From: Eubacteriales bacterium
GTDB taxonomy: Bacteria > Bacillota > Clostridia > Lachnospirales > Lachnospiraceae
Length of the DNA stretch: 64,000 bases
Assembly: GCA_030524135.1 (NCBI GenBank)
Contig: JAUNHA010000006.1
Span: 2,087 to 66,086 of the forward strand
Direction: 5' to 3'
In this document: positions 1 through 64,000 of the stretch, in pieces
Layout: every line of letters begins with the position of its first letter
How positions within the stretch are numbered: position 1 is the stretch's first letter
Notes under the pieces: generated by a model
What the model was told of the DNA's origin: nothing
What the model saw: the letters and a program-made list of their open reading frames with translations, nothing else
The model's database searches: none
Program-made: the position numbers and the translations under genes

Positions 1-1249
1 CTGTTTTGACTGTTTCACCCGCTGCACCAGCTGCTGTTGCCGCGACAGATGCTGCTCTCGCGCCTACCGTTCCCGCGATCTTAGCCGCCTGCGCAGCCGC
101 ACCGGCCTTCGCCAGATTCACATCCACGTTTACCGCGCGCGCTGCTTCGCCGGCCTGCCCGGTTTTGATCACTACCTTCCGCAGTTTTTCCTTGATTGCA
201 TCATCCAGAACCTGTGTCTTATCAAATGCCGCCTCAGTTTCCTGTGCGTCTCCATCCTGCTGCTCCTTTGCCGCAGCCTCTGCCTCCAGCTTTTCAACCT
301 CTTTTGACAGATCGTCGGTAAATCCTTCATTTACATAGGTATCATCATAGCTGACCGTCGTTTCCGCAGACTGTGCAGCTTCGGCCTGATGCTGTGAAAG
401 ATGCGGATCCGCCGGAAGCTCCTTTGGTGCAGACTCCGCTCCGTCCATGTTGTGCGCACGCAGATAGGCTTCAAATGCCTCATCCTCATTTGCATAGCGG
501 GTATTGGCAAGTACATCCGGATCTTCCGCCGCATAACCGGGAGCTGCCTCCGCACCTCTGCCATCCTGATATCTGCTGTTATAGAGTTCCTCCGAACGCG
601 CGGACTGTTCCTCCACGCGTCTTAAATTCCCCTCATATTTTTCACGGTTTTCCACAAGGTCCATCTGGTAATCAGAAAGACCCGTGAAATTCTGCTTCAG
701 GCGAAGTGCCTTTTCGCTGTATTTTCCAAGCCCGAACATCAGCGTGATCTTATCGCAGGTTCTGACACACTCCGCGCCCATTCCCGCTCTGGCATAGAGC
801 TCTGCCAGCTCATACAGCCATTTTTCATCAAGCTCCTGTGCCGTAAACTGCTCAAGCGAATGGATCAGCTGGGTAACCGGCGCATTTTTCGCTTTCAGAA
901 TCAGATACTCCAGAAGACAGGCTCTGCTGTCGTCCGGCGCAAGATCCGTAAATTCACGATAAAAATCCTCCGCCTCTTCAATATCGCCGGATTTCACGGA
1001 AAGCTCCGCAAGCTTATACAAAAGTCTCTTTCCGACAGGCGCGCGTTCAAACGCCAGCAGAAGAATATCCTTTGCCTCCTGATACTCCCCGTTCTTTTCA
1101 TATACGCCGGCGATCATGCTGAGCAGATTCGCATTGCGGACACGGCTCCAGTCGATGCCGTCGGCGATCTTCATCGCCGTAGCATAATCTCCCTCTCCGG
1201 TCATTTTTTTGATCTGCTCGACCTTGATATTGAACTCGTACTTATCCAT
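1..1249 (-). CDS. TPR-like repeat protein, partial (C-terminal end lies beyond the left edge of the window)
   Basis: Hand translation of the minus strand from ATG 1249..1247 (RBS AGAGGAA upstream) stays open to position 1: MDKYEFNIKVEQIKKMTGEGDYATAMKIADGIDWSRV... It is absent from the ORF track because no stop lies in the window. The + strand ORFs listed here are antisense shadows. Confidence 0.6.
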   Translation of the reverse strand, partial: MDKYEFNIKVEQIKKMTGEGDYATAMKIADGIDWSRVRNANLLSMIAGVYEKNGEYQEAKDILLLAFERAPVGKRLLYKLAELSVKSGDIEEAEDFYREFTDLAPDDSRACLLEYLILKAKNAPVTQLIHSLEQFTAQELDEKWLYELAELYARAGMGAECVRTCDKITLMFGLGKYSEKALRLKQNFTGLSDYQMDLVENREKYEGNLRRVEEQSARSEELYNSRYQDGRGAEAAPGYAAEDPDVLANTRYANEDEAFEAYLRAHNMDGAESAPKELPADPHLSQHQAEAAQSAETTVSYDDTYVNEGFTDDLSKEVEKLEAEAAAKEQQDGDAQETEAAFDKTQVLDDAIKEKLRKVVIKTGQAGEAARAVNVDVNLAKAGAAAQAAKIAGTVGARAASVAATAAGAAGETVKT

Positions 1250-1263
1250 AATATCATTCCTCT

Positions 1264-1860
1264 TTAAAGCTCAACTCTGCCCATCAGAGCACGCTCCAAC
1301 GTCACTTCGTCTATGTTTTCAATGTCGCCGCCCACCGGAACGCCCGACGCGATGCGCGTCACCCGGATGCCGATCGGTTTCACGAGCTTGGAGATATACA
1401 TCGCCGTCGTCTCGCCCTCCAGGGAAGAGTTCGTCGCGATAATGACTTCTTCGACATCTCCCTGCAGCCGCTGCATCAACTCTTTCAGCCTGATATCTGC
1501 AGGACCGATCCCAAGCATCGGGGAAATGGCACCGTGAAGCACATGATAGACGCCCTCGTAGCGACCCGTCTTTTCGTACGCAGCAAGATCTCTTGAATTT
1601 TCCACGACCATGATCTGCCTGTGATTCCGGGTTTTACTTCTGCAGATCGGGCAGAGCTCGTCATCCGTGAGCGTAAAACACTCTTTGCAGTAATGTACAT
1701 TCTCCCTTGCGGAAAGCAGCGCTTCGGCAAGTCCCCTCACCTGCTCCTTCGGCATATTTATAATATGAAATGCAAGCCTCTGGGCACTTTTTGCCCCCAC
1801 GCCCGGAAGTCCCTGCAGCGCTTCTATCAGCTTGCTGATATGGCTGCCGTAGTAATCCAT
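1264..1860 (-). CDS. recR: recombination protein RecR
   Basis: 198 aa. HhH motif LPGVGAKSAQRLAF, C4 zinc finger CKECFTLTDDELCPIC and a Toprim-like C-terminus. Conserved dnaX-ybaB-recR order. Confidence 0.95.
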   Translation of the reverse strand: MDYYGSHISKLIEALQGLPGVGAKSAQRLAFHIINMPKEQVRGLAEALLSARENVHYCKECFTLTDDELCPICRSKTRNHRQIMVVENSRDLAAYEKTGRYEGVYHVLHGAISPMLGIGPADIRLKELMQRLQGDVEEVIIATNSSLEGETTAMYISKLVKPIGIRVTRIASGVPVGGDIENIDEVTLERALMGRVEL

Positions 1861-2204
1861 TAGAAGCCAAGGCCTCCCAGTCCGCCTGTCAGCTTGCCCA
1901 TCACGGAGGAATTTGCTTCCTCAACCTGATGCAGCGCATCATTTACCGCTGTAAGGACCATATCTTCAAGCGTCTCTACATCATCCGGATCACAGGCGTC
2001 CGGATCGATCTTCACCGCCGTCACTTCCTTCTTTCCGCTCATGGAAACGCTGACTGCTCCGCCGCCTGCAGTGGCCGTAAACGTCTTTTCCTCAAGCTCC
2101 TTCTGCTGCTCTTCCATCTGGCGCTGCATACGCTGTGCCTGCTTCATCAGATTATTCATATTGCCCGGCATCATGCCGCCGGGAAATCCGCCTCTCTTTG
2201 CCAT
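1860..2204 (-). CDS. ybaB: YbaB/EbfC family nucleoid-associated protein
   Basis: 114 aa with the typical N-terminus ([18 protein letters not shown]). Located between dnaX and recR. Confidence 0.9.
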
Positions 2205-2295
2205 GTGTCACCAATCCTTTTTAAGCTTTAAACATCATTCTATTTATTATAACATTTGCTGTCAACTACCCGCTTCTTTTCCGCAAAACAGGCGT

Positions 2296-3993
2296 TTACT
2301 CAAAGTCCACCGGGAAATGAATCTTCAAAAGATCTTCCTCCGTCACCCGGGGAATACCGGTATCAAGCTCGCCCGGCTTTGCCTGCCTTGCAAGAAATGA
2401 AACCGCTATGCCAAGGCGTTCCCTTACGAGCTCTGCAAGCCGCTTAAGGCCGTTTTCCTCGCGGTTCATTGCGGCAATCTTATAGTTCATCGCATTTTTA
2501 AAGACAACCGTCACCGCACCGGGCTGTTCCTGTTTTAAGATCGTTCCCGAGAATACAGCTTTGTTGGCCGGAGAGAGCTCTCTGCACAAAGAGTCCCAGT
2601 TATCCTGCACGAGCCGGTATACATCTGTGCCGTCCGCGCCCATTTGCGAAGCCGGCTGCACGGCATCCTCATGTACGGCATCCGGCCTTTCAGCATCTGT
2701 CTGCGCGGGATCCGCCTGTATGCTGTCCTCCTGCCGCTCCACCGGATTCTGCGGCGCCGCCGGAGGCGCTGGAGGCGTTATTCCGCTGCCGTTCCGAACC
2801 TGCTGCCGGGGTTTTTCCTGTGCTGCGGCAGGTCTTGAAACCATCTGTACCGTCGTACTGCCCGCTCCGGCTATGCTGCCGGACAAAGCTCCCGCAGCAT
2901 AGCCTGCCGTACACAGCCGGATCAGCTCCACTTCCAGAAGCACGCGTTTCTGCGCCGCAAAGCGCATACGGTTTGAGAGCTCGGACATGACGGACATCAT
3001 GCGCAGAAGCGTCGTTTTGTCCGCTGCAGCCGCATCCTCGCGAAGCCTCTCTTCATTTTCCCTGGAAATATCCAGAATATCACCGCCGCTTACGCTTCCC
3101 GCAAGCAGGATGTTCCTCATATACCAGATAAAATCATTGACGAACTGTCCGATCTCCCTGCCGGAATTGATCAGATCATTTGTGATGGAAAGCGTTTTTT
3201 CCACATCCCTGCCGCAGATCGCACGGTACAGATCGGAAAATACGCCTGTATCCACCGCGCCCAGCACATCCAGCACATTTTCATAGGTAAGGCGCTGCCC
3301 GAAATGAAATGCGAGACACTGATCCAGAAGGCTCAGGGCATCTCTCATAGAGCCGTCCGCTGCCCGCGCTACATAGCGCACGGCGCGTTCCTCGATATCG
3401 AGACCATCCGCTTCCATCAGTTCATGAATGCGCCCTGCAATCGTTTCCGTGCTGATTCTGCGGAAATCATATCTCTGACATCTGCTGAGGATCGTCTGCG
3501 GAATCTTCTGCGGATCCGTCGTCGCCAATATAAAAATCACATAAGAAGGAGGCTCTTCAAGCGTTTTCAGGAGCGCATTAAACGCACCTGTCGACAGCAT
3601 GTGAACCTCATCGATAATATATACCTTATACCTTCCGTCGGTCGGCGGATATTCCACCTGCTCCCTGATATCCCGGATATTGTCGACGCCGTTGTTGGAT
3701 GCGGCGTCGATCTCGAATACATTCAGCGAGCCTCCGCTTAAAATGGAGCTGCAGACCGCGCAGGTATTACACGGACTGCCGTCATGCTCCGCCGCATGCG
3801 CACAGTTTACGGCACGCGCAAAAATCTTCGCAATGGAAGTTTTTCCCGTGCCTCTCGTTCCGCAAAAAAGATAGGCATGTCCGATCCGTCCGGATTTTAT
3901 CTGATTTTTTAATGTTGTCACGATGGCATCCTGACCTCTTACGTCATCAAACGTAAGAGGACGCCATCTGCGGTACAGCGCCTGATATGACAT
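2296..3993 (-). CDS. dnaX: DNA polymerase III subunit gamma/tau
   Basis: 565 aa. Walker A GTRGTGKTS, DEVHML box and clamp-loader SRC motif (LSRCQRYDF). Low-complexity linker followed by a C-terminal domain. Confidence 0.95.
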   Translation of the reverse strand: MSYQALYRRWRPLTFDDVRGQDAIVTTLKNQIKSGRIGHAYLFCGTRGTGKTSIAKIFARAVNCAHAAEHDGSPCNTCAVCSSILSGGSLNVFEIDAASNNGVDNIRDIREQVEYPPTDGRYKVYIIDEVHMLSTGAFNALLKTLEEPPSYVIFILATTDPQKIPQTILSRCQRYDFRRISTETIAGRIHELMEADGLDIEERAVRYVARAADGSMRDALSLLDQCLAFHFGQRLTYENVLDVLGAVDTGVFSDLYRAICGRDVEKTLSITNDLINSGREIGQFVNDFIWYMRNILLAGSVSGGDILDISRENEERLREDAAAADKTTLLRMMSVMSELSNRMRFAAQKRVLLEVELIRLCTAGYAAGALSGSIAGAGSTTVQMVSRPAAAQEKPRQQVRNGSGITPPAPPAAPQNPVERQEDSIQADPAQTDAERPDAVHEDAVQPASQMGADGTDVYRLVQDNWDSLCRELSPANKAVFSGTILKQEQPGAVTVVFKNAMNYKIAAMNREENGLKRLAELVRERLGIAVSFLARQAKPGELDTGIPRVTEEDLLKIHFPVDFE

Positions 3994-4020
3994 CCTCTAC
4001 ACTTCCATTAACAAAATATT

Positions 4021-5100
4021 TTAATCGCCGAAGCAGATTCCCACGAGCTTTGCTTCCCTGATGATATCTGCTTTCGGGTCCACATATTTAAGTTTGCCCG
4101 CAATCTCCTCGAGCGGGGTCTTGCTGATTTCCTGATTCTTGACTGAAACGAGCACACCGAACACGCCTTTTTCGATCAGACGTGCCGCTTCTGCCCCGAG
4201 CCTCGTGGAAAGCACTCTGTCATAAGGACAGGGCTCTCCGCCGCGCTGCGTGTGTCCAGGAACGGTCACGCGCACCTCTGAACCAAGCTTCTCGCTGATC
4301 TCTGCTGCGATCTCATATGCAACAGACGGATAGACAAGACCTTTTTCTTTCTTTTTCTTAAGCTCTTTTTTCCCGAGCGCGGCATTCTCCTTCGAGATCG
4401 CACCCTCTGCAACAGCAAGAATGGAAAATCGCTTGCCTGCCTTGTTGCGGGCTTCGATCGCCTTTGTCACCTTATCGATGTCGTACGGGATCTCAGGAAT
4501 CAGGATGATGTCCGCGCCGCCCGCAATGCCCGCATAGAGTGTAAGCCATCCCACCTTGTGCCCCATCACCTCAACGATAAACACGCGCCCGTGAGAAGCC
4601 GCCGTCGTATGAATATCATCGATTGCCTTTGATGCGATATCGACCGCCGACTGGAAGCCAAAGGTCATGTCAGTGCCCCAGGTATCATTGTCGATCGTCT
4701 TCGGGAGCCCGATCACGTTAAGACCCTCCTGCGAAAGACGGTTTGCCGTCTTCAGGGAACCGTTTCCTCCGAGCACGCAGAGCGCATCGAGCTTCAGCTT
4801 CCTGTAGGTATGCACCATGGATGCCACCTTATCAAGCCCGTTTTCATCCGGCTCGTCCAGATATTTAAAGGGTGTTCTGCTTGTGCCAAGCATCGTTCCG
4901 CCGACCGTCAGAATTCCCGAAAAATCTGACGGCTGCATAATGCGGTAATCCGCATAGATCATTCCCCGGTAGCCGTCCTCGAAGCCGATGATCTCAACCT
5001 CGTCTCCATAGATCGTGTACAGGCCCTTTGCAATACCTCTCATTGTCGCATTGAGCGCCTGGCAGTCGCCGCCGCTTGTCAGCATTCCGATTCGCTTCAT
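4021..5100 (-). CDS. pfkA: ATP-dependent 6-phosphofructokinase
   Basis: ORF 4021..5175 trimmed to ATG 5100..5098, which is preceded by AGGAGGAG. Motifs MKRIGMLTSGGDCQALNA, GGNGS and PKTIDND. Confidence 0.9.
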   Translation of the reverse strand: MKRIGMLTSGGDCQALNATMRGIAKGLYTIYGDEVEIIGFEDGYRGMIYADYRIMQPSDFSGILTVGGTMLGTSRTPFKYLDEPDENGLDKVASMVHTYRKLKLDALCVLGGNGSLKTANRLSQEGLNVIGLPKTIDNDTWGTDMTFGFQSAVDIASKAIDDIHTTAASHGRVFIVEVMGHKVGWLTLYAGIAGGADIILIPEIPYDIDKVTKAIEARNKAGKRFSILAVAEGAISKENAALGKKELKKKKEKGLVYPSVAYEIAAEISEKLGSEVRVTVPGHTQRGGEPCPYDRVLSTRLGAEAARLIEKGVFGVLVSVKNQEISKTPLEEIAGKLKYVDPKADIIREAKLVGICFGD

Positions 5101-5175
5101 CCTGCTCCTCCTTTTCACTTTCGGGGAAATCGCCCGTTTGGGAAAATTATAACATCTTCCCTCTGATTTTTCCAC

Positions 5176-5204
5176 TTGATTTATCTATTTGGGCATGCTA
5201 TACT
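5176..5204 (+). promoter_or_regulatory. Putative sigma-A promoter of the cold-shock gene
   Basis: TTGATT (5176-5181), 17-bp spacer, TATACT (5199-5204). This predicts a leader of about 150 nt. Confidence 0.4.
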
Positions 5205-5238
5205 TGGAACATAATATTTTAGATGTTGATTTCGGATT

Positions 5239-5297
5239 CACATATTTTTGTAAGTCTTAGATTTTTCTCTAGAACTTACAAAAATATGTGATTTTTT
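5239..5297 (+). promoter_or_regulatory. Terminator-like hairpin inside the csp leader
   Basis: Perfect 17-bp inverted repeat: CACATATTTTTGTAAGT (5239-5255) and ACTTACAAAAATATGTG (5274-5290), followed by ATTTTTT. Confidence 0.45.
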
Positions 5298-5358
5298 GGT
5301 TTAACGGACAAAATATATAAAAATACGCCGATACGGCAAAATTCAAGGAGGTACATTC

Positions 5359-5562
5359 ATGATGAATGGTACAGTAAAATGGTTTAATGAGCAGAAGGGC
5401 TTCGGCTTTATCACAAACACAACGGACGGCAAGGATGTATTCGTACATTTCTCCGGCATCGCGCAGGACGGCTTTAAGTCCCTGCTCGAAGGACAGAACG
5501 TCAGCTATGATCTTGCGCAGAGCGCGAAGGGCATGCAGGCAGTCAATGTTGTTGTGGCATAA
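5359..5562 (+). CDS. csp: cold-shock protein (CspA family)
   Basis: 67 aa. RNP-1 motif KGFGFI and RNP-2 motif VFVHF. RBS AAGGAGG lies upstream. Confidence 0.95.
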
Positions 5563-5686
5563 ATTTTAAACAGCTCTGAATCACTGCAGCCGCCGCTTTG
5601 AAAGCGACGGCTGTTTTGATTCTCTGAATATTACAGAGATGATTCTGATGTCTTATGACTGGATTGTTGTGCTTAAATTGTTATGC

Positions 5687-6043
5687 TTAAGCGAGCAGCT
5701 CAGCCTTCTTTGCAAGAATCGCCTCGCAGGCTGCGCACGCCGGGCAGTCACAGTACTTTGCGCCTTCCGCCTTGATCTTTCTGCCGTGCCCGGCAACTTC
5801 CGGTGCCTTATCCCCAAACACCTTTGCGCCGGTCTCAGACTCCGCAAATGCGATCAGTCCGTCGATCGGAATGATATCCTCTTCAAGCTCTGCGACAAAC
5901 TTTTTCGTCTCCGCTGCCTCCTGATCCGTTCCGACTGCCGCAAGCCATGCGCTTGCCGCATCCTTAACTTCCGCGCAGCTGGTCGGCGCGTCGATCAGCT
6001 TCTTCGCCTCTGCTTTCGCAAATTCCAATACTTCGTTGTTCAT
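5687..6043 (-). CDS. conserved hypothetical protein with a C-terminal Cys cluster
   Basis: 118 aa, acidic and helical, with the motif YCDCPACAAC. RBS AGGAGGG lies upstream. I cannot name the family. Confidence 0.5.
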   Translation of the reverse strand: MNNEVLEFAKAEAKKLIDAPTSCAEVKDAASAWLAAVGTDQEAAETKKFVAELEEDIIPIDGLIAFAESETGAKVFGDKAPEVAGHGRKIKAEGAKYCDCPACAACEAILAKKAELLA

Positions 6044-6253
6044 GGAAACCCTCCTTCTCTTTGTCCGCTTCTCCCGGTTGTTATTCCGCTTAGGGCGGTG
6101 TGATTATACTGTTTTAGTATACCACACTTTTCACGGTCCGCACAGCACCGGGAACATTTTTTCATTCCCGCAAAAACAGCGGTCCTCCGGCAAATTTCCG
6201 GCAGACCGCTGTTTGATCTTCTGACCTGGAAAGCAATATCCGCTTTCCGTGCT

Positions 6254-8050
6254 TTATTCACATGCTTTCCCATTATAGAAAAGCTGCTTTGTTTCGGGAT
6301 CCTTGGCAAAATGACTTAAAAACTCCGTCCAGACAAACTCGCACTCTGACGGCCAGGTCGCATGCGCCTTCGTATCCGTTTCCGTCAGATACAGAAGCGG
6401 CACGCCGGCTTTTGTTTCAAAAATATAGTGCGCAAGCTTTCCTTCCTTACGGCTGCAGTTCTTTCCGCCATCCGTATAGCTGTAGTCCTCCCATTTTTTC
6501 GTCAAAGCATAATGATCGCACCACAGATTGATCAGCTCTTCCGCCTGGGAGAAGCCGCCCTTAAATGCCGCGTCGCAGGTTCCCAGATTGGCAATGATCG
6601 GCACCGGCGATCCTTTTACCGGAGGCTTTTCTGCCTCTCCGCGCTCCTTTGCCTCTATATCGATATCTCTTGCTGAGAACGGAGCAGACGCCGCAAACAG
6701 ATCCGGACGATATGCTGCACATGCCCAGCTCATCATGCCTCCCGAGGACTGGCCGCTCGCATAGATACGGCTTGGATCTACCGGATAATTTTCGATCAGC
6801 CACTGATGCAGATAATCGATAAAACGCATATCTTCGGGACGCTCCGGCTGCGGATAGCCGGTATTCCACATCGGACGGAAAATGTTGTTCGTACTGATAT
6901 CGCTGATATTACGGACCTCATTCGGCTCCGAAGCAGTCGGCATGATAATGATCAGACCGTATTTATCCGCAACATAGCTCCATCCAATTCTGTCCGCAAT
7001 TTCATCGCCGCTTCCGCCTGCCCCGTGGAATACAAATACCGCCGGAACATTATTCTCGGAAACTGTTTTCTGCGGCTGATAAACATACCACTCTCTGCGG
7101 TAGGTATCCCGCTTGTCCGCATAATATCCGCCCCAGACATCTGCCGAATACCGCTCAAAACCGCGTTCGAAAATATTGCCTGCCTTACGCAGAGCGCCGT
7201 TATTATTTCCCGGATAGCGGTAAATCCCGTCAAACAGCTCGGTAAGAATCTGTTCTCCATAATTTTTGTTCAGACATTTCTCGTAAGGAATCGTATCCGT
7301 CACGACTTTTGCGCACCAGTATTCATCCGCATCACCGCCCTCCGCAGGAAGCCAAACTGTTTTTGTGCCCTTGCATATGGTCTCACTGCTGCTGTGATCT
7401 GCAGTTTTATAGTATTCGATCTCACGATCCACAGCTTCCGTGTGCTCCGCAAAGCTGAGCCATACAGGACACTGGACCTCTGCCAGAGAGACGCCCGGCA
7501 CCTTTGTTTCCGTTTCCTTAAGAACCGTTGCCTCTTCCGCGCTCATACCATTTGTCCCGATCAGCGCTGCAGCCGCATAAGCTCTCGGATTGCGCCGGCT
7601 CTGCACACCGATCACATCCGCCGCGTCACCGTAGGCTGCCGCGTAGAAATTCGGCTGGAATGAGCAGAACATCGGGCGAAGAGAAATGTCATTGTTCAGC
7701 GCATTCAGATATGCGAGATCCGCCGCATCGCCCTTCCATCCGGTCTCGTCTGCTGCTTCCATCAGCACAAGATAAAGACCATACTGATCCGAAAGCGCTT
7801 TCCATCCGCTGTTAACCATGAACTCCCAGGTGTTATTCCCGCCCGGCACGCCGATGAAAATCGTCGGCTGGTTATACACGGAGCCCTCCGGAATATAGAA
7901 TTTCGTCGATCTCGTTACACCCTTCTCCACAACGCAGTCAAACTGATAATAACCGTGGAGAAACTGTCTGTAATAATGTCTGCGGTCGATAGACGCCTCC
8001 GATGCATCCGGAAGCTTCTTTGCCACAGGTTCCTGTAAATATGATTTCAT
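6254..8050 (-). CDS. esterase, PHB-depolymerase/feruloyl-esterase-like alpha/beta hydrolase with a long N-terminal domain
   Basis: ORF 6254..8065 trimmed to ATG 8050 (RBS GGAGGAAAA). FVFHGAGGSG motif and nucleophile elbow GQSSGG in the C-terminal half. Confidence 0.65.
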   Translation of the reverse strand: MKSYLQEPVAKKLPDASEASIDRRHYYRQFLHGYYQFDCVVEKGVTRSTKFYIPEGSVYNQPTIFIGVPGGNNTWEFMVNSGWKALSDQYGLYLVLMEAADETGWKGDAADLAYLNALNNDISLRPMFCSFQPNFYAAAYGDAADVIGVQSRRNPRAYAAAALIGTNGMSAEEATVLKETETKVPGVSLAEVQCPVWLSFAEHTEAVDREIEYYKTADHSSSETICKGTKTVWLPAEGGDADEYWCAKVVTDTIPYEKCLNKNYGEQILTELFDGIYRYPGNNNGALRKAGNIFERGFERYSADVWGGYYADKRDTYRREWYVYQPQKTVSENNVPAVFVFHGAGGSGDEIADRIGWSYVADKYGLIIIMPTASEPNEVRNISDISTNNIFRPMWNTGYPQPERPEDMRFIDYLHQWLIENYPVDPSRIYASGQSSGGMMSWACAAYRPDLFAASAPFSARDIDIEAKERGEAEKPPVKGSPVPIIANLGTCDAAFKGGFSQAEELINLWCDHYALTKKWEDYSYTDGGKNCSRKEGKLAHYIFETKAGVPLLYLTETDTKAHATWPSECEFVWTEFLSHFAKDPETKQLFYNGKACE

Positions 8051-8068
8051 GTTATTTTCCTCCAAACA

Positions 8069-9349
8069 TCAATTCGGATATACCGGGAAGAAGATACTTG
8101 CCGATATAGTTAAGGTAACGACAGCAATCAGCAGATAAGGAATGGTATACTTCAAAAGCTTTCCCGGAGAATGCTGACCGATCGCAAATGCCAGCGCGCA
8201 CTCTGCAGATCCGCTCGGGAATGCGATCGCCATGATCGCTGCAATATTGATGACAAGTACGATACCGCGCGGATCCATACCTGCTACCATTGAAAGCGAT
8301 GCCGCGATCGGAGTAAGAACCGCCGCCGTTCCCGTATTTGACATGAATGTAGTCATCACGATCGTTACAACGGTGAATACGACGAGCACGACTGTTCCGG
8401 ACGGATGAGAACCCAGGATCTGGAGCAGGCTGTTTCCGATCAGATCACCTACGCCGGATTTACCGATTGCATCGGACATAACGAGAACACCGGCGATCAT
8501 CCACACCATATCTCCGGTAAGCGAATTAACCGCTTCCTTCGTGGTCAGCGCCTTTGTATAGATCAGCACCAGTACGGCTGCTGCCGGAATGACATACATA
8601 AGATTGCCAATTTTTGATCCGAAAATAAAACCGAGTAAAACAACTACAAACACAATATTGATAATCGTTTCATCTCTTTTCGAAATCGCCTCAGCCTTCT
8701 TCACTTCCTTGACATTGGACGTATTCAGGCTGTTCTTCGGAATCAGCTTCCATGCAAACAATGCATAGATCGTAAGAGCAATCGCCGGAAGCGCCGAAAC
8801 CTTGAAAAAGTCCGTCGGCATCAGCATCAGATCCGGATTATTAATGATACCTTCGTAATATGCGTTTGCCGTTGCGGAAGCCGTTGCTCCAAGACCTACC
8901 GGGAGCTTCAGGCTCCATGCCGCAAGCACTGAAAACGCAACAAATACCATTCTTGATCCGCAGATCTCATCATCGTCATCCAGTGAAACCAGGAATAGCG
9001 CAATGATCGACACGATCGCCGTTCTTCCCATCAGCTGTGCAAGCACGATCGTAACGAGAAATAAGAATATGATAAATGCCAGTCCGCTCTTTTCCTTGAT
9101 CTTGTCCATTGCCGCGCGGATGCGGTTGATCAGACTGGTCTTTCCGAACGCATAGGCGATCGTGAACATCGACGCGATCAGAATTGTCGTACGATTGGCA
9201 AGTCCGGAAAATGCTGTCGAAATGTCAAACACTCCGGTCAGTGCAAGCACGACGCAGCAGGTCATTGTGGTTACTCCATAGGGAACCTTTCCGGTAAAAA
9301 ACATAACGATCATAAATACCAGCAGTCCCAATACGATATACATATGCAT
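8069..9349 (-). CDS. ion-transporter superfamily permease (SLC13/ArsB/NhaD-like)
   Basis: Polytopic membrane protein of about 426 aa. Start moved to ATG 9349, which follows AAAGGAGAG. Family assigned from overall pattern only. Confidence 0.6.
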   Translation of the reverse strand: MHMYIVLGLLVFMIVMFFTGKVPYGVTTMTCCVVLALTGVFDISTAFSGLANRTTILIASMFTIAYAFGKTSLINRIRAAMDKIKEKSGLAFIIFLFLVTIVLAQLMGRTAIVSIIALFLVSLDDDDEICGSRMVFVAFSVLAAWSLKLPVGLGATASATANAYYEGIINNPDLMLMPTDFFKVSALPAIALTIYALFAWKLIPKNSLNTSNVKEVKKAEAISKRDETIINIVFVVVLLGFIFGSKIGNLMYVIPAAAVLVLIYTKALTTKEAVNSLTGDMVWMIAGVLVMSDAIGKSGVGDLIGNSLLQILGSHPSGTVVLVVFTVVTIVMTTFMSNTGTAAVLTPIAASLSMVAGMDPRGIVLVINIAAIMAIAFPSGSAECALAFAIGQHSPGKLLKYTIPYLLIAVVTLTISASIFFPVYPN

Positions 9350-9480
9350 AGTCATCTCTCCTTTAAGCAAAGATTATTATATTTCATAGTATAAAGGAGT
9401 GACATTTCCTTGACAAACACATGGTTTTCATGTTAGTTTTAAGCAAAAGTTATAGTAATAACATGTACAAAGGATAGGGT

Positions 9481-10473
9481 ATGTATTTAAAAGATCAGCA
9501 ATATATGGTAGCCCTCGCCGATTCCGGTTCCATCACAAATGCCGCCCGGATGCTCTCCATTTCACAGCCTGCACTTTCCAAATGGATTTCGCGTCTGGAG
9601 GCTTCACTTGGCGTTGCGCTTGTCATCCGCTCCGGAAGGCGCCTGATCTTTACGGAAGCCGGTCAGATCTATCTGGACGGGTGCAGGGAAGCCTTATCTG
9701 TTGCATCCGCAATGCGGGAAAAAATCCGCGCCGCATCAGGTCACTCCGGGAAACAGCTTATCATTCTTGGCGGAAGCCCTATCCGCGGTGCGCAGGCATT
9801 TGCCAAATTGTATCCGGAATTCCACAAGCAGTATCCGCTTACCGAGCTTCGGTTTACAGCCGGTACCAATACGGAACTGAAAAAGCTTTTATCACAGGGG
9901 CAGATCACCATGTCCCTGCTCGGTGCCATGGAACCAACGCTTCCCGATCTGGAATTTTTGAAATTTATGGACGAGGAGCTTCTGATGCTGATTCCCAAAG
10001 AACACCCGCTTGCTTATGACTACAGTTCGCTCCCGCCGAATTCTCCTTATCCGGTCATTGAGCTTGCAGATCTCTCAGACACGCCCATTCTCAGTACGGA
10101 AGCCACGACTTCCTATTCCGGAATCACCGATGAACTGTACCGGAGTGCCGGTCTGGAAAGAAATATTATTTTCCGGTCCAGCATCCTTCCGCTGCTCTAT
10201 GAGATGGTGCTCAGCAATGTCGGGGCCGCCCTGATCCCGGATTCATATTTTAATCCGGAGGACGGACTGTCGGCCTATTCGCTCAGTCCCAGGCTCATCG
10301 CCTATCAGGGGATCGGACTGCGCCCCGGTTATCCGCTTTCCGAAGAAGAGGAATATCTGCTGCATCTTGTCATGAACAGCTGGGGTTCTCCCTATTATCT
10401 GCATCAGTATGCCGATTACTATCTCGAACAGCGCAAACAGAGGATCGCTTTATATGAACGTAACGAATTTTGA
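9481..10473 (+). CDS. LysR family transcriptional regulator
   Basis: N-terminal HTH (SITNAARMLSISQPALSKWISRLE) plus a substrate-binding domain. Confidence 0.85.
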   Translation: MYLKDQQYMVALADSGSITNAARMLSISQPALSKWISRLEASLGVALVIRSGRRLIFTEAGQIYLDGCREALSVASAMREKIRAASGHSGKQLIILGGSPIRGAQAFAKLYPEFHKQYPLTELRFTAGTNTELKKLLSQGQITMSLLGAMEPTLPDLEFLKFMDEELLMLIPKEHPLAYDYSSLPPNSPYPVIELADLSDTPILSTEATTSYSGITDELYRSAGLERNIIFRSSILPLLYEMVLSNVGAALIPDSYFNPEDGLSAYSLSPRLIAYQGIGLRPGYPLSEEEEYLLHLVMNSWGSPYYLHQYADYYLEQRKQRIALYERNEF

Positions 10474-11368
10474 ATATATGCTGGCACTCGCGCAGACCGG
10501 ATCTATCACCAAAACCGCCGGACAGTTTTTTGTTTCCCCTTCCGCCATCAGCCAGTGCCTGAAAAATGAGGAGCAGCAGATCGGTCAGAAGCTGTTTGAA
10601 CGAAGCAATCAGAAAATGATCCCCACTGCTGCCGGGCTTATTTATCTCGAAGGCGCCGAAAAAATACTTGCCATACGGCAGACCGCTTATGAGCGCCTGC
10701 ACATTGCCGCAAAAAGACTTCGCGCACCCCTTCGGATTGCATTTCCTTCCATGCTTTCCTCTGCCATTTCCGACGTTATCGCGCCGGCTTTGGACCAGTC
10801 GTTTCCTGATATGGACCTCCAGTACATTTGTGCCGATTCCCTCTCCGGAATCGCCTATCTCCAAAACAATCTTGCCGACTTCGCGCTGCTGGCAATGCCG
10901 GCACGGCAGGACCCATTCATCCATCAGCTGCCGCTCGGAACCGGTCAGCTCCTTCTGGTCATTCCAAAGGCTTATCTGAGGGGAAAGATCGCAGGGGACG
11001 AACCGTCTCTGGAAGAATGCAGTTCCATTCCGTTTATTCTGCTGAAAAAAGGAACCGGTGCACGCGAATGCGTGGACCGCTTCCTGAACAAAAACCATCT
11101 GAGTCTGGGCAGAATCTATGATGTAAACAATCACCTCACCGCCCTTAAATTTCTGGAGGACGGAAAAGGCGCCGCGTTCCTTCCCGATATCCTGATTTCT
11201 CCCGATATCCGGCAGCACTTTTTCATTCTTTCCCTTACGCCGCCGCTGTATTTTCAGTACGCTCTCGCCTGGCCGCTCCGCAATACCATCGGCGCACTCC
11301 AGCCGCAGATCTCACAGATGATCGCGAAGGTCTGGAACAGCGGTTCGCCGGCAGCGCTCCCGGAATGA
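10454..11368 (+). CDS. LysR family transcriptional regulator (second of a tandem pair)
   Basis: ORF 10409.. trimmed to ATG 10454 (MNVTNFEYMLALAQTGSITKTAGQFFVSPSAISQ). It overlaps the stop of the upstream LysR gene by 20 nt. Confidence 0.8.
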   Translation: MNVTNFEYMLALAQTGSITKTAGQFFVSPSAISQCLKNEEQQIGQKLFERSNQKMIPTAAGLIYLEGAEKILAIRQTAYERLHIAAKRLRAPLRIAFPSMLSSAISDVIAPALDQSFPDMDLQYICADSLSGIAYLQNNLADFALLAMPARQDPFIHQLPLGTGQLLLVIPKAYLRGKIAGDEPSLEECSSIPFILLKKGTGARECVDRFLNKNHLSLGRIYDVNNHLTALKFLEDGKGAAFLPDILISPDIRQHFFILSLTPPLYFQYALAWPLRNTIGALQPQISQMIAKVWNSGSPAALPE

Positions 11369-11421
11369 GTTCCCGCCGCAGGGAGCGCTGCGAAGCAGCT
11401 GCACGGCATCGCCCGATCTGC

Positions 11422-11850
11422 TTAATCTCTGATCTCCAGAACATCACAGGCTATGCGGATCGCATCCTCGATGCAGCCGGGACAGCTTCGAAGCATCGTG
11501 CCTGTTTCTACACCTTTTAAGTCTTTGCACATGATTGCCTTGTTCTTTTCCTCAAAACGGCGGATCATTTCCTTTGTCAGCTTATACGTTGCGCCCTTGG
11601 TCGATTTTGACGGATCTCCATTGCTGTTGAGAAGTCCTGCCGCTGCAACGGCGCCGGAAAGCGCTCCGCAGGTATTCTGCATATTTCCCATACCCAGTCC
11701 AAAGCCTTCCATGATCTTATAAAGTGCGGTTTTGTCAATTTCCGGCGAAAGCTTATCCTCCAGTGCGTATACCACCGCCTGTGCGCAGTTTCCGCCTTCG
11801 GCACGCAGCCTAAAAGCCGCTTCAATTCTTTCTTCTACTGTCATTTCCAT
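11422..11850 (-). CDS. C_GCAxxG_C_C family redox-type protein
   Basis: 142 aa with GGNCAQAV, CGALSG and CPGC motifs characteristic of the family. Confidence 0.75.
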   Translation of the reverse strand: MEMTVEERIEAAFRLRAEGGNCAQAVVYALEDKLSPEIDKTALYKIMEGFGLGMGNMQNTCGALSGAVAAAGLLNSNGDPSKSTKGATYKLTKEMIRRFEEKNKAIMCKDLKGVETGTMLRSCPGCIEDAIRIACDVLEIRD

Positions 11851-11914
11851 CTTCCCTTTCCTGAAATATATATTCTGTATTTATCCGTTCTTCATACGGT
11901 CAGTTTATATGCTT

Positions 11915-12793
11915 TTAAATGCATGCATCAAATGAGGCGGCATTTCTGCGCCCGGAAAGCTCCCAGAACGCCACCGCGCTCGCTGCAGCTACATTCAGTG
12001 AATCCACGCCGTGAAACATCGGGATGCGAACCGTATAATCACAGGCTCCGATCGTCCCGGGCATAAGCCCCTCTCCTTCTGTGCCAAGCACAATTGCAAG
12101 ACGACCGGCATGGCTCAGCCTTTCATCATCTATCCCGAGCGCTTCTTCGGAAAGTGCCATAGCTGCCGTCCGAAAGCCAAGCTCCCGCAGCATGGAGATC
12201 GCCGGTTCCGGCCAGCGCGTCTCCACCTCCTGATCAAGATAAGTCCACGGGATCTGAAATACCGTTCCCATACTCACCCGCGCCGCTCTGCGATAAAGCG
12301 GATCACTGCATGCCCGCGTCAGAAGCACGGCATCCATGCCAAGTGCCGCTGCGCTGCGGAAGATCGCCCCGACATTTGTCGGGTTAACAACATTTTCCAG
12401 GATCGTGATCCGCTTTGCATCCCGGCAGAGCATTTCGACAGGTGATAAGGCCTTTCTTCGCATGGCACAGAGCATGCCCCTCGTCAGCTGAAATCCGGTG
12501 AGCTTTGTCAGCACCCCGGTCTCCGCAGTGAAGACCGGAATATCTTTCAGGCGCTGCAGAAGTAATCCGGTCTCTGTAGTGCCGCTGTCTGTTTCATTCA
12601 GCTGTCTTTTTTCGATCAGCGCGGATACCGGCTCATACCCCGCCGCAAGCGCCCTTTCGATCACCTTCGGACTTTCCGCAATAAATATCCCTGCTGCCGG
12701 CTCATAATAGTGCCGCAGCTCCGGCTCGGAAAGCCGTGCATAAATATCCAGCTCCGGCGCCGAAAGTTCTTTTATCTCTATGATATCCGGCAT
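11915..12793 (-). CDS. TrmH/SpoU family RNA 2'-O-methyltransferase
   Basis: 292 aa. SpoU-type C-terminal motifs (NVGAIFRSAAA, IVLGTEGEGL, IPMFHGVDSLNVAAA). Confidence 0.8.
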   Translation of the reverse strand: MPDIIEIKELSAPELDIYARLSEPELRHYYEPAAGIFIAESPKVIERALAAGYEPVSALIEKRQLNETDSGTTETGLLLQRLKDIPVFTAETGVLTKLTGFQLTRGMLCAMRRKALSPVEMLCRDAKRITILENVVNPTNVGAIFRSAAALGMDAVLLTRACSDPLYRRAARVSMGTVFQIPWTYLDQEVETRWPEPAISMLRELGFRTAAMALSEEALGIDDERLSHAGRLAIVLGTEGEGLMPGTIGACDYTVRIPMFHGVDSLNVAAASAVAFWELSGRRNAASFDACI

Positions 12794-12915
12794 CCCGCAT
12801 CGCCTCCTGCCGCATAAATTTTTTCCTTTTTTCTTTATTACGACCTTTATTTGTGCTATGATAAGGGATCATAGTCGGGGCTCTGCGCCCTTCATTCATT
12901 GTATTATATCATAGT

Positions 12916-13404
12916 ATGAAAAAATTAACACCCGATGAAAAATTCATGCGGCAAGCTATAAAAGAAGCCGAAAAAGCCGCTGCGATAGAGGAAGTACCGA
13001 TCGGATGCGTCATTGTCCGGGAAGGAAAGATCATTGCCCGCGGATACAACAAGCGTACGCGTGCCGGCAATGTGCTCGCGCATGCGGAGATCCTCGCAAT
13101 CAACAAGGCCTGCAGAAAATGCGGCGACTGGCGGCTTGAAGACTGTACGCTTTATGTAACGCTTGAGCCCTGCCCGATGTGTGCAGGCGCGATCGTACAG
13201 GCCCGGATCCCCCGCGTCGTGATCGGCTGCATGAACCCGAAGGCGGGATGTGCGGGATCCATTCTCGACATGCTGCATGAAGACCGCTTCAATCATCAGG
13301 TCGAAACGGACACCGGCGTACTCGGGGACGTATGCAGCCAGATGATGAAGGATTTTTTCCGGGCGCTGCGGCAAAAAGAAAAAGAGCGAAGAAAGGAAAA
13401 CTGA
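12916..13404 (+). CDS. tadA: tRNA adenosine(34) deaminase
   Basis: 162 aa. Deaminase zinc motifs HAEILAI and PCPMCAGA. Confidence 0.9.
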   Translation: MKKLTPDEKFMRQAIKEAEKAAAIEEVPIGCVIVREGKIIARGYNKRTRAGNVLAHAEILAINKACRKCGDWRLEDCTLYVTLEPCPMCAGAIVQARIPRVVIGCMNPKAGCAGSILDMLHEDRFNHQVETDTGVLGDVCSQMMKDFFRALRQKEKERRKEN

Positions 13405-13408
13405 CCAT

Positions 13409-14614
13409 ATGACGGAACAGATCACACTTACAAAGGAACAGGCTCAGGATCTTATTAAGGAATACGGCTCTCCGCTTTATGTTTATGATGAAGCCATTCT
13501 GAGAAAACGCTGCAGGGAAATGAAATCCCTGCTTCCCCTTCCAAACTATGTGCCGTTTTACAGCGTCAAGGCAAACTCCAATCTGGAGCTTCTGAAAATT
13601 ATCCGCGAGGAGGGATTTCATGCTGATGCCATGTCTCCTGGTGAAATTCTGCTCGAAGAGGCAGCCGGTTTTTCAACGGATGAGATCTTTATGGTGACCA
13701 ACAACATTTCCGATGCGGAAATTCAGTTTTCCATTGATCACGGCATTCTGATGAGCGCGGATTCCATCTCCCAGATGGAGCGCTACGGTATGTTGAATCC
13801 GGGCGGAGAAATTGCTGTCCGCCTGAACCCCGGCATCGGAACCGGTCATGACGATAAGGTCGTGACCGGAGGCAGCTGCAAATTCGGTACGGAGTTCAAA
13901 TATATCCCCAGAATAAAGGAGATCGCCGCCAAATATGATCTTCACATCGTTGGAATCAACCAGCACGTCGGATCGCTTTTTCTCTCCGGAGAAGTGTTTT
14001 TCGAAGCCTGCCGGCGCCTGCTTTCTGTCGCGTCTGAATTCCCGGAGCTTCGCATCATTGATTTCGGCGGTGGGTTTGGCGTCCCCTATGAAGGCGAAGC
14101 CCGCCTTGACATTGCCCGGTTTTCTTCGGAATTTACGGAACTCATTACGGATTTTCTGAAAACCTATCCAAATCAGGATGTACATTTTCATACGGAAGCC
14201 GGCCGTTATCTCGTTGCGGAATGCTGCGAGCTTCTCGGTACGGTACAGTGCAGGAAAGAGGTCTGCGGCGTAAACTATGTCGGAACCGATATCGGCTTTA
14301 ATGTATTGATCCGCCCGGTCCTCTATGATGCATATCATGAGATCGAGGTATTTAACGATGCGATTCAGAATGAATGCGTCACCGTTGTCGGAGATATCTG
14401 CGAGAGCGGAGACATCCTGGCTAAGGACAGAAGCCTGCCTGTGACCGTACACGGCGATATCATCGGCGTCAAAAATGCCGGCGCCTACGGTTACTCCATG
14501 GCCTCTAATTACAACTCCCGCCTGCGCCCGGCAGAGGTGCTTATCGGTATGGATGGCAATACACGGCTGATCCGGAAACGGGATACCTATCTCGATCTTC
14601 TGTCACAAATGTAA
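13409..14614 (+). CDS. PLP-dependent group IV decarboxylase, diaminopimelate decarboxylase-like
   Basis: 401 aa. Alanine-racemase-fold N-terminus (YSVKANSN PLP-lysine region), GGGFG motif and CESGD near the C-terminus. Confidence 0.7.
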   Translation: MTEQITLTKEQAQDLIKEYGSPLYVYDEAILRKRCREMKSLLPLPNYVPFYSVKANSNLELLKIIREEGFHADAMSPGEILLEEAAGFSTDEIFMVTNNISDAEIQFSIDHGILMSADSISQMERYGMLNPGGEIAVRLNPGIGTGHDDKVVTGGSCKFGTEFKYIPRIKEIAAKYDLHIVGINQHVGSLFLSGEVFFEACRRLLSVASEFPELRIIDFGGGFGVPYEGEARLDIARFSSEFTELITDFLKTYPNQDVHFHTEAGRYLVAECCELLGTVQCRKEVCGVNYVGTDIGFNVLIRPVLYDAYHEIEVFNDAIQNECVTVVGDICESGDILAKDRSLPVTVHGDIIGVKNAGAYGYSMASNYNSRLRPAEVLIGMDGNTRLIRKRDTYLDLLSQM

Positions 14615-14696
14615 AAACACGGCAATTCCTTTGCCGCTCACCCTAACTACCAACGCCGGATGCGTTCTGCATGCGGCGATTTGTCTGGAGAAATAA

Positions 14697-15494
14697 ATGA
14701 TATTTGATACACATGCCCATTATGACAGCCGCGAATTTGATGCGGACCGCGCAGAACTGCTTCAGAGCCTTAACGCCTCCGGCATCGCGAAGGTATGCAA
14801 CGTCGGTGCAAGAATGGAAGGCTCACGCAACAGTGTCGCCCTTTCCGAGCAATATGACTTCTTTTATGCAGCCTGCGGCATTCATCCGGATGACTGCGGG
14901 GAAATGAACGACGCCTGGATCGACGAGCTGCGCGATATGGTTCTTTCTCATAAAAAAGTCGTGGCGATCGGCGAAATCGGTCTGGATTACCACGGTTTTG
15001 GTGTCTATGAAAACAAGGTGGATAAGGAAACCCAGCAAAAATGGTTCCGCCGCCAGCTTTCACTTGCCATCGAACTCGGATATCCCGTCATCATTCATTC
15101 AAGAAATGCCGCCGAAGATACGCTTTCCATTATGCGGGAAGCGCACGAAAACGGGCTTACCGGCGGCATTATCCACTGTTTTTCCTACAGTCAGGAAACC
15201 GCGAAGGAATATGTAAAGATGGGCTTTTATCTGGGGTTTGGAGGCGTCGTGACCTACGAGGGTCAGCGGAAGCTCACAAAGGTGCTTTCTGTCACCCCGA
15301 TCGAACAGATCGTGCTCGAAACGGACTGTCCGTATCTTGCTCCGGCGCCGCACCGGTATGAACGCAATTCCTCTCTATATCTCCCGCTTGTCCGGGATAA
15401 GATCGCAGAGATCAAGGGTATCTCCCCGGAAGAAGTTGAGCGCGTTACCTGGGAAAACGCGCATAAAGTTTACCGTTTGAATTCTGAAGCATAG
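14697..15494 (+). CDS. tatD: TatD family metal-dependent hydrolase
   Basis: 265 aa. FDTHAH start, EIGLDYH, IHSR and ETDCPYL motifs. Confidence 0.9.
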   Translation: MIFDTHAHYDSREFDADRAELLQSLNASGIAKVCNVGARMEGSRNSVALSEQYDFFYAACGIHPDDCGEMNDAWIDELRDMVLSHKKVVAIGEIGLDYHGFGVYENKVDKETQQKWFRRQLSLAIELGYPVIIHSRNAAEDTLSIMREAHENGLTGGIIHCFSYSQETAKEYVKMGFYLGFGGVVTYEGQRKLTKVLSVTPIEQIVLETDCPYLAPAPHRYERNSSLYLPLVRDKIAEIKGISPEEVERVTWENAHKVYRLNSEA

Positions 15495-15506
15495 GCTCGG
15501 AACGGC

Positions 15507-15535
15507 TTGACAGTCTCGATTTTATTATATATACT
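15507..15535 (+). promoter_or_regulatory. sigma-A promoter of the SRP RNA gene
   Basis: TTGACA (15507-15512), 17-bp spacer, TATACT (15530-15535), placed 6-8 nt before the RNA 5' end. Confidence 0.7.
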
Positions 15536-15540
15536 TAAAT

Positions 15541-15804
15541 CTCACGCAGCCGGGGAGATAGCGGTGCCCTGTATCTGCAATCCGCTTTAGCAGAGGTGAT
15601 GCCCTGCCCAGGGTATTTCATCGCATAGCCGCCCTTTTTCGTAGGTGTTGAAGCCGGGGTCCCGCGCAATAGGAATCTGTGAACCGTGTCAGGGTAGGAA
15701 TACAGCAGCACTAAGCAGAACCTTCTATGTGCCGTGGGGTTGCCTTAGCGGAGCTTCCGGAAAAGGTAGCGTGTGTCTTGAATATTCAAAGCAGGGCGCG
15801 TGGC
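15541..15804 (+). ncRNA. ffs: signal recognition particle RNA, long Bacillus type with Alu domain
   Basis: Long stretches match my recollection of the B. subtilis scRNA: GGGGAGATAGCGGTGCCCTGTATCTGCAATCCGCTTTAGCAG and GGGTCCCGCGCAATAGGAATCTGTGAACCGTGTCAGGGTAGGAATACAGCAGCACTAAGCAGAACCTTCTATGTGCCGTGGGGTTGCC. The 5' CACGC and 3' GCGTG can close the molecule. The ends are approximate. Confidence 0.85.
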
Positions 15805-15850
15805 ATTAAAAGCGGCATAAAAACCCAGTGAGCCGAGAGCCCGCAGGGCG

Positions 15851-15990
15851 AAGGTGACACGCCAGGTTTTTAGCCCATCTGCCGACAGCGCAGCGAGGCA
15901 GATGTTCCTTGTCGAAGGGCAATGAGGAACGCCTGGCTTTAGCCCATCTGCCGACAGCGCAGCGAGGCAGATGTTCCTTGCCGACAATCT
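15851..15990 (+). repeat. tandem duplication of a ~70-bp unit, each copy with an 8-bp-stem hairpin
   Basis: An identical 43-nt core, TTTAGCCCATCTGCCGACAGCGCAGCGAGGCAGATGTTCCTTG, occurs at 15869-15911 and 15938-15980. The stem is CATCTGCC/GGCAGATG. Confidence 0.85.
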
Positions 15991-16006
15991 ATAACACCGT
16001 AACCAG

Positions 16007-16036
16007 AACCGCCATCCTCTGACAGGCGGTTTTTTC
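16007..16036 (+). terminator. rho-independent terminator downstream of SRP RNA and the repeats
   Basis: Stem AACCGCC (16007-16013) / GGCGGTT (16025-16031), followed by a T run. Confidence 0.7.
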
Positions 16037-16094
16037 ATATCATAATCCGCGGCTTTTCTGACACAATGACAAAACGCCGCCCGCAGGAGCACTT

Positions 16095-16961
16095 ATGAAT
16101 TTTCAGGATAAGCTCATTAACCCGCAGAATACGATCGCATTGATCAAAGAATACGAATTCAGCTTCAAAAAACGCTTCGGTCAGAACTTTCTGATTGATG
16201 CTCATGTGCTGGAAAAAATCATCAGCGGAGCCGGAATCGGAAAAGAAGATACCGTGCTCGAAATCGGTCCGGGTATCGGTACGCTCACACAGGCATTGTG
16301 CGAGGCTGCCGGCAACGTTATTGCAGTCGAAATTGACCATGATCTGATTCCGATCCTCGACAGGACTCTCGCCGCTTATGACAACGTCCGTGTGATCAAT
16401 GAGGATATCCTGAAGCTTGACCTTGCAGCACTCTCCAAAAAACCGCTGAAGGTCGTTGCCAATCTTCCCTATTACATCACGACACCGATCATTATGGGAC
16501 TCTTTGAGAGCGGCGCTCCCCTCAAAAGCATTACCGTCATGGTACAGAAAGAAGTAGCCGACCGCATGCAGGCTGCTCCCGGCGGTAAGGATTACGGTGC
16601 GCTCTCTCTTGCCGTACAATACTATTCCAGCCCGGAGATTATCGCAAATGTACCGCCGAACTGCTTTATTCCCCGCCCAAATGTAGGTTCTGCAGTTATC
16701 AATCTGATAAAGCATGAAGTTCCGCCGGTTACGCCGGAGGATCCGGATTTCATGTTCCGCATCATCAAAACAGCTTTTTCTCAGCGCCGTAAAACGCTTG
16801 TCAACACACTGCGCAGCGACCGGGAACTCGGATTTTCAAAGGAACAGCTGGAAACGGTGATAAAGGACATGGGGCTGTCTGAGACCATTCGCGGCGAACG
16901 GCTTTCCCTTGCGGAGTTTGCCGGACTTTCGGACAGACTGCTGGAACTAAAAAAAGTGTAA
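16095..16961 (+). CDS. rsmA: 16S rRNA (adenine1518/1519-N6)-dimethyltransferase
   Basis: 288 aa. Motifs FGQNFL, SAM-binding VLEIGPGIGTLT, and NLPYYITTPI. Confidence 0.95.
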   Translation: MNFQDKLINPQNTIALIKEYEFSFKKRFGQNFLIDAHVLEKIISGAGIGKEDTVLEIGPGIGTLTQALCEAAGNVIAVEIDHDLIPILDRTLAAYDNVRVINEDILKLDLAALSKKPLKVVANLPYYITTPIIMGLFESGAPLKSITVMVQKEVADRMQAAPGGKDYGALSLAVQYYSSPEIIANVPPNCFIPRPNVGSAVINLIKHEVPPVTPEDPDFMFRIIKTAFSQRRKTLVNTLRSDRELGFSKEQLETVIKDMGLSETIRGERLSLAEFAGLSDRLLELKKV

Positions 16962-17076
16962 TATACCTTTTACGCATAGTACAGATTGTGATTTAAGCAT
17001 TTGTTATTTTCTTCCCTCCAGGATACAATACACTCTGAAGAGCAATTTCAGATTTGTTTCCCGGAGGTGTTTTGAT

Positions 17077-18063
17077 ATGGAAGAAAAACTGGTTTTGACA
17101 CAGGAATGGGATAAGACATTTCCTCAGAATGATAAGGTTGACCACTCCAAGGTAACGTTTCACAATCGTTATGGAATTACGCTGGCTGCTGATCTGTACA
17201 AGCCGAAAAACGCTGACGGCAGGCTGCCTGCGATCGCGGTATGCGGTCCGTTCGGCGCGGTAAAGGAACAGGCCTCCGGTCTCTATGCACAGACGATGGC
17301 TGAACGGGGATTCCTGACGATTGCGTTTGATCCCTCCTTTACCGGTGAGAGCGGCGGAACGCCCCGTTATATGGCTTCCCCGGATATTAACACGGAAGAC
17401 TTTCAGGCAGCGGTGGACTACCTTTCTTTAAGAGAGGATGTGGATCCGGAAAAGATCGGAATCATCGGAATCTGCGGATGGGGTGGCATGGCTTTAAACG
17501 CCGCGGCGCTCGATACACGCATTAAAGCCACGGTAGCTTCCACCATGTACGATATGACCCGCGTGAATGCAAAGGGTTATTTTGATGCGGAAGACAGTGA
17601 GGAAGCCCGCTATGAAAAGAAAAAAGCGCTGAATGCACAGAGGATTTTGGACTACAAAAACGGAACCTATGCGCTTGGCGGCGGTGTGGCGGAGGAAGTG
17701 CCGGATGACGCTCCCTTCTTCGTAAAAGACTATCACGCCTATTACAAGACAAAACGGGGATATCACGCACGGTCCCTCAATTCCAACGGCGGCTGGAATG
17801 TAACAGGATGCATGTCCTTCCTGAATCAGCCCATCCTTCAGTACAGCAATGAGATCCGCTCCGCTGTCCTTATCATGCACGGAGAAAAGGCGCATTCCTG
17901 CTACTTCAGCCGGGATGCCTATGCCAATATGATGAACGGTAATCCGAACCCGGACAATAAGGAGCTGCTTATTATCCCGGATGCAGTGCACACAGATCTG
18001 TATGACAGAACTGATGTGATCCCGTTTGGCAGACTGGCAGAGTTTTTCCACAAATACATGTAA
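17077..18063 (+). CDS. alpha/beta hydrolase (dienelactone-hydrolase-like, Cys nucleophile)
   Basis: 328 aa. Nucleophile elbow GICGWGG and a C-terminal HTDLY histidine region. Confidence 0.65.
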   Translation: MEEKLVLTQEWDKTFPQNDKVDHSKVTFHNRYGITLAADLYKPKNADGRLPAIAVCGPFGAVKEQASGLYAQTMAERGFLTIAFDPSFTGESGGTPRYMASPDINTEDFQAAVDYLSLREDVDPEKIGIIGICGWGGMALNAAALDTRIKATVASTMYDMTRVNAKGYFDAEDSEEARYEKKKALNAQRILDYKNGTYALGGGVAEEVPDDAPFFVKDYHAYYKTKRGYHARSLNSNGGWNVTGCMSFLNQPILQYSNEIRSAVLIMHGEKAHSCYFSRDAYANMMNGNPNPDNKELLIIPDAVHTDLYDRTDVIPFGRLAEFFHKYM

Positions 18064-18077
18064 TGAGGTAACTATCT

Positions 18078-18755
18078 ATGAACAAACCCTATATCATCTG
18101 CCACATGATGACCTCCGTTGACGGACGCATCGACTGCGGCATGACTGAAAAGCTTGCAGGCGTAAAGGAATACTATGAAATTCTGGAACAGCTGAACCTC
18201 CCGACAACCGTAAGCGGAAAGGTAACAGCCCGGCTCGAAATGGCCGAAGCCGGAGAATTTATACCGCAGCATTATGAAGCCTTTGGAAAAGAAGGTTTTT
18301 CCAAAAAAACCGCTTCGGACGGCTATACCGTTGTCACCGACAGCAAAGGTGAGCTGCTGTGGGGCAATGCTGTCGAAAATGAAATGCCGCTTCTGATTAT
18401 TACCAGCGAGCAGGTCAGCAAGGAATATCTTGCGTATCTGGACGCACAGAATATTTCATGGATCGTCTGCGGTGAGAAGAAGATCGATCTCATCAGAGCA
18501 TCGGAAATCCTGGCAGCCGAGTTCAGCGTTCAAAGGATGGGAATCGTAGGCGGCGGAACGATCAATGCAGGCTTCCTGGATGCCGGTCTTTTGGATGAGA
18601 TCAGCATGCTGGTCGCGCCGGGAATAGACGGCCGGGGCGGTATGGCGGCTTCCTTTGACGGACTTGCCATGGACAAAGAGCCGGTATGCCTGCAGTTAGA
18701 AAGTGCCGTGCCGTATGAAGACGGAGCAGTCTGGCTGCGCTACCGGATCAAATAA
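18078..18755 (+). CDS. RibD C-terminal/dihydrofolate-reductase-like family protein
   Basis: 225 aa. N-terminal ICHMMTSVDGRI and the GGGTINAGFL pattern typical of RibD_C-fold reductases. Confidence 0.65.
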   Translation: MNKPYIICHMMTSVDGRIDCGMTEKLAGVKEYYEILEQLNLPTTVSGKVTARLEMAEAGEFIPQHYEAFGKEGFSKKTASDGYTVVTDSKGELLWGNAVENEMPLLIITSEQVSKEYLAYLDAQNISWIVCGEKKIDLIRASEILAAEFSVQRMGIVGGGTINAGFLDAGLLDEISMLVAPGIDGRGGMAASFDGLAMDKEPVCLQLESAVPYEDGAVWLRYRIK

Positions 18756-18827
18756 AAGCGGATATGAAAATCAGCGCCGGCAAAGGTGCATAAAATAAAG
18801 CATGACGGATTTTATTCCAGTCATGCT

Positions 18828-19601
18828 TTATCGATTCCCCAGGTATACCAGCAGATAAAAGAAAGCCAGATGCAGCGGATACAGGAGATAGAAGAAATAT
18901 TTTAACGGCGCTGTTCCACGCTTTCCGTTATAAAACCGCAGGGGGATAAATGCCAGTGCCGCAGTGCAATAATAGCTGAGCCCGTCGATCGCCGCAATCA
19001 CCGCACCGAAAATCAGCTTTGCCGATTCGTCTTTTCTAAGCAGCCACATCACCGAGATCATGCCAACGCCTACCGCACCGTAATCGCAGCGGATCAGCCC
19101 TGCCAGTGCAGATACTGCACCGCCGGCAAGGATCGTTACGATCCCCGGCAGCTTCGATGTTTTTTTCATCAGCCACATGGATACAAGCCCCAAAAGGAGC
19201 GTAAAGCAAACATTCTGATAGTACGGATAATACGCGGTATGGAAACAGGCCAGGTCAAACGGCACCTCAGATATCAGCGCACAGATCAGCATATTCCGCA
19301 TATAGGCCCTCAGATTTTTCGTATGGATAAATCCCTCAACAAGCATATATGCAAAAATCGGGAATGCAAGCCGGCCGATCGTCCGCAGAATACGTGCCAG
19401 CAGATACCAGCGCTGGCCCTCGTCAGTCGCAAGCGCAAGTGTCCAGTATTCTGCATTTCTTCCGTAAAGCACACCATTTTCGATCAGAACATAGCCAATA
19501 TGATCGCAAAGCATGCAGAAACAGGCAATCAGCTTCAGCTGGTTGCCTGTAAATCCGCTCATTCTTCTCTTTTTAAACTCGAGTTTTGCCGCTCTTGCCA
19601 T
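18828..19601 (-). CDS. TraX family membrane protein
   Basis: 257 aa polytopic protein. The N-terminus LKLIACFCMLCDHIG is typical of TraX-family proteins. Confidence 0.7.
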   Translation of the reverse strand: MARAAKLEFKKRRMSGFTGNQLKLIACFCMLCDHIGYVLIENGVLYGRNAEYWTLALATDEGQRWYLLARILRTIGRLAFPIFAYMLVEGFIHTKNLRAYMRNMLICALISEVPFDLACFHTAYYPYYQNVCFTLLLGLVSMWLMKKTSKLPGIVTILAGGAVSALAGLIRCDYGAVGVGMISVMWLLRKDESAKLIFGAVIAAIDGLSYYCTAALAFIPLRFYNGKRGTAPLKYFFYLLYPLHLAFFYLLVYLGNR

Positions 19602-19619
19602 AATTACCCAACAATTTCA

Positions 19620-21611
19620 TCAGCATACTTCCGAGCCGGAAGGCATATTGCATACCGCATCCGGCGTCATCAGCGCAAGCATCTCTCCGTCCGGTGATTC
19701 AGCTGCAAGAACCATACCCTGCGATTCAATCCCCGCGATCTTTCGCGGCTCAAGATTGCAGACTACCACGACCTTCTTGCCAACCATATCCTCCGGCCTA
19801 TACCATTTTTTGATACCGCTGAGTACGGTGCGGGTCTCATTTCCGATCTTAATGGTTTCCTTTAACAGCTTTTTGGACTTCGGAACCTCTTCGCAGGCGA
19901 TCACCTCTCCGATGCGAAGCTCAAGCTTTGCAAAATCATCATACTCGATAAATGGCTTGTGCTCCATCGGGAGATCATCGCTCTCATCAGAAGCTGCTTC
20001 CTCCTGGGATTCAGGCTTAACAGCCGCCGGCATAAGTGCTTCAACTTTCTTCATCAGCTCCGCCGCATCAATACGTGCAAACAGAATTTCCGGCGTCTCC
20101 GTGACCTTATTGCCATTCGGATAAAGACCGAATGTATCCATATCCCAGAGAGCTCTCTTTTCCGTGCCAAGCTCTGCGAGGATCTTCTCTGCCGTCTTCG
20201 GCATAAAGCTGTACAGAAGCGATGCTCCGATCGTAATGCCCTCTGTCAGATTGTAAAGGACTGTCTTCAGCCTGTCCTGCTTTGCCTCATCCTTTGCGAG
20301 CGCCCAGGGCATCGTCTCATCAATATATTTATTGCAGCGGCGGAAAATATTGAAGGTCTCCGTGATCGCATCCGCTACACGAAGCTCATTCATCTTCTCC
20401 TCTGCTCTTGTCGCACAATTTAAGATCGTATCGATCAGATCATCATCTACCGGCTCTTCCACATCATTATTTTCCACAATTCCACCAAAGTACTTGTTGC
20501 TCATGGAAATCGTACGGGAAACAAGGTTTCCGAGGATATTTGCAAGATCGGAATTATAGCGCTCCGCCATAAGCTCCCAGCTGATGCTTCCGTCGTTTTC
20601 AAACGGCATCTCATGCAGCACAAAATAACGTACCGCATCCACGCCGAAGAAGTCTACCAGCGTGTCTGCATACAGCACATTTCCCTTGGACTTGGACATC
20701 TTGCCGTCAGCCATCAAAAGCCACGGGTGACCGAATACCTGCTTTGGAAGCGGAAGATCCAGGGACATCAGGAAAATCGGCCAGTAGATCGTATGGAACC
20801 GGATGATATCCTTGCCGATCAGATGAAGATCTGCCGGCCAGTACTTTTCAAACAGCTCGCTGCTGCCATCCGGATCATAGCCAAGGCCTGTGATATAGTT
20901 TACAAGCGCGTCAAGCCATACATAGATCACGTGCTTCGGATCAAAATCCACCTGAATGCCCCAGTTAAAGGAAGTTCTGGAGACACACAGATCCTGCAGA
21001 CCCGGAAGCAGGAAATTGTTCATCATCTCATTCTTACGGGATACGGGCTGAATGAATTCCGGATGCTCGTTGATATAGTCAATGAGCTTCGGCGCATATT
21101 TGCTCATCTTAAAGAAGTATGCTTCCTCACTTGCCTTCTGCACGGCTCTGCCGCAGTCCGGACAGCATCCGTCCTTAAGCTGTGTATCGGTCCAGAACGA
21201 CTCGCACGGCGTGCAGTACCAGCCCTCATAAGCACCTTTATAGATATCGCCCTTGTCATACATTTTTTTGAAGATCTTCTGGCAGACCTTCACATGATCC
21301 GCATCCGTCGTGCGCATGAAGCGGTCATAGGAGGTGTCCATCAGATCCCAGATCCGTTTGATCTCTCCTGCTACATCATCTACGAACTGCTGCGGCGTAA
21401 CGCCCTTTTCCTCAGCTTTTATTTCGATCTTCTGTCCATGCTCATCTGTTCCGGTCTGAAAACGTACATCAAAGCCCTGCTCCCGCTTAAAGCGCGCGAT
21501 CGCGTCTGCAAGCACGATCTCGTAGGTATTGCCGATGTGCGGTTTTCCGGAAGTATAGGCGATCGCCGTTGTCATATAATACGGTACGCCCTTGTTTTTA
21601 TTCTCTCCCAT
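19620..21611 (-). CDS. metG: methionine--tRNA ligase
   Basis: HIGN and KMSKS signatures, zinc knuckles and a C-terminal tRNA-binding (EMAP-like) domain. The track starts the ORF at TTG 21629; I prefer ATG 21611, 9 nt after AAGGAG. Confidence 0.95.
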   Translation of the reverse strand: MGENKNKGVPYYMTTAIAYTSGKPHIGNTYEIVLADAIARFKREQGFDVRFQTGTDEHGQKIEIKAEEKGVTPQQFVDDVAGEIKRIWDLMDTSYDRFMRTTDADHVKVCQKIFKKMYDKGDIYKGAYEGWYCTPCESFWTDTQLKDGCCPDCGRAVQKASEEAYFFKMSKYAPKLIDYINEHPEFIQPVSRKNEMMNNFLLPGLQDLCVSRTSFNWGIQVDFDPKHVIYVWLDALVNYITGLGYDPDGSSELFEKYWPADLHLIGKDIIRFHTIYWPIFLMSLDLPLPKQVFGHPWLLMADGKMSKSKGNVLYADTLVDFFGVDAVRYFVLHEMPFENDGSISWELMAERYNSDLANILGNLVSRTISMSNKYFGGIVENNDVEEPVDDDLIDTILNCATRAEEKMNELRVADAITETFNIFRRCNKYIDETMPWALAKDEAKQDRLKTVLYNLTEGITIGASLLYSFMPKTAEKILAELGTEKRALWDMDTFGLYPNGNKVTETPEILFARIDAAELMKKVEALMPAAVKPESQEEAASDESDDLPMEHKPFIEYDDFAKLELRIGEVIACEEVPKSKKLLKETIKIGNETRTVLSGIKKWYRPEDMVGKKVVVVCNLEPRKIAGIESQGMVLAAESPDGEMLALMTPDAVCNMPSGSEVC

Positions 21612-21723
21612 TCCCTCTGTCTCCTTCAATCTCAGTTTTCTTTTCGCCCTGCATTCCTTTTACGGGATTTCTCTTTTGCTTCGAAAAGTCCGTCTCCGGC
21701 TGCAATTATCGAAAAGAAGTATA

Positions 21724-21757
21724 ACATAAAAGACTGCCGCATGCAAACACGGCAGCC
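21724..21757 (-). terminator. rho-independent terminator after the Rpn-like gene
   Basis: On the minus strand, GGCTGCCG-tgtttgcatg-CGGCAGTC followed by TTTTAT. Confidence 0.5.
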
Positions 21758-21806
21758 CTTTCATCCGGTATGTTAACAACAGTTTCGCCAAGAACCGCAG
21801 CTAATA

Positions 21807-22685
21807 TTATATCAGTTTTGCGATTTCAAGAATCTCCTTTTCTGATAAACCTGTCTGTTTTGCAATCTCTCCTGCGCTGAGCCCGTTATGAAGCAGCTTC
21901 AGCACCTTAACGATCTGGTCTTTTCCATCCTGGATTCCCTCTTCCCGAATCATCGCCTCATACGCATCCTTGTCAAATTCAGTCAAGATCATGTCCTTAA
22001 CCTCCTGCCTACGCTTCCTCAGATACTCCCGCAGCACCCCGTCCTCGATGCATTCCTCCATCGCCTCGCTCACCGCTCTCTCGATCCCGCATCCGTCCTT
22101 CTGCTTCTCACGGATCAGTCCGATGAAATGTGCGTATCCTGATAACGCCTCGCACTTTCCCATCAGCTTTGCATTGTGCCCGGCATTGATGTTGATCATG
22201 TATGCCGTCCATTCATATCCCTCCGCGGGACCGCTGAATGCGCTCGATAAACGGTGCACCTCCTGCTCCGGCATTTCCTTCTCTCCGTTGTACAGCACAT
22301 AGTATTTCGGTTCCGGAATCTTTACCTGTGTGCTTCCGTACAGCTTCGGTACAAGCCCCTTCTCCTCGATCCACTGTTCGTACTCCCTCGCAAAGTAGAA
22401 AAAGCCCCTCAGCGGCATGTTCGGATTGTAGCTCGACTGCTGCTCCCACAGATTGATGCAGTCATGGAAACACACCGCGCAGTCATTCTTCATCGTCAGA
22501 TACACCACATCCCGGAGCGTGATGATCTCAAGCTCCTCCTTGTCCGTGTATTCCGTTCCATTCAGCGCGTTGTACAGTGACAGCGCGTTCTCCTTCTCCG
22601 AGAACAGGTCGCAGAACAGGCGGTCCTTATACTGCTTTCTTACGTGCGTCTTTCGTTTCCGGTTCATTCTTGCCTCCTTCATCAT
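21807..22685 (-). CDS. Rpn family recombination-promoting nuclease / putative transposase (PD-(D/E)XK)
   Basis: 292 aa. The pattern KDRLFCDLFS...LSLYNALNGT...MKND...EQQSSYNPNMPLR...YVLYNG matches the clostridial Rpn/YhgA-like family as I remember it. Confidence 0.65.
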   Translation of the reverse strand: MMKEARMNRKRKTHVRKQYKDRLFCDLFSEKENALSLYNALNGTEYTDKEELEIITLRDVVYLTMKNDCAVCFHDCINLWEQQSSYNPNMPLRGFFYFAREYEQWIEEKGLVPKLYGSTQVKIPEPKYYVLYNGEKEMPEQEVHRLSSAFSGPAEGYEWTAYMININAGHNAKLMGKCEALSGYAHFIGLIREKQKDGCGIERAVSEAMEECIEDGVLREYLRKRRQEVKDMILTEFDKDAYEAMIREEGIQDGKDQIVKVLKLLHNGLSAGEIAKQTGLSEKEILEIAKLI

Positions 22686-22904
22686 AGCATCTTTTTGTAC
22701 TGCTGAGAAGTATCAGGAGGAAAAGAATGCGTCAAAATCAGCTTCAGAATTCAAAGAATCGGAGCATGCAGAAGCTTTCAGATCTTCCCGTTCCTTCCCA
22801 CAGTATGTTTGTTGTTCCTCTGAAATATGCGGGCGATCTGCCCTGAGATATTAGATAATTAGATTTCAGATGAGCTAAGTATAATGGGCGCAACCCGGTC
22901 TGTC

Positions 22905-22940
22905 AACAAAAAAATAGGGCTGCCTGTTTCCAGACAACCC
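22905..22940 (-). terminator. rho-independent terminator of hsp20
   Basis: On the minus strand, a 10-bp stem GGGTTGTCTG-GAAA-CAGGCAGCCC followed by TATTTTTTT. Confidence 0.75.
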
Positions 22941-22956
22941 CACCTTTATTCCGGCA

Positions 22957-23421
22957 TCAGCCTTCAATTGCAACGTACTTCTTCTCCGGAACTTCCGGCT
23001 TTGCTTCTTTCTTCGGAACGAACAATTTCAGCATGCCATGCTGGAACTGACCCTTTACATCCTCCTGCGTGATGTTTTCACCTACATAGAAGCTTCTCTC
23101 GCAGGCACCCGCATAACGCTCACGGCGAATGTATCTGCCATTCTTTTCTTCCTTTTCGTCCTTATCAAGACCCTTGGAAGCACTGATCGTCAGATAACCG
23201 TTCTCAACGGATACCTGGATCTCATCCTTGGTAAAGCCCGGAAGATCAGTCATGAGCTCGTAGCCCTCTGCAGTCTCCTTAATATCCGTCTTCATCAGAT
23301 CCTTGCTGTGATGGCCGTAGAGCTTCTTCTCGATATTCTTCTGTGCTCTGTCATCATAAAACGGAAATGACTGAAACAAATCATCAAACATATTCTCTCC
23401 AAAAACCATAGGCATTAACAT
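22957..23421 (-). CDS. Hsp20/alpha-crystallin family small heat-shock protein
   Basis: 154 aa. The alpha-crystallin domain includes DIKETAEGYELMTDLPGFTKDEI and GMLKLFVPK. Confidence 0.9.
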   Translation of the reverse strand: MLMPMVFGENMFDDLFQSFPFYDDRAQKNIEKKLYGHHSKDLMKTDIKETAEGYELMTDLPGFTKDEIQVSVENGYLTISASKGLDKDEKEEKNGRYIRRERYAGACERSFYVGENITQEDVKGQFQHGMLKLFVPKKEAKPEVPEKKYVAIEG

Positions 23422-23507
23422 AATCTATCTCTCCTTTTCGGGAGCTTTTTCAAATTCATATCCCAGTCATATTTAGGATATTCAGCTCTCTTTCTTGTTA
23501 CGCCTAC

Positions 23508-23536
23508 GTTATAGCACTCACTGTTAGCACTGTCAA
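23508..23536 (-). promoter_or_regulatory. sigma-A promoter of hsp20
   Basis: On the minus strand, TTGACA (23536-23531), 17-bp spacer, TATAAC (23513-23508). The -35 element lies inside the CIRCE spacer. Confidence 0.6.
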
Positions 23537-23550
23537 TAGTTGAGTGCTAA
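23524..23550. promoter_or_regulatory. CIRCE (HrcA operator)
   Basis: TTAGCACTg-N9-GAGTGCTAA compared with the consensus TTAGCACTC-N9-GAGTGCTAA, one mismatch. An extra half-site, ATAGCACTCA, sits at 23511-23520. Confidence 0.8.
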
Positions 23551-23580
23551 CTTTTCTGTAAACAAATTATTAAATAAAAA

Positions 23581-23841
23581 TTATCTTGGTAATAAGCTCA
23601 ATATCTGCCGCGCCCTATTCTCATCCTTTTTACGAACCGAGATACTGTAGCTGGTCTTTACAGATCCATCTCTGGATAAGGCAATATTCGTTCCTCTGCT
23701 ATTAAACGCTAATCTAAGCTGATTATTCGTACTCGTATCCTTAAATGCAATATGATTAGAAGCCAGCAGATCTTTTGCTCTGAAAAAGCGCTCCATATTC
23801 AAAGTCGTATAGACCTCTACTTCTTTATTGAAACCCCACAT
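23581..23841 (-). CDS. hypothetical small protein
   Basis: The track ORF 23581..23970 overlaps a tRNA and its terminator. I trimmed it to ATG 23841 (RBS GGGGAG), giving 86 aa: MWGFNKEVEVYTTLNMERFF... Confidence 0.45.
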   Translation of the reverse strand: MWGFNKEVEVYTTLNMERFFRAKDLLASNHIAFKDTSTNNQLRLAFNSRGTNIALSRDGSVKTSYSISVRKKDENRARQILSLLPR

Positions 23842-23878
23842 TTTAACTCCCCTCTTCTCCGAACAATCGTTTTTACAC

Positions 23879-23907
23879 AAAAAAACACCGGCCAATTTTG
23901 ACCGGTG
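23879..23907 (-). terminator. rho-independent terminator after tRNA-Gln
   Basis: On the minus strand, CACCGG-loop-CCGGTG followed by T7. Confidence 0.6.
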
Positions 23908-23912
23908 AGTAG

Positions 23913-23984
23913 CAGCGCCACAAGGATTCGAACCTTGAAATGACGGAGTCAGAGTCCGTTGCCTTACCATTTGGCGATGGCGCT
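23913..23984 (-). tRNA. tRNA-Gln (anticodon CUG)
   Basis: Hand-folded cloverleaf. Acceptor AGCGCCA/TGGCGCT, D arm GCCAAATGGTAAGGC, anticodon arm ACGGA-CTCTGAC-TCCGT, T arm CAAGG-TTCGAAT-CCTTG. CCA is not encoded. Confidence 0.9.
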
Positions 23985-24014
23985 ATATCAGTGCTTCATC
24001 TGAGCGACTTCCAT

Positions 24015-24043
24015 ATTTTAGTATAAACAGGCGCGGTTGTCAA
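24015..24043 (-). promoter_or_regulatory. sigma-A promoter of tRNA-Gln
   Basis: On the minus strand, TTGACA (24043-24038), 17-bp spacer, TAAAAT (24020-24015). Confidence 0.55.
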
Positions 24044-24093
24044 GCCTTTTTTAATAAGAAACCGCGCCCTTTTTTTCGCCTTTTTTTCTTTTC

Positions 24094-25662
24094 TTACGCT
24101 TTTCTTTTCAAAGCCGCTTCCAGTGCTTCAACTGTCTTCCTGAGCACTTTAACGCGCGCATAATATTTGTCGTTTCCCTCCACAATGATCCACGGCGCAT
24201 AGGTCGTGGAGGTACGCATCAGCATTTCGTCCACCGCCGTCTTATAGGCATCCCACTTTTCACGGTTGCGCCAGTCTTCGTCTGTGATCTTCCAGCGTTT
24301 GTCCGGATCCTCCATACGCGCACGGAAGCGCTTTTCCTGCTCGTCCTTTGAGATCTGCATCCAGAATTTAAGAATCACCGTCCCGTGGCTGCAGAGCTGC
24401 TTTTCCATTTCGTTGATCTCCTGATATGCTCTCTGCCACTCTTCATCTGTCGCGAAATGCTCCACGCGCTCGACCATTACCCTGCCGTACCAGGTCCGGT
24501 CAAAAACCGCAATGTGACCGTCCTTCGGCATATTCCGCCAGAAACGCCACAGATAATGGTGCACCTTCTCGAAATCATTGGGAGACGCAGTCGGATTTAC
24601 ACGGTAGCCGCGCGGATCCATATGGCTGGTGAGGCGTTTGATTGCGCCGCCCTTTCCGGCAGCATCCCATCCCTCAAAGGCGATCACAACAGGGATGTGC
24701 TTGCGGTACAGCGCGCTGTGCAGTACTTCAATGCGTTTTTGCAGTGCATCGAGTTCCCGTTTATACTCCGTCCGGTCAAGCGAAAGTGTCAGATCCGCCT
24801 TGTCAAGGCTTGAAGCCCGCAGCATGTCGAAAGAAAGCATCTCCTCTTCCGGTTTCCCGGTCTGTTTTTTCTTTCCCCGCTTCGATTTTGCCGTACCTGT
24901 CGCGACCTCTGCAGTAGCAGCGGCTGTGGTTTCCGCCCTTACGCGCTCCTCTTTCTCAAGCAGCGCCTGTCTGAGCGCACTGATCACCGCGGTGTAGATC
25001 TTCACCGTCGCAAATTCCCGGTCCATACTCTCGATCACCATCCACGACGCGCAGTCGGTATCGGTCGCCTCAAGCATTTCGTCATTCATCCGCTTGTATT
25101 CGCCAAAATGCCTGTTGCGCTTCAGATCGTCCTTCGTTACGCGCCATGCCGTTTCCGGGTGATTCATAAGCTTTTCAAAGCGGCGTTTCTGTTCTTTTTT
25201 ATCTATGCACAAAAAGAGTTTTATGAGTACTGTGCCGTCCGCGGTGAGCTGGCGCTCAAAGGAATTGATCTCCTGCAAGTGCTCAGCCACTTCGTTTTCC
25301 GGCGTTGTTTTATCAAAACGGTCGAGCAGCACCTTCCGGTACCAGCCTCTGTCAAAGACAGCGATCTGACCTTTTGCCGGGATTTTCGTCCAGAAGCGCC
25401 ACAGGAACGGATGCATTCTTTCTTCTTCGCTTTCTGAAGCGGTCGAATTTACATAGAACCCTCTCGGATCAAGCGCCTCTATCAGCTGTGCGATCTGATA
25501 GCCCTTGCCTGCCGCTCCGAATCCTTCAAATACGATCATGACGGGAATACCCGCCTCCTTCAGCTGTCTCTGCAGTCTGCCAAGCTCCGGCTGAAGCACT
25601 TCCATCCGGCGCTTTTTTTCTTCCTTTGACATCTTCTTACTGAGATCGATCTGTTCCAGCAT
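24094..25662 (-). CDS. two-domain polyphosphate kinase 2 family enzyme (polyphosphate:AMP/nucleotide phosphotransferase type)
   Basis: 522 aa. It carries two PPK2 repeats, each with a Walker-A-like GxDAAGKG motif (FEGFGAAGKG and FEGWDAAGKGG) and FDRxWY. Confidence 0.85.
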   Translation of the reverse strand: MLEQIDLSKKMSKEEKKRRMEVLQPELGRLQRQLKEAGIPVMIVFEGFGAAGKGYQIAQLIEALDPRGFYVNSTASESEEERMHPFLWRFWTKIPAKGQIAVFDRGWYRKVLLDRFDKTTPENEVAEHLQEINSFERQLTADGTVLIKLFLCIDKKEQKRRFEKLMNHPETAWRVTKDDLKRNRHFGEYKRMNDEMLEATDTDCASWMVIESMDREFATVKIYTAVISALRQALLEKEERVRAETTAAATAEVATGTAKSKRGKKKQTGKPEEEMLSFDMLRASSLDKADLTLSLDRTEYKRELDALQKRIEVLHSALYRKHIPVVIAFEGWDAAGKGGAIKRLTSHMDPRGYRVNPTASPNDFEKVHHYLWRFWRNMPKDGHIAVFDRTWYGRVMVERVEHFATDEEWQRAYQEINEMEKQLCSHGTVILKFWMQISKDEQEKRFRARMEDPDKRWKITDEDWRNREKWDAYKTAVDEMLMRTSTTYAPWIIVEGNDKYYARVKVLRKTVEALEAALKRKA

Positions 25663-25742
25663 ATCTGCCTCCCTGTTATATCCTTACGCCCCGCTGTTGC
25701 ACAGCGTTCTGTCATTTTCCTATTTCATTGCTTTTGCCACCC

Positions 25743-26186
25743 TTATTCCCTCGATACAATCTTCACATTGTGTACTGCCCCGAGGCTTTCGATCTCTGCC
25801 AGCATTCTGGAAAAATCACCCGTGCTTTCCCGCACCTCCGTGCTGATCGTAAGCATCGCCACGCCATTTACCGGAATGGACTGGTGAATGGTCAGGATAT
25901 TCGCCTTATATTTTGCGATCACCGAAAGCACCTCTGCCAGATGCCCCGGCGAATCCTCCATTCTGATAGAGAATGTGATCGTCCGCCCAAGCGCCGTATC
26001 ATGAAAGAGATGAATATCATCCTTATATTTATAGAAGGAACTGCGGCTGATGCCGACGCGCTCGGAAGCCTCCTGCACGGACATGCTTTCATCGCACTCC
26101 AAAAGCCGCTTGGCATCCGCAACCTTCCGGAGCACCTCCGGAAGCGCCTTGCCCTTTACCACATAATATTCTGCCTGTTCTCCCAT
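25743..26186 (-). CDS. UPF0735 ACT-domain protein (PheB-like)
   Basis: 147 aa. Colinear with my recollection of B. subtilis PheB (SRSSFYKYKD..., ACT domain, ILTIHQSIP). Confidence 0.75.
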   Translation of the reverse strand: MGEQAEYYVVKGKALPEVLRKVADAKRLLECDESMSVQEASERVGISRSSFYKYKDDIHLFHDTALGRTITFSIRMEDSPGHLAEVLSVIAKYKANILTIHQSIPVNGVAMLTISTEVRESTGDFSRMLAEIESLGAVHNVKIVSRE

Positions 26187-26301
26187 ACAAACCTCATTTC
26201 CCTGCCTTTATAAAAACAGCCCCGGATACCGCAGACCTGCCTGCCCCATGACTGCCCTTCTCTCATGGAGCGGATGGACCGCGGCAACCGGAGCCGCCGT
26301 A

Positions 26302-27438
26302 TTATTCGCTGTCCTGCACGCGTCTGTCAGGCTTGCCGAGCTGCACCCACTTCAGATACGCACTGATGAAATTATCGATATCACCGTCAAGCACTGCCTG
26401 CGCATTTCCGGTTTCCTCACCCGTACGCACATCCTTGACCATCGTATAAGGCTGAAGCACGTAGCTTCGGATCTGGCTTCCCCATGCGATATCCTTGACA
26501 TCTCCGCGGATATCGGAAAGCTTCTCCGCATGCGCCTGCTGCTGGATCATATACAGCTTTGAACGCAGCATCTGCATCGCCTTGTCCTTATTCATGAACT
26601 GGCTTCGCTCTTCCTGGCAGGCACAGACGATACCGGTCGGAAGGTGCGTGATGCGGACCGCCGAAGAGGTCTTGTTGATATGCTGTCCGCCTGCGCCCGA
26701 GGAACGATAGGTATCGATCTTCAGATCTGACGGATCGATGTCGATCTCGATATTGTCATCGAGTTCCGGCATAACGTCGCAGGAGACAAACGAAGTCTGG
26801 CGCTTGTTCTGCGCGTTGAACGGAGAAATCCGGACAAAGCGGTGTACGCCTGCCTCAGACTTTAAAAGGCCGTAGGCATTTTCCCCTTCCACGGAAAAAG
26901 TAACGCTCTTGATGCCCGCTTCTTCTCCGTCCTGATAGTCGAGAACCTTGACCTTAAAGCCTTCCTTCTCGCACCATCTCGTATACATGCGGTACAGGAT
27001 ACCGCAGAAATCGCACGCCTCCGTGCCGCCCGCACCTGCGGACAGCGAAACGGTTGCGTTTGTATTGTCATATTCTCCGGAAAGCAGAAGCGAAATGCGC
27101 GTGCGCTCAAGATCCGTACTGAACTTCTTCATCATTTCCTTTACCTCGGAAACAATGCTCTTGTCATCCTCTTCCTCGCCCATCTCAATGAGCGTGGCAA
27201 TGTCCTCGTACTGACCCTCAAGCGAATGGAATGAATCCACCTGTCCTTTCGTCGCCTTGAGCTCCTTTACGACCTTCGTCGATTCCTCGGCGTTGTCCCA
27301 GAAGCCCGGCTCCTCCATCTGCTTTTCCATCTCCATGATGCGCTGCTGCTTGCCTTCCAGATCAAGCGAGCCCCGCACCTCTTCGAGCGGCTTTTCCAGA
27401 TTTTTTAATTCGTATTTATACTGTTCAAGTTCTACCAT
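26302..27438 (-). CDS. prfB: peptide chain release factor 2
   Basis: 378 aa with SPF and GGQ (SGAGGQHINKTSSAVR) motifs. It is a single uninterrupted ORF with no programmed +1 frameshift site. Confidence 0.95.
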   Translation of the reverse strand: MVELEQYKYELKNLEKPLEEVRGSLDLEGKQQRIMEMEKQMEEPGFWDNAEESTKVVKELKATKGQVDSFHSLEGQYEDIATLIEMGEEEDDKSIVSEVKEMMKKFSTDLERTRISLLLSGEYDNTNATVSLSAGAGGTEACDFCGILYRMYTRWCEKEGFKVKVLDYQDGEEAGIKSVTFSVEGENAYGLLKSEAGVHRFVRISPFNAQNKRQTSFVSCDVMPELDDNIEIDIDPSDLKIDTYRSSGAGGQHINKTSSAVRITHLPTGIVCACQEERSQFMNKDKAMQMLRSKLYMIQQQAHAEKLSDIRGDVKDIAWGSQIRSYVLQPYTMVKDVRTGEETGNAQAVLDGDIDNFISAYLKWVQLGKPDRRVQDSE

Positions 27439-27520
27439 GATTTCTTATTCCTTCCTTTCCAAAACCGGCAGCAAGGACTGCCGTTACTCCGCCATTCTTC
27501 AAAACCGGTCAGAAAGGAGG

Positions 27521-30139
27521 TCACCGCTCAGCCGGAACGGAAAAATCGATCGGCTCGCCCGGCTTTGCATTTCTGCCGTGGCACTGCTTGAATTTTTTGC
27601 CGCTGCCGCACGGACACGGATCGTTCGGATAGATCTTCTGCACCTGACGCGTCTTCGGCTCTGCCTTCGCGCTGTCGTCGCGGTTCGTTCCCGTCACTTT
27701 TGCCGCAGGCTCACGCTCGATCTTCTGCTCTACCTGAATGTGATAGAGAATGCGCACGGTCTCCTCGCGGATCGCCGCGCTCATATCGTCAAACATCTCG
27801 TAGCCCGATACCTTGTATTCCACAAGCGGATCACGCTGACCATATGCCATCAGGCCGATGCCTTCGCGAAGCTGCGTCATGTCGTCGATGTGGTTCATCC
27901 ACTTATTGTCGATCACCTTCAGAAGCACAACACGCTCAAGCTCACGCATCTGCTCCGCATCCGGGAATGCAGCCTCTTTCTCTTCATAGAGCTTGATCGC
28001 ATTTTCCTTGAGGAGCTGCTTGAGCTCATCACGGTGCATCTTTTCATACTGCTCTTCCGTCAGCTGAAGCGCCTTAAGCGGGATGATCGGAAGCACGAGA
28101 TTGTTAAGCGCCTGGATATCCCAGTCCTTCGGAGTCGTATCCTCCGCGATCGACATATCGACTGCATTGTCGATGATATCCTGAATGTATTTGATGATGA
28201 CTTCGCGCATGTTTACGCCGTCAAGCACTTTTCTGCGCTCAGCATAAACAATATCACGCTGCTCGTTGTTGACTTCGTCATATTTGAGAAGCTGCTCACG
28301 GATGCCGAAGTTGTTGCCCTCGATCTTCTTCTGTGCGTTTTCGATGGCCTTGGAAAGCATCTTATGATGGATCTCCTCACCCTCCTCAACGCCGAGACGG
28401 TCAAACATCGTCATCAGATTATCCGCGCCGAAGAGACGGAGCAAATCATCCTCAAGTGACAGATAGAAGCGGGATTCACCCGGATCTCCCTGACGTCCGG
28501 AACGGCCGCGCAGCTGGTTATCGATACGGCGTGACTCGTGACGCTCCGTACCGATGATCTTCAGTCCGCCAAGCGCCTTTGACTCGTCGTCAAGCTTGAT
28601 ATCCGTACCACGGCCTGCCATGTTCGTCGCGATGGTAACCGCTTTGTGACGGCCTGCCTGTGCAACGATCTCCGCCTCAAGCTCATGGAATTTTGCATTC
28701 AGGACCTTGTGCGGGATACCGCGGCGGTGCAGCATGCCGGAGAGAAGCTCCGACACCTCGATCGTAATCGTACCGACAAGCACCGGCTGTCCCTTTGCAT
28801 AAGCTTCCTCAACCGCATCGCAGACTGCTCTGTATTTTTCCTTTTTGGTCTTGTATACCGCATCCTCGTGGTCGATACGCGCGATCGGCTTGTTCGTCGG
28901 GATGACGATAACGTCCATGCCGTAAATGTTTCTGAACTCCTTCTCCTCGGTCTGCGCCGTACCGGTCATACCGGATTTCTTTGCAAATTTGTTGAAGAAA
29001 TTCTGGAAGGTAATGGTCGCAAGGGTCTTTGACTCGCGCTTTACCTTTACATGCTCCTTTGCCTCGATCGCCTGATGCAGACCGTCTGAATAACGGCGTC
29101 CCGGCATGATACGGCCGGTAAACTCATCGACGATCAGGATCTCGTCATCCTTTACCACATAGTCCTTATCGCGGTGCATGAGATTGTTTGCACGCAGCGC
29201 AAGGATAATGTTGTGCTGAACCTCCAGGTTCTGCGGATCCGCAAGGTTCTCCAGATGGAAGAACTTCTCGACCTTTTCCACGCCCTGCTCGGTGAGGTTT
29301 ACGGTCTTGTCCTTTTCATCTACGATAAAGTCTCCGCTCTCTTCGATCTCCTCGCCCATGATGGCGCTGATCTTCGAGAACTCTGCAGATGCCTCGCCGC
29401 GCTCAAGCTGCTTTGCGAGAATATCGCAGGCCTCATAGAGCTTCGTGCTCTTTCCGGACTGTCCGGAAATGATGAGCGGCGTACGCGCCTCGTCGATCAG
29501 GACGGAATCGACCTCGTCAATGATGGCATATTCCAGATCACGCAGCACGAGCTGTTCTTTATAGATCGCCATGTTGTCACGGAGATAATCGAAGCCGAGC
29601 TCGTTATTTGTTACATAAGTGATATCGCAGCGATATGCTTCCTGACGCTCCTGAGAGGTCATGCTGTTGAGTACCACGCCGACCTTCAGTCCCAGGAATT
29701 CATGGACCTGTCCCATCCACTCCGCGTCACGCTTTGCCAGATAGTCATTGACCGTAACGATATGTACGCCTTTTCCCGTCAATGCGTTCAGATAAGCCGG
29801 GCAGGTAGACACGAGGGTCTTTCCTTCACCGGTACGCATCTCTGCGATACGTCCCTGATGAAGCACCACGCCGCCGATCAGCTGCACGCGGAAATGTTCC
29901 ATGCCGAGCACTCTTCTCGCCGCTTCTCTTACCGTTGCAAATGCCTCCGGCAGAATATCGTCAAGCGTCTTTCCCGACGCAAGCTCGTCCTTTAATTTCT
30001 GCGTCTGTGCTTTCAGTTCTTCATCGGACATCGCCACCATGCGGTCACGCATCCCCTCGATCCGGTCAACGATCGGGTAAATGCGCTTTAATTCACGCTC
30101 GCTGTGCGTTCCAAATACCTTTTCTACAATACTTGCCAT
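27521..30139 (-). CDS. secA: preprotein translocase ATPase SecA
   Basis: 872 aa. Walker [14 protein letters not shown] box and C-terminal zinc motif [14 protein letters not shown]. Confidence 0.97.
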
Positions 30140-30401
30140 TAAAACTTTACTCCTTGATATCCCTTGAGCGATGCAAAGAAAGACCGCCAGGGATTTCTTT
30201 CTCAGCCCGTATTTTTACTTATACTTTTAACTGAATAATCATAACACCAAGTCCCGTTTTAAGCAAGGAAGATGCGGGAAATTCAGAAAAAGTTTACATC
30301 TTGGCAATATCTCCTGTTCTGTTTTTATCCGTCTTTCGTGAACACATTGTGAACATGCACAACATTTCTTATATATTTTCTTTCATGTTTGTTAAAAACA
30401 G

Positions 30402-30430
30402 TCGAATTTTCTTTCCGGTTATGCTATAAT
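30402..30430 (+). promoter_or_regulatory. putative extended -10 promoter of hpf
   Basis: TGcTATAAT at 30422-30430 with a weak -35. This predicts a leader of about 165 nt. Confidence 0.45.
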
Positions 30431-30599
30431 GAGTTTGACCGAAATTCATTGCGGAAGTATTTTTCGCAAACGGTCACAGCGTGAGACCCGCAGTCAGGAC
30501 AGCTTTTTCGAGACGTTTTTCGTACTGCATACAGCGGAAAAAGACGTATCTCTCTTATTCCTGCCGGTTCTCATAGAAAACGAGAAGGGAAGTGGCTAT

Positions 30600-31130
30600 A
30601 TGAAATTCACTATCACAGGACGCAACATCAACTTAACGGAAGGTCTCAAAAACCAGGTTGAAAAGAAACTCGGCAAGCTTTCCAAATACTTCTCTCCTGA
30701 TACGATGGTAAATGTTACCCTCTCCGTCCAGAAGGATGTGCACACGATCGAGGTTACCATCCCGGTAAAGGGCGGACTGATCCGTGCTGAAGAGGGCTCG
30801 AGCGACATGTACGTATCGATCGATCTTGTTGAAGAGATCATCGAGCGCCAGATCCGCCGCCACAGAAAGAAACTCATCGATAAGACGCAGAGCGCAGAGT
30901 CTTTCTCCAAGCTTTTCGCTGAAGAAGAGCCCGCGGCAGAGGAAGAAGAAATCCGCATCGTAAAGGTTAAAAAGTTTGACTTTAAGCCGATGGATCCTGA
31001 AGAGGCATGCCTCCAGATGGAACTCCTCGGTCATAATTTCTTTGTATTCAAGAACGCGGAAACAGATGAGACCTGCGTAGTATATAAGAGAAAGGGCGAT
31101 ACCTACGGGCTGATCGAGCCGGAAAACTGA
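30600..31130 (+). CDS. hpf: ribosome hibernation-promoting factor, long form
   Basis: ORF 30429.. trimmed to ATG 30600 (RBS GAAGGGAAG). N-terminus MKFTITGRNINLTEGLKNQVEKKLGKL... plus the C-terminal dimerisation domain (FFVFKNAETDETCVVYKRKGDTYGLIE). Confidence 0.9.
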   Translation: MKFTITGRNINLTEGLKNQVEKKLGKLSKYFSPDTMVNVTLSVQKDVHTIEVTIPVKGGLIRAEEGSSDMYVSIDLVEEIIERQIRRHRKKLIDKTQSAESFSKLFAEEEPAAEEEEIRIVKVKKFDFKPMDPEEACLQMELLGHNFFVFKNAETDETCVVYKRKGDTYGLIEPEN

Positions 31131-31136
31131 TTCTTC

Positions 31137-31165
31137 TTGACATACCGTCATACCCTACATATAAT
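31137..31165 (+). promoter_or_regulatory. consensus sigma-A promoter with no downstream CDS
   Basis: TTGACA (31137-31142), 17-bp spacer, TATAAT (31160-31165). Confidence 0.65.
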
Positions 31166-31171
31166 GAGAGT

Positions 31172-31346
31172 ATCAGATAGGCAACGGCGTGTGTCTATCC
31201 AAGCGCAGAAGCGTAACAGCGTACCGGAATGCCTTGTTATGTGGAGCTTTCGAGAGGGGTTGTGCAGTGAAACCTCAAACCGGAGTAGGTATTAGCCGAA
31301 AGAAAATGCTCATTACCGTCCTGCATTTGCAGGACGGTTTTATTTT
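31172..31346 (+). ncRNA. candidate small RNA of about 175 nt (class unknown) downstream of hpf
   Basis: It is bounded by the consensus promoter and a strong intrinsic terminator. No RBS-preceded ORF is present, and the next gene is convergent. Confidence 0.5.
31315..31346 (+). terminator. rho-independent terminator
   Basis: 10-bp stem ACCGTCCTGC (31315-31324) / GCAGGACGGT (31329-31338) followed by TTTTATTTT. Confidence 0.85.
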
Positions 31347-31348
31347 AG

Positions 31349-32242
31349 TTAATCACCTGAAATATCGCTGCCAAAATATTTCTCTGAGATCCGTGACAGC
31401 TCGCCGGATTCCCGCATTTCATCGATAGCTTCATTGACTGCTGCACGAAGCTGCTCCGTCTCAGCGCCCTTCCGCATCGGGATCGCTACTTCTGATGCCG
31501 TATCAGTCAAAGCCGCAATTTTGATATCTGCATCCGGATGTGCTTTCATATAATCATAATAAGTCAGCTCCGCATTGAGCGTCGCATCGATCCGTCCGGA
31601 AAGAAGCAATTCAAAGGTCTGATTCAGATCATCCACACCCGTTACGTTTGCGCCATAGCTTTCAGCCAGTTCGGCATAGGTACTTGAGATCGTATTTGCT
31701 GTATTTTTTCCATTCAGGTCTTCAAAGGAATGGATTTCATCATTGCCGCCTTTCACAATGACAGCCGTCCGGTTATAGGCATACGGCTCAGAAAAATCAT
31801 ATTTTTCCGCGCGCTCCTCCGTGATGTCGACGCCGTTCACGACAAGATCATAACGACCCGCGTCAAGACCTGCAAAAAGCCCGTCCCACTCTCCTTCCAC
31901 GAATACCGCCTCGACACCGATATGCTCCGCGATTCCTCTCGCCACCTCTACGTCATAGCCTGTCAGCACATCATTTTCGTCATGATATGTCCACGGAGAC
32001 CATGTGCCTTCCATCGCCACGATCAGTTCTCCCCTGTTCCTGATTTCCGCAAGGAGATCGGTTTCTGCTGTTTCTGACGTTGTTTCTGCTGATGCAGCTC
32101 CGGCTGAAGCTGCTGTCTGCGCCTCCCCTGCTGTCTCACTGCCTCCGGCAGCGGATGCCGCTGTATCCTGCCCGCATCCTGCAAGCAGCACAACTGCCGC
32201 TGTCAATATCATTCCGCTTTTAAAATAATTTCTCTTAAACAT
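31349..32242 (-). CDS. amino-acid ABC transporter substrate-binding lipoprotein
   Basis: 297 aa. Signal peptide with lipobox LLAGC, then a type-3 periplasmic-binding-protein (SBP_bac_3) fold pattern. Confidence 0.85.
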   Translation of the reverse strand: MFKRNYFKSGMILTAAVVLLAGCGQDTAASAAGGSETAGEAQTAASAGAASAETTSETAETDLLAEIRNRGELIVAMEGTWSPWTYHDENDVLTGYDVEVARGIAEHIGVEAVFVEGEWDGLFAGLDAGRYDLVVNGVDITEERAEKYDFSEPYAYNRTAVIVKGGNDEIHSFEDLNGKNTANTISSTYAELAESYGANVTGVDDLNQTFELLLSGRIDATLNAELTYYDYMKAHPDADIKIAALTDTASEVAIPMRKGAETEQLRAAVNEAIDEMRESGELSRISEKYFGSDISGD

Positions 32243-32257
32243 GGATAGTTCTCCTCA

Positions 32258-32992
32258 TTATCTTCCTGTATTCCTCAAAAACTCTTTTGTTCTCGCTTCT
32301 TTCGGCGTCTCAAAGAGCTGCTTCGTCCCGCCCGCCTCGACGATCATCCCGTCTTCCATAAAGATCGTCTTTGTCGATACGTTCCTCGCAAACTCCATTT
32401 CATGCGTTACAACCAGCATCGTCCTGCCTTCTGCCGCAAGCTGCCTCATGACTTCAAGCACCTCTCCCGTAAGCTCCGGATCGAGTGCGGATGTCGGCTC
32501 ATCAAAATAAATGATCTCCGGATCCGCCGCGACTGCCCGCGCGATTGCAACACGCTGCTGCTGACCGCCCGAAAGCTGATCCGGGTAGTAGTCATACCTG
32601 CCGGAAAGTCCCACCTGATCAAGCGTCCTGCGGCCGGTCTCCTCCGCTTCCCTGACGGGAAGCCTTCTTGCAGTTATCAGCCCTTCCGTCACATTTTCCA
32701 GTGCTGTTTTGTTTAAAAACAGATTGAAGTTCTGAAACACAAATGCTGTCTTTTTCCGAAGCTCTGCAATCTCCTTTTTTCCCGCCTTGGGAAGGGAAAG
32801 CCTTACACCGTCAAAGATCATTTCTCCGCTGTCCGCTCTTTCCAGAAAATTAAGGCAGCGAAGCAGGGTCGTTTTTCCGGCTCCGCTCGGTCCCAGTATT
32901 GCGACTACATCACCCTTTTCCACGGTAAGATCCACACCCTTCAGGATCTCTGTTCCCTGAAAATTCTTTCTGACATTTCTTACTTTCAGCAT
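32258..32992 (-). CDS. amino-acid ABC transporter ATP-binding protein
   Basis: 244 aa. Walker A GPSGAGKTT, signature LSGGQQQRVAIARA and Walker B IIYFDEPTSALD. Confidence 0.9.
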   Translation of the reverse strand: MLKVRNVRKNFQGTEILKGVDLTVEKGDVVAILGPSGAGKTTLLRCLNFLERADSGEMIFDGVRLSLPKAGKKEIAELRKKTAFVFQNFNLFLNKTALENVTEGLITARRLPVREAEETGRRTLDQVGLSGRYDYYPDQLSGGQQQRVAIARAVAADPEIIYFDEPTSALDPELTGEVLEVMRQLAAEGRTMLVVTHEMEFARNVSTKTIFMEDGMIVEAGGTKQLFETPKEARTKEFLRNTGR

Positions 32993-32995
32993 ATC

Positions 32996-33673
32996 CTACC
33001 CTCTCCTGCGCCCATAAAACGCCAGTCTTTTTTCTCCGATACTTTGCAGCTTTGCGAGTGCCGTTGAAAACAGCAGGTAAATCAGCCCGACCTCCAGATA
33101 CAGCGCAAGCGGCTCATAGGTCCGCGCTACGATCCGCTGCGTCGCCATAAACATCTCCGTCACCGTTATATTAGCTGCGAGAGAGGTATCCTTTACCATG
33201 GCGATCATGGAATTCCCAAGGGACGGAAACGCGATCCGGAACGCCTGCGGCAATACAATTCTCCGCATGATCTGCAGATAGGACATGCCCGCACAATATC
33301 CTGCCTCCATCTGTCCCTCCGGAACAGCTTCGAGCGCGGCGCGCATGACCTCCGCACAATAGGCGCCTTCATTCATGGAAAATACGATCACCGCGGACGG
33401 AAACGGCGGAAGCACGATCCCGAGATTCGGAAGTCCGTAAAAGATGACAAAAAGCTGTACAAGAAGCGGTGTGCCGCGGATCACCCAGATATAAAACCTG
33501 GCAAACTCTTTCAGAACGCGGATCCCCGCAAACTGAACCAGCGCAAGCGCGACCGCGATTACCATGGCAAATCCAAAGGATAAAACGGTTAGCGGGATCG
33601 TAACAGTAAGACCGGGCAACAGTATTTTAAAAAAGGAATCTGCCAGAATCCCGGCGAGACGTTCATTGATCAT
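32996..33673 (-). CDS. amino-acid ABC transporter permease
   Basis: 225 aa. HisMQ-type permease containing an EAA-like loop region. Confidence 0.85.
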   Translation of the reverse strand: MINERLAGILADSFFKILLPGLTVTIPLTVLSFGFAMVIAVALALVQFAGIRVLKEFARFYIWVIRGTPLLVQLFVIFYGLPNLGIVLPPFPSAVIVFSMNEGAYCAEVMRAALEAVPEGQMEAGYCAGMSYLQIMRRIVLPQAFRIAFPSLGNSMIAMVKDTSLAANITVTEMFMATQRIVARTYEPLALYLEVGLIYLLFSTALAKLQSIGEKRLAFYGRRRG

Positions 33674-33804
33674 TTACATACCTCTTGTTTTTTATTATCA
33701 TCACTCTGCTCTGACTTCAGACAGTGGTTTTTGTGTTTTCTATCATAGACAGTTTTGATATTTATGTAAAATGCCTGTATTAAATACCGTAATATGCTTT
33801 ACAG

Positions 33805-34380
33805 CTATTTTTGTATTTCCATCGCCTTCAGCGCAAACGCCATATTCCGACCCAGATTCCTCATATTCTCCAGACCTTCCTGATCCTGCGCTGCATCCCC
33901 GGGAAGGCGTCCGTAAGCCATATTCCAGTAGGTCGAGCCGACCACCAGCATCTCATGATTCAGGAAAAAGTGGTTCATCGTATCCACTGCCTGAAGCGCA
34001 CCGGCTCTGCGGGCTGCTGCCACAGCTGCGCCGGTCTTGTGCGTAAATAAGCCGGGATTCATATCCCCCACAACGGCTGCACGCTCCAGAAACGCCTGCA
34101 TATTGGCGGAAACATTTGCCGAATATACGGGGGAACCTAAGAGAATGCCGTCCGCCTCCTTCATTTTCTCAAAAATCTCCCGAAACATATCCTTGCGGTG
34201 AACACAATTTCCTTTTCCGCCGCAGGCCCAACAGGCGTTGCAGGGCTCGATCACCTGTCCCGCCAACTGAATCAGCTCTGTTTCAATACCTTCTTTATGC
34301 AGCTCCTCAAATACCGTATTGATCAAAAGCGCCGTATTTCCGTCTTTTCTTGCGCTGCTGTTTAATCCGATTACTTTCAT
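33805..34380 (-). CDS. flavodoxin-fold FMN reductase / iron-sulfur flavoprotein-like
   Basis: ORF trimmed to ATG 34380 (RBS GAGGGAAG). MKVIGLNSSARKDGNT, Cys cluster CNACWACGGKGNC, and GSPVY. Confidence 0.75.
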   Translation of the reverse strand: MKVIGLNSSARKDGNTALLINTVFEELHKEGIETELIQLAGQVIEPCNACWACGGKGNCVHRKDMFREIFEKMKEADGILLGSPVYSANVSANMQAFLERAAVVGDMNPGLFTHKTGAAVAAARRAGALQAVDTMNHFFLNHEMLVVGSTYWNMAYGRLPGDAAQDQEGLENMRNLGRNMAFALKAMEIQK

Positions 34381-34443
34381 ATTCTTCCCTCTGCCTTTTA
34401 TTTGATATATCATAATGATCTATTATCTCTCATGATCTGATAT

Positions 34444-35471
34444 TTAGTACCAGTCATGCTTTTCGCCCCGGTCAAGCGCGTTAATCCGCTGCATCTCCTC
34501 ATCCGTCAGCGTAAAGCCGTACAGCTCCGTATTTTCCCGGATATGCTCCGGATTGCTGGAGCCGGGAATGACAACCACGCCCTTCTGCAGGTTCCACCGC
34601 AGAATCACCTGTGCGGAGGAAACGCCGTGGTTTTCCGCAATTGCCGAGATCACCTCATCTCCCAGAAGCTCCGCTGTATGTCCTCTTCCACCAAGGGGAT
34701 ACCAGCCTCCACTACGATGCCCAGACTCTGGATATAGGGAAACACATCATTTTCCTGATAATAAGGATGGATCTCATTCTGTACCAGTGCCGGAGTAATA
34801 TTGACCTGCGGAAGAAATTCTCCCAGTTCCTCTACATACCAGTTGGATAGTCCGATGGAGCGGATTTTGCCTTCCTCTACTGCCTTCTCCATTGCCAGAT
34901 ACGCCTTCACATCATTCCTGTCAGGGTGATGAAGCAGCATCAGATCCACATATCCGATATTCATCCAGTCAAGACAATCCTGAATCGCTTTCTCAGGGTC
35001 TGCCATCTCTGTTCCGAGATAGAGCTTCGTGGTAACAAAAACCTCTTCTCTGGAGATTCCAAGTTCCTCCATGGATTCCCGGATCGCCTGGCCGATCTCC
35101 TCTTCATTGCCGTAAGCGGAAGCCGTATCGATCAGCCGCACGCCGCTTGCCAGCGCGGTCTTCACCGCATTGATGCATTCCTCTCCATGCAGACTGTAGG
35201 TACCAAGACCGTTGATCGGCATCGTGTAACCGCTGTTTAAGGCTACCGTTCTGTTCTCAAAATCAAATTCTCTTACCATCGAACCGCCTGCAGCCTCTGC
35301 ATTTTCATTCACTTCCTCCGTTTCTTCCGAATTGACAGAAGATGTGTCTGCATTCTGTTCTGCTGTCGTTGTCTCCTGTACCGGTGTCTGCTCTGCTCCT
35401 GCAGCAGTTCCACAGGCAGTAAATGCGCCTATACAGACAGCTGATACAAGAAAAGCTGGCATTCGTTTCAT
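34444..35471 (-). pseudogene. aldo/keto reductase with lipoprotein signal peptide, interrupted by a 1-nt frameshift
   Basis: ORFs 34650..35471 and 34444..34653 are the N- and C-terminal parts of one AKR. My translation shows the frame switching at GAGGCT|GGTAT (about 34703/34704). Adding one base restores ...GIVVEAWYPLGGRGHTAELLGDEVISAIAENHG... The N-terminus is MKRMPAFLVSAVCIGAFTACG. Confidence 0.75.
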
Positions 35472-35526
35472 TCATTGCCCTCCTTACAATATCCATCTAC
35501 TTGCTTCAAAACTTGCGCCGAAACGC

Positions 35527-36153
35527 CTACCTGATAAAATTCGTCCAGTGCTGATCCTCTGTCTTTGGCGGCAGCAGCCCCTTTTCCTTTCCTGCTTCCA
35601 GGCATTTCAGCATCCATGCCATGTTATGTCCCAGATTCCGCATGATCTGCAGTCCTTCCAGATCCCGCTCGATTTCTTCTATCTTATTTCCGTGAGCCAT
35701 ATTCCAGTAGGTAGACGATACCACCGGCATGCAGGCATCCGTGAAATACTTGTTGATGACATCCAGCGACGCCGTCGTTCCCGCGCGCCTGGCCGTCACG
35801 ATGGCCGCTCCCGGTTTGAAGCGGAAGTATTCTCCTCCCGCATAAAACATCCGGTCAAGCAGTGCCAGAAACTGTCCGGTTGGATGCGCGTAATAGACAG
35901 GAGAGCCAAAGATAAAGCCGTCCGCCTCCTCCACCTTTTCCAGCCAGTCATTGACCATATCTTCATGGACACAGCGGTTATTTCCGCCATTGTGGCAGAA
36001 ATCGCAGCCCATACAGTCCCAGATCGCTTCGGTTCCCATCTGCAGGATTTCTGTTTTAATTTCATCCTCTTCCAGCGCAGAAGCAACCTCCGTCAATGCC
36101 CGATAAACACAGCCGTCTTTTGTAGTGCTTCCGTTCAATAAAAGAACCTTCAT
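35527..36153 (-). CDS. flavodoxin-fold FMN reductase / iron-sulfur flavoprotein-like
   Basis: ORF trimmed to ATG 36153 (RBS GGGAGGAA). MKVLLLNGSTTKDG, Cys cluster CMGCDFCHNGGNNRC, and GSPVYY. Confidence 0.75.
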   Translation of the reverse strand: MKVLLLNGSTTKDGCVYRALTEVASALEEDEIKTEILQMGTEAIWDCMGCDFCHNGGNNRCVHEDMVNDWLEKVEEADGFIFGSPVYYAHPTGQFLALLDRMFYAGGEYFRFKPGAAIVTARRAGTTASLDVINKYFTDACMPVVSSTYWNMAHGNKIEEIERDLEGLQIMRNLGHNMAWMLKCLEAGKEKGLLPPKTEDQHWTNFIR

Positions 36154-36173
36154 TTCCCTATTCCTCCCACAGC

Positions 36174-37124
36174 TTATGCCATTTCCTTTTCCCATTCGCG
36201 GAGGGTATGCACGCCGGTCTCGTCTCCAAGCTTCTCCAGAAGGGAAACCTCTTCAGCAGACAGCCCGATCTGTGCGGCTGCCGCAGCTTCCTCCACCTGC
36301 TTTACCTTCGTCACACCGATGATCGGCAGCGTTCCCTTTGCGATTGCCCAGGCTGTCGCGATCTGTGCAGGGCTTGCGTTATGCTGCTCTCCGATCCGCT
36401 TCATCTCTGCCAGCAGCTTTTCCAGCTCCGCAAGGTGCGGATTGTAGGACTCACCGCGTCCCGTTCCGGCAGGGAAGGGATGCTCTGTGTTAAATCGTCC
36501 TGTCAGCGCTCCCTGCTCCAACACCATATAGGCATAGAAGGTGATGCCGTTCTCCCTGCAGTAATCTAAAATTCCTGCCCGCTCAGAGGAACGATGCAGC
36601 AAGCTGAAATGATTCTGTACCGCCGAAACCTTCAGACCTTCCGCTGCGAGGATCTCATTTGCCCGCTTGATTTCCGCCAGATTATGATTGGAAACACCGA
36701 TAGATTTAATCTGACCGCTCTTTGCCAGCGGAATCAGCTTTGGCGTCCACTTCTCCACATCAAAGGGATTGTGGATCCAGTAAACATCCATCACCTCTGC
36801 GTTCAGCCGCTCCTTGCTGCCGTCCAGCATCTCCTGCATGGCATCCGGGGAATCACTGGCGATCTGCGGGGTAAATTTCGTGGAGATCAGGATATCCTCT
36901 CTCTTTACGGTTTTCACAAAATCACCGAGGATTTTCTCCGAAGAGCCTTCGCCATAGACGGCTGCTGTGTCCCACAGGTTCAGCCCCAGTTCCATGGCCC
37001 GGTCAAACACCGGCTTTAAATCAGCCTCCGATAAGTGATTTCCAAATACCTGATCTCCTCCGGCAGCTCCCGCTCCCCAGGACCAGGCTCCCAACGCGAT
37101 TTTCGGCATTGTTGTATTCTTCAT
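36174..37124 (-). CDS. aldo/keto reductase
   Basis: 316 aa. The AKR pattern includes GAWSWG, DTAAVYG, GVSNH and IPIIGVTK. Confidence 0.85.
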   Translation of the reverse strand: MKNTTMPKIALGAWSWGAGAAGGDQVFGNHLSEADLKPVFDRAMELGLNLWDTAAVYGEGSSEKILGDFVKTVKREDILISTKFTPQIASDSPDAMQEMLDGSKERLNAEVMDVYWIHNPFDVEKWTPKLIPLAKSGQIKSIGVSNHNLAEIKRANEILAAEGLKVSAVQNHFSLLHRSSERAGILDYCRENGITFYAYMVLEQGALTGRFNTEHPFPAGTGRGESYNPHLAELEKLLAEMKRIGEQHNASPAQIATAWAIAKGTLPIIGVTKVKQVEEAAAAAQIGLSAEEVSLLEKLGDETGVHTLREWEKEMA

Positions 37125-37363
37125 TTCAAGTTTCCTCCCAGTTTTTCTATGTTATAAATCAGGTAGTCCAGACAGTCGATTTCCTTTTGCTTTGTATGCA
37201 CCATCTGAAGCAAGACCTTTTTGTGACAGGAGAGTAATCGCAGCAGCCCGCCTGCATCATCCTTCTCTGCCATCGCCATGCATTTCTGAACCGTTTCTTC
37301 ATCACATCCGGCATCCTCCAGATTTTGAAGAAGAAGTCCTCGCCTGTCATTTGCTTCTGCCAT
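37121..37363 (-). CDS. small hypothetical protein co-transcribed with the AKR
   Basis: 80 aa, helical and acidic. Its stop overlaps the AKR start by 4 nt. No family recognised. Confidence 0.5.
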   Translation of the reverse strand: MAEANDRRGLLLQNLEDAGCDEETVQKCMAMAEKDDAGGLLRLLSCHKKVLLQMVHTKQKEIDCLDYLIYNIEKLGGNLK

Positions 37364-37526
37364 AACCTCACCTCCTGGGGCTTATTTTATCCGCAAGTCT
37401 TTGGAATGTAAAATGCTTAGTTTTGATTTCCAGTTATTCTTGTAGTGAATATCTGTTTCTGCTATACTCTGTTTAACAAAATGCTATATCATAAGCCTAT
37501 CGTGAAATAAACAAGGAGATCTTTCT

Positions 37527-38402
37527 ATGGAGATTCGTGTTTTACGTTATTTTTTAGAAGTGGCAAGAGAAGAAAATATTACAAAGTCTGCTGCTTATCT
37601 GCATGTTTCACAGCCCACTCTGTCCCGCCAGCTAAAAGAGCTGGAGGAGGAGCTGGGCAAAAAGCTATTTGTCCGCAGCAATTATTCGGTAAAGCTGACG
37701 GAGGAAGGGATGCTGCTTAGAAAGCGTGCGGAAGACATCCTGGCAATGGTCGACAAAACGACCGAGGAATTTAAGGCGCTCGATGAAATCAACAGCGGCG
37801 ACATTCACATCGGCTGCGCGGAATCAGAAGGCATGCAGTTTTTTCTGCGTGCTGCAAAAAAGCTGCAGAAAAAATACCCCGGCATCCGGTATCATTTTTA
37901 CAGCAGCGGAACCGATGCCGTAAATGAACGTCTGGAACGGGGCATTCTGGATTTTGCAGTTATTGTGCAGCACGTAGACCTGTCAAAATACAATTATCTG
38001 AGGCTGCCGTCGGATGATACATGGGGACTTTTGATGCGAAAAGACAGTCCTCTCGCAGAAAAGCCGGAGCTTAAGCTCGATGATCTTTTAAATATTCCGC
38101 TGATCTGCTCACGCCAAAGTATGGAGGAAGAGCTTCTCAAATGGTTTGGAGACGATCTGGGCCGGCTCCATATTGCGGCGACCTATGATCTGCTTTTTAA
38201 TGCTTCCATCATGGTGCGGGAGGGTCTCGGGGTTGCGCTCGGCTTTGACAAACTGATCTACACCGGCAGAGACAGCGATCTGTGCTTCCGTCCGCTTTCC
38301 CCCGGTCTTTCCTCTCCGATGTATGTGATCTGGAGAAAATATCAGATGTTTTCTCCCGTGGCAGCGCTTTTGCTGGAAGAATTGAAGAATACGGATTTCT
38401 GA
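37527..38402 (+). CDS. LysR family transcriptional regulator
   Basis: 291 aa. HTH NITKSAAYLHVSQPTLSRQLKELE. It is divergent from the AKR/flavoprotein operon. Confidence 0.85.
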   Translation: MEIRVLRYFLEVAREENITKSAAYLHVSQPTLSRQLKELEEELGKKLFVRSNYSVKLTEEGMLLRKRAEDILAMVDKTTEEFKALDEINSGDIHIGCAESEGMQFFLRAAKKLQKKYPGIRYHFYSSGTDAVNERLERGILDFAVIVQHVDLSKYNYLRLPSDDTWGLLMRKDSPLAEKPELKLDDLLNIPLICSRQSMEEELLKWFGDDLGRLHIAATYDLLFNASIMVREGLGVALGFDKLIYTGRDSDLCFRPLSPGLSSPMYVIWRKYQMFSPVAALLLEELKNTDF

Positions 38403-38473
38403 TTCCGTACAAATATTCTCCACCGCATCATTTTTTTTATTTCATTTTCTGCATACAAAAAGACACAGGGCTT

Positions 38474-38968
38474 TTACACCTGTGCCTCCATCAAAATCGT
38501 TCCCTCCGGAAATGCCTGGCGGAACAAGGTCCGTACAAGCGGTCCCGCAATGATAAGCTGGAACGGAAGTGCCATAATAAAGTTTTTCGGAATATTTGTA
38601 AGCCAGATAAAAAGCAGTGATTCCCAGTTCCCGCTTTTCACACAGGCCTCAAGCCCGCCGTACAGGGACATCAGGATCACCATCGGAATTACCATGCAGC
38701 AGGAAACAGAGATGACCTTTCTCAAATCACTGCTGTCCGGCTTTACGAGAAATCGGAACGCAAAGCCCTTTGCAAGCTTCGAGACGAGAAACCAGTCCAG
38801 GCACATGGCAAAAACATAGGCGATCGGGAAGCCAATCCAGCCTTCTTTGATCGATTCCATATTCAGCGCTCCCATGTGAAGCGCTACGTTGTACATACTC
38901 ATCCATAACACCATTGTAAAACACATCATGATCGTATAAATCAGACTTTCTCTCTTATTTTTCGGCAT
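38474..38968 (-). CDS. membrane protein, resembles the DUF2798 family (two repeats)
   Basis: 164 aa with four predicted helices. The N-terminus KRESLIYTIMMCFTMVLWMSMYNV resembles DUF2798 proteins as I remember them. Confidence 0.55.
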   Translation of the reverse strand: MPKNKRESLIYTIMMCFTMVLWMSMYNVALHMGALNMESIKEGWIGFPIAYVFAMCLDWFLVSKLAKGFAFRFLVKPDSSDLRKVISVSCCMVIPMVILMSLYGGLEACVKSGNWESLLFIWLTNIPKNFIMALPFQLIIAGPLVRTLFRQAFPEGTILMEAQV

Positions 38969-39184
38969 AGTCGTAACTTTCTCCTTATTTTTTTCTCTTT
39001 GAAATTGCCCAACCTGTGTATTTTATCGCTTTTTATTTCATTTTTTAATTCAAATTATTTTATCAGTAATAACCATATCACATTAATACCTTTTGGGAAT
39101 ATCAAATCACCGCTTCTTGCGGGCTCTCTAAATCCGTGTTATATTTGCCGTAATCTTATCCGGACAGAAAGGACAAAACACTTT

Positions 39185-40066
39185 ATGACGATCTTTCAGG
39201 TAGAATGCTTTATTGCCGTTGCCATACATCTGAATTTTGCCCAGGCAGCAAAACAGCTGCACATTTCCCAGCCTGCCGTCACCCGTCAGATTCAGACCCT
39301 GGAGACCGAGCTTCATGTTAAGCTCTTTTCACGGAGTACCCGAAATGTTCAGCTCACAGCCGAAGGAAGGGCATTTCTGACTGATGCCCGCACGATCGCC
39401 GCCGCCTCCAAACGGGCAATTCACCGTTTTTCCCTGCAGGATGAGGAGGAAGTTACGGAATTTCATATCGGATATTCCAGTGTATTTCATCTGGAATTTC
39501 TGACTGAAGCACTGAGAACGCTTTCGGCGGATTATCCGCAGGTGCATCCGCGTCTTCATCCGACTGCCGGTTCCCATCTCCCTGCATCGGTGGACGCAGA
39601 ATCGCTTGATGCCGCACTCAGCTGCCGCTCTCCAAAGGAAAAAAGCTCCCTGATGTACAGAGAGCTCAAAAAATCATCCTATGTCTGTGTCTGCCGCAGG
39701 GACTGCCCTCTTGCGTCTCTTGACCTCGTGACCGCTGATGATCTCCGACCATATGCCATGATCATTCAGGATCCCGGCACGCTGCTGCCGGAAGTGATCT
39801 CGGATCAGTGGGAGTGGGCGGATGAAAAAAAGCCTTCCCGCCTATATTTCTGCGAATCTACAGAAAGCTCCATGCTGCTCGTAAGCGCCGGGCTCGGCGT
39901 CACCATCATTCCTGATGTTTATGTTCCAAAGCATCCGGACCTTGCAGTCTGTGCGCTCGAAAGCAGCAAAAAGATTTCTTTCGGTCTGTACTTTAAGCGC
40001 GGCAGGGATACAGCTTACATGAAAGAATTTGCCGGACTTGTGAAAGCATATTTTGAGAAGCAGTGA
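39185..40066 (+). CDS. LysR family transcriptional regulator
   Basis: Track ORF 38999.. trimmed to ATG 39185 (MTIFQVECFIAVAIHLNFAQAAKQLHISQPAVTRQIQTLE). Confidence 0.8.
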   Translation: MTIFQVECFIAVAIHLNFAQAAKQLHISQPAVTRQIQTLETELHVKLFSRSTRNVQLTAEGRAFLTDARTIAAASKRAIHRFSLQDEEEVTEFHIGYSSVFHLEFLTEALRTLSADYPQVHPRLHPTAGSHLPASVDAESLDAALSCRSPKEKSSLMYRELKKSSYVCVCRRDCPLASLDLVTADDLRPYAMIIQDPGTLLPEVISDQWEWADEKKPSRLYFCESTESSMLLVSAGLGVTIIPDVYVPKHPDLAVCALESSKKISFGLYFKRGRDTAYMKEFAGLVKAYFEKQ

Positions 40067-40087
40067 GCCATTTCCCTGGATCATTCC

Positions 40088-41503
40088 CTAGATCACTTTA
40101 AAGCATTTCCATGTTCCGCCTTTAAAACGAAGCTGGAAAATAATCCCTCGTACCGTCCAGTCCAGACACATGGCACAGGCGATTCCCAGCACGCCAAGCT
40201 TCATCCAGATGCCGAATATCACGGAAAATACCAGACGGATACCAATCGTCGTAAACAGGGAGATCACCGTGGTAAACGCCACGTCTCCCGTCGCGCGAAG
40301 CCCTTTTCCAAGCGGATCGGCAAAGGGGAATACGAGGGCGCTGAACACATTGTGTATGAGAACCAGCAGCACCACCAGCCGCTTGGTTTCATCCGCAAGC
40401 GTATACAATCTCATCACAAAAGGCACGGCTGCAAAGATCAGTCCGTTCCATACGCAGGCAAATATCAGCGTTATTTTCATCAGCCTTTTAAAATAATATT
40501 CCGCAGCCGGAATATCCCCCGATCCCATACACTGTCCGATCACAGTGATGAATACCGGTCCCATGGTCACGCAGACCAGTGCCGCTACTGACCAGATGGA
40601 CTGTGCCACACCGTTTGCCGCGATCTGATAGGTTCCAAAGAGCGCTGCCACACTGCTGAGCGCTACTTTCACCAGCTGGAACACACCGCTTTCCAAGCCA
40701 TTCGGAATTGCGATCCGCAGAATCCTGTACTGCAAGTCTTTTTCGATTCTGAAAATATAGTGAAGCCCATACCGGACCGGGTTTGTCTCCGAAAAGCACA
40801 GCACAGTAATTACGACTGCTGTAAAGGCGCGGGATACAAGAGACGGCCATGCCACACCTGCCACTCCGGCATGCAGGACAAATACGCCGATGCAGTTTCC
40901 CACGATATTGATTACATTCGCCGCGATGGAAATGTTCATCGTCGTGCCGGTCTTTCCAAAGCTCCGGTAAAGTGCTGCGCCCGCATTATAGACGGCAAGC
41001 GCCGGATAGGAATATGCTGAGATCCTCAGATATGTCACACAGGCCTCCATCACATCGTCCTCTACCTGTCCGAACATCAGCCGCATCAGACTTTCATTGA
41101 CCAGCAGCACGACTGCAGTTATCATGGCGGAAAACAGCACCGAAGACAGAAAAAGCTGGCTGGCAGCCTCTCCCGCCCTGTCATTTTCCCGTCGTCCAAT
41201 ATACTGGCTTATGACCACCGCACCTCCGGCAGCAAGCGCTGTAAACAGGTTGATAAAGATCGTATTGAACGCGTTGACCAGTGACACTCCGGAAACATTC
41301 GCCTCACCGGTAAAGCCGACGATAAAAATATCCGACATTCCCACAAGACTGATCAGAAGCTGCTCCATAAACAGCGGAATGATCAGATTTTTCAGATCCC
41401 AGTCAGAAAACAGGGCATTTCCGCCTGTCGCATTTTTCTTTGGCATTTTTTTCTCTGATACATTTTTAACTGATACATTTTTCTCCGGTACGTTTGCTGA
41501 CAT
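40088..41503 (-). CDS. MATE family efflux transporter
   Basis: 471 aa with 12 predicted TM segments and a MATE-like repeat pattern. Confidence 0.8.
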   Translation of the reverse strand: MSANVPEKNVSVKNVSEKKMPKKNATGGNALFSDWDLKNLIIPLFMEQLLISLVGMSDIFIVGFTGEANVSGVSLVNAFNTIFINLFTALAAGGAVVISQYIGRRENDRAGEAASQLFLSSVLFSAMITAVVLLVNESLMRLMFGQVEDDVMEACVTYLRISAYSYPALAVYNAGAALYRSFGKTGTTMNISIAANVINIVGNCIGVFVLHAGVAGVAWPSLVSRAFTAVVITVLCFSETNPVRYGLHYIFRIEKDLQYRILRIAIPNGLESGVFQLVKVALSSVAALFGTYQIAANGVAQSIWSVAALVCVTMGPVFITVIGQCMGSGDIPAAEYYFKRLMKITLIFACVWNGLIFAAVPFVMRLYTLADETKRLVVLLVLIHNVFSALVFPFADPLGKGLRATGDVAFTTVISLFTTIGIRLVFSVIFGIWMKLGVLGIACAMCLDWTVRGIIFQLRFKGGTWKCFKVI

Positions 41504-41638
41504 AAAAACCGCCTCACAAATAAAAATGGCGCTCCTTTCGGAACGCCCTGATCATACCGCTTGTATGCCGCAATGTAAAATACCTGACCCGCATAGAGAA
41601 TCATGTGTTTTGGGAATGTCTCATTGTAAGCGGCTTTT

Positions 41639-42520
41639 TCAATTCTGAAATTCCTGCACATACTGCCGGAAATATTTTACAAACTCCGTCACGACCGCAG
41701 GATATACCTGGGATTTTTTCCAGACGAGCAGATTCGCAGATCTTAGCGGGGGATATAACGGGATCTCCCGCATCCCCTCATAATGGCAGTCGCGCTTCAG
41801 ATTGATACAGACGCCCTGTTCGCTCCGCGCCATAACGGCAAGGTTATAATTCAGATTCCCGGTCGCAATAATATTCAATTTATCCGCATAGGGTCCGAAC
41901 CAGTTCATCAGCTCATTCTGAACCAGTGTCCGCGTTGTCATAAACAGCGGCATCACCGCAAGATCCTCCGGGGTAAGCCGGTCTCTGGCTGCAAGTTCTG
42001 ATTCAGCACCCACGAGCGCCGTCCACTCCTCCTGCTCCGGCAGGCGTATAAACTCATACCGGCTGACTTCTACCGGCTCCATCAATAACCCAAGATCCAA
42101 AAGACCATTTTCAAGCTGCTCCTTGATATTATCGGAATTTCCGCTGTAAATATCGAGGCTCACCTGCGGGTGCTCTCTGCGAAATGCTGCTATCGCGTCA
42201 AACAGAAACCGGGAATTTTTAAATTCTCCGCTTCCGATCGCGATTCTGCCGGTCAACGTCTGATTCTTATTTAAAATCTCAGCCTCTGTCTTTTCTGCAA
42301 GCGCCACCAGCTCCTGTGCCCTGCGGCGAAGGAGAAGTCCGTCCTCTGTCAGCGTTATCCGCTGCTTTCCCCTGTGAAATAAAGTCGTGTGTAGCTCTTC
42401 CTCCAGCTGCTGGATCTGTCTGGAAAGGGAAGGCTGCGTAATATGAACGCTCTGCGCAGCTCTCGTGATGTTCTCCTCACGGGCAACCGCCAGAAAATAT
42501 TTTAATACTCTCAGATCCAT
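41639..42520 (-). CDS. LysR family transcriptional regulator
   Basis: Trimmed to ATG 42520 (RBS AGAGGAG). N-terminus MDLRVLKYFLAVAREENITRAAQSVHITQPSLSRQIQQLE. Confidence 0.85.
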   Translation of the reverse strand: MDLRVLKYFLAVAREENITRAAQSVHITQPSLSRQIQQLEEELHTTLFHRGKQRITLTEDGLLLRRRAQELVALAEKTEAEILNKNQTLTGRIAIGSGEFKNSRFLFDAIAAFRREHPQVSLDIYSGNSDNIKEQLENGLLDLGLLMEPVEVSRYEFIRLPEQEEWTALVGAESELAARDRLTPEDLAVMPLFMTTRTLVQNELMNWFGPYADKLNIIATGNLNYNLAVMARSEQGVCINLKRDCHYEGMREIPLYPPLRSANLLVWKKSQVYPAVVTEFVKYFRQYVQEFQN

Positions 42521-42589
42521 ATTTGTCTGTCTCCTCTTTCCTAAAACTATAGCGAAGACAGCTTTTTCTGTCAATCATTCCGTCCGGGT

Positions 42590-43861
42590 TTAATCTTTCA
42601 GGCATCCCAGTGGAACAACATAAACACCGTCCTTTCTGCGGTAAGCGATCTCAGTTCCTGTTAAAATCATCAGGAAAGACGGTTCCCGCATTTTCCCGGT
42701 ATTCACTTTATCTTTCAATTCCAGCAAATGCGCTGCTGCTTCTTCAATCTCTTTTGACCCTAATTTCACCTCAACCGCTGCCCAACGGCCATCGTTCAAT
42801 GCAATAACAGCATCTGCCTCCAAACCGCTTCCATCACGATAATGAAAAATCTGTCCATCAATTGCTTCCGCATAAATGCGTAAATCCCGATCACACAGGG
42901 ACTCAAAAAGAAAACCAAAATAATTGAAATCTTCCAACAGTCTTGACGGGGTTAATCGCATAACTGCTGCTGCAATAGACGGGTCAACAAACTGTCGTTT
43001 TGGCGATGTACGGATTGCTGTCTTAGAACGCAGAGCCGGATTCCATGCGGGCAAATTCTCTGTAAGAAAAATCCGGTCCAATGCACTCAGGTACTGACTA
43101 ATTGTTTTCTCTGAAATACTTTCGTCCGCATCTCCCATGGCAATATCATTGTGGATCGTTCTAATTGTTGCCAGCGTCGAAATATTTCTGGAAAGAGATC
43201 TCAGCAGCGCTCTCACCCGAACCGGATTCTTTTCAATACCATCTACTCTGGAAACATCTGCATTGATAACCGCTTCCACATAGTCAATGGCATGGCGCAA
43301 CGCAATTTTCTCTGTTTTCCCAATGGATGCCGGCCAACCGCCACGCACGATTGCAAATGAAATCTGCTCTATTGTCAAAGTTGAAAAATTGTCGATTTCT
43401 ATTTCCCCATCAAACAACGCTTTTAAAGAAACGCTGCCATTGGATTCCATAGATTCGTAAAGGCTCATGGGACGCATCATCAATCTGGAAATCCGTCCCG
43501 TACCCGTATGCTGAACTACATTATCCTTTGGAACCGCTGAACCTGTCAAAATAAACTGTCCAGGCTTCCCACGCTGATCTACCATAAAACGTACTGCGTC
43601 CCAAAGCACTGGTGCGGTCTGCCACTCATCCAACAGTCTCGGTGTGTCGCCTTTTAAGAGCAGCGACGGTTTTATATCTGCTGCTTTCAAATAAGAAATC
43701 GCATTGTCCGGATCCTGCATAAACAAATGGCTTTTCGAATTTTCCAAAGCTGTCCTGGTTTTACCACACCATTTCGGTCCTTCAATCAGCACAGCACCAC
43801 TCGCTGTCAATCGTTCCTGCAATACACGATCAGCGATTCGCCTCAGATATTTATTTTCCAT
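42590..43861 (-). CDS. AAA-type ATP-binding protein (AAA_14 + DUF4143-like architecture)
   Basis: 423 aa. Walker A GPKWCGKT and a Walker-B-like LLDEW. The C-terminal half looks like the restriction-endonuclease-fold DUF4143 region; this call is by resemblance only. Confidence 0.65.
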   Translation of the reverse strand: MENKYLRRIADRVLQERLTASGAVLIEGPKWCGKTRTALENSKSHLFMQDPDNAISYLKAADIKPSLLLKGDTPRLLDEWQTAPVLWDAVRFMVDQRGKPGQFILTGSAVPKDNVVQHTGTGRISRLMMRPMSLYESMESNGSVSLKALFDGEIEIDNFSTLTIEQISFAIVRGGWPASIGKTEKIALRHAIDYVEAVINADVSRVDGIEKNPVRVRALLRSLSRNISTLATIRTIHNDIAMGDADESISEKTISQYLSALDRIFLTENLPAWNPALRSKTAIRTSPKRQFVDPSIAAAVMRLTPSRLLEDFNYFGFLFESLCDRDLRIYAEAIDGQIFHYRDGSGLEADAVIALNDGRWAAVEVKLGSKEIEEAAAHLLELKDKVNTGKMREPSFLMILTGTEIAYRRKDGVYVVPLGCLKD

Positions 43862-43905
43862 AAGCCACCTCCATCAAACCTTTTCCATAGAAATAGAATA
43901 TCATT

Positions 43906-44030
43906 CACTTCCGAAAATATCAAGGTTTCACTTCCGACTTTATTGCAATTTTACTTCCTATTTTGTTGCAATTCTACTTCCGATTTTATTGGCATTTCAC
44001 TCCCGACTTTATTTTTTCACTTCCACGCTT
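43906..44030. repeat. six iteron-like direct repeats with 23-bp period
   Basis: The CACTTCCG / TACTTCC(T/G) / CACTCCCG cores start at 43906, 43929, 43952, 43975, 43998 and 44018. The unit is approximately (C/T)ACTTCCGAyTTTATTGCAATTT. Confidence 0.8.
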
Positions 44031-44200
44031 ACACAGCCCATTTGCAAAAGGCTACTCTCTGTTTGGATTTTACATGATAACCCACTGAGATGATAACATC
44101 CGGATTATAGTATTCTGTCATATGGGTCTGTATTTTACCCTTGATTGCTCCATGGGAAATGGTAGTCGCAAATTTTACGACTACCACTTGGTTTTCTAAA
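44029..44200 (-). pseudogene. RhuM-family gene fragment
   Basis: The translated piece ...VVVKFATTISHGAIKGKIQTHMTEYYNPDVIISVGYHVKSKQRVAFCKWA resembles the conserved core of RhuM-family proteins (YNLDxIISVGYRVxS...FRxWA). Both ends are truncated. Confidence 0.55.
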
Positions 44201-44204
44201 TCCA

Positions 44205-44405
44205 ACTTAGGCACTGTCCAAGTCAGTGCCCAAGTTAATGACCAAGTTAAAAATTTAGATGTCACAACGCATTCTAATTTTTTGCAGTAAACCCAGAAGT
44301 AAGCAGGAGATATGCGCTCATTTAGGATATGAAAAAATGATCATTCCAGACAAGCCAAGGAGCCGGAGTCAAAAGTATGTTGTAGTCGGAGGTTATACCA
44401 AGTGA
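44205..44405 (+). pseudogene. frameshifted remnant of the C-terminal end of an AlbA_2/HATPase-type regulator gene
   Basis: The pieces ...VQVSAQVNDQVKNLDV... and RILIFCSKPRSKQEICAHLGYEKMIIPDKPRSRSQKYVVVGGYTK* lie in two different frames. This is the typical tail of that protein family. Confidence 0.5.
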
Positions 44406-44491
44406 TGCAGCCGATCTCGATTGAGAATTATCCTGGCTTGCTAAAAGCCTTTGGTAATACAGTGTTTATCTGCCGTTCTAACTGACAGACT

Positions 44492-44503
44492 CCCCCCCCC
44501 CCC
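44492..44503. repeat. C12 homopolymer tract
   Basis: 12 consecutive C residues, counted by hand, in non-coding remnant DNA. Confidence 0.9.
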
Positions 44504-44689
44504 ACGCAGACTTTGCACATTCCTCCATATAGAAAGTTCGTGCCTGCTCATCCGGTACACGTATCAAAATGCGGTAATGTGATCAATTTAAATTGCTCCA
44601 CACTGTGGAGCAATTTGGAAAGGTACAATAAATCATTTCACCGTTCCGGTGAAACTATCATATTCTCTGAAACACAAACTTGCCAACAG

Positions 44690-44840
44690 GTATTACCTAA
44701 CAAATTAGATGTGATAAAGATCCATGTTACAACCCAAGTTAAGCCCGATGAAAAGATTCTGAGTTTTTGCATGGAACCTCACTCGAAAGCAGAAATTGCG
44801 GAGCATTACGGATATAAAAACACAAATATTTTCACATCAA
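44690..44840 (+). pseudogene. second remnant of the same regulator-tail family
   Basis: ...TTQVKPDEKILSFCMEPHSKAEIAEHYGYKNTNIF... occurs inside the otherwise implausible ORF 44513..44911. Confidence 0.4.
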
Positions 44841-44844
44841 AAAA

Positions 44845-44896
44845 CCGGCGGTCGGAACACTCAGTATGCGTCCGATCCGCCGGATATTTTTATTTC
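44845..44896 (+). terminator. strong hairpin terminator, probably bidirectional
   Basis: CCGGCGGTCGGA...TCCGATCCGCCGG with one bulge, followed by ATATTTTTATTT. It abuts the stop of the convergent dioxygenase gene. Confidence 0.65.
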
Positions 44897-44907
44897 TTTG
44901 ATGTATT

Positions 44908-45675
44908 TTAAACAAAGAGATAAGATGTCATAGACAGACTTCCCAGCTCACAGCCTTCATTCCAGACTTCAGCCTTCCTTCCCTCTGCTGCTCCTGCTGC
45001 AGCAAGCAGCGGATAAAAATTTTCCGGTGTCGGTACTGCCTTCGCATAGCTGCTTAATTGATCAGCTTCCAATAACTGTGTTTCATTTCCTGTAAGAATA
45101 CTGTTTTTTATATAGGCATCAAACGCATACGCCCATGGGGCGCCGTCCGGATTTCTCCAATCCACCTTGCGCAGATTGTGGACTACATTGCCGCTCGCCA
45201 GGATCAGTACACCTTCCTCTGAGAGGCCCTTTAACTTTTTGCCTATCTTCAGAATCTCGCTGGGCGTGTAGTCCGTGGGCGTACTCATCATTACCACCGG
45301 TATATCCGCTCCCGGATACATATTACATAGCACCGTCCATATTCCATGGTCGATTCCCCATGTATTGTCCTCTGACGCCGTACCGTCAAGCAGACTGAGA
45401 ACCTGCTCTGCCAGCAGCTCATCTCCAGGCGGCTCATAGTGAATTTCGTATAATTCTTTTGGAAATCCATACATATCGTTGATCTGCGGATTATCCTCTG
45501 CGGTCCGTATCCGCACGCCCTTTGTCATCCAGTGTGCGGAAATAGCCAGTATCGCTCCGGGTCTTCCGATCTTTTCTCCCATTTCGCGTATTCCTTTCCG
45601 GAACCGGCTTTCCTCGATCGCGATCATTGGAGAACCATGTCCCGCAAATACCACAGGCAGTCTTTGTATCTCCAT
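44908..45675 (-). CDS. class III extradiol dioxygenase (LigB / 4,5-DOPA dioxygenase, YgiD-like)
   Basis: 255 aa. The N-terminus LPVVFAGHGSPM and the HW/HG metal-ligand pattern are typical of the family. Confidence 0.75.
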   Translation of the reverse strand: MEIQRLPVVFAGHGSPMIAIEESRFRKGIREMGEKIGRPGAILAISAHWMTKGVRIRTAEDNPQINDMYGFPKELYEIHYEPPGDELLAEQVLSLLDGTASEDNTWGIDHGIWTVLCNMYPGADIPVVMMSTPTDYTPSEILKIGKKLKGLSEEGVLILASGNVVHNLRKVDWRNPDGAPWAYAFDAYIKNSILTGNETQLLEADQLSSYAKAVPTPENFYPLLAAAGAAEGRKAEVWNEGCELGSLSMTSYLFV

Positions 45676-45693
45676 TCATTATCATCTCCATTT

Positions 45694-46158
45694 CTATTCA
45701 GAAATTTCTTTTTCGTACAGGACCCGGTCTTCATCCTTAAATACATTGAAGACCACCCGGTCAATTTCCGCCTCATGCTCCTCCAGAAACCGGCTTACCG
45801 TGCGCACGGCGATTCTTGCCGCCTCGTCATTCGGGAAATGAAATTCTCCAGTACTGATACAGCAAAATGCCACAGACCGGAGCCTTCTCTTCACACAGCA
45901 ATCCAGTACACTCCTGTAGCAGTTCTCCAGATCCTTTCGCAGACTGTCCGTAAGGTTCCCTGTGACGATTGGTCCTACTGTATGAATGACATACTTTGCG
46001 GGAAGATTATAACCCTTTGTCAGCATTGCCTGACCGACAGGCTCCTCATAGCGCTGACCATACTGGATCCGTTTACGGTTCATCTGATGGCTGCACTCCG
46101 CCCGCAGTTCGATTCCTGCCGCGCTGTGAATGGCATTCCCGACCCCTATCCGAATCAC
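45694..46158 (-). pseudogene. macro-domain ADP-ribose hydrolase gene lacking its 5' part
   Basis: Homology begins abruptly at ...NAIHSAAGIELRAEC... and continues through YVIHTVGP and ISTGEFHFP. An in-frame TAA lies two codons upstream of the track start. The expected GDIT...VDAIVNAAN N-terminal region is missing. Confidence 0.75.
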
Positions 46159-47956
46159 ACATTAGATCAGACCTGATATCTGCTGATACATCCGGGGGTA
46201 TGTAACCGGCCGCGCCGAAGAAAGATGAATAGTCATCCTCCGGGCAGCCTTTCAGGTAAATATGGCAGACGGGAACACCATCTTTATAAATAATATACAC
46301 CTTTTCGATAAGAACTTGCAACAGAGTTACAAGCACTTCCGGCGTGGCTTCCGCAGCAAACTCTTTAAATGATTTCAGCTTTTCCCTCACGCCCACCAAA
46401 TCCTTTGTGATTTTCGCGTGCAGCATATCTTCCTCTGATAATTCATTCAACAGCCGCTCCTTCTTTTCCAGCTCAGCAGACATCACAGCTATATCATTCT
46501 GAATGAACTTTCTGATTGTCATATCAGCTTCACGCATATTCCTTACCTGAGCAGCAATGTCGTTTTTCAAACTGCCGATAGACGCTTCCAATTCCCTGAC
46601 TTCCTGCTCGTTGGTGTTATCCTTTATCATAGCTGAAAGTCTTGTCTCGAAAAGCTCTTCTGCATATTCGTTGTTCCTGTCACTCAAGTCTGCTATTTTT
46701 GAAACGACAAATTCATCCAGAATAACTCCATCTATTGCCTTGAACTGGCATTCCTTCTTTCTGAAACCTGGACACACATACTTAAATCTTGGTTTTCCGT
46801 TCTGCCACCGCCCTGATTCCGGCACAACTTTTAGCCGCTTTCCACAGTGAGGGCAAAAAATCAATCCTGCCAAAAGAGCGTTCGTCCTGCGATGCGGTCT
46901 GTTATATCGCTCTGCAATCGTTTCTAATAAATCCTGTGCCGCAATCCATGTGGCTGATGATATCATCCCCTCATGCTTTCCAACCGAAACGATCCACTCT
47001 TCCACTGGCTTCCGCTCTGTCGCTTTCACAAATCTGGGGTGAAAAAATGTCGAATTCTCATCTTCCAATTTCATTTGATCAGTCTTGTTATAAGCAGAAA
47101 TTCCGTGCAGACCATCATAATCCGTTTCATCTCCCGAGATATTTGCGCCCTTATCCATAAAAAACAGGTAAGCTTCTCTGTCTGCCGTGCAGTAAATAGG
47201 ATTTTTCAGGATATCCTTAACTGCCAGCATTGTAAATGCTGCCCCATTTTTAGTTCTATACTCCCGATTCAATATTGTCGCGGTTGCATTCAGCGAGCGG
47301 GTATCCAAAAAAGTCTGAAAAAGCTTTTTTATCAATATCCGTTCTTCGGGAATCGGAACCAGAAAACTCACAGCACTTTTATTCTTCCCACTTCCTGTCC
47401 CTACTCGTTCCTTCGTAAATCCTGTAGGTGTTGTACCACCCATCCATCGACCATCCTTTGCCAGTTCCATCAGATTATCCTGAATTCTTTCTGTAAGGAT
47501 GTCTCGCTCAAACTCTGCAATTATAGCCAGAACCTGAATGATGATTTTTGAAGTGCTGATTTGCGTATTTATATTGTTTGAGCATACCAGCAAAATCACA
47601 TCCCGTCGTTCCAGATACTCAAGGAGCCTCATCAAATCCGATGTCTTACGGCTGATGCGATCCAACTTATAACATGCAATCGCTTTGATCTTTCCTGCAT
47701 CTATATCCCTAAGCATCCTCTGAAAATCCGGACGGTCGGAATAATAACCGCTTAGACCTTTATCACTGTATTCCAAGAACTCATACTCTTCAGGAAGATT
47801 CAACTGACTTGCCGCATAATCTTTACTTTGCTTAATCTGGACGCCAATGCTGTCTCCCTTATTTGTAATCACGGATTTTCTGCTGTAAACTGCTACCTTC
47901 CGATCATCTGCCAGCAGTGTGGTCCTTCTCTTTCTTTTTGTAATCACTTTGCTCAC
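46073..47956 (-). CDS. large serine recombinase
   Basis: 627 aa with a GTG start after AGAGGAAAGGA. Resolvase-type N-terminal domain (VAVYSRKS...), recombinase domain, zinc-ribbon (CPHCGKRL...YVCPGF) and coiled coil. The last ~85 nt overlap the macro-gene remnant in another frame. Confidence 0.9.
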   Translation of the reverse strand: MSKVITKRKRRTTLLADDRKVAVYSRKSVITNKGDSIGVQIKQSKDYAASQLNLPEEYEFLEYSDKGLSGYYSDRPDFQRMLRDIDAGKIKAIACYKLDRISRKTSDLMRLLEYLERRDVILLVCSNNINTQISTSKIIIQVLAIIAEFERDILTERIQDNLMELAKDGRWMGGTTPTGFTKERVGTGSGKNKSAVSFLVPIPEERILIKKLFQTFLDTRSLNATATILNREYRTKNGAAFTMLAVKDILKNPIYCTADREAYLFFMDKGANISGDETDYDGLHGISAYNKTDQMKLEDENSTFFHPRFVKATERKPVEEWIVSVGKHEGMISSATWIAAQDLLETIAERYNRPHRRTNALLAGLIFCPHCGKRLKVVPESGRWQNGKPRFKYVCPGFRKKECQFKAIDGVILDEFVVSKIADLSDRNNEYAEELFETRLSAMIKDNTNEQEVRELEASIGSLKNDIAAQVRNMREADMTIRKFIQNDIAVMSAELEKKERLLNELSEEDMLHAKITKDLVGVREKLKSFKEFAAEATPEVLVTLLQVLIEKVYIIYKDGVPVCHIYLKGCPEDDYSSFFGAAGYIPPDVSADIRSDLMCDSDRGRECHSQRGRNRTAGGVQPSDEP

Positions 47957-47978
47957 TCCTTTCCTCTGATTAACTTCT

Positions 47979-48140
47979 TTATGCTGCCTGTTCCTTACTA
48001 ACTGTCAAAAGTTCCTTTAGCGCTATCAACTCATCCGCTGACCATTCGCTTATCTGCTGCATGAGAAATTCAATTCGTTTTTTATCAAATTCATGCAGAT
48101 ATACATCTGAATCCGATGCACGGTGAATCATTGCCTCCAT
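47979..48140 (-). CDS. possible small ORF (53 aa) upstream of the recombinase
   Basis: MEAMIHRASDSDVYLHEFDKKRIEFLMQQISEWSADELIALKELLTVSKEQAA, preceded by the RBS AGGGGG. It is below the track cut-off and has no recognised family. Confidence 0.3.
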   Translation of the reverse strand: MEAMIHRASDSDVYLHEFDKKRIEFLMQQISEWSADELIALKELLTVSKEQAA

Positions 48141-48261
48141 AGTTTTAATCTGCCCCCTTTCAAACTTATGTAAGGCAAAAGGGAGCTTGCGCTCCCTTAA
48201 AGCAAGGATACCGTACCTCGTGCGAAAAGGCGAGGATGTCGATTTTACTGTAAGCCGATAC

Positions 48262-49041
48262 TCAGAACTTCATCGGCAACGCTGTCTTGGAGCTCGCCCC
48301 ATTGTAGATCAGGAACACCTGCATAAGGTATTTCTTACTTGCCGGAAACGAATTGCCGATAGCGGCAGCATCGCGGTAAATCTTCTGCGGGTCTTTCTCC
48401 CGGAGCTTCTTGACCAGACGCTTGCGGTTGTATTCGCCTTTATAAAGATCAATGAACTGGGAGAGACCCAGCATATTTTCTTTGCGGAAAGTGTTCGGCT
48501 CACCATCCCATGCTTCCAACAGAATGTTCAGCACTTCCTGATATTCCTCTATTCCAATCTTCTGGAAAATCTTAAAAGCGGTGCTGACGCAGGCAATGCG
48601 CCTGCACCCCAGCTCCTCGCCGTAGTCCAGCCGGAGGCCGACCGCCTCCGTTGCTCTCTGAAACGATATCACCACTGGGTCGCCCGCACAAATCAGTGCG
48701 CGGATTTTTGCCCCTGCCGTGAGTTTGGAAGATTCGCCGGTCTGCTGCGCAAAAAGCGTTGCTTCGTCGCTCTCTGTCATACCAAAATAGACCTTGCACT
48801 TAATCATCAGGTCTTCCCCGTGATTACGGCTCTTTCTGGCTGCAATGGTGTGCTGACCGTCAAAGACATAGTAGTGACCGTTGCGGAAGCTCACCTTTGG
48901 TTCGTTTGCAATATGTTCATTGAAGTTTTTAACGATACGATGTACTTTCTCCATACTCAATTCCCGCTGATAGGTCTCTCGCGGAATTTCCAGTTCCGCA
49001 CTGTTGATAGACATAATCTTATACTTTTGATTGCTGCTCAT
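48262..49041 (-). CDS. ParB/Srx-fold protein of the DGQHR/DndB/DUF262-like type
   Basis: 259 aa. The YQRE motif followed by VFDGQHTIAA compares with the YQR...DGQ(H/Q)R signature of that clade. Confidence 0.55.
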   Translation of the reverse strand: MSSNQKYKIMSINSAELEIPRETYQRELSMEKVHRIVKNFNEHIANEPKVSFRNGHYYVFDGQHTIAARKSRNHGEDLMIKCKVYFGMTESDEATLFAQQTGESSKLTAGAKIRALICAGDPVVISFQRATEAVGLRLDYGEELGCRRIACVSTAFKIFQKIGIEEYQEVLNILLEAWDGEPNTFRKENMLGLSQFIDLYKGEYNRKRLVKKLREKDPQKIYRDAAAIGNSFPASKKYLMQVFLIYNGASSKTALPMKF

Positions 49042-50023
49042 TCCAAAGCCCTCCCTTCTTTATTCTCCGAAAGTAATCAATGCCCTGATCGGCAAGCTGT
49101 TTTATTTTCGCTTTCCCTGTTCTGCTTCTCACATGAACCGGATAAGTCTCTCTGCAAAGGTTCCACCGGAAGATCATATCCTCAAGCGCGTCATTCATTT
49201 CATAAATCATACTGCCCTCTGTGGCACCCGCGACACCTTCCGAGTGAACCATTCCTTCGGAGATTTCCTGAATCAGTTTTCGACTGACATTGTGTTCTGG
49301 CTGTCGTGGATTCACATCCCTATCATCCACCGTCATCCCTTCTGTTTGAATACATTGGTTCTGACCGCGTCGCACAGTCTTAGGCAAACAAAGCTGCTCC
49401 ACCAACTCACTTCGTTCAATCGGCTCTGCACTAATAATCTCCTGTACTTCTTTTTCTGTCGGTTTAATTCTCCCGGACAGAATATTCTGCCGGATGCCGG
49501 GTGATACATCATCGGCAGCATCAACCGCATTTGCGAATACTTCAGCCCGGATCACGGTATTCTTTCCGATGTTATGCTCTCTGGCAATTCGCTCACAGGT
49601 TTTCTCACCGTTCAAGTTCCCAGATTGGGAACTTGATTTTGTTTCACTCTTACGGTCGCCGCCATGAGCGGCTTTTTCCGCTTCATACTGTTTCCCGATC
49701 AGATACTTCCTTTGTTCCAAAGTCAGGTTCCTTCGTCCAAGCTGATTCTTGCAAATCCAGGCAAACGCATCAAAGCGGTTGTCGAACGCTTTCTCGTGAA
49801 TGTGATAGGGAATCTCCGGATGCTTCAGTAAAATCTTGAAGCGATTATGACCGTCCACGATAATTCCTTCCCATACAATAATGGCGTTCAGGATTTCTCC
49901 ATCTGCCAGAATATTCTCTTCCAAAGTACAGAACTCCTCCTGCGTTATAGGCGGAATCTTCTGTTCAAACTCCGGATCAATTCTCATTTCATTAAATTGC
50001 GTTGCCATCTGCTTTCTCACCAT
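49019..50023 (-). CDS. ParB N-terminal-domain protein with central HTH
   Basis: 334 aa. IIVDGHNRFKIL box and an HTH around CERIAREHNIGKNTVIRAE. Confidence 0.65.
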   Translation of the reverse strand: MVRKQMATQFNEMRIDPEFEQKIPPITQEEFCTLEENILADGEILNAIIVWEGIIVDGHNRFKILLKHPEIPYHIHEKAFDNRFDAFAWICKNQLGRRNLTLEQRKYLIGKQYEAEKAAHGGDRKSETKSSSQSGNLNGEKTCERIAREHNIGKNTVIRAEVFANAVDAADDVSPGIRQNILSGRIKPTEKEVQEIISAEPIERSELVEQLCLPKTVRRGQNQCIQTEGMTVDDRDVNPRQPEHNVSRKLIQEISEGMVHSEGVAGATEGSMIYEMNDALEDMIFRWNLCRETYPVHVRSRTGKAKIKQLADQGIDYFRRIKKGGLWNEQQSKV

Positions 50024-50426
50024 CCTTCCCGATGGAAATCCGTCGGTTACTTCTGCCTGTATTCTCCTCCAGGTAATATCCCAGCTGAATCTTCACAGCC
50101 TCATCGATACCCCGCATCTGTCCCTTGCTGACTTTTCCGAGATAACGGATGATGCAGCATTTATCACAGGTATCCAGCTGCTCTGCCAGCACCGTTGAAG
50201 GGCGTTCCAGACCTTTTGCTTTTCGGATGTAATAATGGGTAGGCTGGCACCTCTTCTTTTCCGTCCTGGATGTCAGCGGTGCTACAGTAATCGTCGGCGA
50301 ATAGAAGTTGCCGACATCATTCTGTAAAACCACCACCGGCCGCACACCGCCCTGCTTTGACCCCACAGGAATACCGAGGTTAGCCAGATATAAATCACCC
50401 CGGCGGTAAACCCAGTCTTGTTTCAT
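49992..50426 (-). CDS. PemK/MazF family toxin-like protein
   Basis: Trimmed to ATG 50426, 7 nt after GGAGG. RGDLYLANLGIPVGSKQGGVRPVVVLQND...TVAPLTS is the classic MazF/PemK N-terminal pattern. Confidence 0.8.
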   Translation of the reverse strand: MKQDWVYRRGDLYLANLGIPVGSKQGGVRPVVVLQNDVGNFYSPTITVAPLTSRTEKKRCQPTHYYIRKAKGLERPSTVLAEQLDTCDKCCIIRYLGKVSKGQMRGIDEAVKIQLGYYLEENTGRSNRRISIGKDGEKADGNAI

Positions 50427-50529
50427 GTTCATTCCTCCAATCTCCATAATGTTTATATGGATAAAGGCTGCCGGAGAGATGTGTAAATGCTGTTTCCCGG
50501 CAGCGCTTTCTTTCAATATGGTTCCTCTG

Positions 50530-50870
50530 TACTTTTTCTTATTACCCCAAAGGTATAGGATTTCTCACGAGCGGCAGTGTGCTTCACTGCTCCATTGGAA
50601 TCTAACCACCCCGCCTTCATCATGGCCGGGCCGCGAATTACGGAAGTCTCATTGTCCCTGTCCGGTGTCAGCACCACCGCCGGTTGCAACCCGGCATTTG
50701 CTTTTGCGATACCGCTATCGCCCCAAAGGGCATCATGGCGTGCAGCCGAAGGCTCGACCGGACAGGATTGTACTCGGAGAATGAGTATTCAGTTTTCAAA
50801 GAGCCCGCATGGACTGTTTGTCCTGCTGATTTCATTGTAAAAAAACGCATTTGATTTTTTTATGACCTCA
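50530..50870 (-). other. GC-rich, hairpin-dense non-coding region (candidate structured RNA or DNA site)
   Basis: Hand counts give 57-62 % GC over 50581-50760, against 32-48 % on the flanks. There is a 9-bp long-range complement (50657-50665 / 50758-50766) and local hairpins at 50706-50721 and 50679-50695. No credible ORF is present. Confidence 0.35.
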
Positions 50871-50904
50871 TCCACAAAAAACTTGCGTCATCTGCAAATA
50901 TCAC

Positions 50905-51192
50905 TTAGAGATTCATCGCCATGGCTTTCAGTCCTTCCGAGATCTGCAGCAACGCTCCTCTAATATTTTCCTTTTCTGCTTTTTTCCCAAGGACGAGATA
51001 GTCCAGTGACACTTCAAAGAACACGGCAATCTCAACCAGTGCGTCAATAGATGGAGTACATCTTCCCGACTCCAGTCTGCTGATTCTGGAAAAATTGATG
51101 TTCAGTTCCTCTCCCAGCTGTTCCTGCGTAAGATTCCTTCCCTGCCTTAACGCCCTTAACCTCCGTCCAAATTCTGCTGCATCGTAATACAT
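50905..51192 (-). CDS. XRE family HTH regulator
   Basis: 95 aa. FGRRLRALRQGRNLTQEQLGEELNINFSRISRLESG. Confidence 0.85.
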   Translation of the reverse strand: MYYDAAEFGRRLRALRQGRNLTQEQLGEELNINFSRISRLESGRCTPSIDALVEIAVFFEVSLDYLVLGKKAEKENIRGALLQISEGLKAMAMNL

Positions 51193-51382
51193 ACTGTCTT
51201 CCTTTCCGCCCGCTGCGGATTGGGGTGAGATACATTGCCCGACAGTATGCCGCTTCCATCAAAGCCCGACATGGGTGCATTAAAGAAAGGGTACCGATAC
51301 TGCTCTTCCGAAAATGGAAACAGGCAATATTTGTATCCTCAGTCCTAATGCATGTCAGGCTTTCGATATTAATTTTTGATTT

Positions 51383-51452
51383 CACAAAAAATAAAAGACC
51401 ACTGACGAGGCAAACTCCTATCGTAATAGGAATTTCATCCTCGCCAGTGGCC
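51383..51452 (-). terminator. long-stem rho-independent terminator
   Basis: On the minus strand, GGCCACTGGCGAGG...CCTCGTCAGTGGTC (with an inner hairpin CCTAT-tacg-ATAGG) followed by TTTTATTTTTT. Confidence 0.7.
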
Positions 51453-51565
51453 TCTCATGTATGTCTGGTCAAACTCACTGGGCAAATCAGGTATGTGACC
51501 TGGAGATGGTCTTATGCAGTCTGTTTCACCTCAGCCATTCCGTCGTTATACCCATTCTGTTTTCA

Positions 51566-51805
51566 TTATTCGTGGGAATTATAAATTCCCGGTTCCTCCG
51601 CAACACATAAAATCTGCTCGCCAGCCGGAGCATAGATATCAAAACGATTGTGTCGCCGTCCCATAAAGGTTCTTACTGTCACCGCACGGCATCTGCTGCA
51701 CCGCAGCTTTATCATGCCATTTTTGTCTTTGTACCCCCGATTTAGCTTACCGCAGTTTGGACAATAAAAATCACAGGGTGTCCATAATTCTTCATATCCT
51801 GACAT
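51566..51805 (-). CDS. small zinc-ribbon protein
   Basis: Trimmed to ATG 51805 (RBS GAGGAGGAAA). Two CxxC pairs (CPNCG ... CSRC). It loosely resembles the Cys-rich KTR proteins of mobile elements. Confidence 0.55.
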   Translation of the reverse strand: MSGYEELWTPCDFYCPNCGKLNRGYKDKNGMIKLRCSRCRAVTVRTFMGRRHNRFDIYAPAGEQILCVAEEPGIYNSHE

Positions 51806-52063
51806 CACTTTCCTCCTCATATCCGGAATATTTTTCGTCCTGACAGAATAAGGGAAACAAAATCCGTCGGATCGTGATTGGAAGCCCGAATTCTAACATC
51901 AAACCGGTAGTTTTCCGTCCTGCTCAAGGCAGCCTGCCGGTTACTTTATCGGGCTTCAGCGCCTGTTGAACGACAGAGAAAAACAAAGAAATATTTGCAT
52001 TGCCTTCTGATTCTCACATTAAACATCAAACATCGCGAATAAGTCTTTTCTTCGCTTTCTCTA

Positions 52064-52092
52064 TTGACATTCCGAGAAGTTCATTTTATACT
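52064..52092 (+). promoter_or_regulatory. sigma-A promoter of the immR-like gene
   Basis: TTGACA (52064-52069), 17-bp spacer, TATACT (52087-52092). It is flanked by GAGAAGTT (52074-52081) and AACTTCTC (52104-52111). Confidence 0.6.
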
Positions 52093-52198
52093 TAGTGTAG
52101 TTAAACTTCTCAATAGCCATTATAAGCATGTTAGCTTCTCTTGTCAACACAATTAGAGATTTTTAACTACTCATTTTTTAGAAAAGGAGAATATTGCC

Positions 52199-52645
52199 AT
52201 GACGTTCGGAGAAAAAGTAAAGCAGGAACGAAAGAAACTGAACCTGTCGCAAGATGAGCTTGCTGCAAAAGCTTCCGTGTCCAGGCGCACCGTTACGTCC
52301 TGGGAAACTGATAAGGCATTACCGAGAACCAGAAAGGTTTACGAGACCCTGGCTGATGTACTCCAGGTACCTGCCGCCTATCTGATCAATGAAGATGATG
52401 CCTTTCTCATTGACGCCGGGGAGCAGTTTGGATACAGAGGGAAAAAGGGAGCAGAAAAGCTGATGGCCGAAATCACCGGACTCTTTGCCGGTGGTGAAAT
52501 GGCGGATGAAGATATGGATGCGCTGATGTTCGCCGTTCAGCAAGCGTATGTCGATGCAAAACGAAAGAATAAAAAATACACCCCAAAAAAATATCTCCAT
52601 GTTTCCGAAGGCGATAATCCGTCGCCCGATTCATCAAATAAATGA
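52199..52645 (+). CDS. XRE family repressor (ImmR-like)
   Basis: 148 aa. HTH KKLNLSQDELAAKASVSRRTVTSWETDK. It sits directly upstream of an ImmA-type protease gene. Confidence 0.85.
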   Translation: MTFGEKVKQERKKLNLSQDELAAKASVSRRTVTSWETDKALPRTRKVYETLADVLQVPAAYLINEDDAFLIDAGEQFGYRGKKGAEKLMAEITGLFAGGEMADEDMDALMFAVQQAYVDAKRKNKKYTPKKYLHVSEGDNPSPDSSNK

Positions 52646-52674
52646 TGAGCCGCGCGTAATAAGGGGGTGGGGCT

Positions 52675-53184
52675 GTGCGCCTGAATTCAAATGATAAAAT
52701 CATCCAAAAAGCAAACCGTCTCCTCTGCCGAGCCGGAAGCAGAGAGCCGCGGCACATCTGCCAGTTCCTCGGCATAACGGTTATTGAAGCGCCATTTAAA
52801 CAACAAAAAGGCGTTTATAAGGTCATTGAGAGGAACCGTTACATTTTTCTCAAGGAAGACCTGAATCCTGTCATGAAGGATATCGTTCTCTGGCACGAAA
52901 TTGGTCATGACCAGCTGCATCGCAAGGAAGCCACGCAGTTTCAGGAATTTAATCTGTTTGATATGACGACCAATCGCATGGAATACGAGGCAAACCTCTT
53001 TGCGGCACAGCTGGCACTGGACGAAGAACAGCTCTGGGAATATATCCTTCAGGGGATGGATGACGTCTCCATTGCAAAAGCCATGTATTCCGATACAAAT
53101 CTGGTTGCCCTTAAAGTCAGCATTATGTCCAGACCAGGGTATAATTTGCGGGTGCCGGAGCATCGGAATGATTTTTTGAAATGA
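52675..53184 (+). CDS. ImmA/IrrE family metallopeptidase
   Basis: 169 aa with the HExxH motif (WHEIGHDQLH). Paired with the upstream XRE repressor, as in ICEBs1 and phage immunity modules. Confidence 0.85.
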   Translation: MRLNSNDKIIQKANRLLCRAGSREPRHICQFLGITVIEAPFKQQKGVYKVIERNRYIFLKEDLNPVMKDIVLWHEIGHDQLHRKEATQFQEFNLFDMTTNRMEYEANLFAAQLALDEEQLWEYILQGMDDVSIAKAMYSDTNLVALKVSIMSRPGYNLRVPEHRNDFLK

Positions 53185-53193
53185 CATTCCTTT

Positions 53194-53221
53194 GAGGAGC
53201 CTTGACTGGCTCCTCTTTTTT
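53194..53221 (+). terminator. rho-independent terminator of the immR-immA pair
   Basis: GAGGAGCC-ttgact-GGCTCCTC followed by T6. Confidence 0.8.
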
Positions 53222-53289
53222 ATCGCAAATGACCGCTAAGCGGGTGACAGACATTCAGACATTTTGTGCAGATACCGTCTGCACAATTA

Positions 53290-53721
53290 TCAACCTAACA
53301 TCTGTATGTGATAGAGCTTCACTTTCTCCTCGAACGGCAGCCCCGGATCAATGCCGACTTCTTCCCACGTCACACCATACGGTGCCCCGCCATCTGTATA
53401 TCCAGCGATAAAGGCAAACCGATCATCGCAGTCCTTATATAACTCTGCCAATCGCTCCAGTTCTTTCTTCTCACGCTCCAACCGTCGTTGCCGGAGCCGC
53501 TGTTCTTCTGATCTCTTTATCTGATCCAACTGCTCCTGCGTGTAGTTGACACCTAATTCCTGCAAATCTTTAGCAGCAGTCACTGCATCAACATGAAAGC
53601 GTTCACGGTAATGCTTGTTCATCTTTTTCGGCGAACCAGTATAGGTGAGCAGCCACTGTTTTCCTTTTCGCAGACGGGCCTCCTTTCGCTCAGCCTTTGT
53701 CAGTTTCTTTTTCTTTGCCAT
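53290..53721 (-). CDS. hypothetical protein (basic N-terminus, coiled coil)
   Basis: 143 aa with RBS CAGGAGA. No family recognised. Confidence 0.55.
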   Translation of the reverse strand: MAKKKKLTKAERKEARLRKGKQWLLTYTGSPKKMNKHYRERFHVDAVTAAKDLQELGVNYTQEQLDQIKRSEEQRLRQRRLEREKKELERLAELYKDCDDRFAFIAGYTDGGAPYGVTWEEVGIDPGLPFEEKVKLYHIQMLG

Positions 53722-53854
53722 TTGCTAAATCTCCTGAATTTTATACTGGTAGCTGTATCCCCGCTTTCGTTATCTTAATTGTGCAAGCAGCTCTTGCACA
53801 ATTTTACCTGATCCGCGTCTGGATATTCCAAGCCATATAATAATTTTCTTAAAA

Positions 53855-55302
53855 TTATCGTTTTCGATATTTCCGTCCTTTCGTGGTACCGTTGTCCTCC
53901 AGCAGTTCAAGCTGCACCATGGCACGAAGCAATTCTTTTGTCCGGGTTTCCCTCACATCAAGAACCGCTACAATATCCGCTACATTATGCCATGCTCCAT
54001 CATTCAGGAAGTCCAGAATCTTATTATATTGCGCCTGTGTTTTGGCGGACACATTTTTTCTGGCGCTTTTTTTGTGAAAGAAAGCGTCAGAATCGTTCTG
54101 TCCGGATCAAACTGTTCCTCTATAATCGGTTCTGTCCAACCCTCATCTTCCCACATGTTAAAGATGTTCGGAACGCCGCTTCCGGCACGTTCTCCAATGT
54201 TGATAAGGTTGAACATTTTCATTAGTACCTTATTTCGAGGGTCAGATTCCCCGCCTCTGCGCATCTGTTCCTTTCCGGTTCGGATGTATCCGGGATTCGC
54301 AAAAACCAGCTTATCCGGCTCCTTACGGATCACAACACCTCGTACACCGTAAAAATCCGCGTTCGTGAGGCAATTCGCCAACGCCTCTCTCAGTGCTTTA
54401 TGCACTGGCGTGTCATCAATCCGGTCACCACCCTCCATTCGAAAAGGCACCTTCACATCCTTGATGAGCTTGTTATAAACCCGAAAATAGAAGTCGCAGA
54501 TATTTCCAGACCATTCCCCGGAACTGGATTGAAGGCGATCCGTCCAGCGAATTGCCGGATCTAACATCTCCCGGTAATCCAGAAAGTATTCCGGGAAATG
54601 CCGGACAATGTTATATTCGTTTCCGAACATCAACATACCTGCCGCTGTAGGATGCAGCCGCTTATCCTCCGACGAAACCGCTGCCGCCCCTATACTACGG
54701 AGGTATTCCTCATCGTTTAGTCTCTCAAAGGGATGGCCCGCTTTCAGCGTTCTATGCCTGTTTCGATAACCCTGAATTGTTTCTTTATTAAGGTCAGAAA
54801 GCTCTGCATCGTTCAGCACATCCATGTCTACCGTATTTTCTTCCTGATCCCGCAGCATGGCCTTAACCTGAAGCCTCGTGCATTTATAATCCCCGGAATG
54901 TATCCTTCGGTATGTGCCACCAAACAGGTCATTGTTGATATATACCGGCTTCTGACTTCTTTTTGCCCTTGGAACTTCAATTGCAATGATCACATCATCA
55001 TTCACTTCATAGGCCGTTACATTTGATTCCGACAGTAGATTAAGGCTTACCTTATTTTGGTTGTGCAGCAGATTCCACAGGTTATCCAGTAACTTCTCTT
55101 TATCTGCCGCTTTCAGCCCAGTGGGCTTCCAATGCTTATCATCCAACTCCTCAACGCCCAGAATAATTACTCCGCCATAGGTATTCGCAAAGGCAGAGTA
55201 GGTCTCCCAGATATCATTCGGAAGACCGCCTCTGGCCTTTTTCACTTCCCTGCGGTTATCTTCCTTGTATTTGTCAAATTTTTGAATATCAAATAACGGC
55301 AT
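53855..55302 (-). pseudogene. Schlafen/AlbA_2 + HATPase_c_4 + wHTH regulator-like ATPase gene, frameshifted in an A7 run
   Basis: ORF 54004..55302 covers the AlbA_2 region (...AFANTYGGVIILGVEE) and the HATPase region (REALANCLTNADFY...FANPG). ORF 53855..54052 is its wHTH tail. On the coding strand, an A7 run (T7 at 54067-54073 on +) separates the frames, and an 8th A would join them as ...FTKKSARKNVSAKTQAQYNKILDFL... Confidence 0.75.
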
Positions 55303-55494
55303 TGAATAGCCACCTCCTGTTATAGGACTTTTTTAACAAGTACTACGCCGTCAGATCAATCTTCTTCTCGACAATCCACTCAAACACACGGCTGCACTCA
55401 TCCGACAGCTCGTCTCGGAAAACATAACTTTGATGCCAGATTGATGATCACACTGTCACCACTCACTTTGTCATACAAACGGCTTCCCCAAAAG

Positions 55495-58005
55495 TCATAA
55501 GGGTTTTAAAGATAAATAATGACATAAGTCTAGTGCGAACATCTGCTTCCTTGCTACTGAATGCATTCCGGTCATCAAATCGCTTCTTAAAACAGCAACT
55601 AACCCGTTTCGATTACTATAAACGAAGCACCCCTGCATCAGTTGGCGAATAGCTTTTCTATCGTTGTTGATTAACACTTTCATTTTCAACGCTTGTTCAA
55701 TAGCCGAGCCAGCCGTCAGCTCTTCACTCATATAACTTGCAATGATTGGTGCCAATTCATCTGAAATTGGATATTTTCTAAAATATGCAGATGTAAAAGT
55801 TTTACGAGTATTATCCTCTCGCGCAATATAATCATAACTATCCACAAATGCCTTATCTTTTTCTTTGTGCAAGTCTGGTATGGTATTGTCTCTTAACGCC
55901 TCCACACATTTTATTACCGAGCTACACCTTCTTTTAAAATAGCCATTACCAATTTTATTCGCTCTCTTCAAATAGGAGATTAACTTATCGTACTCATTAC
56001 AATATTTAATCAATTCCATGCATGGCCGAGGCGTTCCCTGTGTACTAAAGGCCGAAACAACAAAAGGCCATATTTGCTGTGCAGTGAAGAATTGCGCATT
56101 TTGAAGAATACCTGCTTTATTAACACCCAGAGCAAACAAGTCAAGCAGAAAATCATCTATCGGCAAATCCAAGCGATTCTGCTCAAACCGAGTATTTGCA
56201 GATAGAACGTCTTGATTAAACTCTGCAGGTATCCCCGTTAAAGTTCGTTTTATATTCTGAATATCTATAGGTAACGCATTAGGATCATTAGGCGCTATTC
56301 TAACCGGCAATCCCTCCTTCCCGCCGCGATTCTTAAGCAAGTAGATACTATGAGCGTTTTCTAATGTCTCCACAAGATAACTAACATCGTTCTTAGTCGG
56401 AGGAATGATTGTCAGTTTCTCCAATAGTGCCACCCATTCAGGTTTATCATCTGGAATATAGGGCATTATTAAATACATATTGCGAAGATATCCAACTTTG
56501 TCTTCATCCGATTTGGAAACTGCAATTCGTCTTGACAAATCTTCTATAATTACTTCTCGGTCTCGAACAGTAGATTCAGGTGCGGGAATGTTTTTCAAAT
56601 ACGCCTTTAATTTTTTCCCTTGTGATAGAAGGCTAAAAAACTGGTAAATATCATTTGCCGTAGTAACCGTAATATCGCGAGAACATCCTTGACCTGCATG
56701 GAGACCATTCGCTCTCAGTGTTTGTAAAATAGTAAATTTATTTACATATGACAACAAATTTGCTTTTTGTTCTGCATTTGTGTTTTTATCTTTCCAAATA
56801 AAATCGAACTCGGGAGATCCTTTTGAGATTCCCGCCTTGAACTCTTTAAGAACTTCTGTGCCAAATTTATAAACATCAGATTGAATATCTCCCTCTTTAT
56901 ACATTGCCTGGATTCCCTTTGCTTGTACAAGACACGCTTTTATTACCAACTCAACAGAAGCTCCCAAAAGGCCAATTATCGGAGCATACTTTGTTTCTTG
57001 ATGCTTAGAACGACAAGCTGTAGGAATTGACAGTCCGTATAAGGCCAAGAGATAGGATTCGATTCCACCATACAAAATCGGAATCGCTTTACTTTTCATA
57101 AACTGCGGCATACAATCCTTCCCGTGGGTCCCCTCAAAACGGTCCGGGTCAATCAGGGAGAGGAACAGGTGGAAATCGTCCTCTTTTCCATTATGAGGTG
57201 TCGCCGTCAGGAGCAAAAAGTTCTTTGTAATGTTAGAAAGCAGTCTGCCCAGAGAAAACCTGCGTGTATATTTTATCTCGCCACCCCAGATGGTGGCAGA
57301 CATTTTGTGTGCCTCATCGCAGACAATCAAATCCCATTCCGAGATTTTTAGCTTTTCCTGTATAGCATCGTTTCTGGCCAGCTTATCCAGACGGCAGATG
57401 CACAAGTCCACTTCGTTGAACACATTGCCAGTGGCCGCAGATTCAATTCTGTCGTTGGTCAGAATATCAAAATGTAAATGAAATTTCTGGAATAACTCAT
57501 CCTGCCACTGCTCCACAAGGCTTCCCGGCGAAACAATCAGGCAGCGTTTTAGGGAGCCACGAGCGATCATTTCCTTGATGAACAAACCGGTCATAATCGT
57601 TTTACCGGCACCCGGATCGTCTGCCAATACAAATCTTAGAGGGAGACGCGGCAGCATATCCTGATAGACCGCAGAAATCTGATGCGGCAAAGGTTCTACG
57701 GATGAAGTATGCACTGCCAAATATGGGTCAAATAAATGTGCAAGACCAATACGATACGCCTCTGAAGCCAAACGCACCTGATCCCCATCTGCATCAAAAC
57801 TCCATGGAAGATGACTATCTTTTACCTGAATGCTTTCTTCATCTGCTCGATAGAGCAACTGTGTTCCGGGAACACCCTTGCTATTTTTGTATGTAATTTC
57901 TATCACATTGGTTCCATACCATTGGACGGCTACCACATTAACAGGTTCATTCCCCGCTATTCCAGTCAGATGGCTACCCACTGTAATATCTTCAAGTTTT
58001 GCCAT
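55495..58005 (-). CDS. chimeric ORF: RapA/SNF2-like helicase N-lobe (aa 1-298) fused to a 538-aa region of unknown function
   Basis: The N-terminus has a Tudor/SH3-like segment, motif I DDPGAGKT, motif II DEAH and motif III LLLTATPHNG. After ...DPDRFEG the SNF2 pattern stops, with no helicase-C motifs IV-VI. GC drops from ~60 % (57121-57180) to ~38 % (57061-57120) at the junction. Confidence 0.7.
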   Translation of the reverse strand: MAKLEDITVGSHLTGIAGNEPVNVVAVQWYGTNVIEITYKNSKGVPGTQLLYRADEESIQVKDSHLPWSFDADGDQVRLASEAYRIGLAHLFDPYLAVHTSSVEPLPHQISAVYQDMLPRLPLRFVLADDPGAGKTIMTGLFIKEMIARGSLKRCLIVSPGSLVEQWQDELFQKFHLHFDILTNDRIESAATGNVFNEVDLCICRLDKLARNDAIQEKLKISEWDLIVCDEAHKMSATIWGGEIKYTRRFSLGRLLSNITKNFLLLTATPHNGKEDDFHLFLSLIDPDRFEGTHGKDCMPQFMKSKAIPILYGGIESYLLALYGLSIPTACRSKHQETKYAPIIGLLGASVELVIKACLVQAKGIQAMYKEGDIQSDVYKFGTEVLKEFKAGISKGSPEFDFIWKDKNTNAEQKANLLSYVNKFTILQTLRANGLHAGQGCSRDITVTTANDIYQFFSLLSQGKKLKAYLKNIPAPESTVRDREVIIEDLSRRIAVSKSDEDKVGYLRNMYLIMPYIPDDKPEWVALLEKLTIIPPTKNDVSYLVETLENAHSIYLLKNRGGKEGLPVRIAPNDPNALPIDIQNIKRTLTGIPAEFNQDVLSANTRFEQNRLDLPIDDFLLDLFALGVNKAGILQNAQFFTAQQIWPFVVSAFSTQGTPRPCMELIKYCNEYDKLISYLKRANKIGNGYFKRRCSSVIKCVEALRDNTIPDLHKEKDKAFVDSYDYIAREDNTRKTFTSAYFRKYPISDELAPIIASYMSEELTAGSAIEQALKMKVLINNDRKAIRQLMQGCFVYSNRNGLVAVLRSDLMTGMHSVARKQMFALDLCHYLSLKPL

Positions 58006-58014
58006 AACATTGAG

Positions 58015-58023
58015 CCCCCCCCC
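58015..58023. repeat. C9 (G9 on the coding strand) homopolymer between the XRE stop and the helicase-chimera start
   Basis: 9 C residues counted by hand. On the minus strand the sequence reads GGGGGGGGG-ctcaatgtt-ATG, so the tract occupies the RBS position of ORF 55495..58005. Confidence 0.9.
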
Positions 58024-58029
58024 ACTGCT

Positions 58030-58263
58030 TTATTTTTGCGTTTCCTGAGACTCTGGTGGCTGATCAGGAATCAATTCCATGATGTCATCGAATGTACAGC
58101 CCAGCACTTTACAAATGCTTACCAGCGTATCTGTGTTTACATTTTCCCCACGGTTCAGCTTATTGACTGTATATGTGCTGATATTAGCAGCAGCGGCTAA
58201 ATCCTTTTTTTTCATATCCTTGTCTATCAGGAGCTTCCACAATTTTTTATAGCTTACGCCCAT
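58030..58263 (-). CDS. XRE (Cro/CI-type) HTH regulator
   Basis: Trimmed to ATG 58263 (RBS AAGGAGAA). MGVSYKKLWKLLIDKDMKKKDLAAAANISTYTVNKLNRGE... Confidence 0.85.
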   Translation of the reverse strand: MGVSYKKLWKLLIDKDMKKKDLAAAANISTYTVNKLNRGENVNTDTLVSICKVLGCTFDDIMELIPDQPPESQETQK

Positions 58264-58907
58264 ATCGTTCTCCTTTTTTCGCCGAGTAAGTGGACACATA
58301 CTACTCTACATTATACACATCCAATGGCGGAGAAGCAATATTTAAATTGAGCGAAAGCTCAATTCTTTTTAGTTTTATCACAACTGTTATCAAATGTACG
58401 CTATACACGACAACCACCACAACAACTCTTTTGCAAGCAGGGCATAGGTGCTACCTATGCGTTTTTGCTTGTTGGGGAATACCTCCCCAATCCCCTCAAA
58501 GTACAATGCCTTTGGCACTGGCGGCGCATCCGTTCCGGACGCTTTTTAAACATTCACTCCAAATAAAAAGCTGAGGTGTAAATCCCCAGCCTAATCAAAA
58601 ATATTGAAGTTGCCATCCTGAACTGAACCATTCAAAGAACACTTACTCGCTATCCCACTTCAGGTTTTCCCTATGAAATCTGAATATTCTCTGATCAATG
58701 CCACCGATCAAAGCTCTTCATATAATTTACACATCATAATATGTTTTTCAACATTTTCATCGTCTATCTTGAATCCGGCATCCAAACGTACCCGTGCGCC
58801 TTGTTATAGAGGTTCTGCTAGGATTTCTCGTACTCATTATCTTTTAGTTTCTTCATTATGTATGCTCTTTTAGGACTCTGTTTGTTTTCCCCTTTTTATC
58901 CTGTATT

Positions 58908-60111
58908 CTAAAGTATATCTGCATAATATCTTCTGTTGATATTAGAAAAAATCACTTTGGCTGGGAAAAGCTTCATTCCCATTGCTGCCATTCCAACAAC
59001 ACTACATGCCCATTCCCTTAATTCATTCGGAAGTCGAAAGCTTGTCGGTTCTCCATCCTTTAGAATTGTTACTATTGGAATGAAATTTTTGTACACCCCC
59101 ACCGATAATACATTAAAAGTTTGAGAACCTTCATGTAACGACAAAAGAGGTTGCTTTCCCGAATCAAAATATACCCTCCCGCCCCTTTTATTCAGAAATG
59201 ATTCTTCATCGAAGGGAATTACAGGCTCAATAGGCAATTTGTTTCTTCTGCATTCAAAATATCTTGCTGATTGCTCACAAGCAAACGCATTATAATATTC
59301 ACCTTGCATATCTATGTCAGATCGAATCTGTTCTGCAGATTCAAAATGATTCATAAAATTCAACAGAGCATTGAATGTAACCAAATCATCCGAATAAATA
59401 CCGGGCAGGTTGGTATAGTTCGCTCTGACAAGTGCGTTTCTGAAAGACCAAGCGTTCTCTGCAAAAATATCATTAGTAGCTGAAAAGCCGAGGGTTCTCA
59501 AATACTTGATAAAGAATACCGCTGTGGTTCTTGTGTTGCCTTCTCCGAAGATATGGATTTGCCATAACCTCGAAACAAAGACTGCAAGATGATGAATAAT
59601 TTCTTCCATCGAAAGTCCTTTGTAGCTAAAGTCTTTCTCCTGCGAGAAATCATATTCAAGGGTTGCTCTCAGTTCCGAAGCGCTGCCATAAAGGACAGTC
59701 GCTCCGTCAAGCACCCATTCTTTTTTGTGATATTGTAATCTCTTATCTTGCCTGCGTGTTTATAGATACCCTGAAACAGCTTTCGGTGGATAGAGATATA
59801 CTCGGGGAGAATGAAAAAGCAGTTTCCGAAAGTATCTGTGCGATACGGGATGATACCTTATCCGCTTCTTCTGTACGCTCGTCGTCCGACAAATGTGTCG
59901 GTCTTTCCTCATAATAGCTGTCTATGAGATTTTGCGCTTCTTTTATTGTAATTTTCCCCTCAATATTTTGAATGGCCGTATCAATCAAATATTGGGAAGG
60001 TTTCAGTCCGTCCACCGCCTGAAGTCCGATTGCCGTACTCCACGCATAGCCTTTGCTGAGTTTATCCGGCTCAGACTCCTTCAGATATTCCTTAAATGGG
60101 TCTTTATTCAT
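58908..60111 (-). pseudogene. Fic family (AMPylase-type) gene with two frameshifts and a non-canonical 3' end
   Basis: ORF 59743..60111 is the typical N-terminus (MNKDPFKEYLKESEPDK...AIGLQAVDGLKPS). ORF 58908..59714 carries the Fic motif HIFGEGNTRTTA. The segment joining them reads in a third frame: ...PEYISIHRKLFQGIYKHAGKIRDYNITKK... The shifts are at the G4 run 59804-59807 and the T6 run 59721-59726. Confidence 0.8.
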
Positions 60112-60137
60112 CTTATTTCCTTATTTTCTTTGCTTTT

Positions 60138-60857
60138 TTAATCCGTCAGCAACCTGCTTAGCAGTTGTTTTCTATTATTGATAAACATTTCCGTTATTTG
60201 ATAACTGTCCGTATCTTCATACGAGCAAGTATGCAGCTTTCCATCGTCAAATGTCAATATCTCTGCGTCCGGCAGACCTAACAAAATCGGAGAATGTGTT
60301 ACGATAAAGAATTGCGAACCTTTTTTCGCACATTCATAGATTTCAAGCAATAGCGTTAATTGTCTTTGCGGCGACAAAGCTGCTTCAGGCTCATCGAATA
60401 TATAAACTCCATCTTCCTTTAGCTGACTCTGTGCGATTGCAAGAAAACTTTCCCCGTGTGATTTTTCGTGATACTTTTCCGATGGGTGTTCAATATCAGC
60501 ATATTCTTCTTCCATAGTCGCTACATTATAAAAACTTTCCGCCCGAAGAAAATATCCCCATTTTGCTTTGCGATACCCTCTGCCAAGCCGCATTGCTTCA
60601 CACAGTTCCGAATGTGAGTCATAAGTAGAAAAGCTGTAATTTTTTGTGCCGCCTTCAGGATTAAATCCATAGGCTATCGCAATAGCCTCCAGCAATGTGG
60701 ATTTTCCACTTCCGTTTTCTCCGACAAAAAAGGTAACAGGCTTACTAAAAGTCAGCTTTTTCAGTCCCCTGATAGCTTCAATTGACCTTAAATAACTTCC
60801 TCGTTCAATTTTATTCCAATCAATCTCTACTCCCTGAACAAAAAGATTATTCATCAT
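60138..60857 (-). CDS. small stand-alone ABC-type (AAA_21-like) ATPase
   Basis: 239 aa. Walker A GENGSGKST, signature-like SHGESF, Walker B IFDEPEAALS and H-loop THSP. It overlaps the upstream WYL gene end by 11 nt. Confidence 0.8.
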   Translation of the reverse strand: MMNNLFVQGVEIDWNKIERGSYLRSIEAIRGLKKLTFSKPVTFFVGENGSGKSTLLEAIAIAYGFNPEGGTKNYSFSTYDSHSELCEAMRLGRGYRKAKWGYFLRAESFYNVATMEEEYADIEHPSEKYHEKSHGESFLAIAQSQLKEDGVYIFDEPEAALSPQRQLTLLLEIYECAKKGSQFFIVTHSPILLGLPDAEILTFDDGKLHTCSYEDTDSYQITEMFINNRKQLLSRLLTD

Positions 60858-61837
60858 CTACCACTCCATTTATCGCTATCGACTCCCGAAGCATATTCTT
60901 ATACTGTTCTTTCAAGCTCTCCGGTGCAAGTATCTGCACCTTGCCGTTAAATCCAAACAGCCAGCCGAAGAATGTAGGACTTGCCGATACTTCGGTCTGT
61001 ATCCGGAACGAAGTCATATCATAGGCAAGGGTGGTAACATCTTCTCCGAAACGGTCAACCATCGTTTTCATCAGGCTGTTATCACAGCGCAAGTCTACCT
61101 TAACCTTTTCTCCGGGGAACATAAAGAATACTTCTTTCGTAAAGTTCTCAATATCAAAATCATCGGGCATTGGAAGAACTATTTTTTCCAGCATATCCGG
61201 TATCCCTGCAATGCGATCCACTCTGAAATTGATAACCTTTTGTTTCTTTTCGGAATAACCAATCACATAATAATAATCGCCGCTCCAAAGAAGCTTATAT
61301 GGACTGAGCTTATATACTTCTCCCTTGTTTTTCAGTTCTTTCTTCTTGAGTCCAGTGTAATCATAATACTGGAAGGAAATCTGTTTCCCAGTATTAATGG
61401 CATCGTTTATGGTGTCAATGATGTAGTAAATTTGCTCATTGTCCGGCTTAATTCGATTGACAACATAATTATTACGCTTGAGCTTTTCTACCTGTCCCCG
61501 GACTTGTCATCGTATGTATCTTCTCAATCAGCGCTTTGCTTTTCTTATCGGTAATCACTCTTGAGGACTCCACAGCGTCAATCAGCAGCTTTAACTCCGG
61601 CAATTCAAACTGCCGGCTTGCCACAAAATACTTACACTGCGTAGAATGAATAACCACTATATCCATTCCGAACTCCTGCAAGGCGGCAATATCCTTTGCA
61701 AGCGTTACCCGATGTGTCGATATATCATATTCATTCTTCAAAATATCCAATATTTGATTTGTAGTCAGAGTGTGTTCCTCATCGGTTCGTTCCTCTAAAA
61801 TTTTCTTTATATATAAAATTCTCGGTTTTACTTCCAT
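60847..61837 (-). pseudogene. WYL-domain transcriptional regulator gene, frameshifted
   Basis: ORF 61472..61837 is the wHTH N-terminus. The frame of ORF 60847..61266 stays open upstream to about 61490 and encodes ...QVEKLKRNNYVVNRIKPDNEQIYYIIDTINDAINTGKQISFQYYDYTGLKKKELKNKGEVYKLSPYKLLWSGDYYYVIGYSEKK... The frames meet at the C4 run 61496-61499. Confidence 0.75.
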
Positions 61838-62112
61838 TTTATATCCTCTCCGATTATCTATTCCTCTATGCCTAATGCTCCAAATAATTCACTTTCAATT
61901 TTACTTATCTGCTCTATCGGTATCGCTGTCTTATCTCTCATAACAACGGTACGCTCATAATCATCAATTCTTTTTACCGCAGGTCAGTAATAATCTAAAT
62001 TTACTTGAGGTATTTTTTTGTGTCAATCTCTTGACCTATTTAAAGTATACAGGAAGCTTTCATTTACACTGGAGAAACAAAGATTCCATCAGCATTTCCC
62101 AAACATAAAAAA

Positions 62113-63513
62113 CTACTCCAAATCCTCCTTCGGCATGATCCGAAACTCCTGTATCAGGAACAGAACCGACAGCGCAAAGGACAGCAGATCCGTCACCGGC
62201 TGTGCATAGGCGATTCCCTCCACTCCAAAGAACCGGGGCACGAGCAATAACAGCGGAATCAAAAACACAATCTGCTTTGAGAAAGATAAAATTGCTCCTT
62301 TTGCCACTTTTCCAATGGATGGGAAAAATGTCGCGCAGCATATCTGGATTCCATTTAAAAAGACACAGAACAAAAATACACGCATAAACGGAATCGCAAA
62401 CTGAAAATACAGGGGATCCTCATTGGCACCGCCGAACAGAGAGAGAATCGGCTGCGGAAAGATCTCAAAGATCACCCAGACTGTTGTGGAAATTACCACT
62501 GCCGTCTTCAAGAACAGCTTCACCGTCTCCCGCACACGCCGGAACTTTTTTGCCCCGTAATTATAGCTGCAGATCGGCTGCGCCCCATTGATCAGTCCAA
62601 TGATCAAAGCAATGAAGATGACATTAACCTTCATAACAATTCCGGCTACCGCAATGGGCGTGTCCGCTCCATAAACAGATTTCTCTCCATATATACGCAG
62701 GACGTTATTCAGCGTAACCTGGACGATCACATTGGAAAACTGGAAAAAAAACGAATTAAATCCCAGCTTACAGATCAATAATACATCCTTTCTCCTTGGT
62801 AGAAAATCTGCCAAAGAAAAATGAACTGACTGAAACCTTGGAAAGTACGCTACCAGTATCAGCGCGGAGATCACCTGACTGATCACCGTCGCCCACGCTG
62901 CACCTGCGATTCCCCAATGAAACACAAAAATAAAAATCGGATCCAGAATCGTATTTAACACCGCTCCCACCACAATGGCCATCATAGAATAGTTCGGACT
63001 TCTGTCTGCCCGGACGAGCGGATTGATTCCTGTTGAAAAAAGCAAAAACGGAATCCCCAGAGATGTAATTCCCGCATATTCCATTGCGTAAGGCAGGATA
63101 TTATCCGTTGCGCCGAACACCCGAAGCATTGGTTCCAGGAAAGCACGGACAAGTATGCAGATGATCACTCCGCATATAACCAGCGCTCCTGCGGCACTTC
63201 CCGCTATTTTCCTCGCTTTTTCCTCCTCTTTTCCACCCAGCTCCAGATTAAATCCGGCAGCAGAACCAAGTCCCACCATAAGCCCGATCGCCATGCAGAC
63301 CGTTGTCAGCGGAAATGCTACCGATGTCGCAGCATTTCCCAGCTTGCCCACACCCTGACCGATAAAAATCTGGTCGACAATATTGTAAAGCGCATTCACC
63401 ACGTTGGCAATGATTGCAGGAACCGCCAGTGAAAGCAGCAATCCGCCCAGCGGCTTTGTTCCCAATGGATTTGTCATTTCTTCTGATCTAGACATTCTCA
63501 TCTCTCCCTTCAC
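62113..63513 (-). CDS. MATE family efflux transporter
   Basis: 466 aa with 12 predicted TM segments. Its start overlaps the marR-like stop by 4 nt. Confidence 0.85.
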   Translation of the reverse strand: MKGEMRMSRSEEMTNPLGTKPLGGLLLSLAVPAIIANVVNALYNIVDQIFIGQGVGKLGNAATSVAFPLTTVCMAIGLMVGLGSAAGFNLELGGKEEEKARKIAGSAAGALVICGVIICILVRAFLEPMLRVFGATDNILPYAMEYAGITSLGIPFLLFSTGINPLVRADRSPNYSMMAIVVGAVLNTILDPIFIFVFHWGIAGAAWATVISQVISALILVAYFPRFQSVHFSLADFLPRRKDVLLICKLGFNSFFFQFSNVIVQVTLNNVLRIYGEKSVYGADTPIAVAGIVMKVNVIFIALIIGLINGAQPICSYNYGAKKFRRVRETVKLFLKTAVVISTTVWVIFEIFPQPILSLFGGANEDPLYFQFAIPFMRVFLFCVFLNGIQICCATFFPSIGKVAKGAILSFSKQIVFLIPLLLLVPRFFGVEGIAYAQPVTDLLSFALSVLFLIQEFRIMPKEDLE

Positions 63514-63788
63514 GCAAACTTCGAAAGTAACTTATTCAATAATTCTGAAAGCTGCATCCGCTCATCCTCCGTCAGCGCAGCCGTAAATTCCTCTTCCAGA
63601 GACTCACCGATACGTTCCAGCTCTTTTCGCATCTCAAGGGCCTGCTCTGTAAGGCCGATCACCCGGCTTCTCGCATCCTCCGGATTTACTTTACGGCACA
63701 CAAACCCTTTTTTCTCCAGCTGATCTATCAATCCGATCGTCGTCGGATGAGTCAGTGAATAATACTTTTCCAGATCGATCTGTCTCAC
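63510..63788 (-). CDS. MarR family regulator, N-terminally truncated
   Basis: The 92 aa start inside the wHTH (...THPTTIGLIDQLEKKGFVCRKVNPEDARS...). The same frame is open upstream only to a TAA near 63850, and no normal MarR N-terminus is present. Confidence 0.65.
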   Translation of the reverse strand: MRQIDLEKYYSLTHPTTIGLIDQLEKKGFVCRKVNPEDARSRVIGLTEQALEMRKELERIGESLEEEFTAALTEDERMQLSELLNKLLSKFA

Positions 63789-63808
63789 CCTTTCATCATA
63801 TATAAATT

Positions 63809-63994
63809 TTATCTTCTGCGTCCTCTTGTACTTCCCTGAACTTCCAATAAATTAATCTTTTCAAATTTCTTAATGCAAAGAATCAGAAATACCATACCTA
63901 TGCCAAATGCAAATATCCAGCTAACATAAGGCAAAATTGTTATTGAGCCGAAATGAATGGCAATTCCCTGATGAATCAGTTCCGTAGCCGACAA
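63809..63994 (-). CDS. possible small membrane protein (may continue beyond the right edge)
   Basis: Hydrophobic 61-aa ORF in AT-rich DNA. Its start lies 6 nt from the window end, so its extent is unknown. Confidence 0.3.
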   Translation of the reverse strand: MSATELIHQGIAIHFGSITILPYVSWIFAFGIGMVFLILCIKKFEKINLLEVQGSTRGRRR

Positions 63995-64000
63995 ATCAAA

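Follow-up and report, generated by a model that had tools for sequence, protein, structure and literature searches.

The pemK RNA motif was put forward in a survey of 224 candidate structured RNAs (Weinberg et al. 2017, PMC5737381), whose authors state that their method cannot tell single-stranded DNA from RNA structures. The corresponding Rfam family, RF02913, is typed Cis-reg, with a model length of 61 nt and a gathering score of 34.8 bits. It has three hairpins, one closing pair, and the conserved flanks AAUGAUACUUC and AUGG, and in Clostridia and their mobile elements it precedes a pemK gene on the same strand. Although catalogued since 2017 and widespread in gut Clostridia, the motif is an orphan, and no paper discussing its function was found in the searchable literature. 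In type II MazEF/PemIK (Kis-Kid) systems, the toxin gene follows an antitoxin gene. In type III systems (ToxIN, CptIN, and TenpIN), an endoribonuclease toxin is preceded by a non-coding RNA, and an antitoxin protein is missing. The fold of ToxN is Kid/MazF-like, and in ToxIN a hairpin separates the antitoxin RNA from the toxin gene. Antitoxins of the XRE type are known for other toxin families. Finally, cis-acting leaders, such as riboswitches, ribosomal-protein leaders, and EAR/put RNAs, occupy operon 5' ends, carry conserved junction nucleotides and covarying helices, and head operons whose first genes are non-homologous.

The locus described here shows all of the latter leader features and the full layout of the pemK RNA motif. 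It lies within a stretch of 64,000 nucleotides, hereafter the window, and all features from the XRE gene through the gap to PemK are on the minus strand. The genes are as follows:

50905–51192, minus strand: XRE-family HTH gene, 95 aa (Pfam HTH_3/HTH_31, E = 3e-14)
50427–50904, minus strand: XRE–PemK intergenic gap, 478 nt
49992–50426, minus strand: PemK/MazF-family endoribonuclease gene, 144 aa (ATG 50426–50424, stop at 49992; PF02452, E = 1e-25)
49019–50023, minus strand: ParB-like gene, 334 aa (ORF call; no Pfam match)
48262–49041, minus strand: DUF6551 gene, a ParB-CTPase-fold protein (PF20188, E = 2e-95; PHROG ParB-like)
46073–47956, minus strand: large serine recombinase, last gene of the module (Resolvase, Recombinase, and Zn_ribbon_recom domains; PHROG integrase, E = 2e-94)

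The operon encoding PemK, the ParB-like protein, DUF6551, and the recombinase would be the recombination/maintenance module of a small integrated mobile element in a gut Clostridia-type bacterium. It would lie at one end of this element, and the large serine recombinase probably marks that end. The start of the ParB-like gene overlaps the PemK stop by 32 nt, and ParB-like homologues directly follow the leader in other loci. The XRE protein, which gave an RstR-like NCBIfam match below the cut-off, is likely a transcriptional regulator of the module.

The PemK start at 50426 and its good ribosome-binding site, proposed in an earlier note on this DNA, were confirmed (GGAGG at 50438–50434). Among solved structures, the protein comes closest (E ~ 1e-25) to S. 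aureus MazF, B. anthracis PemK, and B. subtilis EndoA, and it is nearest to the MazF clade of these three species. Residues R29 and T52 are invariant among 17 relatives and, by our own comparison, match the catalytic residues of E. coli MazF. The toxin family and these two residues are thus those of type II MazEF/PemIK. However, the upstream antitoxin gene is absent here, and PemK forms part of a longer recombination/partition operon behind a structured leader. The toxin gene has no PADLOC match. The gap is indeed non-coding, as had been claimed: its ORFs match no Pfam or NCBIfam family, and across 24 relatives none of them keeps its position or frame. A small minus-strand ORF formerly placed at 50538–50648 actually spans 50689–50513, with 58 codons from a TTG and 36 from an internal ATG. 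No MazE/PemI/AbrB-type gene was found here or in homologous loci, and since neither a MazE-like nor any other conserved ORF occurs in the leader of any relative, the description "antitoxin-less" holds for the family: the MazF-like toxins tied to this leader are without a protein antitoxin as a group. The GC-rich bulge in the gap was also reproduced (0.60–0.61 at 50600–50749 vs. 0.38–0.45 on the flanks).

A cmscan search against Rfam, as the earlier note had suggested, gave a clear answer. Positions 50655–50592 match RF02913 over the full model (1–61 of 61) with 65.4 bits and E = 1.6e-9. The previous statement that no known RNA core is present was therefore wrong, and the core finding itself is not new because the region matches a catalogued family. 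On the same strand, 165 nt separate the end of the motif from the PemK ATG, most relatives have equal spacing, and RF02913 also occurs in 16 of 17 PemK loci sampled from named Clostridia genomes. The dinG RNA motif (RF03082) overlaps the same site and has the 5' consensus AAUGAUACUUCCG and hairpins one and two in common with the pemK motif; however, it scores 23.9 bits against a threshold of 46.9, its third element differs, and there is no dinG gene here, so that the relation is one of resemblance and not membership. The leader is present in a single copy in the window. Several copies per element were considered and rejected, the regular-expression matches in L110, L163, and other loci of relatives (L numbers) not being Rfam-confirmed; L110 and L116 have one confirmed copy each.

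A difference from the described motif lies in its extent. The Rfam model covers 61 nt, whereas the conserved leader in the window and its relatives is ~400 nt long (about 50830–50427), and the motif is only its centre. From 5' to 3', a -10-like box is followed by a 5' hairpin, a multi-helix 5' domain, the core, and three 3' hairpins:

50827–50882, minus strand: promoter/operator region with two ~20-nt direct repeats, box GGTCATAAAAAAAT, and -10-like TACAAT at 50839–50834
50807–50826, minus strand: P0, the 5' hairpin, variable in sequence and always there
50779–50801, minus strand: conserved box CUUUGAAAAC and small hairpin Ha (GAAU-ACUC-AUUC)
50657–50766, minus strand: 5' domain, in which P1 encloses P3, P4, and P6, with candidate pseudoknot Pk
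50766–50758 with 50665–50657, minus strand: P1, closing helix of the 5' domain
50745-42/50707-04, minus strand: P3, inside P1
50731-28/50723-20, minus strand: P4, inside P1
50695-91/50683-79, minus strand: P6, GCCGG/CCGGC hairpin, inside P1
50740-37/50675-72, minus strand: Pk, candidate pseudoknot, 87–91% paired
50592–50655, minus strand: pemK RNA motif (RF02913), three hairpins and a U-A closing pair
50574–50590, minus strand: H7 hairpin (GCAGUG/CACUGC), both-side changes in 5/6 pairs
50524–50553, minus strand: H8 hairpin (CCUUUG/CAGAGG), both-side changes in 6/6 pairs
50463–50509, minus strand: H9, long hairpin (GCUGCCGG/CCGGCAGC plus AAAG/CUUU), variable in sequence
50434–50461, minus strand: possible H10 (AUCCAUA..UAUGGA), read from the sequence, and the ribosome-binding site

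Conservation sets in sharply at about 50802 (blastn, gap position ~103) and continues to the start codon. Box GGTCATAAAAAAAT is common to distant loci, box CUUUGAAAAC is present in almost all loci, and Ha is nearly invariant. All 30 representative relatives have a hairpin immediately before the conserved box, and in nearly all relatives a -10-like box (TACAAT/TATACT/TAAACT) is found ~8 nt before this hairpin. Transcription would accordingly be expected to start near 50828. A sigma-70 consensus scan found no full promoter at the leader; thus, the transcript could instead start upstream of the XRE gene. A multi-helix 5' domain of ~150 nt is present in the window and its relatives. In H8, the 18-nt loop is conserved (GGGGU..AAGA.AAAA.UA), and its GGGGU may pair with AUCCC in a second candidate pseudoknot. 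H9 is a perfect 8-bp inverted repeat with both-side changes in 9 of 12 pairs. No minus-strand terminator was called at the leader, H9 included, and a U-tract is absent from H9 in many relatives; H9 does not clearly resemble an intrinsic terminator. H10 had no pair with both-side changes among 24 relatives.

Covariation in homologous regions, also suggested earlier, was assessed in alignment A2 (24 sequences) and the more diverse A3 (30 sequences), and most leader helices carry compensatory changes across these 24–30 diverse relatives. In the hand-drawn whole structure, 82% of cells are paired compared with 36–48% after sliding of the partners. Covariation scored 0.368 vs. ~0.10, with 0 of 500 shuffles reaching 0.368. 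The shuffle statistics are inflated by the relatedness of the sequences; the slid-partner control is the fairer one. For the 5' domain alone, the values in A3 are 80% and 34–49%. With RNAalifold, helices also emerge outside the core, and 31 of the 48 pairs are compensated. Changes on both sides were seen in A2 for 7/9 pairs of P1, 3/4 of P3, 4/4 of P4, and 5/5 of P6, and in A3 for 8/9, 4/4, 4/4, and 5/5, respectively; Pk has almost no double changes. The pemK core helices are paired in 98.9–100% of cells with compensatory changes (24 relatives), and all six pairs of the middle hairpin changed on both sides. Among the stems listed in the earlier note, the 9-bp long-range pair, which corresponds to P1, is perfect over 10 nt (50657–50666 with 50757–50766) and, like the GCCGG/CCGGC hairpin (50679–50695) and the CAGTG/CACTG stem (50574–50590), is real and covaries in relatives. 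The GCGATA/TATCGC hairpin exists in the window, but its pairing is not kept in relatives, the loop sequence AGCGRUA being the only conserved part. Of the duplicated motifs, CCCCAAAGG was found and CATCATGGC can be read twice; neither 9-mer is conserved in relatives, and both are therefore probably incidental. A K-turn formed by repeated AUGA boxes beside Pk was rejected, as the two boxes are at opposite helix ends, and a long-range pairing between UUGAAAA and a 3' UUUUCA was likewise discarded, occurring only in the L001 group and neither in the window nor in the others.

The Rfam match and the covariation support the structured RNA postulated for the gap, in the sense of the PemK gene. The gap is a real, conserved, folded RNA leader, with the previously catalogued pemK RNA motif at its core. 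Beyond the Rfam model are the ~400-nt extent, the covarying helices that flank the motif, and the position at the head of an operon; the RNA to study is the ~400-nt leader rather than the 61-nt core.

In the relatives, the whole leader is always at the operon 5' end, oriented as the downstream genes and abutting the ribosome-binding site of the first gene, which encodes PemK, a ParB-like protein, ParA, DUF6870, or an Xis-like protein. The operon usually ends with a serine or tyrosine recombinase. In L058 and L073, a complete leader is followed by ParB-like, DUF6551, and PemK genes, i.e., two genes stand between leader and PemK. In the L001 group, the order is PemK, Xis-like, and tyrosine integrase. 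Four Rfam-confirmed leaders head operons with no PemK homologue within the 4–11 kb retrieved: those of L183 and L168 (then ParA and ParB), L178 (then DUF6870 and serine recombinases), and L205 (then Xis-like and tyrosine integrase). On full reading, the L183 and L168 leaders keep every conserved block, and those of L178 and L205 keep the 5' box only partly. The leader goes with an operon for integration/excision and partition in mobile elements, serine or tyrosine recombinases included, and not with the toxin alone. Among its cultured carriers are Roseburia inulinivorans DSM 16841 (L064), Peptostreptococcus anaerobius DSM 2949 (L037), and Dorea acetigenes (L007).

Collectively, the family match, the covarying helices flanking it, the fixed operon 5' position, and the lack of a protein-antitoxin gene indicate that 50830–50427 is probably a long, structured, cis-acting 5' leader RNA of a mobile-element recombination/maintenance operon. 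On the best reading, it heads the element's integration/maintenance operon rather than being a new kind of antitoxin. Transcription would begin just before P0 at a weak promoter, possibly under control of the upstream XRE protein. The core and the 5' domain, once folded, would bind some effector and govern how far the PemK/recombinase mRNA is synthesised, retained, or translated. A protein encoded by the element or the host is a possible, if tentative, effector; PemK itself, by a feedback replacing the missing antitoxin, would make up part of that possibility and is an unlikely candidate. As in riboswitches, a conserved, covarying, aptamer-like fold is found in the 5' leader, and a small-molecule riboswitch is likewise unlikely. 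An effector-free role in stability, processing, or antitermination is rather doubtful. The leader differs from known cis leaders in that neither a ligand nor a protein partner, no terminator/antiterminator pair, and no conserved helix sequestering the ribosome-binding site were found. Processive antitermination of the EAR/put type was rejected: the operon has no internal minus-strand terminators that would need bypass, which leaves this mechanism unsupported. If the RNA controls recombinase or toxin expression, it would bear on the stay-or-move decision of gut mobile elements; if not, the locus is one more instance of a known candidate leader.

PemK is downstream in 27 of the 31 leaders with room, which were retrieved independently of PemK. 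This frequency could reflect a direct RNA–toxin relationship and speaks against the leader reading. In one such relationship, an RNA of ~350–400 nt with at least 10 helices and a candidate pseudoknot would be the functional partner of a MazE-less MazF/PemK clade, as inhibitor or dedicated cleavage substrate, and the RNA–nuclease pair would gate integrase/recombinase expression in Clostridial mobile elements. It is improbable; if true, it would be a MazF-based, RNA-controlled excision/maintenance switch distinct from types II and III. The MazF site UACAU was rejected as a self-target, with none in the leader of the window and 4 in the operon vs. 4.5 expected. UACAUA directly after H9 occurs only in a distant clade and in ParA–ParB leaders without PemK, and was therefore dropped as a general mechanism.

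Quite improbable is the type III-like option raised in the earlier note, in which the leader or a processed fragment binds and inhibits PemK in place of MazE. The antitoxin gene and any conserved small ORF are missing in every relative, PemK retains R29 and T52, PemK is followed by a ParB-like, DUF6870, or Xis-like gene depending on the locus, the RNA in the window is immediately upstream of the toxin, and H9 stands between the structured part and the toxin gene like the ToxIN hairpin. However, H9 is unconvincing as a terminator, and tandem repeats are absent (TRF, 0 arrays; only scattered two-copy repeats). The toxin is PemK/MazF (PF02452) and not ToxN/AbiQ, CptN, or TenpN. The leader forms one complex fold that stays connected to the ribosome-binding site of variable first genes, PemK follows only third in L058-type loci, and four leaders head operons with no PemK in the 4–11 kb retrieved. 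A PemK-specific RNA antitoxin is thus disfavoured.

It is more improbable still that PemK has its true type II antitoxin in the XRE protein, the intervening leader being an unrelated regulatory insert. In many distant loci, a co-oriented XRE homologue does end 110–165 nt before the leader begins, the XRE protein has weak, sub-threshold matches to the Y4mF/HipB-like, MqsA, and PezA HTH antitoxin families, and other toxins are known to use XRE-type antitoxins. Yet, its best family matches are phage and mobile-element repressors, the nearest homologue is 2.5–2.8 kb away in the L001 group, and none was found in several loci, e.g., L036, L037, L050, L060, and L071. Nor does a structured spacer of 478 nt carrying a separate -10-like box resemble a type II layout.

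A DNA-level element (origin of transfer, recombination site, or single-stranded promoter/origin) would suit a mobile-element locus beside recombinase and ParB-like genes, the stated limit of the survey method (PMC5737381), and the folding of both strands better than shuffles (z −2.9 and −4.0), an energy measure that does not discriminate between strands, but it is barely tenable, since the 116 G.U against 44 A.C pairs on the gene-sense strand rule out both the template strand and a duplex site, the structure has several helices and a candidate pseudoknot instead of one long hairpin with promoter boxes, the orientation always follows the downstream genes up to their ribosome-binding site, and the window contains no relaxase or conjugation genes.

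A blastn search of PLSDB plasmids with the 478 nt gave no match, and the same query against a phage collection gave only five, to unannotated faecal contigs. Defence genes are carried by several such gut mobile elements, including the element described here.

The XRE-type HTH gene, the gap that follows it, the PemK gene and three further genes all lie on the minus strand of the window, downstream of a zinc-ribbon gene.

Genes around the leader
51566–51820, minus strand: zinc-ribbon gene (84 aa), upstream of XRE
51192–50905, minus strand: XRE-type HTH gene, followed by 478 non-coding bases
50426 (ATG) to 49992 (stop), minus strand: PemK/MazF gene, with GGAGG at 50438–50434
50023–49019, minus strand: ParB-like gene (334 aa), overlapping the PemK stop
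49041–48262, minus strand: DUF6551 gene
47956–46073, minus strand: large serine recombinase gene

The GC-rich non-coding gap described in the earlier note is indeed present, with a GC content of up to 0.60–0.61 at 50600–50749. Two ParB-fold genes stand in succession (49019–50023 and 48262–49041, minus strand); the 334-aa ParB-like protein has no Pfam match and carries a DGHNR motif. Nucleotide binding by DUF6551 fusions of the ParB-CTPase fold has been reported in a 2025 preprint (10.1101/2025.10.10.680097). The 84-aa zinc-ribbon protein occupies the same relative place in related loci from other genomes or IMG/VR contigs (L045, L056, L275, L180, and L213), with 58–65% identity.

A cmscan search against Rfam 15, as the earlier note had proposed, matched the pemK RNA (RF02913, typed cis-regulatory) at 50655–50592 on the minus strand. 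The match spans the whole model and scores 65.4 bits (gathering score 34.8; E = 1.6e-9). A structured RNA ahead of a pemK gene that lacks an antitoxin has thus been catalogued before, as a candidate motif in a 2017 survey of 224 motifs (PMC5737381); no paper with an experimental test of its function was found in the literature searched. The observation at this locus is real. At its core stands an orphan RNA family already known; the extended, covariation-supported leader architecture and the operon context go beyond Rfam. The dinG RNA (RF03082) gives an overlapping sub-threshold match at 50579–50653, minus strand (23.9 bits vs. a threshold of 46.9). Both families have a AAUGAUACUUCCG start in the 5′ consensus and two hairpins; although no clan links them, they may be related. 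About 19 kb from the leader, the drum RNA (RF02958), another orphan small RNA from that survey (PMC5737381), matches at full length at 31201–31314, plus strand (86 bits vs. a threshold of 43).

Relatives were retrieved with an alignment of 17 PemK homologues, yielding 80 IMG/VR loci and 80 named-genome loci, the latter nearly all from gut or rumen Clostridia (Roseburia, Dorea, Gemmiger, Oribacterium, Peptostreptococcus, and Lachnospiraceae). Of 17 genome loci sampled with Rfam, 16 carry the RF02913 motif. In a blastn comparison of the 478 nt with the relatives’ upstream regions, the first ~100 nt 3′ of the XRE stop were unconserved in sequence; conservation sets in sharply at ~50802 (CUUUGAAAAC) and continues to the start codon. 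At an Oribacterium sinus locus (L052, 3803–4000), the leader is cut down to the box and Ha, without the Rfam core, and precedes a PemK gene whose C-terminal end is shortened; this may be a decaying copy.

In alignments of relatives and in RNAalifold, the 61-nt core is flanked on either side by conserved helices, so that the RNA extends beyond the Rfam model. Counts below are pairs changed on both sides in the 24-sequence leader alignment (A2) and, where given, in a more diverse 30-sequence alignment (A3).

Elements of the leader
50839–50834, minus strand: −10-like box, TACAAT/TATACT/TAAACT in nearly all relatives
50826–50807, minus strand: P0, 5′ hairpin, variable in sequence, present in 30/30 representatives
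50801–50779, minus strand: box and hairpin Ha, nearly invariant
50766–58 with 50665–57, minus strand: P1, 7/9 pairs (8/9 in A3)
50745–42 with 50707–04, minus strand: P3, 3/4 pairs (4/4 in A3)
50740–37 with 50675–72, minus strand: Pk, candidate pseudoknot, 87–91% paired, double changes almost absent
50731–28 with 50723–20, minus strand: P4, 4/4 pairs
50695–91 with 50683–79, minus strand: P6, 5/5 pairs
50655–50592, minus strand: Rfam core, RF02913, 65.4 bits
50590–74, minus strand: H7, 5/6 pairs
50553–24, minus strand: H8, 6/6 pairs
50509–463, minus strand: H9, 9/12 pairs
50461–43, minus strand: H10, possible helix, no covariation in A2

In the 24 sequences, 82% of cells are paired, against 36–48% with partners slid by 1–3 columns. 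The covariation score of 0.368, against about 0.10, was reached by none of 500 shuffles, a control inflated by sequence relatedness; the slid-partner control is fairer and also clear. For the 5′ domain alone, 80% of cells are paired in the 30 more diverse sequences, against 34–49% when slid, and 24 of 30 pairs are changed on both sides (A3). Together with the RF02913 match, these covarying helices bear out the structured-RNA reading of the earlier note. The stems it listed exist in the sequence, and its 9-bp long-range pair extends to a perfect inverted repeat of 10 nt. Its GCGATA/TATCGC hairpin is present in the window but unconserved in relatives, and its two duplicated 9-mers are likewise unconserved. 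An (A/G)AUGA(U/A)-like box recurs in 3–4 copies in conserved unpaired stretches (window 50740–50731, 50675–50667, and 50654–50647, and the relatives’ GAUGAUUUCCC before H8); the second window copy reads CUGA. The recurring box could be a motif for protein binding or tertiary contacts.

The complete leader (box, 5′ domain, core, H7–H9, and RBS) precedes a ParB-like gene in L058, L073, and many IMG/VR contigs; genes in the L058/L073 type follow the order leader, ParB-like, DUF6551, PemK, DUF6870, and then serine recombinases. For a non-circular retrieval, IMG/VR cores were found by a PemK-independent DNA pattern and then profile-filtered. Among these, 31 credible leaders are followed by 1 kb or more of sequence; 27 of them have a same-strand PemK homologue downstream, and the remaining four are confirmed RF02913 matches. 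The leaders of L183 and L168 head ParA and then ParB, keeping every conserved leader block; that of L178 heads DUF6870 and then serine recombinases, and that of L205 an Xis-like gene and then a tyrosine integrase. Leaders head varied operons, four of them with no PemK in the DNA retrieved, and the leader is contiguous with the first gene’s RBS, whatever that gene’s identity. What stays constant is that a structured leader opens the recombination or partition operon of a mobile element from Clostridia; PemK is its usual, non-obligatory passenger. The gene 3′ of PemK varies: ParB-like in the window, DUF6870 in L081–L084 and L058, and Xis-like HTH_17 in the L001 group.

PemK is about 50% identical to S. 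aureus MazF (by eye, from the printed alignment); B. subtilis EndoA and B. anthracis PemK are also close to it among solved structures, and R29 and T52 are invariant among the 17 homologues. It was described earlier as antitoxin-less, and indeed no gap ORF has a protein-family match and no leader ORF is conserved in position or frame in 24 relatives. A role of the leader itself as a type III-like RNA antitoxin, an option of the earlier note, is disfavoured: it has no tandem repeats, it keeps its place with the operon and not with the toxin, and PemK is missing from the vicinity of some leaders. This role keeps a small probability, because PemK could be encoded elsewhere in those elements. A type II antitoxin role for XRE is also disfavoured by its variable presence and distance: in many distant loci it stands immediately upstream, often preceded by the same 84-aa zinc-ribbon gene, while in the L001 group it is 2.5–2.8 kb distant, and in several loci it was not found. 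XRE best resembles phage and MGE repressors and would be the module’s transcriptional regulator rather than an antitoxin. A DNA-level site, also proposed earlier, is disfavoured by orientation, RBS linkage, and strand asymmetry (G·U vs. A·C of 116:44 on the gene-sense strand), fold energy alone not telling the strands apart.

On the sense strand the leader forms a conserved single-stranded fold, and its transcription would start at a weak promoter directly ahead of P0. Two direct repeats of ~20 nt (50827–46 and 50863–82) flank the −10-like box, and a GGTCATAAAAAAAT box is common to the window and distant loci (L061, L066, and L068, upstream of leaders), lying 22 nt from the −10-like TACAAT, the same distance in loci with PemK only ~54% identical. 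The repeats and the GGTCATAAAAAAAT box look like a candidate operator, possibly for XRE. The fold may bind an effector and so regulate, in cis, how much operon mRNA is present, how stable it is, or how well it is translated. No expression platform was found: no minus-strand terminator was called, no conserved RBS-sequestering helix was found, and the operon has no internal terminators needing bypass. PemK feedback on the leader is attractive, given that these PemK toxins have no antitoxin; yet UACAU, at which the closest characterised MazFs cleave, is absent from the window leader and not enriched in the operon. It is quite improbable that the large RNA and the MazE-less PemK are a functional pair gating recombinase expression. 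UACAUA is conserved directly 3′ of H9 in a distant clade (L058 ~2230, L073 ~2120, L061, L066, L074, and L183), at the position where the window’s clade has AUCCAUA (50461–50455), and also occurs in ParA-ParB leaders without PemK.

Upstream on the same element, the window carries defence-type cargo.

Defence-type cargo, within 54004–61266
minus strand: Schlafen/AlbA_2 ATPase
minus strand: HmaA-like SNF2 helicase, with a match confined to HmaA positions 1–294 of 1176 (E = 4e-136)
minus strand: Fic protein, PDC-S72 match
minus strand: AriA/PtuA-like AAA ATPase
minus strand: WYL/WCX protein

Two MatE-family transporter genes (40088–41503 and 62113–63513, minus strand) bracket the presumed element and might mark its insertion borders or a duplication. 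In three related elements, c-di-GMP-I riboswitches (RF01051, 56–58 bits) lie ~2.4 kb upstream of the pemK leader (L047 1196–1271, L048 1261–1336, and L074 1257–1332).

Follow-up and report, generated by a model that had tools for sequence, protein, structure and literature searches.

A probable Hma remnant left by a single large deletion in the defence cargo of a serine-recombinase integrative element

The Hma system is composed of HmaA, HmaB and HmaC (Payne et al. 2021, PADLOC) and is classified as a Type-1 DUF499-centred BREX-related system (PMC12839542). HmaA has been examined in Halomonas meridiana, where defence requires both helicase motif VI and the NOV_C nuclease (PMC11232893). In at least 1017 taxa, genes of the Schlafen-HisKA-wHTH type show a link to BREX/BR loci, and the HisKinase-HTH Schlafens are considered to be backup effectors of BREX and BR loci (PMC12839542). 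Two of seven prokaryotic Schlafens tested protected E. coli from phages, and the single one examined closely is a tRNase activated by phage (bioRxiv 10.1101/2025.07.24.666596). In the intact relatives of the locus described here, the genes run in one direction and code successively for an XRE regulator, HmaA (1167 aa), two DUF1156 proteins (923-927 and 743 aa), a HEPN_Swt1/DUF499 protein (1132-1134 aa) and a protein of 535/536 aa. These operons are set in the same kind of element as the present one, with an M78/HTH pair, PemK and serine recombinases.

The DNA under study (the window) is a stretch of 64,000 nucleotides from a metagenome-assembled genome (92% complete, 89 contigs, 2.23 Mb). Positions 53290-58263 of the window harbor four minus-strand genes separated by intergenic gaps of 24, 192 and 133 nt in the ORF list, in agreement with the co-oriented, closely spaced cluster seen in the first-pass annotation. 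In our assessment the region is very probably a remnant of Hma, a restriction-like anti-phage system, from which about 11 kb has gone through one deletion, and it most likely makes up the cargo-bearing end of an integrative element of the serine-recombinase type that formerly carried the complete system. The locus is thus a known defence system that has decayed, and not a new one. The annotation had called the four genes a defence-type cluster; this holds for the region, which is defence cargo, but not for the genes as one system. [quoted passage not shown] Finally, where a cassette insertion had been proposed, the remodelling is here ascribed to one deletion that took some 11 kb out of a colinear hmaA-hmaB-hmaB'-hmaC-538aa array.

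The XRE gene (58030-58263, minus strand) codes for a 77-aa regulator of the HTH_26 family (PF13443, E 1.9e-21). Judging from the relatives' loci, it is the conserved first gene of Hma operons in this lineage: a 75-aa HTH_26 gene lies immediately 5' of full-length hmaA in loci L008-L011, to which nucleotide homology is unbroken over positions 58264 to 57119. The next ORF (55495-58005, minus strand) codes for 836 aa and is indeed chimeric, as had been suggested, with its matches to the helicase families SNF2-rel_dom, ResIII and DEAD confined to residues 1-294. This portion corresponds to codons 1-296 of hmaA (57119-58005, minus strand), and its product shares 92-94% aa identity with full-length 1167-aa HmaA. 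It retains the N-terminal domain and the first RecA lobe, including motif I (DDPGAGKT, residue 129), DEAH (residue 230) and TATPHNG (residue 267), but motifs IV-VI are missing, as are the inactive REase and the NOV_C nuclease.

Like Hma, the window thus contains an unambiguous HmaA sequence in these N-terminal 294 residues, and its XRE gene upstream and 538-aa gene downstream occupy the same positions as in the intact relatives. Descent from Hma is indicated by this orthology together with the synteny shared with loci L002-L013 and L059, and the locus resides on the same type of serine-recombinase element as those relatives. By these comparisons, an Hma (Type-1 DUF499 BREX-related) operon is represented by its head, made up of the XRE gene and hmaA codons 1-296. 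Unlike Hma, only a quarter of HmaA is left, and the helicase C-lobe, the nuclease, the methylase(s) and the DUF499 ATPase have been deleted, so that the locus is to be regarded as a remnant and not as a potentially working member of the system. The missing parts do not reside elsewhere in the 2.23-Mb, 92%-complete assembly, as far as it extends: tblastn with full-length HmaA recovered residues 1-295 only, profile searches and tblastn failed to detect the second RecA lobe or the NOV_C/PD-(D/E)xK nuclease, and neither of the two DUF1156 (HmaB) proteins of locus L003 nor the HmaC DUF499 ATPase gave a tblastn match.

The deletion junction was located by blastn and by comparison by eye. Homology to hmaA loci stops at position 57119. 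From position 57125 on, the sequence is homologous to the hmaC-538aa intergenic region and the gene after it; the two homologies overlap by 7 nt (57119-57125), a microhomology common to both parental sequences. The ancestor would have carried the XRE gene, HmaA (SNF2 helicase and NOV_C nuclease), one or more DUF1156 adenine methylases and HmaC (HEPN-DUF499 ATPase), with a 538-aa accessory gene as a separate unit behind them. Between the two short similar sequences, a single deletion of about 11.1 kb (11,130 nt when estimated on the coordinates of L003), or about 13 kb if a Schlafen gene lay between hmaA and hmaB in the ancestor, would have taken out the whole interval from hmaA codon 297 to a point 14 nt 5' of the 538-aa start codon, and with it the remainder of hmaA, the two DUF1156 methylases and the DUF499 ATPase. 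A chance in-frame join would then account for the 836-aa ORF. With the effector half of HmaA lost together with the methylases and the ATPase, Hma restriction and modification are both gone; the methylase-free cell would face no restriction activity, and the joint loss should therefore be harmless to it.

The closest relatives of the locus share only 79-88% DNA identity with it, and its immediate ancestor is therefore not among them. The hmaA remnant carries one private substitution at columns that are otherwise invariant in 108 sequences, which points to a recent deletion. A parallel case is found in locus L011, which is 99.9% identical to L008 apart from a 3.6-kb microhomology deletion that joins hmaA codon ~282 in frame to the Schlafen gene, giving the fusion P0203. 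On this comparison of nearly identical DNA, L011 represents an independent, second in-frame truncation of hmaA. We considered a breakpoint hotspot in hmaA, given the closeness of codons ~282 and 296, and rejected it as ascertainment because the query had covered residues 1-294 only.

Beyond the junction, the 836-aa ORF consists of a gene that stands alone in the relatives, where it follows hmaC. This 538-aa gene (55495-57111, minus strand) keeps its own ATG (57111-57109) and ribosome-binding site (GGAAGGA, 57116-57122). Its product is 92% identical to P0001 and retains 64 of the 64 invariant columns of the family, whose 158 homologues are all stand-alone proteins of about 535-550 aa, or fragments, that start with MP(K/Q)F. 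The gene is AT-rich in all contexts, with a GC content of 0.38 here and 0.35-0.41 in every other setting. Members of the family appear as an add-on directly 3' of Hma, BREX, type I and type IIG systems, on mobile elements and prophages. It is speculative that the deletion has now placed the window's copy under the XRE-hmaA promoter; having its own RBS and start, and being without the hmaC terminator, the gene would probably be driven from there and translated both alone and as the fusion.

The 158 homologues contain no Pfam domain, and the 538-aa protein itself gave no match in Pfam, NCBIfam, PHROGs or PADLOC, nor, by sequence or by profile, in the PDB. Its AlphaFold2 model (mean pLDDT 78.5) is all-helical, with pLDDT values of 84-95 over most of residues 11-130 and one 10-residue block at 65. 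A RAxGLHAG (Rx4H) motif, whose R133 and H138 do not vary among 50 close homologues, nor among 16 homologues reaching down to 27% identity, invites an analogy with the HEPN abortive-infection RNases (AbiD/F-type Abi_2 and the Swt1-type HEPN of HmaC). An all-helical N-terminal domain, the R-x4-H motif and occurrence as a single-gene module in defence islands are common to both groups. Foldseek comparison of the model with PDB and BFVD yielded no fold match (best E of 0.24-0.36) and no HEPN, only one of 50 family members matched the HEPN profile PF05168 (E 0.081), and hhalign of the family against the HEPN_Swt1 domain of HmaC returned a probability of 0.1. With sequence, profile and fold thus giving no support, the HEPN idea is a motif-level lead, and the proposal that the protein is a highly diverged HEPN-like RNase with Rx4H at its active site is speculative. 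More generally, we tentatively suggest that the 538-aa protein may belong to an undescribed family of single-gene anti-phage (or anti-plasmid) effectors, a possibility that we rate as less likely than not.

The third gene (54004-55302, minus strand) is a 432-aa ORF with an SLFN_AlbA_2 domain (PF04326, E 1.8e-12), in which the Ex4ExK motif reads intact (E14, E19 and K21), followed by HATPase_c_4 (PF13749, residues 323-397, E 7.5e-11). Its intact homologues have 489-515 aa and are 81-85% identical to it. The frameshift noticed earlier was confirmed: the C-terminal wHTH is absent from the ORF and is encoded out of frame by a 65-aa ORF (53855-54052, minus strand) that aligns to the wHTH C-terminus of intact homologues of 489-503 aa (81-84% identical), and three-frame translation places the one-base change within two poly-A runs (A7/A6; 54054-54059 and 54067-54073, minus strand). 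The same 65-aa ORF had a match to the C-terminus of a Fic family (PDC-S72 positions 311-372, E 1.9e-4), which was rejected in favor of the Schlafen alignment. As in the HisKinase-HTH class of prokaryotic Schlafens, the gene combines AlbA_2/Slfn with Ex4ExK, HATPase_c_4 and a wHTH, and it adjoins a BR-type locus; it differs in that its wHTH is out of frame and its subfamily is known from sequence alone. This class is predicted to comprise tRNA-cleaving backup effectors, common beside BREX/BR loci. The gene is an independent single-gene module. It follows the 538-aa gene here, whereas the 572-aa Schlafen of L008-L010 lies between hmaA and hmaB, and the two proteins share only 21% identity.

The fourth gene (53290-53721, minus strand) codes for a 143-aa protein with no Pfam or PADLOC family; an NCBIfam match (NF038399) was disregarded at 19.2 bits against a cut-off of 40, and the AlphaFold2 model (pLDDT 79.6) produced only non-significant matches (E > 3), all to HTH DNA-binding domains. 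The protein belongs to a 90%-identity cluster of 4458 members and shows 83-94% aa identity across Faecalibacterium, Ruminococcus, Gemmiger, Dorea, Blautia and Lachnoanaerobaculum. In 18 of 19 close loci (at least 78% aa identity) the gene is followed by a convergent M78 gene, usually with an HTH partner. Nucleotide homology to the loci related by this gene starts at 53748-53754. Synteny and nucleotide homology indicate that the 143-aa gene is a backbone gene of this family of serine-recombinase elements and not part of any defence system, and that the element's variable slot for defence cargo has its inner edge at this gene.

The two hairpins which had been taken to bound the cluster do exist, but they flank the 143-aa gene exactly and not the cluster. 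Both are copies of one palindrome, TTGTGCA-N9-TGCACAA, of which 0.02 would be expected by chance. The upstream copy (53779-53801; hairpin 53777-53803) sits at the joint between cargo and backbone, and the downstream copy (53264-53286; hairpin 53266-53284) lies 4 nt past the stop of the 143-aa gene. Their folding energies are -13.9 and -14.0 kcal/mol, respectively (z-scores of -3.7 and -4.0 versus shuffled sequences). Read on the minus strand, neither has a U-tract behind it, and the sole canonical terminator nearby (53194-53215) is on the plus strand, 3' of the M78 gene. Seven related loci have the same palindrome some 450 nt 5' of their 143-aa gene, and the downstream copy is conserved at the same place in 13. 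The element resembles the ImmR/ImmA-regulated Firmicutes elements with large serine recombinases in its convergent M78-peptidase/HTH pair, its pemK-type toxin with an RNA leader, its ParB-like genes, its terminal serine recombinase and its variable cargo slot, and unlike them it shows no conjugation or phage structural genes in the window's copy. The second end of the element was not found; the missing N-terminus of a macro-domain gene, sought in order to locate that end, was detected neither in the window nor in the genome.

Viewed together, the four genes do have features of a single system, namely their common orientation, the short distances between them and the fact that three of the four products belong to defence-linked families. 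We nevertheless give next to no credence to the idea that they form a coherent unit under XRE control, an undescribed system of defence or abortive infection. Two of them are broken, and DNA homology to related loci breaks at 57119/57125, at ~55504, over 55296-54054 and at 53754. These breaks show four separate ancestries, and on this nucleotide comparison the stretch is a mosaic of four pieces, each with its own history. Among about 100 related loci the combination of XRE, chimera, AlbA_2 gene and 143-aa gene was absent from all, and homologues of the four genes occupy four different neighborhoods. Co-occurrence, which had been proposed as a check, therefore gave a divided answer: the full set recurs nowhere else, while three of the parts, taken singly, are associated with defence loci.

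In another reading, the chimera is a working new gene, in which the HmaA N-terminus and RecA lobe would sense or bind DNA on behalf of the 538-aa effector. The join is in frame, the hmaA remnant is free of decay and a second in-frame hmaA fusion is known in P0203/L011. However, chance alone puts one third of deletions in frame, the fusion is recorded on one contig only, all 158 family members are stand-alone or fragments, and the 538-aa gene has kept its own RBS and ATG. Moreover, productive ATP hydrolysis by SF2 helicases is impossible with half of the core. A working fusion is accordingly very improbable. The same in-frame join could instead be an assembly product, with the junction and/or the frameshift being artefacts in a strain whose Hma operon and Schlafen gene are both intact; the source is, after all, a metagenome-assembled genome, and homopolymer runs are prone to error. 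This we judge very improbable, since the exact 836-aa product is recorded under two source labels, in NCBI and in the separate Logan collection (one contig only), the 7-nt overlap is far shorter than assembler k-mer sizes, none of the missing 11 kb is present in the assembly, and L011 offers a natural example of the same type of deletion. For the Schlafen frameshift taken alone an artefact is more plausible, though still unlikely. The junction at 57119-57125 is probably real, given the identical product in NCBI and Logan, and a decayed Hma operon remains our preferred reading.

The locus itself adds one more case of the death of a restriction-like defence operon, and as such matters little. 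In this case a single microhomology deletion would have removed the nuclease half, the methylases and the ATPase together. Defence-finding pipelines will miss or mis-call chimeras of this kind, and it would be wrong to take the 836-aa ORF for a helicase of new architecture. Upstream of the 143-aa gene, the slot is a hotspot for defence cargo, in an element family that is spread over many genera of gut Clostridia. The 538-aa family, a well-conserved and structurally unassigned companion of methylation-based defence systems, is the one lead from this locus that is worth testing.

The four co-oriented minus-strand genes that the first-pass annotation placed at 53,290-58,263 are present as ORFs, and the locus holds the decayed remains of the known Hma system, carried on a mobile element; next to the Hma remnant lie an accessory gene of known type, damaged here (Schlafen), and a backbone gene of the element (143 aa). 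The XRE gene (58030-58263, 77 aa) carries the Pfam HTH_26 domain. It is followed on the same strand by an 836-aa ORF (55495-58005), in which SNF2-rel_dom, ResIII and DEAD match at residues 106-292 and no Pfam match occurs beyond residue 292, by a 432-aa ORF (54004-55302) with SLFN_AlbA_2 and HATPase_c_4, by a 65-aa ORF in a different frame with a weak Pfam winged-helix match (53855-54052), and by the 143-aa ORF (53290-53721), which has no Pfam family.

It had been stated that the cluster could not be matched to any named system. However, positions 1-294 of the 1176 in the PADLOC HmaA profile match residues 1-294 of the 836-aa ORF (E 3.9e-136). The full-length relatives (1167-1169 aa, with Helicase_C and NOV_C) are 88-94% identical to the window protein across these residues, and occur in Pseudoflavonifractor, Phascolarctobacterium, Lachnoclostridium and other gut Firmicutes. 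There, hmaA is immediately preceded by a 75-aa HTH_26 gene, and the XRE gene is therefore the normal head of an Hma operon; downstream lie two DUF1156 methylase genes and then a HEPN_Swt1-DUF499 ATPase gene. The textbook Hma system has one HmaB, whereas the intact related loci L002-L009 have a tandem pair of DUF1156 genes, of 923-927 aa and 743 aa (e.g., L003:1483-6528). Hma is restriction-like, combining self-marking by the methylase, sensing by the DUF499 ATPase and cutting by the helicase-nuclease (PMC12839542), and mutation of helicase motif VI or of the NOV_C nuclease abolishes defence by HmaA (PMC11232893). Since the window's HmaA retains motifs I-III only, and the methylase and ATPase are absent, the Hma system in the window is dead.

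The earlier view of the helicase ORF as a chimera is borne out: HmaA residues 1-294 are followed by a member of a separate gene family (538 aa). The proposed cassette insertion is not supported, as the 3' part of hmaA would then persist downstream of the insert. It does not: when the HmaA profile was run against the assembly that contains the window (2.23 Mb in 89 contigs, 92% complete), no second HmaA piece emerged, and tblastn queries with HmaA, HmaC and the two DUF1156 proteins yielded nothing there besides the remnant. Judged from the sequence, a single deletion explains the chimera instead. By blastn, the stretch 58264-57119 is homologous to hmaA loci and the stretch 57125-55504 to the hmaC-538-aa spacer and gene, with 7 nt shared by the two; on visual inspection, the hmaA codons encoding THG(N) continue into a spacer that carries the ribosome-binding site (GGAAGGA) and ATG of the 538-aa gene. 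The missing stretch amounts to 11,130 nt in L003 coordinates; an ancestor that possessed, in addition, the 572-aa Schlafen gene placed between hmaA and hmaB in L008-L010 would imply a loss of about 13 kb. Loss of the nuclease and the methylase in one step would entail no self-restriction.

The AT-rich composition of the second part could be read as that of a foreign cassette, an interpretation we rejected: the GC content of the 538-aa gene is 0.35-0.41 everywhere, compared to 0.43-0.57 in neighbouring genes, so that low GC is typical of it in every context. The exact 836-aa product is recorded both in NCBI and in the separate Logan collection, in one contig only, which argues against a mis-join and against a selected fusion that has spread. 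The deletion itself looks recent, as the HmaA remnant departs once, by a private, conservative substitution, from the columns that do not vary across 107 other HmaA sequences (no more often than intact genes do), and the 538-aa part has kept every invariant column of its family. A second, independent in-frame truncation of hmaA, parallel to that of the window, is found in the related locus L011 (853-2520), which is 99.9% identical to L008 (1283-6534) outside a 3.6-kb deletion. This deletion shows an overlap (microhomology) of about 12 nt and joins the C-terminal half of the 572-aa Schlafen/HATPase_c_4 gene, in frame, to hmaA codon ~282; the methylases are intact.

The 432-aa ORF contains the Ex4ExK motif (E14, E19, K21), the defining feature of Schlafen nucleases, followed by HATPase_c_4. 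The predicted frameshift is located here: homologues of 489-515 aa (81-85% identity) have a C-terminal lysine-rich linker and wHTH, the part with which the 65-aa ORF aligns, and the frame changes by one base inside A7/A6 runs at 54054-54073. Many Blautia wexlerae homologues (P0325 and P0333, with about 60 more like them) are "partial", 420-456 aa long, and all stop within a tandem KKQAIKTSD-type linker repeat; evidently, assemblies are interrupted here, in a linker that is length-variable and slippage-prone. The gene is distinct from the 572-aa gene of L008 (21% identity). Further defence islands hold its close homologues, whose neighbours there are nSTAND3, MvaI/BcnI R-M and MTaX1, or which lie behind an HTH_26 gene, and its DNA homology is limited to the gene body; it is a mobile single-gene module, damaged in the window. 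The Schlafen-HATPase_c_4-wHTH architecture is the second commonest among prokaryotic Schlafens (19%); of seven Schlafens tested, all with other architectures than the window gene's, two defended E. coli, one of them by phage-triggered tRNA cleavage (bioRxiv 10.1101/2025.07.24.666596). At least 1017 taxa have Schlafen-HisKA-wHTH genes that adjoin BREX and BREX-related (BR) loci (PMC12839542).

The 143-aa gene is widespread (4458 members in its 90%-identity cluster; 83-94% identity over many gut Clostridia genera). It is followed by a convergent M78 (ImmA-like) gene in 18 of 19 closely related loci, usually with an HTH partner, and further on, as in the window, by XRE and PemK genes. Nucleotide homology to these loci sets in at 53748-53754, some 30 nt ahead of the start codon; beyond this point the defence cargo differs among elements: L025:32-6372 bears DISARM-like helicase, MrfA-Zn (MZB), PLD and KwaB-like genes, and L027:1535-5671 an SNF2 helicase and PglZ. 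The conserved downstream context and variable cargo mark the gene as a backbone gene bordering a cargo slot, and this slot is a defence hotspot of the element family. The modelled protein is helical, with non-significant resemblance to HTH domains only. Its distant relatives (P0459, P0475, P0483, P0496, P0398; L040-L042) bear the same N-terminal module, or the conserved motif FxxIAGxTxGGxxxGxxWEExGID, fused to GNAT acetyltransferase or ACT domains.

The hairpins described earlier exist and fold better than shuffled sequences, but they flank the 143-aa gene rather than bound the cluster. Both are copies of TTGTGCA-N9-TGCACAA, with conserved arms and differing loops. The downstream copy (53264-53286) lies 4 nt past the stop codon and is kept in 13 related loci; the upstream copy (53779-53801) lies at the cargo/backbone joint, and seven loci have an upstream copy about 450 nt ahead of the gene, preceding a YjbR-like ORF that is absent from the window. 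Related elements from other genera (L021, L022, L029, L031-L033, L043 and others) have kept the palindrome, which may serve as an operator, an RNA hairpin or a recombination site.

Other damaged genes lie upstream of the XRE gene. A split Fic-family gene (58908-60111) matches PADLOC candidate PDC-S72, with positions 1-107 at 59743-60111 and 134-237 at 58908-59714; unrelated sequence replaces the last ~140 profile positions. In the region 60138-61837, an HTH/WYL regulator, apparently split into two ORFs (61472-61837 and 60847-61266), is followed by a small AAA_21/AriA-like ATPase (60138-60857), a pair that looks like a further decayed defence-type module.

Residues 299-836 of the chimera represent a stand-alone family with 158 homologues, mostly of 532-552 aa, all of which begin with MP(K/Q)(F/V)(M/L)K and none of which has a Pfam domain or meaningful name. 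In the closest relatives, the gene follows hmaC in the same orientation at a distance of 64 nt, beyond a terminator hairpin (P0001, 92% identical; P0002, 87%, 24 contigs read; and locus L059). Besides this position, seen at several loci, members follow a ResIII/Eco57I-type pair alongside type I R-M in Lactobacillus delbrueckii, and they occur within a type I R-M/Abi_alpha/T5orf172 island adjoining an integrase, in a DUF2326 island and between IS copies. In IMG/VR contigs, their neighbours are NERD-helicase, AbiJ-like and SMC-like ATPase genes, or a terminase. In 48 metagenome loci, 115 non-redundant neighbours were surveyed; those that recur belong to defence families (type IIG and type II methylases, Mrr, PglZ, BrxL, PDC-M46, PDC-S02, mad2, ATPase-Toprim and LmuB) or to mobility families (serine recombinases and transposases). 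R133 and H138 of a RAxGLHAG motif are invariant down to 27% identity, and the AF2 model is all-helical (mean pLDDT 78.5); family, profile and fold searches gave no match. Our best guess, a doubtful one, is a divergent HEPN-like RNase. This family is the sole testable novelty of the locus.

Follow-up and report, generated by a model that had tools for sequence, protein, structure and literature searches.

The window, by which is meant the whole 64-kb stretch of DNA analysed here, carries on its minus strand an ORF of 836 aa (positions 55495-58005, ATG start) that has been deposited from a MAG as a 'DEAD/DEAH box helicase' (MDO4265340.1). Pfam places SNF2-rel_dom at aa 126-292 of this ORF, with motifs I-III present as DDPGAGKT, DEAH, and TATP, and finds neither Helicase_C, NOV_C, nor any other domain after it. 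The preliminary description, which had recognized an SNF2-like N-lobe lacking its C-lobe, was thus correct on this point; an SNF2 (SF2) helicase has both RecA-like lobes and motifs I-VI, whereas only motifs I-III are found here and, beyond aa 296, the ORF continues as an unrelated all-alpha family. The features of the locus are collected in Table 1.

Table 1. Features of the locus (positions are those of the window).
Feature	Position	Strand	Remarks
HTH_26 regulator gene, Cro/C1-type	58030..58299	-	Pfam HTH_26, E 1.9e-21; directly upstream of the hmaA stump
hmaA stump	57118..58005	-	Codons 1-296 of an Hma/Type-1 BR SNF2 helicase; N-terminal domain and motifs I-III only
Putative deletion junction	57118..57125	-	ACGGGAAG; here the hmaA homology overlaps that to the 536-aa gene's leader
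Leader of the 536-aa gene, native and kept	57112..57125	-	Aligns with the 14 nt preceding the ATG in L008-L011 and L037-L039 (ACGGGGTGGATAAT)
Cassette gene, 538 aa + stop	55495..57111	-	Complete member of an uncharacterized stand-alone ~540-aa family; very probably the former last gene of the operon
N-terminal helical domain	56578..57111	-	aa 1-178 of the 538-aa protein; HEPN-like topology in the predicted model
Rx4H motif, RANGLH	56698..56715	-	R133...H138 of the 538-aa protein; R431...H436 of the 836-aa ORF
Spacer, 192 nt	55303..55494	-	Contains frame 55343-55447; no recognizable Hma gene remnant
Schlafen gene, 432 aa	54004..55302	-	Pfam SLFN_AlbA_2, E 1.8e-12, and HATPase_c_4, E 7.5e-11; immediately 3', same strand

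The HTH_26 gene is likewise the first gene of the intact operon at locus L013, to which window positions 58199-58277 are homologous, and presumably contains the promoter region from which the fusion is now expressed. At the other end, homology to relatives stops at the stop codon of the cassette (LSLK* vs LSLKPL*), and the spacer beyond it gave nothing below E = 2 in tblastx searches against all fetched loci, except for the identical contig L007. A 35-codon frame at 55343-55447 had been suggested to be the displaced 3' end of the helicase gene. The frame exists, but it lacks a usable start, codon 21 (GTG) being the sole candidate, does not resemble HmaA, DUF1156, DUF499, or any of the fetched loci, and is of a length expected by chance: the same spacer holds a 63-codon open run, and runs as long occurred in 340 of 2000 shuffles. 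It was consequently rejected as a remnant of hmaA. The Schlafen gene that follows is of the AlbA_2 plus HATPase class described as a backup effector beside BREX and BR systems (PMC12839542). Further broken genes are present in the same island, and no DNA or protein match that would indicate a plasmid or phage origin was found in PLSDB or INPHARED.

The compositional step reported earlier at the switch, and the rise in GC past the stop, were both reproduced, with the hand counts proving exact (36/60 at 57121-57180 and 23/60 at 57061-57120). The HmaA part has a GC content of 46.3% (GC3 47%) and the part from Met299 to the stop 38.2% (GC3 33%), while the spacer and the next gene return to 44.8 and 46.5%, respectively. 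The ~540-aa family shows the same disparity in five unrelated contexts, its GC3 being 25-39% vs 44-77% for its neighbors. In all the contexts examined, AT-richness is thus a property of the family itself, and the GC step did not arise at this junction.

The helicase stump, its intact relatives and the junction

Hma systems are composed of the helicase HmaA, the DUF1156 methylase HmaB, and the DUF499 ATPase HmaC (Payne et al. 2021), and have since been renamed Type-1 BREX-related (BR) systems (PMC12839542). Residues 1-294 of the ORF correspond to positions 1-294 of the 1176 in the PADLOC HmaA profile (E 3.9e-136). The stump shares 87% nt identity with hmaA of L012, the homology stopping at 57118, and a tblastn search with the N-terminal part of L013 HmaA matched only aa 1-295 in the window. 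With the two DUF1156 methylases and the DUF499 ATPase of L037 as tblastn queries, no match to HmaB or HmaC was obtained in the 64-kb window, nor was any Hma remnant found there by tblastn besides the stump. Complete HmaA, HmaB, and HmaC are all absent, and the locus would thus represent a dead Hma remnant rather than a system.

The uninterrupted helicase, which it had been proposed to look for in related genomes, is present in loci L037-L039, each on a single contig, which encode a 1167-aa HmaA, two DUF1156 proteins, a HEPN_Swt1/DUF499 protein, and, behind a terminator, a 536-aa protein. HmaA of the intact relatives has both Helicase_C and a C-terminal NOV_C/REase domain. Loci L012 and L013, together with a length distribution, had suggested that HmaA is naturally split into ORFs of ~515 and ~633 aa; this was rejected in view of the uninterrupted 1167-aa gene in L037-L039. 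The 536-aa gene is the last of the operon in these relatives, in the same orientation and ~11 kb 3' of the break point, and the cassette is 91.4% identical in amino acid sequence to its L037 counterpart. Both halves of the ORF have close relatives in complete Hma operons whose DUF499 ATPase is fused to HEPN_Swt1. The loci representing the hmaA side (L012) and the cassette side (L037) are separate contigs.

The junction was placed by base-by-base alignment of the window with L012, L008-L011, and L037-L039. In the latter two sets, the leader preceding the 536-aa gene aligns with the window from 57125 on and hence overlaps the end of the hmaA homology; within this overlap, the bases ACGGG are shared by the relatives on the hmaA side and those on the leader side. 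The shared stretch ACGGGAAG amounts to a microhomology of 5-8 nt, its exact length being uncertain with the closest relatives ~12% diverged at the nucleotide level. The purine-rich ribosome-binding site previously noted 4 nt upstream of Met299 is present as GGGAAGGA (57123-57116, followed by a 4-nt spacer and the ATG at 57111-57109), while the terminator hairpin that precedes the leader in L008-L011 and L037-L039 is missing, and a promoter scan detected no site near Met299 above chance. By L037 coordinates, 11,117 nt are missing from the window. The five-codon bridge THGKD-C between the two parts is by chance in frame and contains no stop, and consequently an ORF finder reports a single 836-aa 'helicase'. 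The dS values of stump and cassette vs their respective relatives are similar (0.67 and 0.59) and omega is low in both (0.04 and 0.07), consistent with a shared history of the two halves and a recent event.

Origin of the fusion

Taken together, the alignments argue strongly that a single ~11.1-kb deletion within an Hma anti-phage operon left the 836-aa ORF as its scar. The ancestral operon would have comprised the HTH regulator, hmaA (an SNF2 helicase-nuclease of ~1167 aa), two DUF1156 methylases, a HEPN_Swt1/DUF499 ATPase, an intrinsic terminator, and the 536-aa accessory gene. Illegitimate recombination at the microhomology would have joined codon 296 of hmaA to a point 14 nt 5' of the accessory ATG; everything in between, from the C-lobe and nuclease of the helicase through the two methylases and the ATPase to the terminator, would have been lost. 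The Hma system would have died with this event, whereas the accessory gene would have retained its own ribosome-binding site and would now be read from the hmaA promoter without an intervening terminator. The native 538-aa protein is probably still made by internal initiation, possibly alongside a fusion with a non-working helicase part. The claim that the cassette is an independent gene which lost its separation from a helicase fragment was borne out, in that stand-alone homologs of 530-545 aa begin at the residue aligned with Met299. As judged from these comparisons, the fusion itself is an accident of deletion; it represents neither the capture of a cassette nor an architecture that is native.

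Three other origins were weighed. That the fusion was selected, the helicase N-lobe having been recruited as a sensor or anchor domain such that the 836-aa protein is the functional product, appears very improbable. In its favor, the frame is unbroken, with no stops in the stump and a dN/dS of 0.04 vs L012, fusions of HEPN domains to SWI2/SNF2 helicases of restriction-modification (R-M) systems are on record (PMC3710099), and a second family member, P0338, bears the stump of an AlwI restriction enzyme at its N-terminus. This low omega, however, mainly reflects history prior to the deletion, and the break lies inside the conserved SNF2 ATPase core just past motif III, such that the fragment would be unable to hydrolyze ATP productively. 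The preliminary description had offered a genuine new fusion architecture as one possibility, but the protein is a singleton: it alone is fused among the 15 listed members of its 90% cluster, which numbers 101, and the exact sequence is recorded in one indexed contig and the source MAG. Of the 120 best homologs, none is longer than 597 aa. The further suggestion that the C-region could be a divergent helicase C-lobe is countered by its all-alpha prediction, its stand-alone homologs, and the lack of any Helicase_C signal. The join at a microhomology with the ribosome-binding site of the downstream gene retained likewise speaks against selection.

Capture, the other possibility originally put forward, would have a mobile AT-rich effector gene inserted into hmaA, or replacing its 3' part, as in the module swapping of polymorphic toxins. 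In its favor, homology between members in different contexts starts and stops within a few bases of the ORF, the gene is always AT-richer than its neighbors, and copies are found in numerous unrelated operons as well as between IS elements. In the closest relatives, however, the gene already resides in the same operon, on the same strand, 3' of hmaA, and the retained 14 nt before the ATG are the native intergenic leader between the HmaC gene and the 536-aa gene. With neither the displaced 3' end of hmaA nor another Hma fragment in the window, with flanking repeats and recombinase sites absent around the cassette, and with a single deletion accounting for everything, capture at this locus is highly improbable. 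Least probable, and extremely so, is a chimeric join of two regions of the MAG by the assembler. The source being a MAG, and the other broken genes of the island, would be compatible with such an artifact, but an independent Logan assembly spans the junction with 4411 nt at 100% identity to the window, the 5-8 nt shared at the join are far below assembler k-mer sizes, and both flanks run colinearly into the same island. The single deletion hence remains the preferred origin.

The accessory family and its candidate HEPN domain

The cassette has 173 homologs of 530-550 aa at 98-100% coverage, and a search of 1.84 billion representatives gave 247 clusters at 50% identity. That its product belongs to no recognized family held true on searching Pfam, PADLOC, NCBIfam, PHROGs, and PDB sequences, none of which gave a match; with the window protein and two distant members, zero families of PADLOC v2.0.0, including the HEC and PDC candidates, were recovered at E <= 1, and profile searches of PDB sequences returned noise only. 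Members are found inside or at the 3' end of Hma, type 1 BREX (between PglX and PglZ), type I R-M, and HaeIII-type R-M operons, and in a ResIII/Eco57I system beside GmrSD. The family thus recurs on the same strand in or next to unrelated defense operons, the exceptions being IS-flanked copies. It was considered as an obligate fifth component of Hma and rejected as such, 10 genome loci carrying the family with no Hma gene within 10 kb.

According to PMC3710099, the core of HEPN domains is an up-down bundle of four helices that has an insert separating the second from the third, and the motif lies where helix 3 ends or where the loop leading to helix 4 begins. The AlphaFold model of the N-terminal domain (pLDDT 89.4, pTM 0.87) predicts helices at 9-28 and 43-65, an insert at 67-105, and helices at 113-134 and 145-162, with R133 ending the third helix and H138 in the loop before the fourth, as in the HEPN description. 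The RANGLH sequence had been pointed out previously with the caution that such motifs occur by chance; indeed, 0.86 occurrences of Rx4-6H are expected by chance in this protein, so that its presence is uninformative and its conservation is what counts. It is invariant in 32 sequences, and among 82 sequences at 22-48% identity R133 is conserved in 99%, A134 in 98%, and H138 in 99%, these being three of only 17 positions conserved at 95% or more. A conserved acidic residue in helix 2, another HEPN trait, is present in the predicted second helix as E54, which is Glu in 76 of the 82 sequences and Asp in five. The polar residue (N/D/H) that usually follows the conserved Arg in HEPN RNases is replaced by Ala134.

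In Foldseek searches of the PDB, the matches of best probability to the N-domain were HEPN proteins (3o10, p 0.51; 1ufb, p 0.44 and TM 0.61; 2hsb, p 0.41 and TM 0.61), all at E >= 0.7, and that in BFVD was a phage HEPN protein (p 0.30, E 0.7 or worse). No significant sequence, profile, or structure similarity of the domain to HEPN was found with Pfam, PDB profiles, or Foldseek, and hhalign vs the HEPN_Swt1 domain of HmaC gave a probability of 0.2 with a thin template profile. The whole 538-aa protein was modeled with a pTM of 0.50 and its fold search returned no match; the conserved positions of its C-terminal two thirds include P217, W226, D242, W348, P363, and D528. At least 16 HEPN clades are linked to R-M (PMC3710099), and the genomic context of the family is the commonest one for bacterial HEPN genes (per PMC3710099).

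On the predicted model and by analogy, the accessory protein is proposed, at just short of an even chance, to represent a new clade of restriction-linked, metal-independent RNases of the HEPN type, with R133, H138, and E54 as candidate catalytic residues. It would act as a PrrC-like backup or abortive-infection effector, triggered once the modification-based defense next to it is overwhelmed or inhibited. With the deletion history unchanged, it is also quite possible, if somewhat doubtful, that the family is no HEPN RNase at all but a non-catalytic partner of restriction complexes with a sensing, scaffolding, or regulatory role, an enzyme with a different, new fold, or else an anti-anti-restriction factor. 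Consistent with this are the lack of any significant comparison with HEPN, the invariant Ala at the usually polar position, and the two thirds of the protein, rich in conserved Pro, Trp, and Asp, that match no fold; against it stand the ~99% conservation of the Arg, the His, and the helix-2 acidic residue with the motif placed as in HEPN, the HEPN domains heading the structural matches in two libraries, and the genomic context. More tentatively, and again by analogy with the known clades, the HEPN reading might be extended to the whole ~540-aa family as an unrecognized clade that serves as a portable 'last gene' backup effector of Hma/BR, BREX, and type I and II R-M systems, kept latent by the neighboring restriction complex. 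If so, the window would hold an effector that has lost its partner system and come under the control of that partner's promoter, a natural experiment on whether such a protein is tolerated without its guard.

Significance and comparison with known systems

The fusion itself is ordinary, and the ~540-aa family is a moderately interesting lead. For annotation, the label 'DEAD/DEAH box helicase' hides a helicase stump and an unrelated gene, and defense-system finders would miscount the locus. As a record of the decay of a defense operon at base resolution, the locus would illustrate how one microhomology deletion removes methylases, ATPase, and nuclease together while appended accessory genes survive, their joint loss offering a safe route to losing a restriction system. 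The family, absent from the domain and defense libraries searched, is a compact and testable lead, being associated with at least five kinds of restriction-type systems and having three candidate catalytic residues.

With respect to Hma/Type-1 BR systems, residues 1-294 of the ORF match the beginning of the HmaA profile almost perfectly and an HTH gene lies upstream as in L013, but only 296 of ~1167 HmaA codons remain, with neither methylase nor ATPase. Polymorphic toxin loci undergoing C-terminal module swapping similarly present a conserved N-terminal part followed by an unrelated, compositionally different C-terminal part; unlike them, the window has no orphan cassettes, immunity genes, or conserved pre-toxin junction motif, and its join appears to stem from a one-off deletion at a microhomology that brought together two genes from the same operon. 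A closer parallel is provided by the Hma-embedded candidates, of which HEC-08 (a DUF3644 HEPN protein) is one (bioRxiv 10.1101/2024.01.29.577857), and by the 'auxiliary and backup effectors' carried by BREX/BR systems (PMC12839542). Like these, the family is represented by a single same-strand accessory gene that lies within Hma, BREX, and R-M operons or closes them, and has a conserved Rx4H motif, and the neighboring Schlafen plus HATPase gene is of a listed backup-effector class. The family differs from them in matching no PADLOC v2 HEC/PDC model and no Pfam HEPN family, in its much larger size (~540 aa) with an all-alpha C-terminal region of ~360 aa, and in being appended 3' of hmaC in Hma rather than lying between hma genes. 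PrrC/RloC and the other R-M-linked HEPN clades (PMC3710099) differ in turn from the cassette protein, which has no ABC ATPase domain, no detectable sequence similarity to them, and an Ala instead of a polar residue after the Arg. The likeness lies in the linkage to R-M, in an Rx4-6H motif with an essential-looking Arg and His, and in the logic proposed for the accessory protein, that of a latent RNase that would be released upon failure of restriction.

Junction of hmaA with a stand-alone gene

The 836-aa ORF (GenBank MDO4265340.1, from a Eubacteriales MAG) was found to be present, and the sequence observations of the preliminary description were confirmed throughout: the hand-counted G+C values are exact (36/60 at 57121-57180; 23/60 at 57061-57120), G+C content recovers after the stop codon, and the internal Met299, with its purine-rich RBS and 4-nt gap, and the RANGLH motif lie where they had been placed. 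The helicase motifs end, as described, with no C-lobe following; Pfam detected N-lobe helicase domains only (SNF2-rel_dom at aa 126-292, ResIII and DEAD) and none past aa 292, and this N-terminal stump holds motifs I-III only. With PADLOC, residues 1-294 matched the HmaA profile (1176 positions) at positions 1-294 (E 3.9e-136), all other SNF2 defence helicases (DrmD, BrxH, and DpdE) scoring far lower. The Hma system, to which HmaA contributes the helicase, also comprises a DUF1156 methylase and a DUF499 ATPase (bioRxiv 10.1101/2024.01.29.577857) and was renamed the Type-1 BREX-related system (PMC12839542). Because the profile match covers residues 1-294 only, the ORF begins as a bona fide hmaA and ceases to be one at about residue 295.

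A search with the remainder, the cassette from Met299 to the stop codon, returned 173 proteins, almost all of 530-550 aa at 98-100% query coverage, without Pfam domains or informative names; in a 32-sequence alignment all homologues start MP(Q/K)F(M/L)K at the position of Met299. With full-length homologues and starts so aligned, the cassette is a complete member of a stand-alone family, as expected of an independent gene that had lost its separation from the helicase. The product belongs to no recognised family: searches of Pfam, PADLOC, NCBIfam, PHROGs, and PDB sequences found nothing. Full-length coverage and the shared start rule out a protein fragment, and stand-alone homologues starting at Met299 rule out a helicase lobe.

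The closest relatives of the stump occur in operons of HTH_26, hmaA, two DUF1156 genes, and DUF499, and close relatives of the cassette directly follow a 1134-aa HEPN_Swt1/DUF499 gene and two DUF1156 genes; three contigs (L037-L039) each carry the whole arrangement. Nucleotide homology to hmaA (L012, 87%) extends from window 58405 to 57118, and that to the 536-aa accessory gene and its leader (L008-L011, L037-L039; 88%) from 57125 to 55504; the two overlap in ACGGGAAG, where the ACGGG portion is shared exactly by both kinds of relative. The missing DNA amounts to 11,117 nt in L037 coordinates, and tblastn with the HmaA C-terminal part, both methylases, and the ATPase found nothing else within the 64-kb window. 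Relatives carry, as read from the alignment, a 9-bp GC-rich hairpin and T-run upstream of the 536-aa gene (GTGCCAGCC-TGATTCT-GGCTGGCAC-TTTTGTTTT); the window retains just the last 14 nt of this intergenic region, RBS included. The bridge of five codons keeps the frame (prior about 1/3). Judged from these alignments, a single microhomology-mediated deletion inside one operon very probably explains the fusion.

A Logan assembly of SRR24915827 spans the junction over 4411 nt at 100% identity, and an overlap of 8 nt is too short to make a k-mer assembler mis-join. It had been proposed that an effector was captured by 3'-replacement of the helicase, or that this is a genuine new fusion architecture. 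The compositional step at the junction is the old HmaC/536 boundary, inherited and placed beside hmaA by deletion, and L037-L039 identify the event as a deletion within one operon. A short orphan frame had been suggested as a possible displaced original 3' end. Relatives end in …LSLK* and the window in …LSLKPL*, with homology stopping at the stop codon; the 192-nt spacer beyond matched no locus examined, HmaA C-terminus included, and its 35-codon frame, whose sole start is a GTG at codon 21, is of a length within chance and was rejected as an hmaA end. As for a new architecture, the 90% cluster of the 836-aa protein has 101 members, and the other 14 among the 15 listed are of 325-536 aa; of the best 120 homologues, none is longer than 597 aa. 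On both grounds the fusion is a one-off. Values of dS against relatives (stump 0.67, cassette 0.59; omega 0.04 and 0.07, respectively) fit a history common to both parts and a deletion so recent that the stump has not had time to decay. The independent gene and a meaningful Rx4H motif stand from the earlier reading, and capture and new architecture give way to deletion in one operon.

In intact operons the hairpin is strong and resembles an intrinsic terminator (9-bp GC-rich stem plus TTTTGTTTT), following hmaC and lying only ~16 nt ahead of the RBS of the 536-aa gene; as this leaves no room for a promoter after it, accessory-gene expression there may depend on terminator read-through.

Present state of the locus and its island

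The Hma core is absent from the window, the cassette is intact with its own RBS, and the terminator ahead of it is deleted; no promoter-like site above chance was seen near Met299. Transcription from the hmaA/HTH promoter would now enter the cassette directly, and the 538-aa protein probably continues to be produced via the internal RBS, whether or not an 836-aa by-product accompanies it. Downstream on the same strand is a Schlafen AlbA_2 + HATPase_c_4 gene (Pfam), of a class reported to be widespread next to BREX/BR cores as a backup effector (PMC12839542); the locus would then be two orphaned accessory effectors without their former restriction system. The fusion is ordinary genome decay and its ORF an annotation trap; the part worth follow-up is the unannotated ~540-aa family.

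Three broken genes lie in roughly 9 kb of the defence island: the hmaA stump, a Fic chimera, and an apparently split WYL regulator. The chimera, less than 3 kb from the 836-aa ORF, provides another ORF of the "stump plus foreign C-terminus" kind (58908-59714), whose last 170 aa belong to an unrelated ~290-aa family without Pfam domain; an A-run lies at the break between its two ORFs. A gap of ~205 nt separates the WYL halves, the N-terminal of which (61472-61837), without Pfam match, looks like the HTH part. The neighbouring 239-aa ATPase partially matches AriA, PtuA, and GajA-like PADLOC models through N- and C-terminal ATPase motifs only, and could represent a defence ATPase that is minimal or has undergone an internal deletion. 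The island (44000-62000) looks to sit on an integrated element, with a large serine recombinase, a PemK/MazF toxin, and an ImmA/IrrE peptidase + HTH pair on it; L001-L006 have the same neighbour types (Peptidase_M78, HTH_19, PemK) without nucleotide homology. Hma operons elsewhere in gut metagenomes decayed independently (L014, L035); the rve + AAA_22 genes of L035 read as IS21-like, and its 290-aa HmaA product is seen on 15 contigs.

Features of the window and of related loci
Feature	Location	Strand	GC (%)	GC3 (%)	Detail
836-aa ORF	55495-58005	minus
Helicase part			46.3	47
Met299 to stop			38.2	33
Met299 codon	57111-57109				GGGAAGGA and 4-nt spacer upstream
RANGLH codons	56715-56698
Spacer 3' of stop			44.8	39
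Next gene after spacer			46.5	50
Broken, chimeric Fic/PDC-S72 gene	58908-60111	minus
Its ORF	59743-60111				PDC-S72 profile 1-107
Its ORF	58908-59714				first 104 aa, PDC-S72 profile 134-237
AAA_21/AAA_15-type ABC ATPase	60138-60857	minus			239 aa
Apparently split WYL-type regulator	60847-61837	minus
Its ORF	60847-61266				WCX (C-terminal extension of WYL regulators)
Large serine recombinase	46073-47956
PemK/MazF toxin	49992-50516
ImmA/IrrE peptidase + HTH pair	52199-53184
MatE transporter genes	40088-41503; 62113-63513
Intact HmaA	L037-L039				uninterrupted 1167 aa; ResIII, SNF2-rel_dom, Helicase_C, NOV_C
DUF1156 genes	L037-L039				923 and 743 aa
HEPN_Swt1/DUF499	L037-L039				1134 aa
Accessory gene	L037-L039				536 aa, 91.4% identical to the window's
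Terminator-like hairpin	L008 3920-3957; L037 about 9950-9986				same sequence
Decayed hmaA	L014 10001-13529				internal deletion, aa ~304-582 absent; DUF1156 gene cut at ~residue 208
Decayed hmaA	L035 240-3579				ends at residue 290, then rve + AAA_22 transposition genes
Family gene	Hma operons				last gene
Family gene	L008			30	neighbours 54
Family gene	L006			39	neighbours 45-60
Family gene	L028 (Lactobacillus delbrueckii)			25	neighbours 46-52; after ResIII/Eco57I pair beside GmrSD + type I R-M
Family gene	L030			33	neighbours 57-77; after type I R-M with Abi_alpha + T5orf172, integrase island
Family gene	L023 89-16269				in type 1 BREX operon: BrxC … PglX, 354-aa gene (no Pfam match), family member, PglZ, BrxL
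Family gene	L024				after HsdR-HsdM-HsdS, ahead of GmrSD
Family gene	L020				after Dcm-HaeIII-Dcm R-M
Family gene	some loci				between IS elements
P0338, distant member	L040 8001-10406				801 aa; RAKALH, behind ~268 residues

A family of ~540-aa proteins and its possible role

When 1.84 billion representatives were searched exhaustively with a profile, 247 clusters scored E ≤ 1e-3, almost all of them of ~530-545 aa. Since the family occurs in many non-Hma contexts, Hma operons do not include it obligatorily; it recurs as an appendage to modification-based defences. Its gene is AT-rich in every context examined by GC3, about 10-40 points below its neighbours (L006, L008, L015, L028, L030, and the window). 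Between those five loci and window 55504-57125, homology runs from 2-14 nt before the ATG to the stop codon. The gene appears to behave like an ORF-sized mobile cassette; no repeats or recombinase explaining its movement were seen in the compared loci. In P0338 the N-terminal ~268 residues contain positions 1-100 of the AlwI restriction-endonuclease profile; here, for the second time, the stump of a restriction gene precedes a full-length family member, in an island with ABC-ATPase gene pairs.

Across 82 sequences sharing 22-48% identity with the window protein, conservation reaches ≥95% at just 17 positions, R133, A134, and H138 being among them, which bears out the Rx4H motif; position 54 (E54) is acidic in 81/82. 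Modelled at full length, the protein is all-alpha (pLDDT 77, pTM 0.50) and gave no fold match in structure search. [quoted passage not shown] HEPN has an up-down fold of four helices, often carrying an insert between the second and third (PMC3710099), and the predicted N-domain displays all four HEPN descriptors of that source. Foldseek returned no significant match for the N-domain; appreciable probability and TM-score were reached by HEPN domains alone (sacsin 3o10, TT1696 1ufb, AF_0298 2hsb), and the top-probability BFVD match was a phage "HEPN domain-containing protein." Counting against HEPN are an Ala, rather than a polar residue, after the Arg of Rx4H, the failure of profile methods to connect these proteins with any known HEPN family, and a ~360-aa C-terminal region without fold assignment. 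On balance, a HEPN fold for the N-domain is slightly more likely than not. That the family serves as a putative backup RNase in the manner of PrrC is a proposition with slightly less than an even chance.

Follow-up and report, generated by a model that had tools for sequence, protein, structure and literature searches.

A decayed WYL–ATPase–Fic locus at the outer end of a probable mobile element in a Lachnospiraceae genome

The window analysed here is a 64,000-nucleotide stretch of contig JAUNHA010000006.1 from a Eubacteriales bacterium of the family Lachnospiraceae. From position 61837 down to 58908, three minus-strand genes follow one another in the order WYL regulator, ABC-type ATPase and Fic. 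Open reading frames and profile matches place these genes in the same order and at the same positions as an earlier note on this DNA, and several other observations of that note are borne out as well. The end of the WYL gene and the start of the gene for a 239-aa stand-alone ATPase overlap by 11 nt, and the Fic gene begins at 60111, which is 26 nt past the ATPase stop. The block 60138-61837 is AT-rich, as claimed: its GC content of 40.1% compares with a mean of 48.2% for the window (sd 3.8 in 1700-nt windows) and ranks in the lowest 4.3% of 1700-nt windows. Both the WYL and the Fic gene carry frameshifts, one in the former and two in the latter when compared with intact relatives, and the ATPase alone of the three genes is left intact in this genome.

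The first gene (60847-61837, minus strand) is a pseudogene of an HTH-WYL-WCX transcription regulator, as judged from its open reading frames, profile matches and an alignment to intact relatives. It consists of two minus-strand open reading frames, 61837-61472 (121 aa) and 61497/61266-60847 (216/139 aa), and an extra base near 61501, lacking in both intact relatives, shifts the frame. The WCX domain is found on the second reading frame. An intact relative (P0122) carries both WYL (3.7e-13) and WCX (1.4e-7) together with a weak HTH_11 match (0.036), so that the architecture of an HTH, a central WYL and a C-terminal WCX domain is present there in full, whereas the frameshift splits it in the window copy. 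The amino-acid identity of the window WYL to the intact 329-aa relatives is 91%, and its dN/dS is 0.07. The nearest relative of solved structure is DriD (E = 5e-5 over the WYL-WCX part). A single-sequence phmmer search against all PDB chains with E <= 10 listed DriD-type proteins and PafBC, and BrxR/CapW was absent from it, although with a single query sequence a remote relationship to them may have escaped this search. Closely similar WYL genes (78-100% identity) occur in thousands of gut Firmicutes sequences. The matches in the plasmid collection all had an identity of 49% or less, and IMG/VR contained two relatives only.

Upstream of the WYL gene, at 61873-61977 on the minus strand, lies what is left of a YolD-like gene, its final ~35 codons, identified by tblastn with the 144-aa protein of locus L171 (residues 106-140, 83% identity). 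In intact backbones the YolD-like gene precedes the WYL gene, the full-length protein giving a weak match to the YolD Pfam family, and in L171 the WYL start is found 21 nt after yolD. The genome of Clostridium porci retains the same remnant as the window. Homology to the intact loci begins at 61975-61977, and the window DNA is 87-88% identical to the intact triplet loci over 61975-59407.

The stretch 61998-62035, located between the MatE stop and this conserved block, is specific to the window, and it contains both regulatory elements that had been proposed for the WYL gene. The promoter-like TTGACA-17-TAAATT (10 of 12 consensus matches) does exist on the minus strand, but it is located at 62026-61998 and not at 62014-61986, a difference of 12 nt. 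Promoter-like sites are at chance level in this region (9 found in 58.8-62.2 kb versus 8.7 ± 2.6 expected), and this one is positioned upstream of the start of conserved homology. It was rejected as a part of the module because it is outside the conserved block. The palindrome GTCAAgagaTTGAC, a 5-4-5 element with 5-nt arms that overlaps the -35 hexamer, is likewise real and is found at 62035-62022 on the minus strand. Although unique within the window, it does not occur in any of the 194 fetched loci, including the roughly 25 that contain this WYL gene, and its role as a conserved operator of the WYL protein was rejected for this lack of conservation. No inverted repeats of at least 8 nt were found in 61830-62120, and comparison of the related loci revealed neither a conserved operator nor a conserved promoter for the WYL protein.

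The second gene (60138-60857, minus strand) encodes an intact minimal ABC/SMC-head-type ATPase with AAA_21, AAA_15, SMC_N and ABC_tran matches. Its Walker A (GENGSGKST), signature-like (SHGES), Walker B (FDEPEAALSP) and H-loop (THSP) motifs are invariant in 36 homologues, its dN/dS is 0.06-0.08, and its AlphaFold model has a pLDDT of 80.8. Fold and sequence searches of the PDB returned generic ABC, SMC, MutS and GajA matches only, with TM-scores of 0.40-0.50. None of the full-length system-specific ATPase models matched: PADLOC aligned parts of it with AriA, PtuA and GajA, at the end that carries Walker A and at the end that carries Walker B and the H-loop, and the PADLOC/NCBIfam matches cover these two profile ends at scores far below the curated cut-offs. 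An exact-sequence look-up of the window ATPase returned no record, IMG/VR contained zero relatives of it, and a literature search on 'COG3910' found nothing related.

The third gene is a fragment of a Fic gene of the PADLOC PDC-S72 type (59406-60111, minus strand, residues 1 to ~236 of 371), assigned by profile and by comparison with intact relatives. The pieces of the broken gene were searched separately and without read-through, and natural intact relatives were used in its place. These pieces correspond to positions 1-107 and 134-237 among the 377 positions of PDC-S72, with no full-length match, whereas the intact relatives P0123 and L171 match positions 1-374 of 377 (E = 4e-206). The frame is changed twice, by a gap of 4 bases near 59804 and by one of a single base near 59727. 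Over 233 codons the amino-acid identity to the intact relatives is 97-99%, and dN/dS is 0.01-0.03. The canonical motif of AMPylating Fic proteins is HxFx(D/E)GNGRxxR. Here, the motif is HIFGEGNTR, or HIFGEGNTRTTA in its fuller form, in which the second Gly is replaced with Thr and the last Arg with Ala. Judging by these two deviations from the consensus, the chemistry of this Fic protein may differ from canonical AMPylation. A literature search on 'PDC-S72' found nothing.

The Fic homology ends at ~59405. What follows had been missed in the earlier note and is the 3' end of a DUF3800-family gene (58908-59405, minus strand, 165 codons), fused in frame to the Fic gene by a deletion. In 185 relatives this tail is always the C-terminus, either of ~500-aa proteins or of shorter ones, and the N-terminal parts of these relatives are DUF3800. 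No homology to the tail was found in any Fic locus. A genuine swapped Fic C-terminal domain was considered as an explanation of the tail and rejected because the tail belongs to DUF3800-family proteins. In total, the inactivation of the WYL and Fic genes comprises one WYL frameshift, two Fic frameshifts and the loss of the 3' third of the Fic gene with the fusion of the DUF3800-family end.

In related loci, the WYL gene is part of a conserved backbone that consists of a Y-family polymerase (IMS), a YolD-like gene, the WYL gene, a slot, sometimes YhcG, and then S24 (a LexA/CI-like repressor) and M78 (an ImmA-like peptidase). WYL proteins that are 78-94% identical to that of C. porci precede differing cargo, and the WYL homology stops at residue ~320 in every slot variant. 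The slot contains Fic alone in L101, L120 and L173, which are thus WYL-Fic pairs without the ATPase, a 255-aa HExxH protein in L182, an unknown 393-aa protein in L186, and DnaJ-like, HIRAN and UzuA-like proteins in L175. In L195 it holds YhcG only, which we counted as an empty slot, and in L181 there is nothing before S24. The same-strand genes directly after WYL in relatives include Fic (PDC-S72, E = 4e-206), YhcG (PDC-S02, 4e-136), UzuA-like (8e-49) and HIRAN like PDC-M03B, as matched by PADLOC, in which PDC-S72, PDC-S02 and PDC-S04 are candidates. Other neighbours in these loci are ThsB_TIR, GmrSD and BrxL. The idea of WYL-controlled defence is sustained insofar as the WYL gene stands directly before defence-type genes, but not in its promoter and operator, which are not conserved. 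That the ATPase had carried its own flanks into the slot was rejected because the homology is limited to the open reading frame. In the window, the putative element contains a serine recombinase, DUF6551, an HTH_3 and M78 pair, Schlafen/AlbA_2 and an HmaA fragment, and its GC content is 43.7% versus 49.9% elsewhere in the window.

A search for intact syntenic triplets, as the earlier note had suggested, found them with the same junctions in C. porci and related metagenome contigs (L001-L006, L011) and also in a different context (L171/L172), the sizes of the WYL, ATPase and Fic proteins being 329, 238 and 371 aa, respectively. All three genes show strong purifying selection, with dN/dS between 0.01 and 0.08 at dS 0.35-0.7. 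Among the 80 closest ATPase loci in species-representative genomes, WYL and Fic are found beside the ATPase in one, that of C. porci. Fic adjoins the ATPase in five of the 80, and the remaining neighbours form 130 clusters, chiefly of housekeeping genes. As the ATPase family is found mostly in such a setting, its presence in this locus may therefore be incidental. Upstream DNA of more than 1 kb is available for 56 Fic loci, of which two have a full WYL gene and none has a full ATPase gene. Co-occurrence elsewhere, the absence of which the note had named as evidence against its module, is thus largely lacking, yet intact triplets do exist in two contexts. Its statement that the module corresponds to no named system needs a qualification: the Fic protein corresponds to the PADLOC candidate PDC-S72. 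Taken together, the gene neighbourhoods indicate that the trio is a loosely assembled cargo beside a conserved regulator and has no fixed three-part organization.

An obligate WYL-ATPase-Fic defence or toxin system, in which the ATPase would be the sensor, Fic the effector and the WYL protein their cognate repressor, is improbable. Intact triplets in two or more other contexts, sharing identical junctions and translational coupling, together with purifying selection on all three genes while linked, are what such a system would display. However, all the triplets belong to one clade, which indicates a single assembly event, and WYL-Fic pairs and WYL genes with other or no cargo are common. The fixed module proposed in the note is further contradicted by the 79 of 80 ATPase loci and 54 of 56 Fic loci that lack the partners, the latter having no full WYL gene, with a full ATPase gene in 0 of the 56. 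Somewhat better, but still unlikely, is the proposal that the ATPase and Fic form a repeatedly assembled two-gene pair (a Fic effector or an ATPase-modulated Fic) with WYL as a generic upstream regulator. Fic is the top Pfam family among the 50 same-strand genes directly downstream of the ATPase, and the five loci with this adjacency have a spacing of 25-78 nt and represent three Fic subfamilies (371 aa with HIFGEGNTR, 252 aa with HPFQDGNGR and 217 aa with HPFREGNGR). The Fic-adjacent ATPases fall in three separate clades, the rough chance of three independent events being 1e-4 to 3e-3, an ATPase fragment is kept before Fic in L144, and an ABC ATPase combined with an effector is a known defence theme. 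Nevertheless, each adjacency is confined to one lineage, 75 of the 80 ATPases have no adjoining Fic, L082-type Fic proteins of 76% and 69% identity occur on their own, and outside the triplet clade no PDC-S72 Fic locus has a full ATPase. PADLOC lists these Fic proteins as single-gene candidates, and both families may favour flexible genome regions, inflating chance adjacency. We are equally doubtful that the small COG3910-type ATPase is recurrently partnered with Fic as its sensor or switch, having joined independently to PDC-S72 and to two PDC-S04 types. If true, the ATPase-Fic combination would be an undescribed two-gene member of the defence or toxin systems that couple an ABC ATPase to an effector, one that came under WYL control in a single lineage. 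The ATPase family is very common and uncharacterised, and the repeated placement of Fic behind it is a testable first lead to its function.

It is also possible, albeit on balance not probable, that the genes have no functional link at all, and that an orphan ATPase and a toxin-like Fic landed in a hotspot next to a backbone DNA-damage regulator that belongs with the polymerase/YolD and S24/M78 genes. The IMS-YolD-WYL-S24-M78 arrangement with an empty slot in L181 and L195 is consistent with this, as is DriD, an ssDNA-sensing activator of the damage response (PMC10853764), being the nearest solved relative. Furthermore, the DNA homology of the ATPase and Fic ends at the open reading frame and the flanks are unrelated everywhere. 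On the other hand, owing to the 11-nt overlap and the 26-nt gap the cargo is unavoidably read together with WYL, the arrangement has been kept over a dS of ~0.5, and the slot cargo is repeatedly of the defence type. The frameshift calls rest on one assembly, and we consider it highly improbable that they are assembly or sequencing errors and that the organism itself has an unbroken WYL gene and Fic core. The three indels are found at or beside short homopolymers (G4, C4 and A6), and the broken genes have dN/dS values as low as those of the intact pairs. However, one of the lesions is a gap of 4 bases and a second has substitutions nearby, neither of which is typical of a homopolymer miscall, and long open reading frames in other parts of the window are uninterrupted. 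The missing 3' third of Fic is a structural change, and the neighbouring HmaA is also a fragment.

The most likely explanation, to which we assign a probability of about 0.75, is that the locus represents the decayed outer end of an integrated mobile element (~46-62 kb) with a WYL backbone and ATPase-Fic slot cargo. The slot directly after WYL is a hotspot for defence-type cargo, which in this lineage comprises a small ABC-type ATPase followed by a PDC-S72-type Fic with a ribosome-binding site of its own. Given the ATPase/WYL overlap and the Fic start 26 nt downstream, the three genes are therefore presumably read as one operon. As to how the operon is regulated, what Fic acts on and whether there is a defence phenotype, we infer that in intact copies a WYL dimer would sense a nucleic acid that signals DNA damage or infection, similar to DriD with ssDNA, and would then alter how its own operon is transcribed. 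With its non-canonical motif, the Fic protein would modify a cellular or phage target and bring growth or replication to a stop, and the ATPase may be an accessory. The WYL gene may also sit in a longer operon, its real targets being the polymerase/YolD or S24/M78 genes and not the cargo. The significance for this genome is modest, as the locus is a dead remnant inside a decaying island of defence genes. More useful is that the WYL gene marks, on a family of mobile elements, a slot that gathers candidate defence genes, and it could therefore guide searches for new cargo of this kind in Lachnospiraceae.

Among known regulators, BrxR and CapW (PMC9122601, PMC9122589, PMC9122588) likewise have the HTH-WYL-WCX architecture, are the first same-strand gene before varied defence genes, and both sit in islands and on mobile elements. 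Here, however, the phmmer search of the PDB gives DriD and PafBC instead, and the gene is part of a polymerase/YolD to S24/M78 backbone. The BrxR box is an 11-bp inverted repeat, whereas this locus has only the 5-4-5 palindrome, and nothing like the box was found in it. DriD, the WYL activator of Caulobacter that senses ssDNA (PMC10853764, PMC12041258), is the best solved match and is also found among DNA-damage genes, but the similarity is weak and the organism and target genes differ.

The single-gene Fic candidate PDC-S72 (10.1101/2024.01.29.577857) is matched end to end by the intact relatives, whereas the window copy is broken, has lost its last third, and in this lineage is preceded by the ATPase and WYL. 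The Fic fold is shared with SoFic, the Shewanella oneidensis defence protein that reportedly AMPylates EF-Tu (10.64898/2026.07.09.737422), and with VbhT, and the matches to them are weak (9e-7 for SoFic and 4e-5 for VbhT). In contrast to the Bartonella toxin and antitoxin VbhT/VbhA, this locus has no separate antitoxin gene, and HIFGEGNTRTTA is off-consensus at two positions. The ATPase has the same ABC/SMC-head fold as Septu PtuA, PARIS AriA, Gabija GajA and HEC-01 to HEC-03, but is only 239 aa long and contains no coiled-coil or insert domain. Adjacency to the effector is conserved in those systems, whereas the ATPase described here is usually solitary among housekeeping genes.

Between 62.1 and 58.9 kb, the window carries five features on the minus strand. 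The WYL regulator gene is read in two frames: a first ORF of 121 aa holding the HTH part (61837-61472), and a second frame, which opens at 61497, ends at 60847 and contains the WYL and WCX domains. Its end overlaps by 11 nt the start of an intact 239-aa ATPase gene (60857-60138; matches to AAA_21, AAA_15, SMC_N and ABC_tran), which is followed after a 26-nt spacer by a Fic gene that opens in one frame (60111-59743), passes through a short middle piece and ends in a third frame (59714-58908). Aligned to two intact relatives, the assembled WYL gene has one extra base near 61501, and the assembled Fic gene lacks four bases near 59804 and one near 59727. The GC content of the block is 40.1% versus 48.2% for the window, among the lowest 4% of same-size windows. 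The gene layout, the AT-richness and the two frameshifted genes reported in the earlier note are thus borne out, and that observation was largely correct, promoter and operator excepted.

The promoter sequence TTGACA-17-TAAATT is present, but at 62026-61998, 12 nt from where it had been placed. Promoter-like sites in the region show no excess over chance (nine found, 8.7 expected), and this one falls upstream of where the conserved DNA starts. Conservation sets in at 61977 with a stretch, down to 61873, that corresponds to the final ~35 codons of a YolD-like gene; intact relatives have this gene ahead of WYL, and Clostridium porci has the same YolD-like stump. The adjacent palindrome, GTCAAgagaTTGAC, does exist at 62035-62022, its single occurrence in the window, but its proposed role as the WYL operator is unsupported, as it was found in 0 of the 194 fetched loci and no inverted repeats of at least 8 nt are present near it. 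The BrxR target consists of 11-bp repeats with a 5-bp spacer between them (PMC9122601).

Intact syntenic triplets, which the earlier note proposed to look for, were found in other genomes. In C. porci and metagenome contigs like it (L001-L006 and L011), the WYL, ATPase and Fic proteins have 329, 238 and 371 residues, the gene overlap and the 26-nt spacer are those of the window, and the surrounding defence island also carries ThsB_TIR and GmrSD. In a second context (L171/L172), the trio is flanked by a YolD-like gene and by a YhcG nuclease, an S24 peptidase and an M78 peptidase. Between the window and the intact copies (dS over all pairs 0.35-0.7), dN/dS is 0.07 for WYL, 0.06-0.08 for the ATPase and 0.01-0.03 for Fic residues 1-236. 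These low values equal those of the intact-versus-intact pair, which implies that all three genes were working over most of the divergence. The inactivation of the window copy is a recent event.

DNA homology to the intact loci extends over 61975-59407 at 87-88% identity and breaks off within the 371-residue Fic, near residue 236. The 165 codons past this breakpoint (59405-58908) represent the C-terminal domain found in DUF3800-family proteins ~500 aa long, and all 185 relatives match at their C-terminus. A deletion thus took away both the 3' end of the Fic gene and the beginning of the adjoining gene. Downstream of Fic, an 836-aa ORF (55495-58005, minus strand) begins with 294 residues that match the PADLOC HmaA SNF2 helicase (E 4e-136, positions 1-294 of the 1176 in the profile); the other 542 have no Pfam or PADLOC family match, and the helicase C-terminal domain is missing. 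The ORF resembles a further defence gene that was broken or recombined. Features typical of an integrated element are found across 46073-55302: a large serine recombinase (46073-47956), DUF6551 (48262-49041), an HTH_3 and Peptidase_M78 pair (52199-53184) and a Schlafen AlbA_2/HATPase_c_4 protein (54004-55302). The GC content is 43.7% over 46-62 kb versus 49.9% in the first 46 kb. The locus is therefore an integrated element's eroded margin, adjoining the chromosomal MatE gene. Upstream of the latter, a 92-aa MarR-family ORF (63510-63788, minus strand) is shorter than a normal MarR protein by about 50 residues at the N-terminus, and the missing part was not seen in any frame.

Although intact triplets occur, the trio is not fixed in the samples of 80 loci from which synteny was counted. 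The ATPase family is very large, with at least 8000 candidates at E <= 0.001 (all candidates scored passed), and the best 120 relatives listed are 76-92% identical. Of the 80 closest ATPase loci from species-representative genomes, that of C. porci alone has WYL and Fic genes as neighbours; the 148 flanking ORFs form 130 clusters, mostly of housekeeping genes, and in Hungatella hathewayi the flanks are metA and a nitroreductase. Of 80 fetched metagenome loci with Fic at 80-89% identity, 56 extend more than 1 kb upstream of Fic, and a full WYL gene lies there in two of these, without an ATPase in between. Six Fic loci have just a 3' WYL stump immediately upstream and one has an ATPase fragment. 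In nearly all, DNA homology of Fic begins 12 nt ahead of the start codon and ends with the stop codon, and what lies on either side is unrelated (lysyl-tRNA synthetase, MatE, HsdS, amidase and others); homology of the ATPase ORF is likewise confined, with unrelated flanks. Hence, a fixed three-gene system is the wrong reading. The PDC-S72-type Fic gene, PDC being the PADLOC phage defence candidates, behaves cassette-like in metagenome loci L091-L170.

A possible link between the ATPase and Fic remains as a lead. Of 50 genes that follow the ATPase directly on the same strand, those in 5 loci encode Fic, which makes it the commonest Pfam family there. These Fic neighbours belong to three different subfamilies, two being PDC-S04 types, and the adjacent ATPases to three separate clades of the ATPase tree; with rough background rates, the chance of three independent joinings is 1e-4 to 3e-3. 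Against the pairing, each adjacency is limited to one lineage, and Fic proteins of the type in locus L082 (76% and 69% identity) stand alone. In the PDB, the predicted ATPase model (pLDDT 80.8) has no matches beyond generic ABC/SMC-head folds. Two family members ~70 kb apart on one scaffold of [Ruminococcus] torques ATCC 27756 (NZ_DS264345.1; L036 and L047) fall into different clades, which shows that a single genome can carry more than one copy. Identical or near-identical ATPases in Muribaculaceae- and Blautia-labelled bins of one study (L034/L035), and another in a Bacteroides-labelled bin (L068), point to a binning error or recent transfer.

WYL proteins at 78-94% identity to that of C. 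porci are followed by varied cargo: ATPase and Fic (the window, C. porci, L171), Fic alone (L101, L120, L173), an HExxH protein (L182), an unknown 393-aa protein (L186), or DnaJ-like, HIRAN and UzuA-like proteins (L175). In every case the WYL homology ends at residue ~320, and the backbone order recurs: IMS polymerase, YolD, WYL, the variable position, sometimes YhcG, S24 and M78. In these loci the WYL gene marks an insertion slot. In L195 (1033-3897) it is followed by YhcG only and then S24, and in L181 (4986-6773) directly by the S24 repressor gene with nothing in between; these empty-slot forms represent the reference state of the insertion site.

PADLOC profiles name much of the cargo: Fic is PDC-S72 (E 4e-206), YhcG is PDC-S02, a 276-aa protein is UzuA-like and the HIRAN protein is similar to PDC-M03B. 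These PDC sets comprise 145 candidates, all untested, that a guilt-by-embedding screen proposed (preprint 10.1101/2024.01.29.577857). The interpretation in the earlier note was right in spirit, because the locus is cargo of a defence type with a WYL gene at its head, and is dead in this genome. BrxR and CapW are absent from the solved-structure matches to the WYL protein, even at E <= 10, and its closest relative of solved structure is DriD (E 5e-5).
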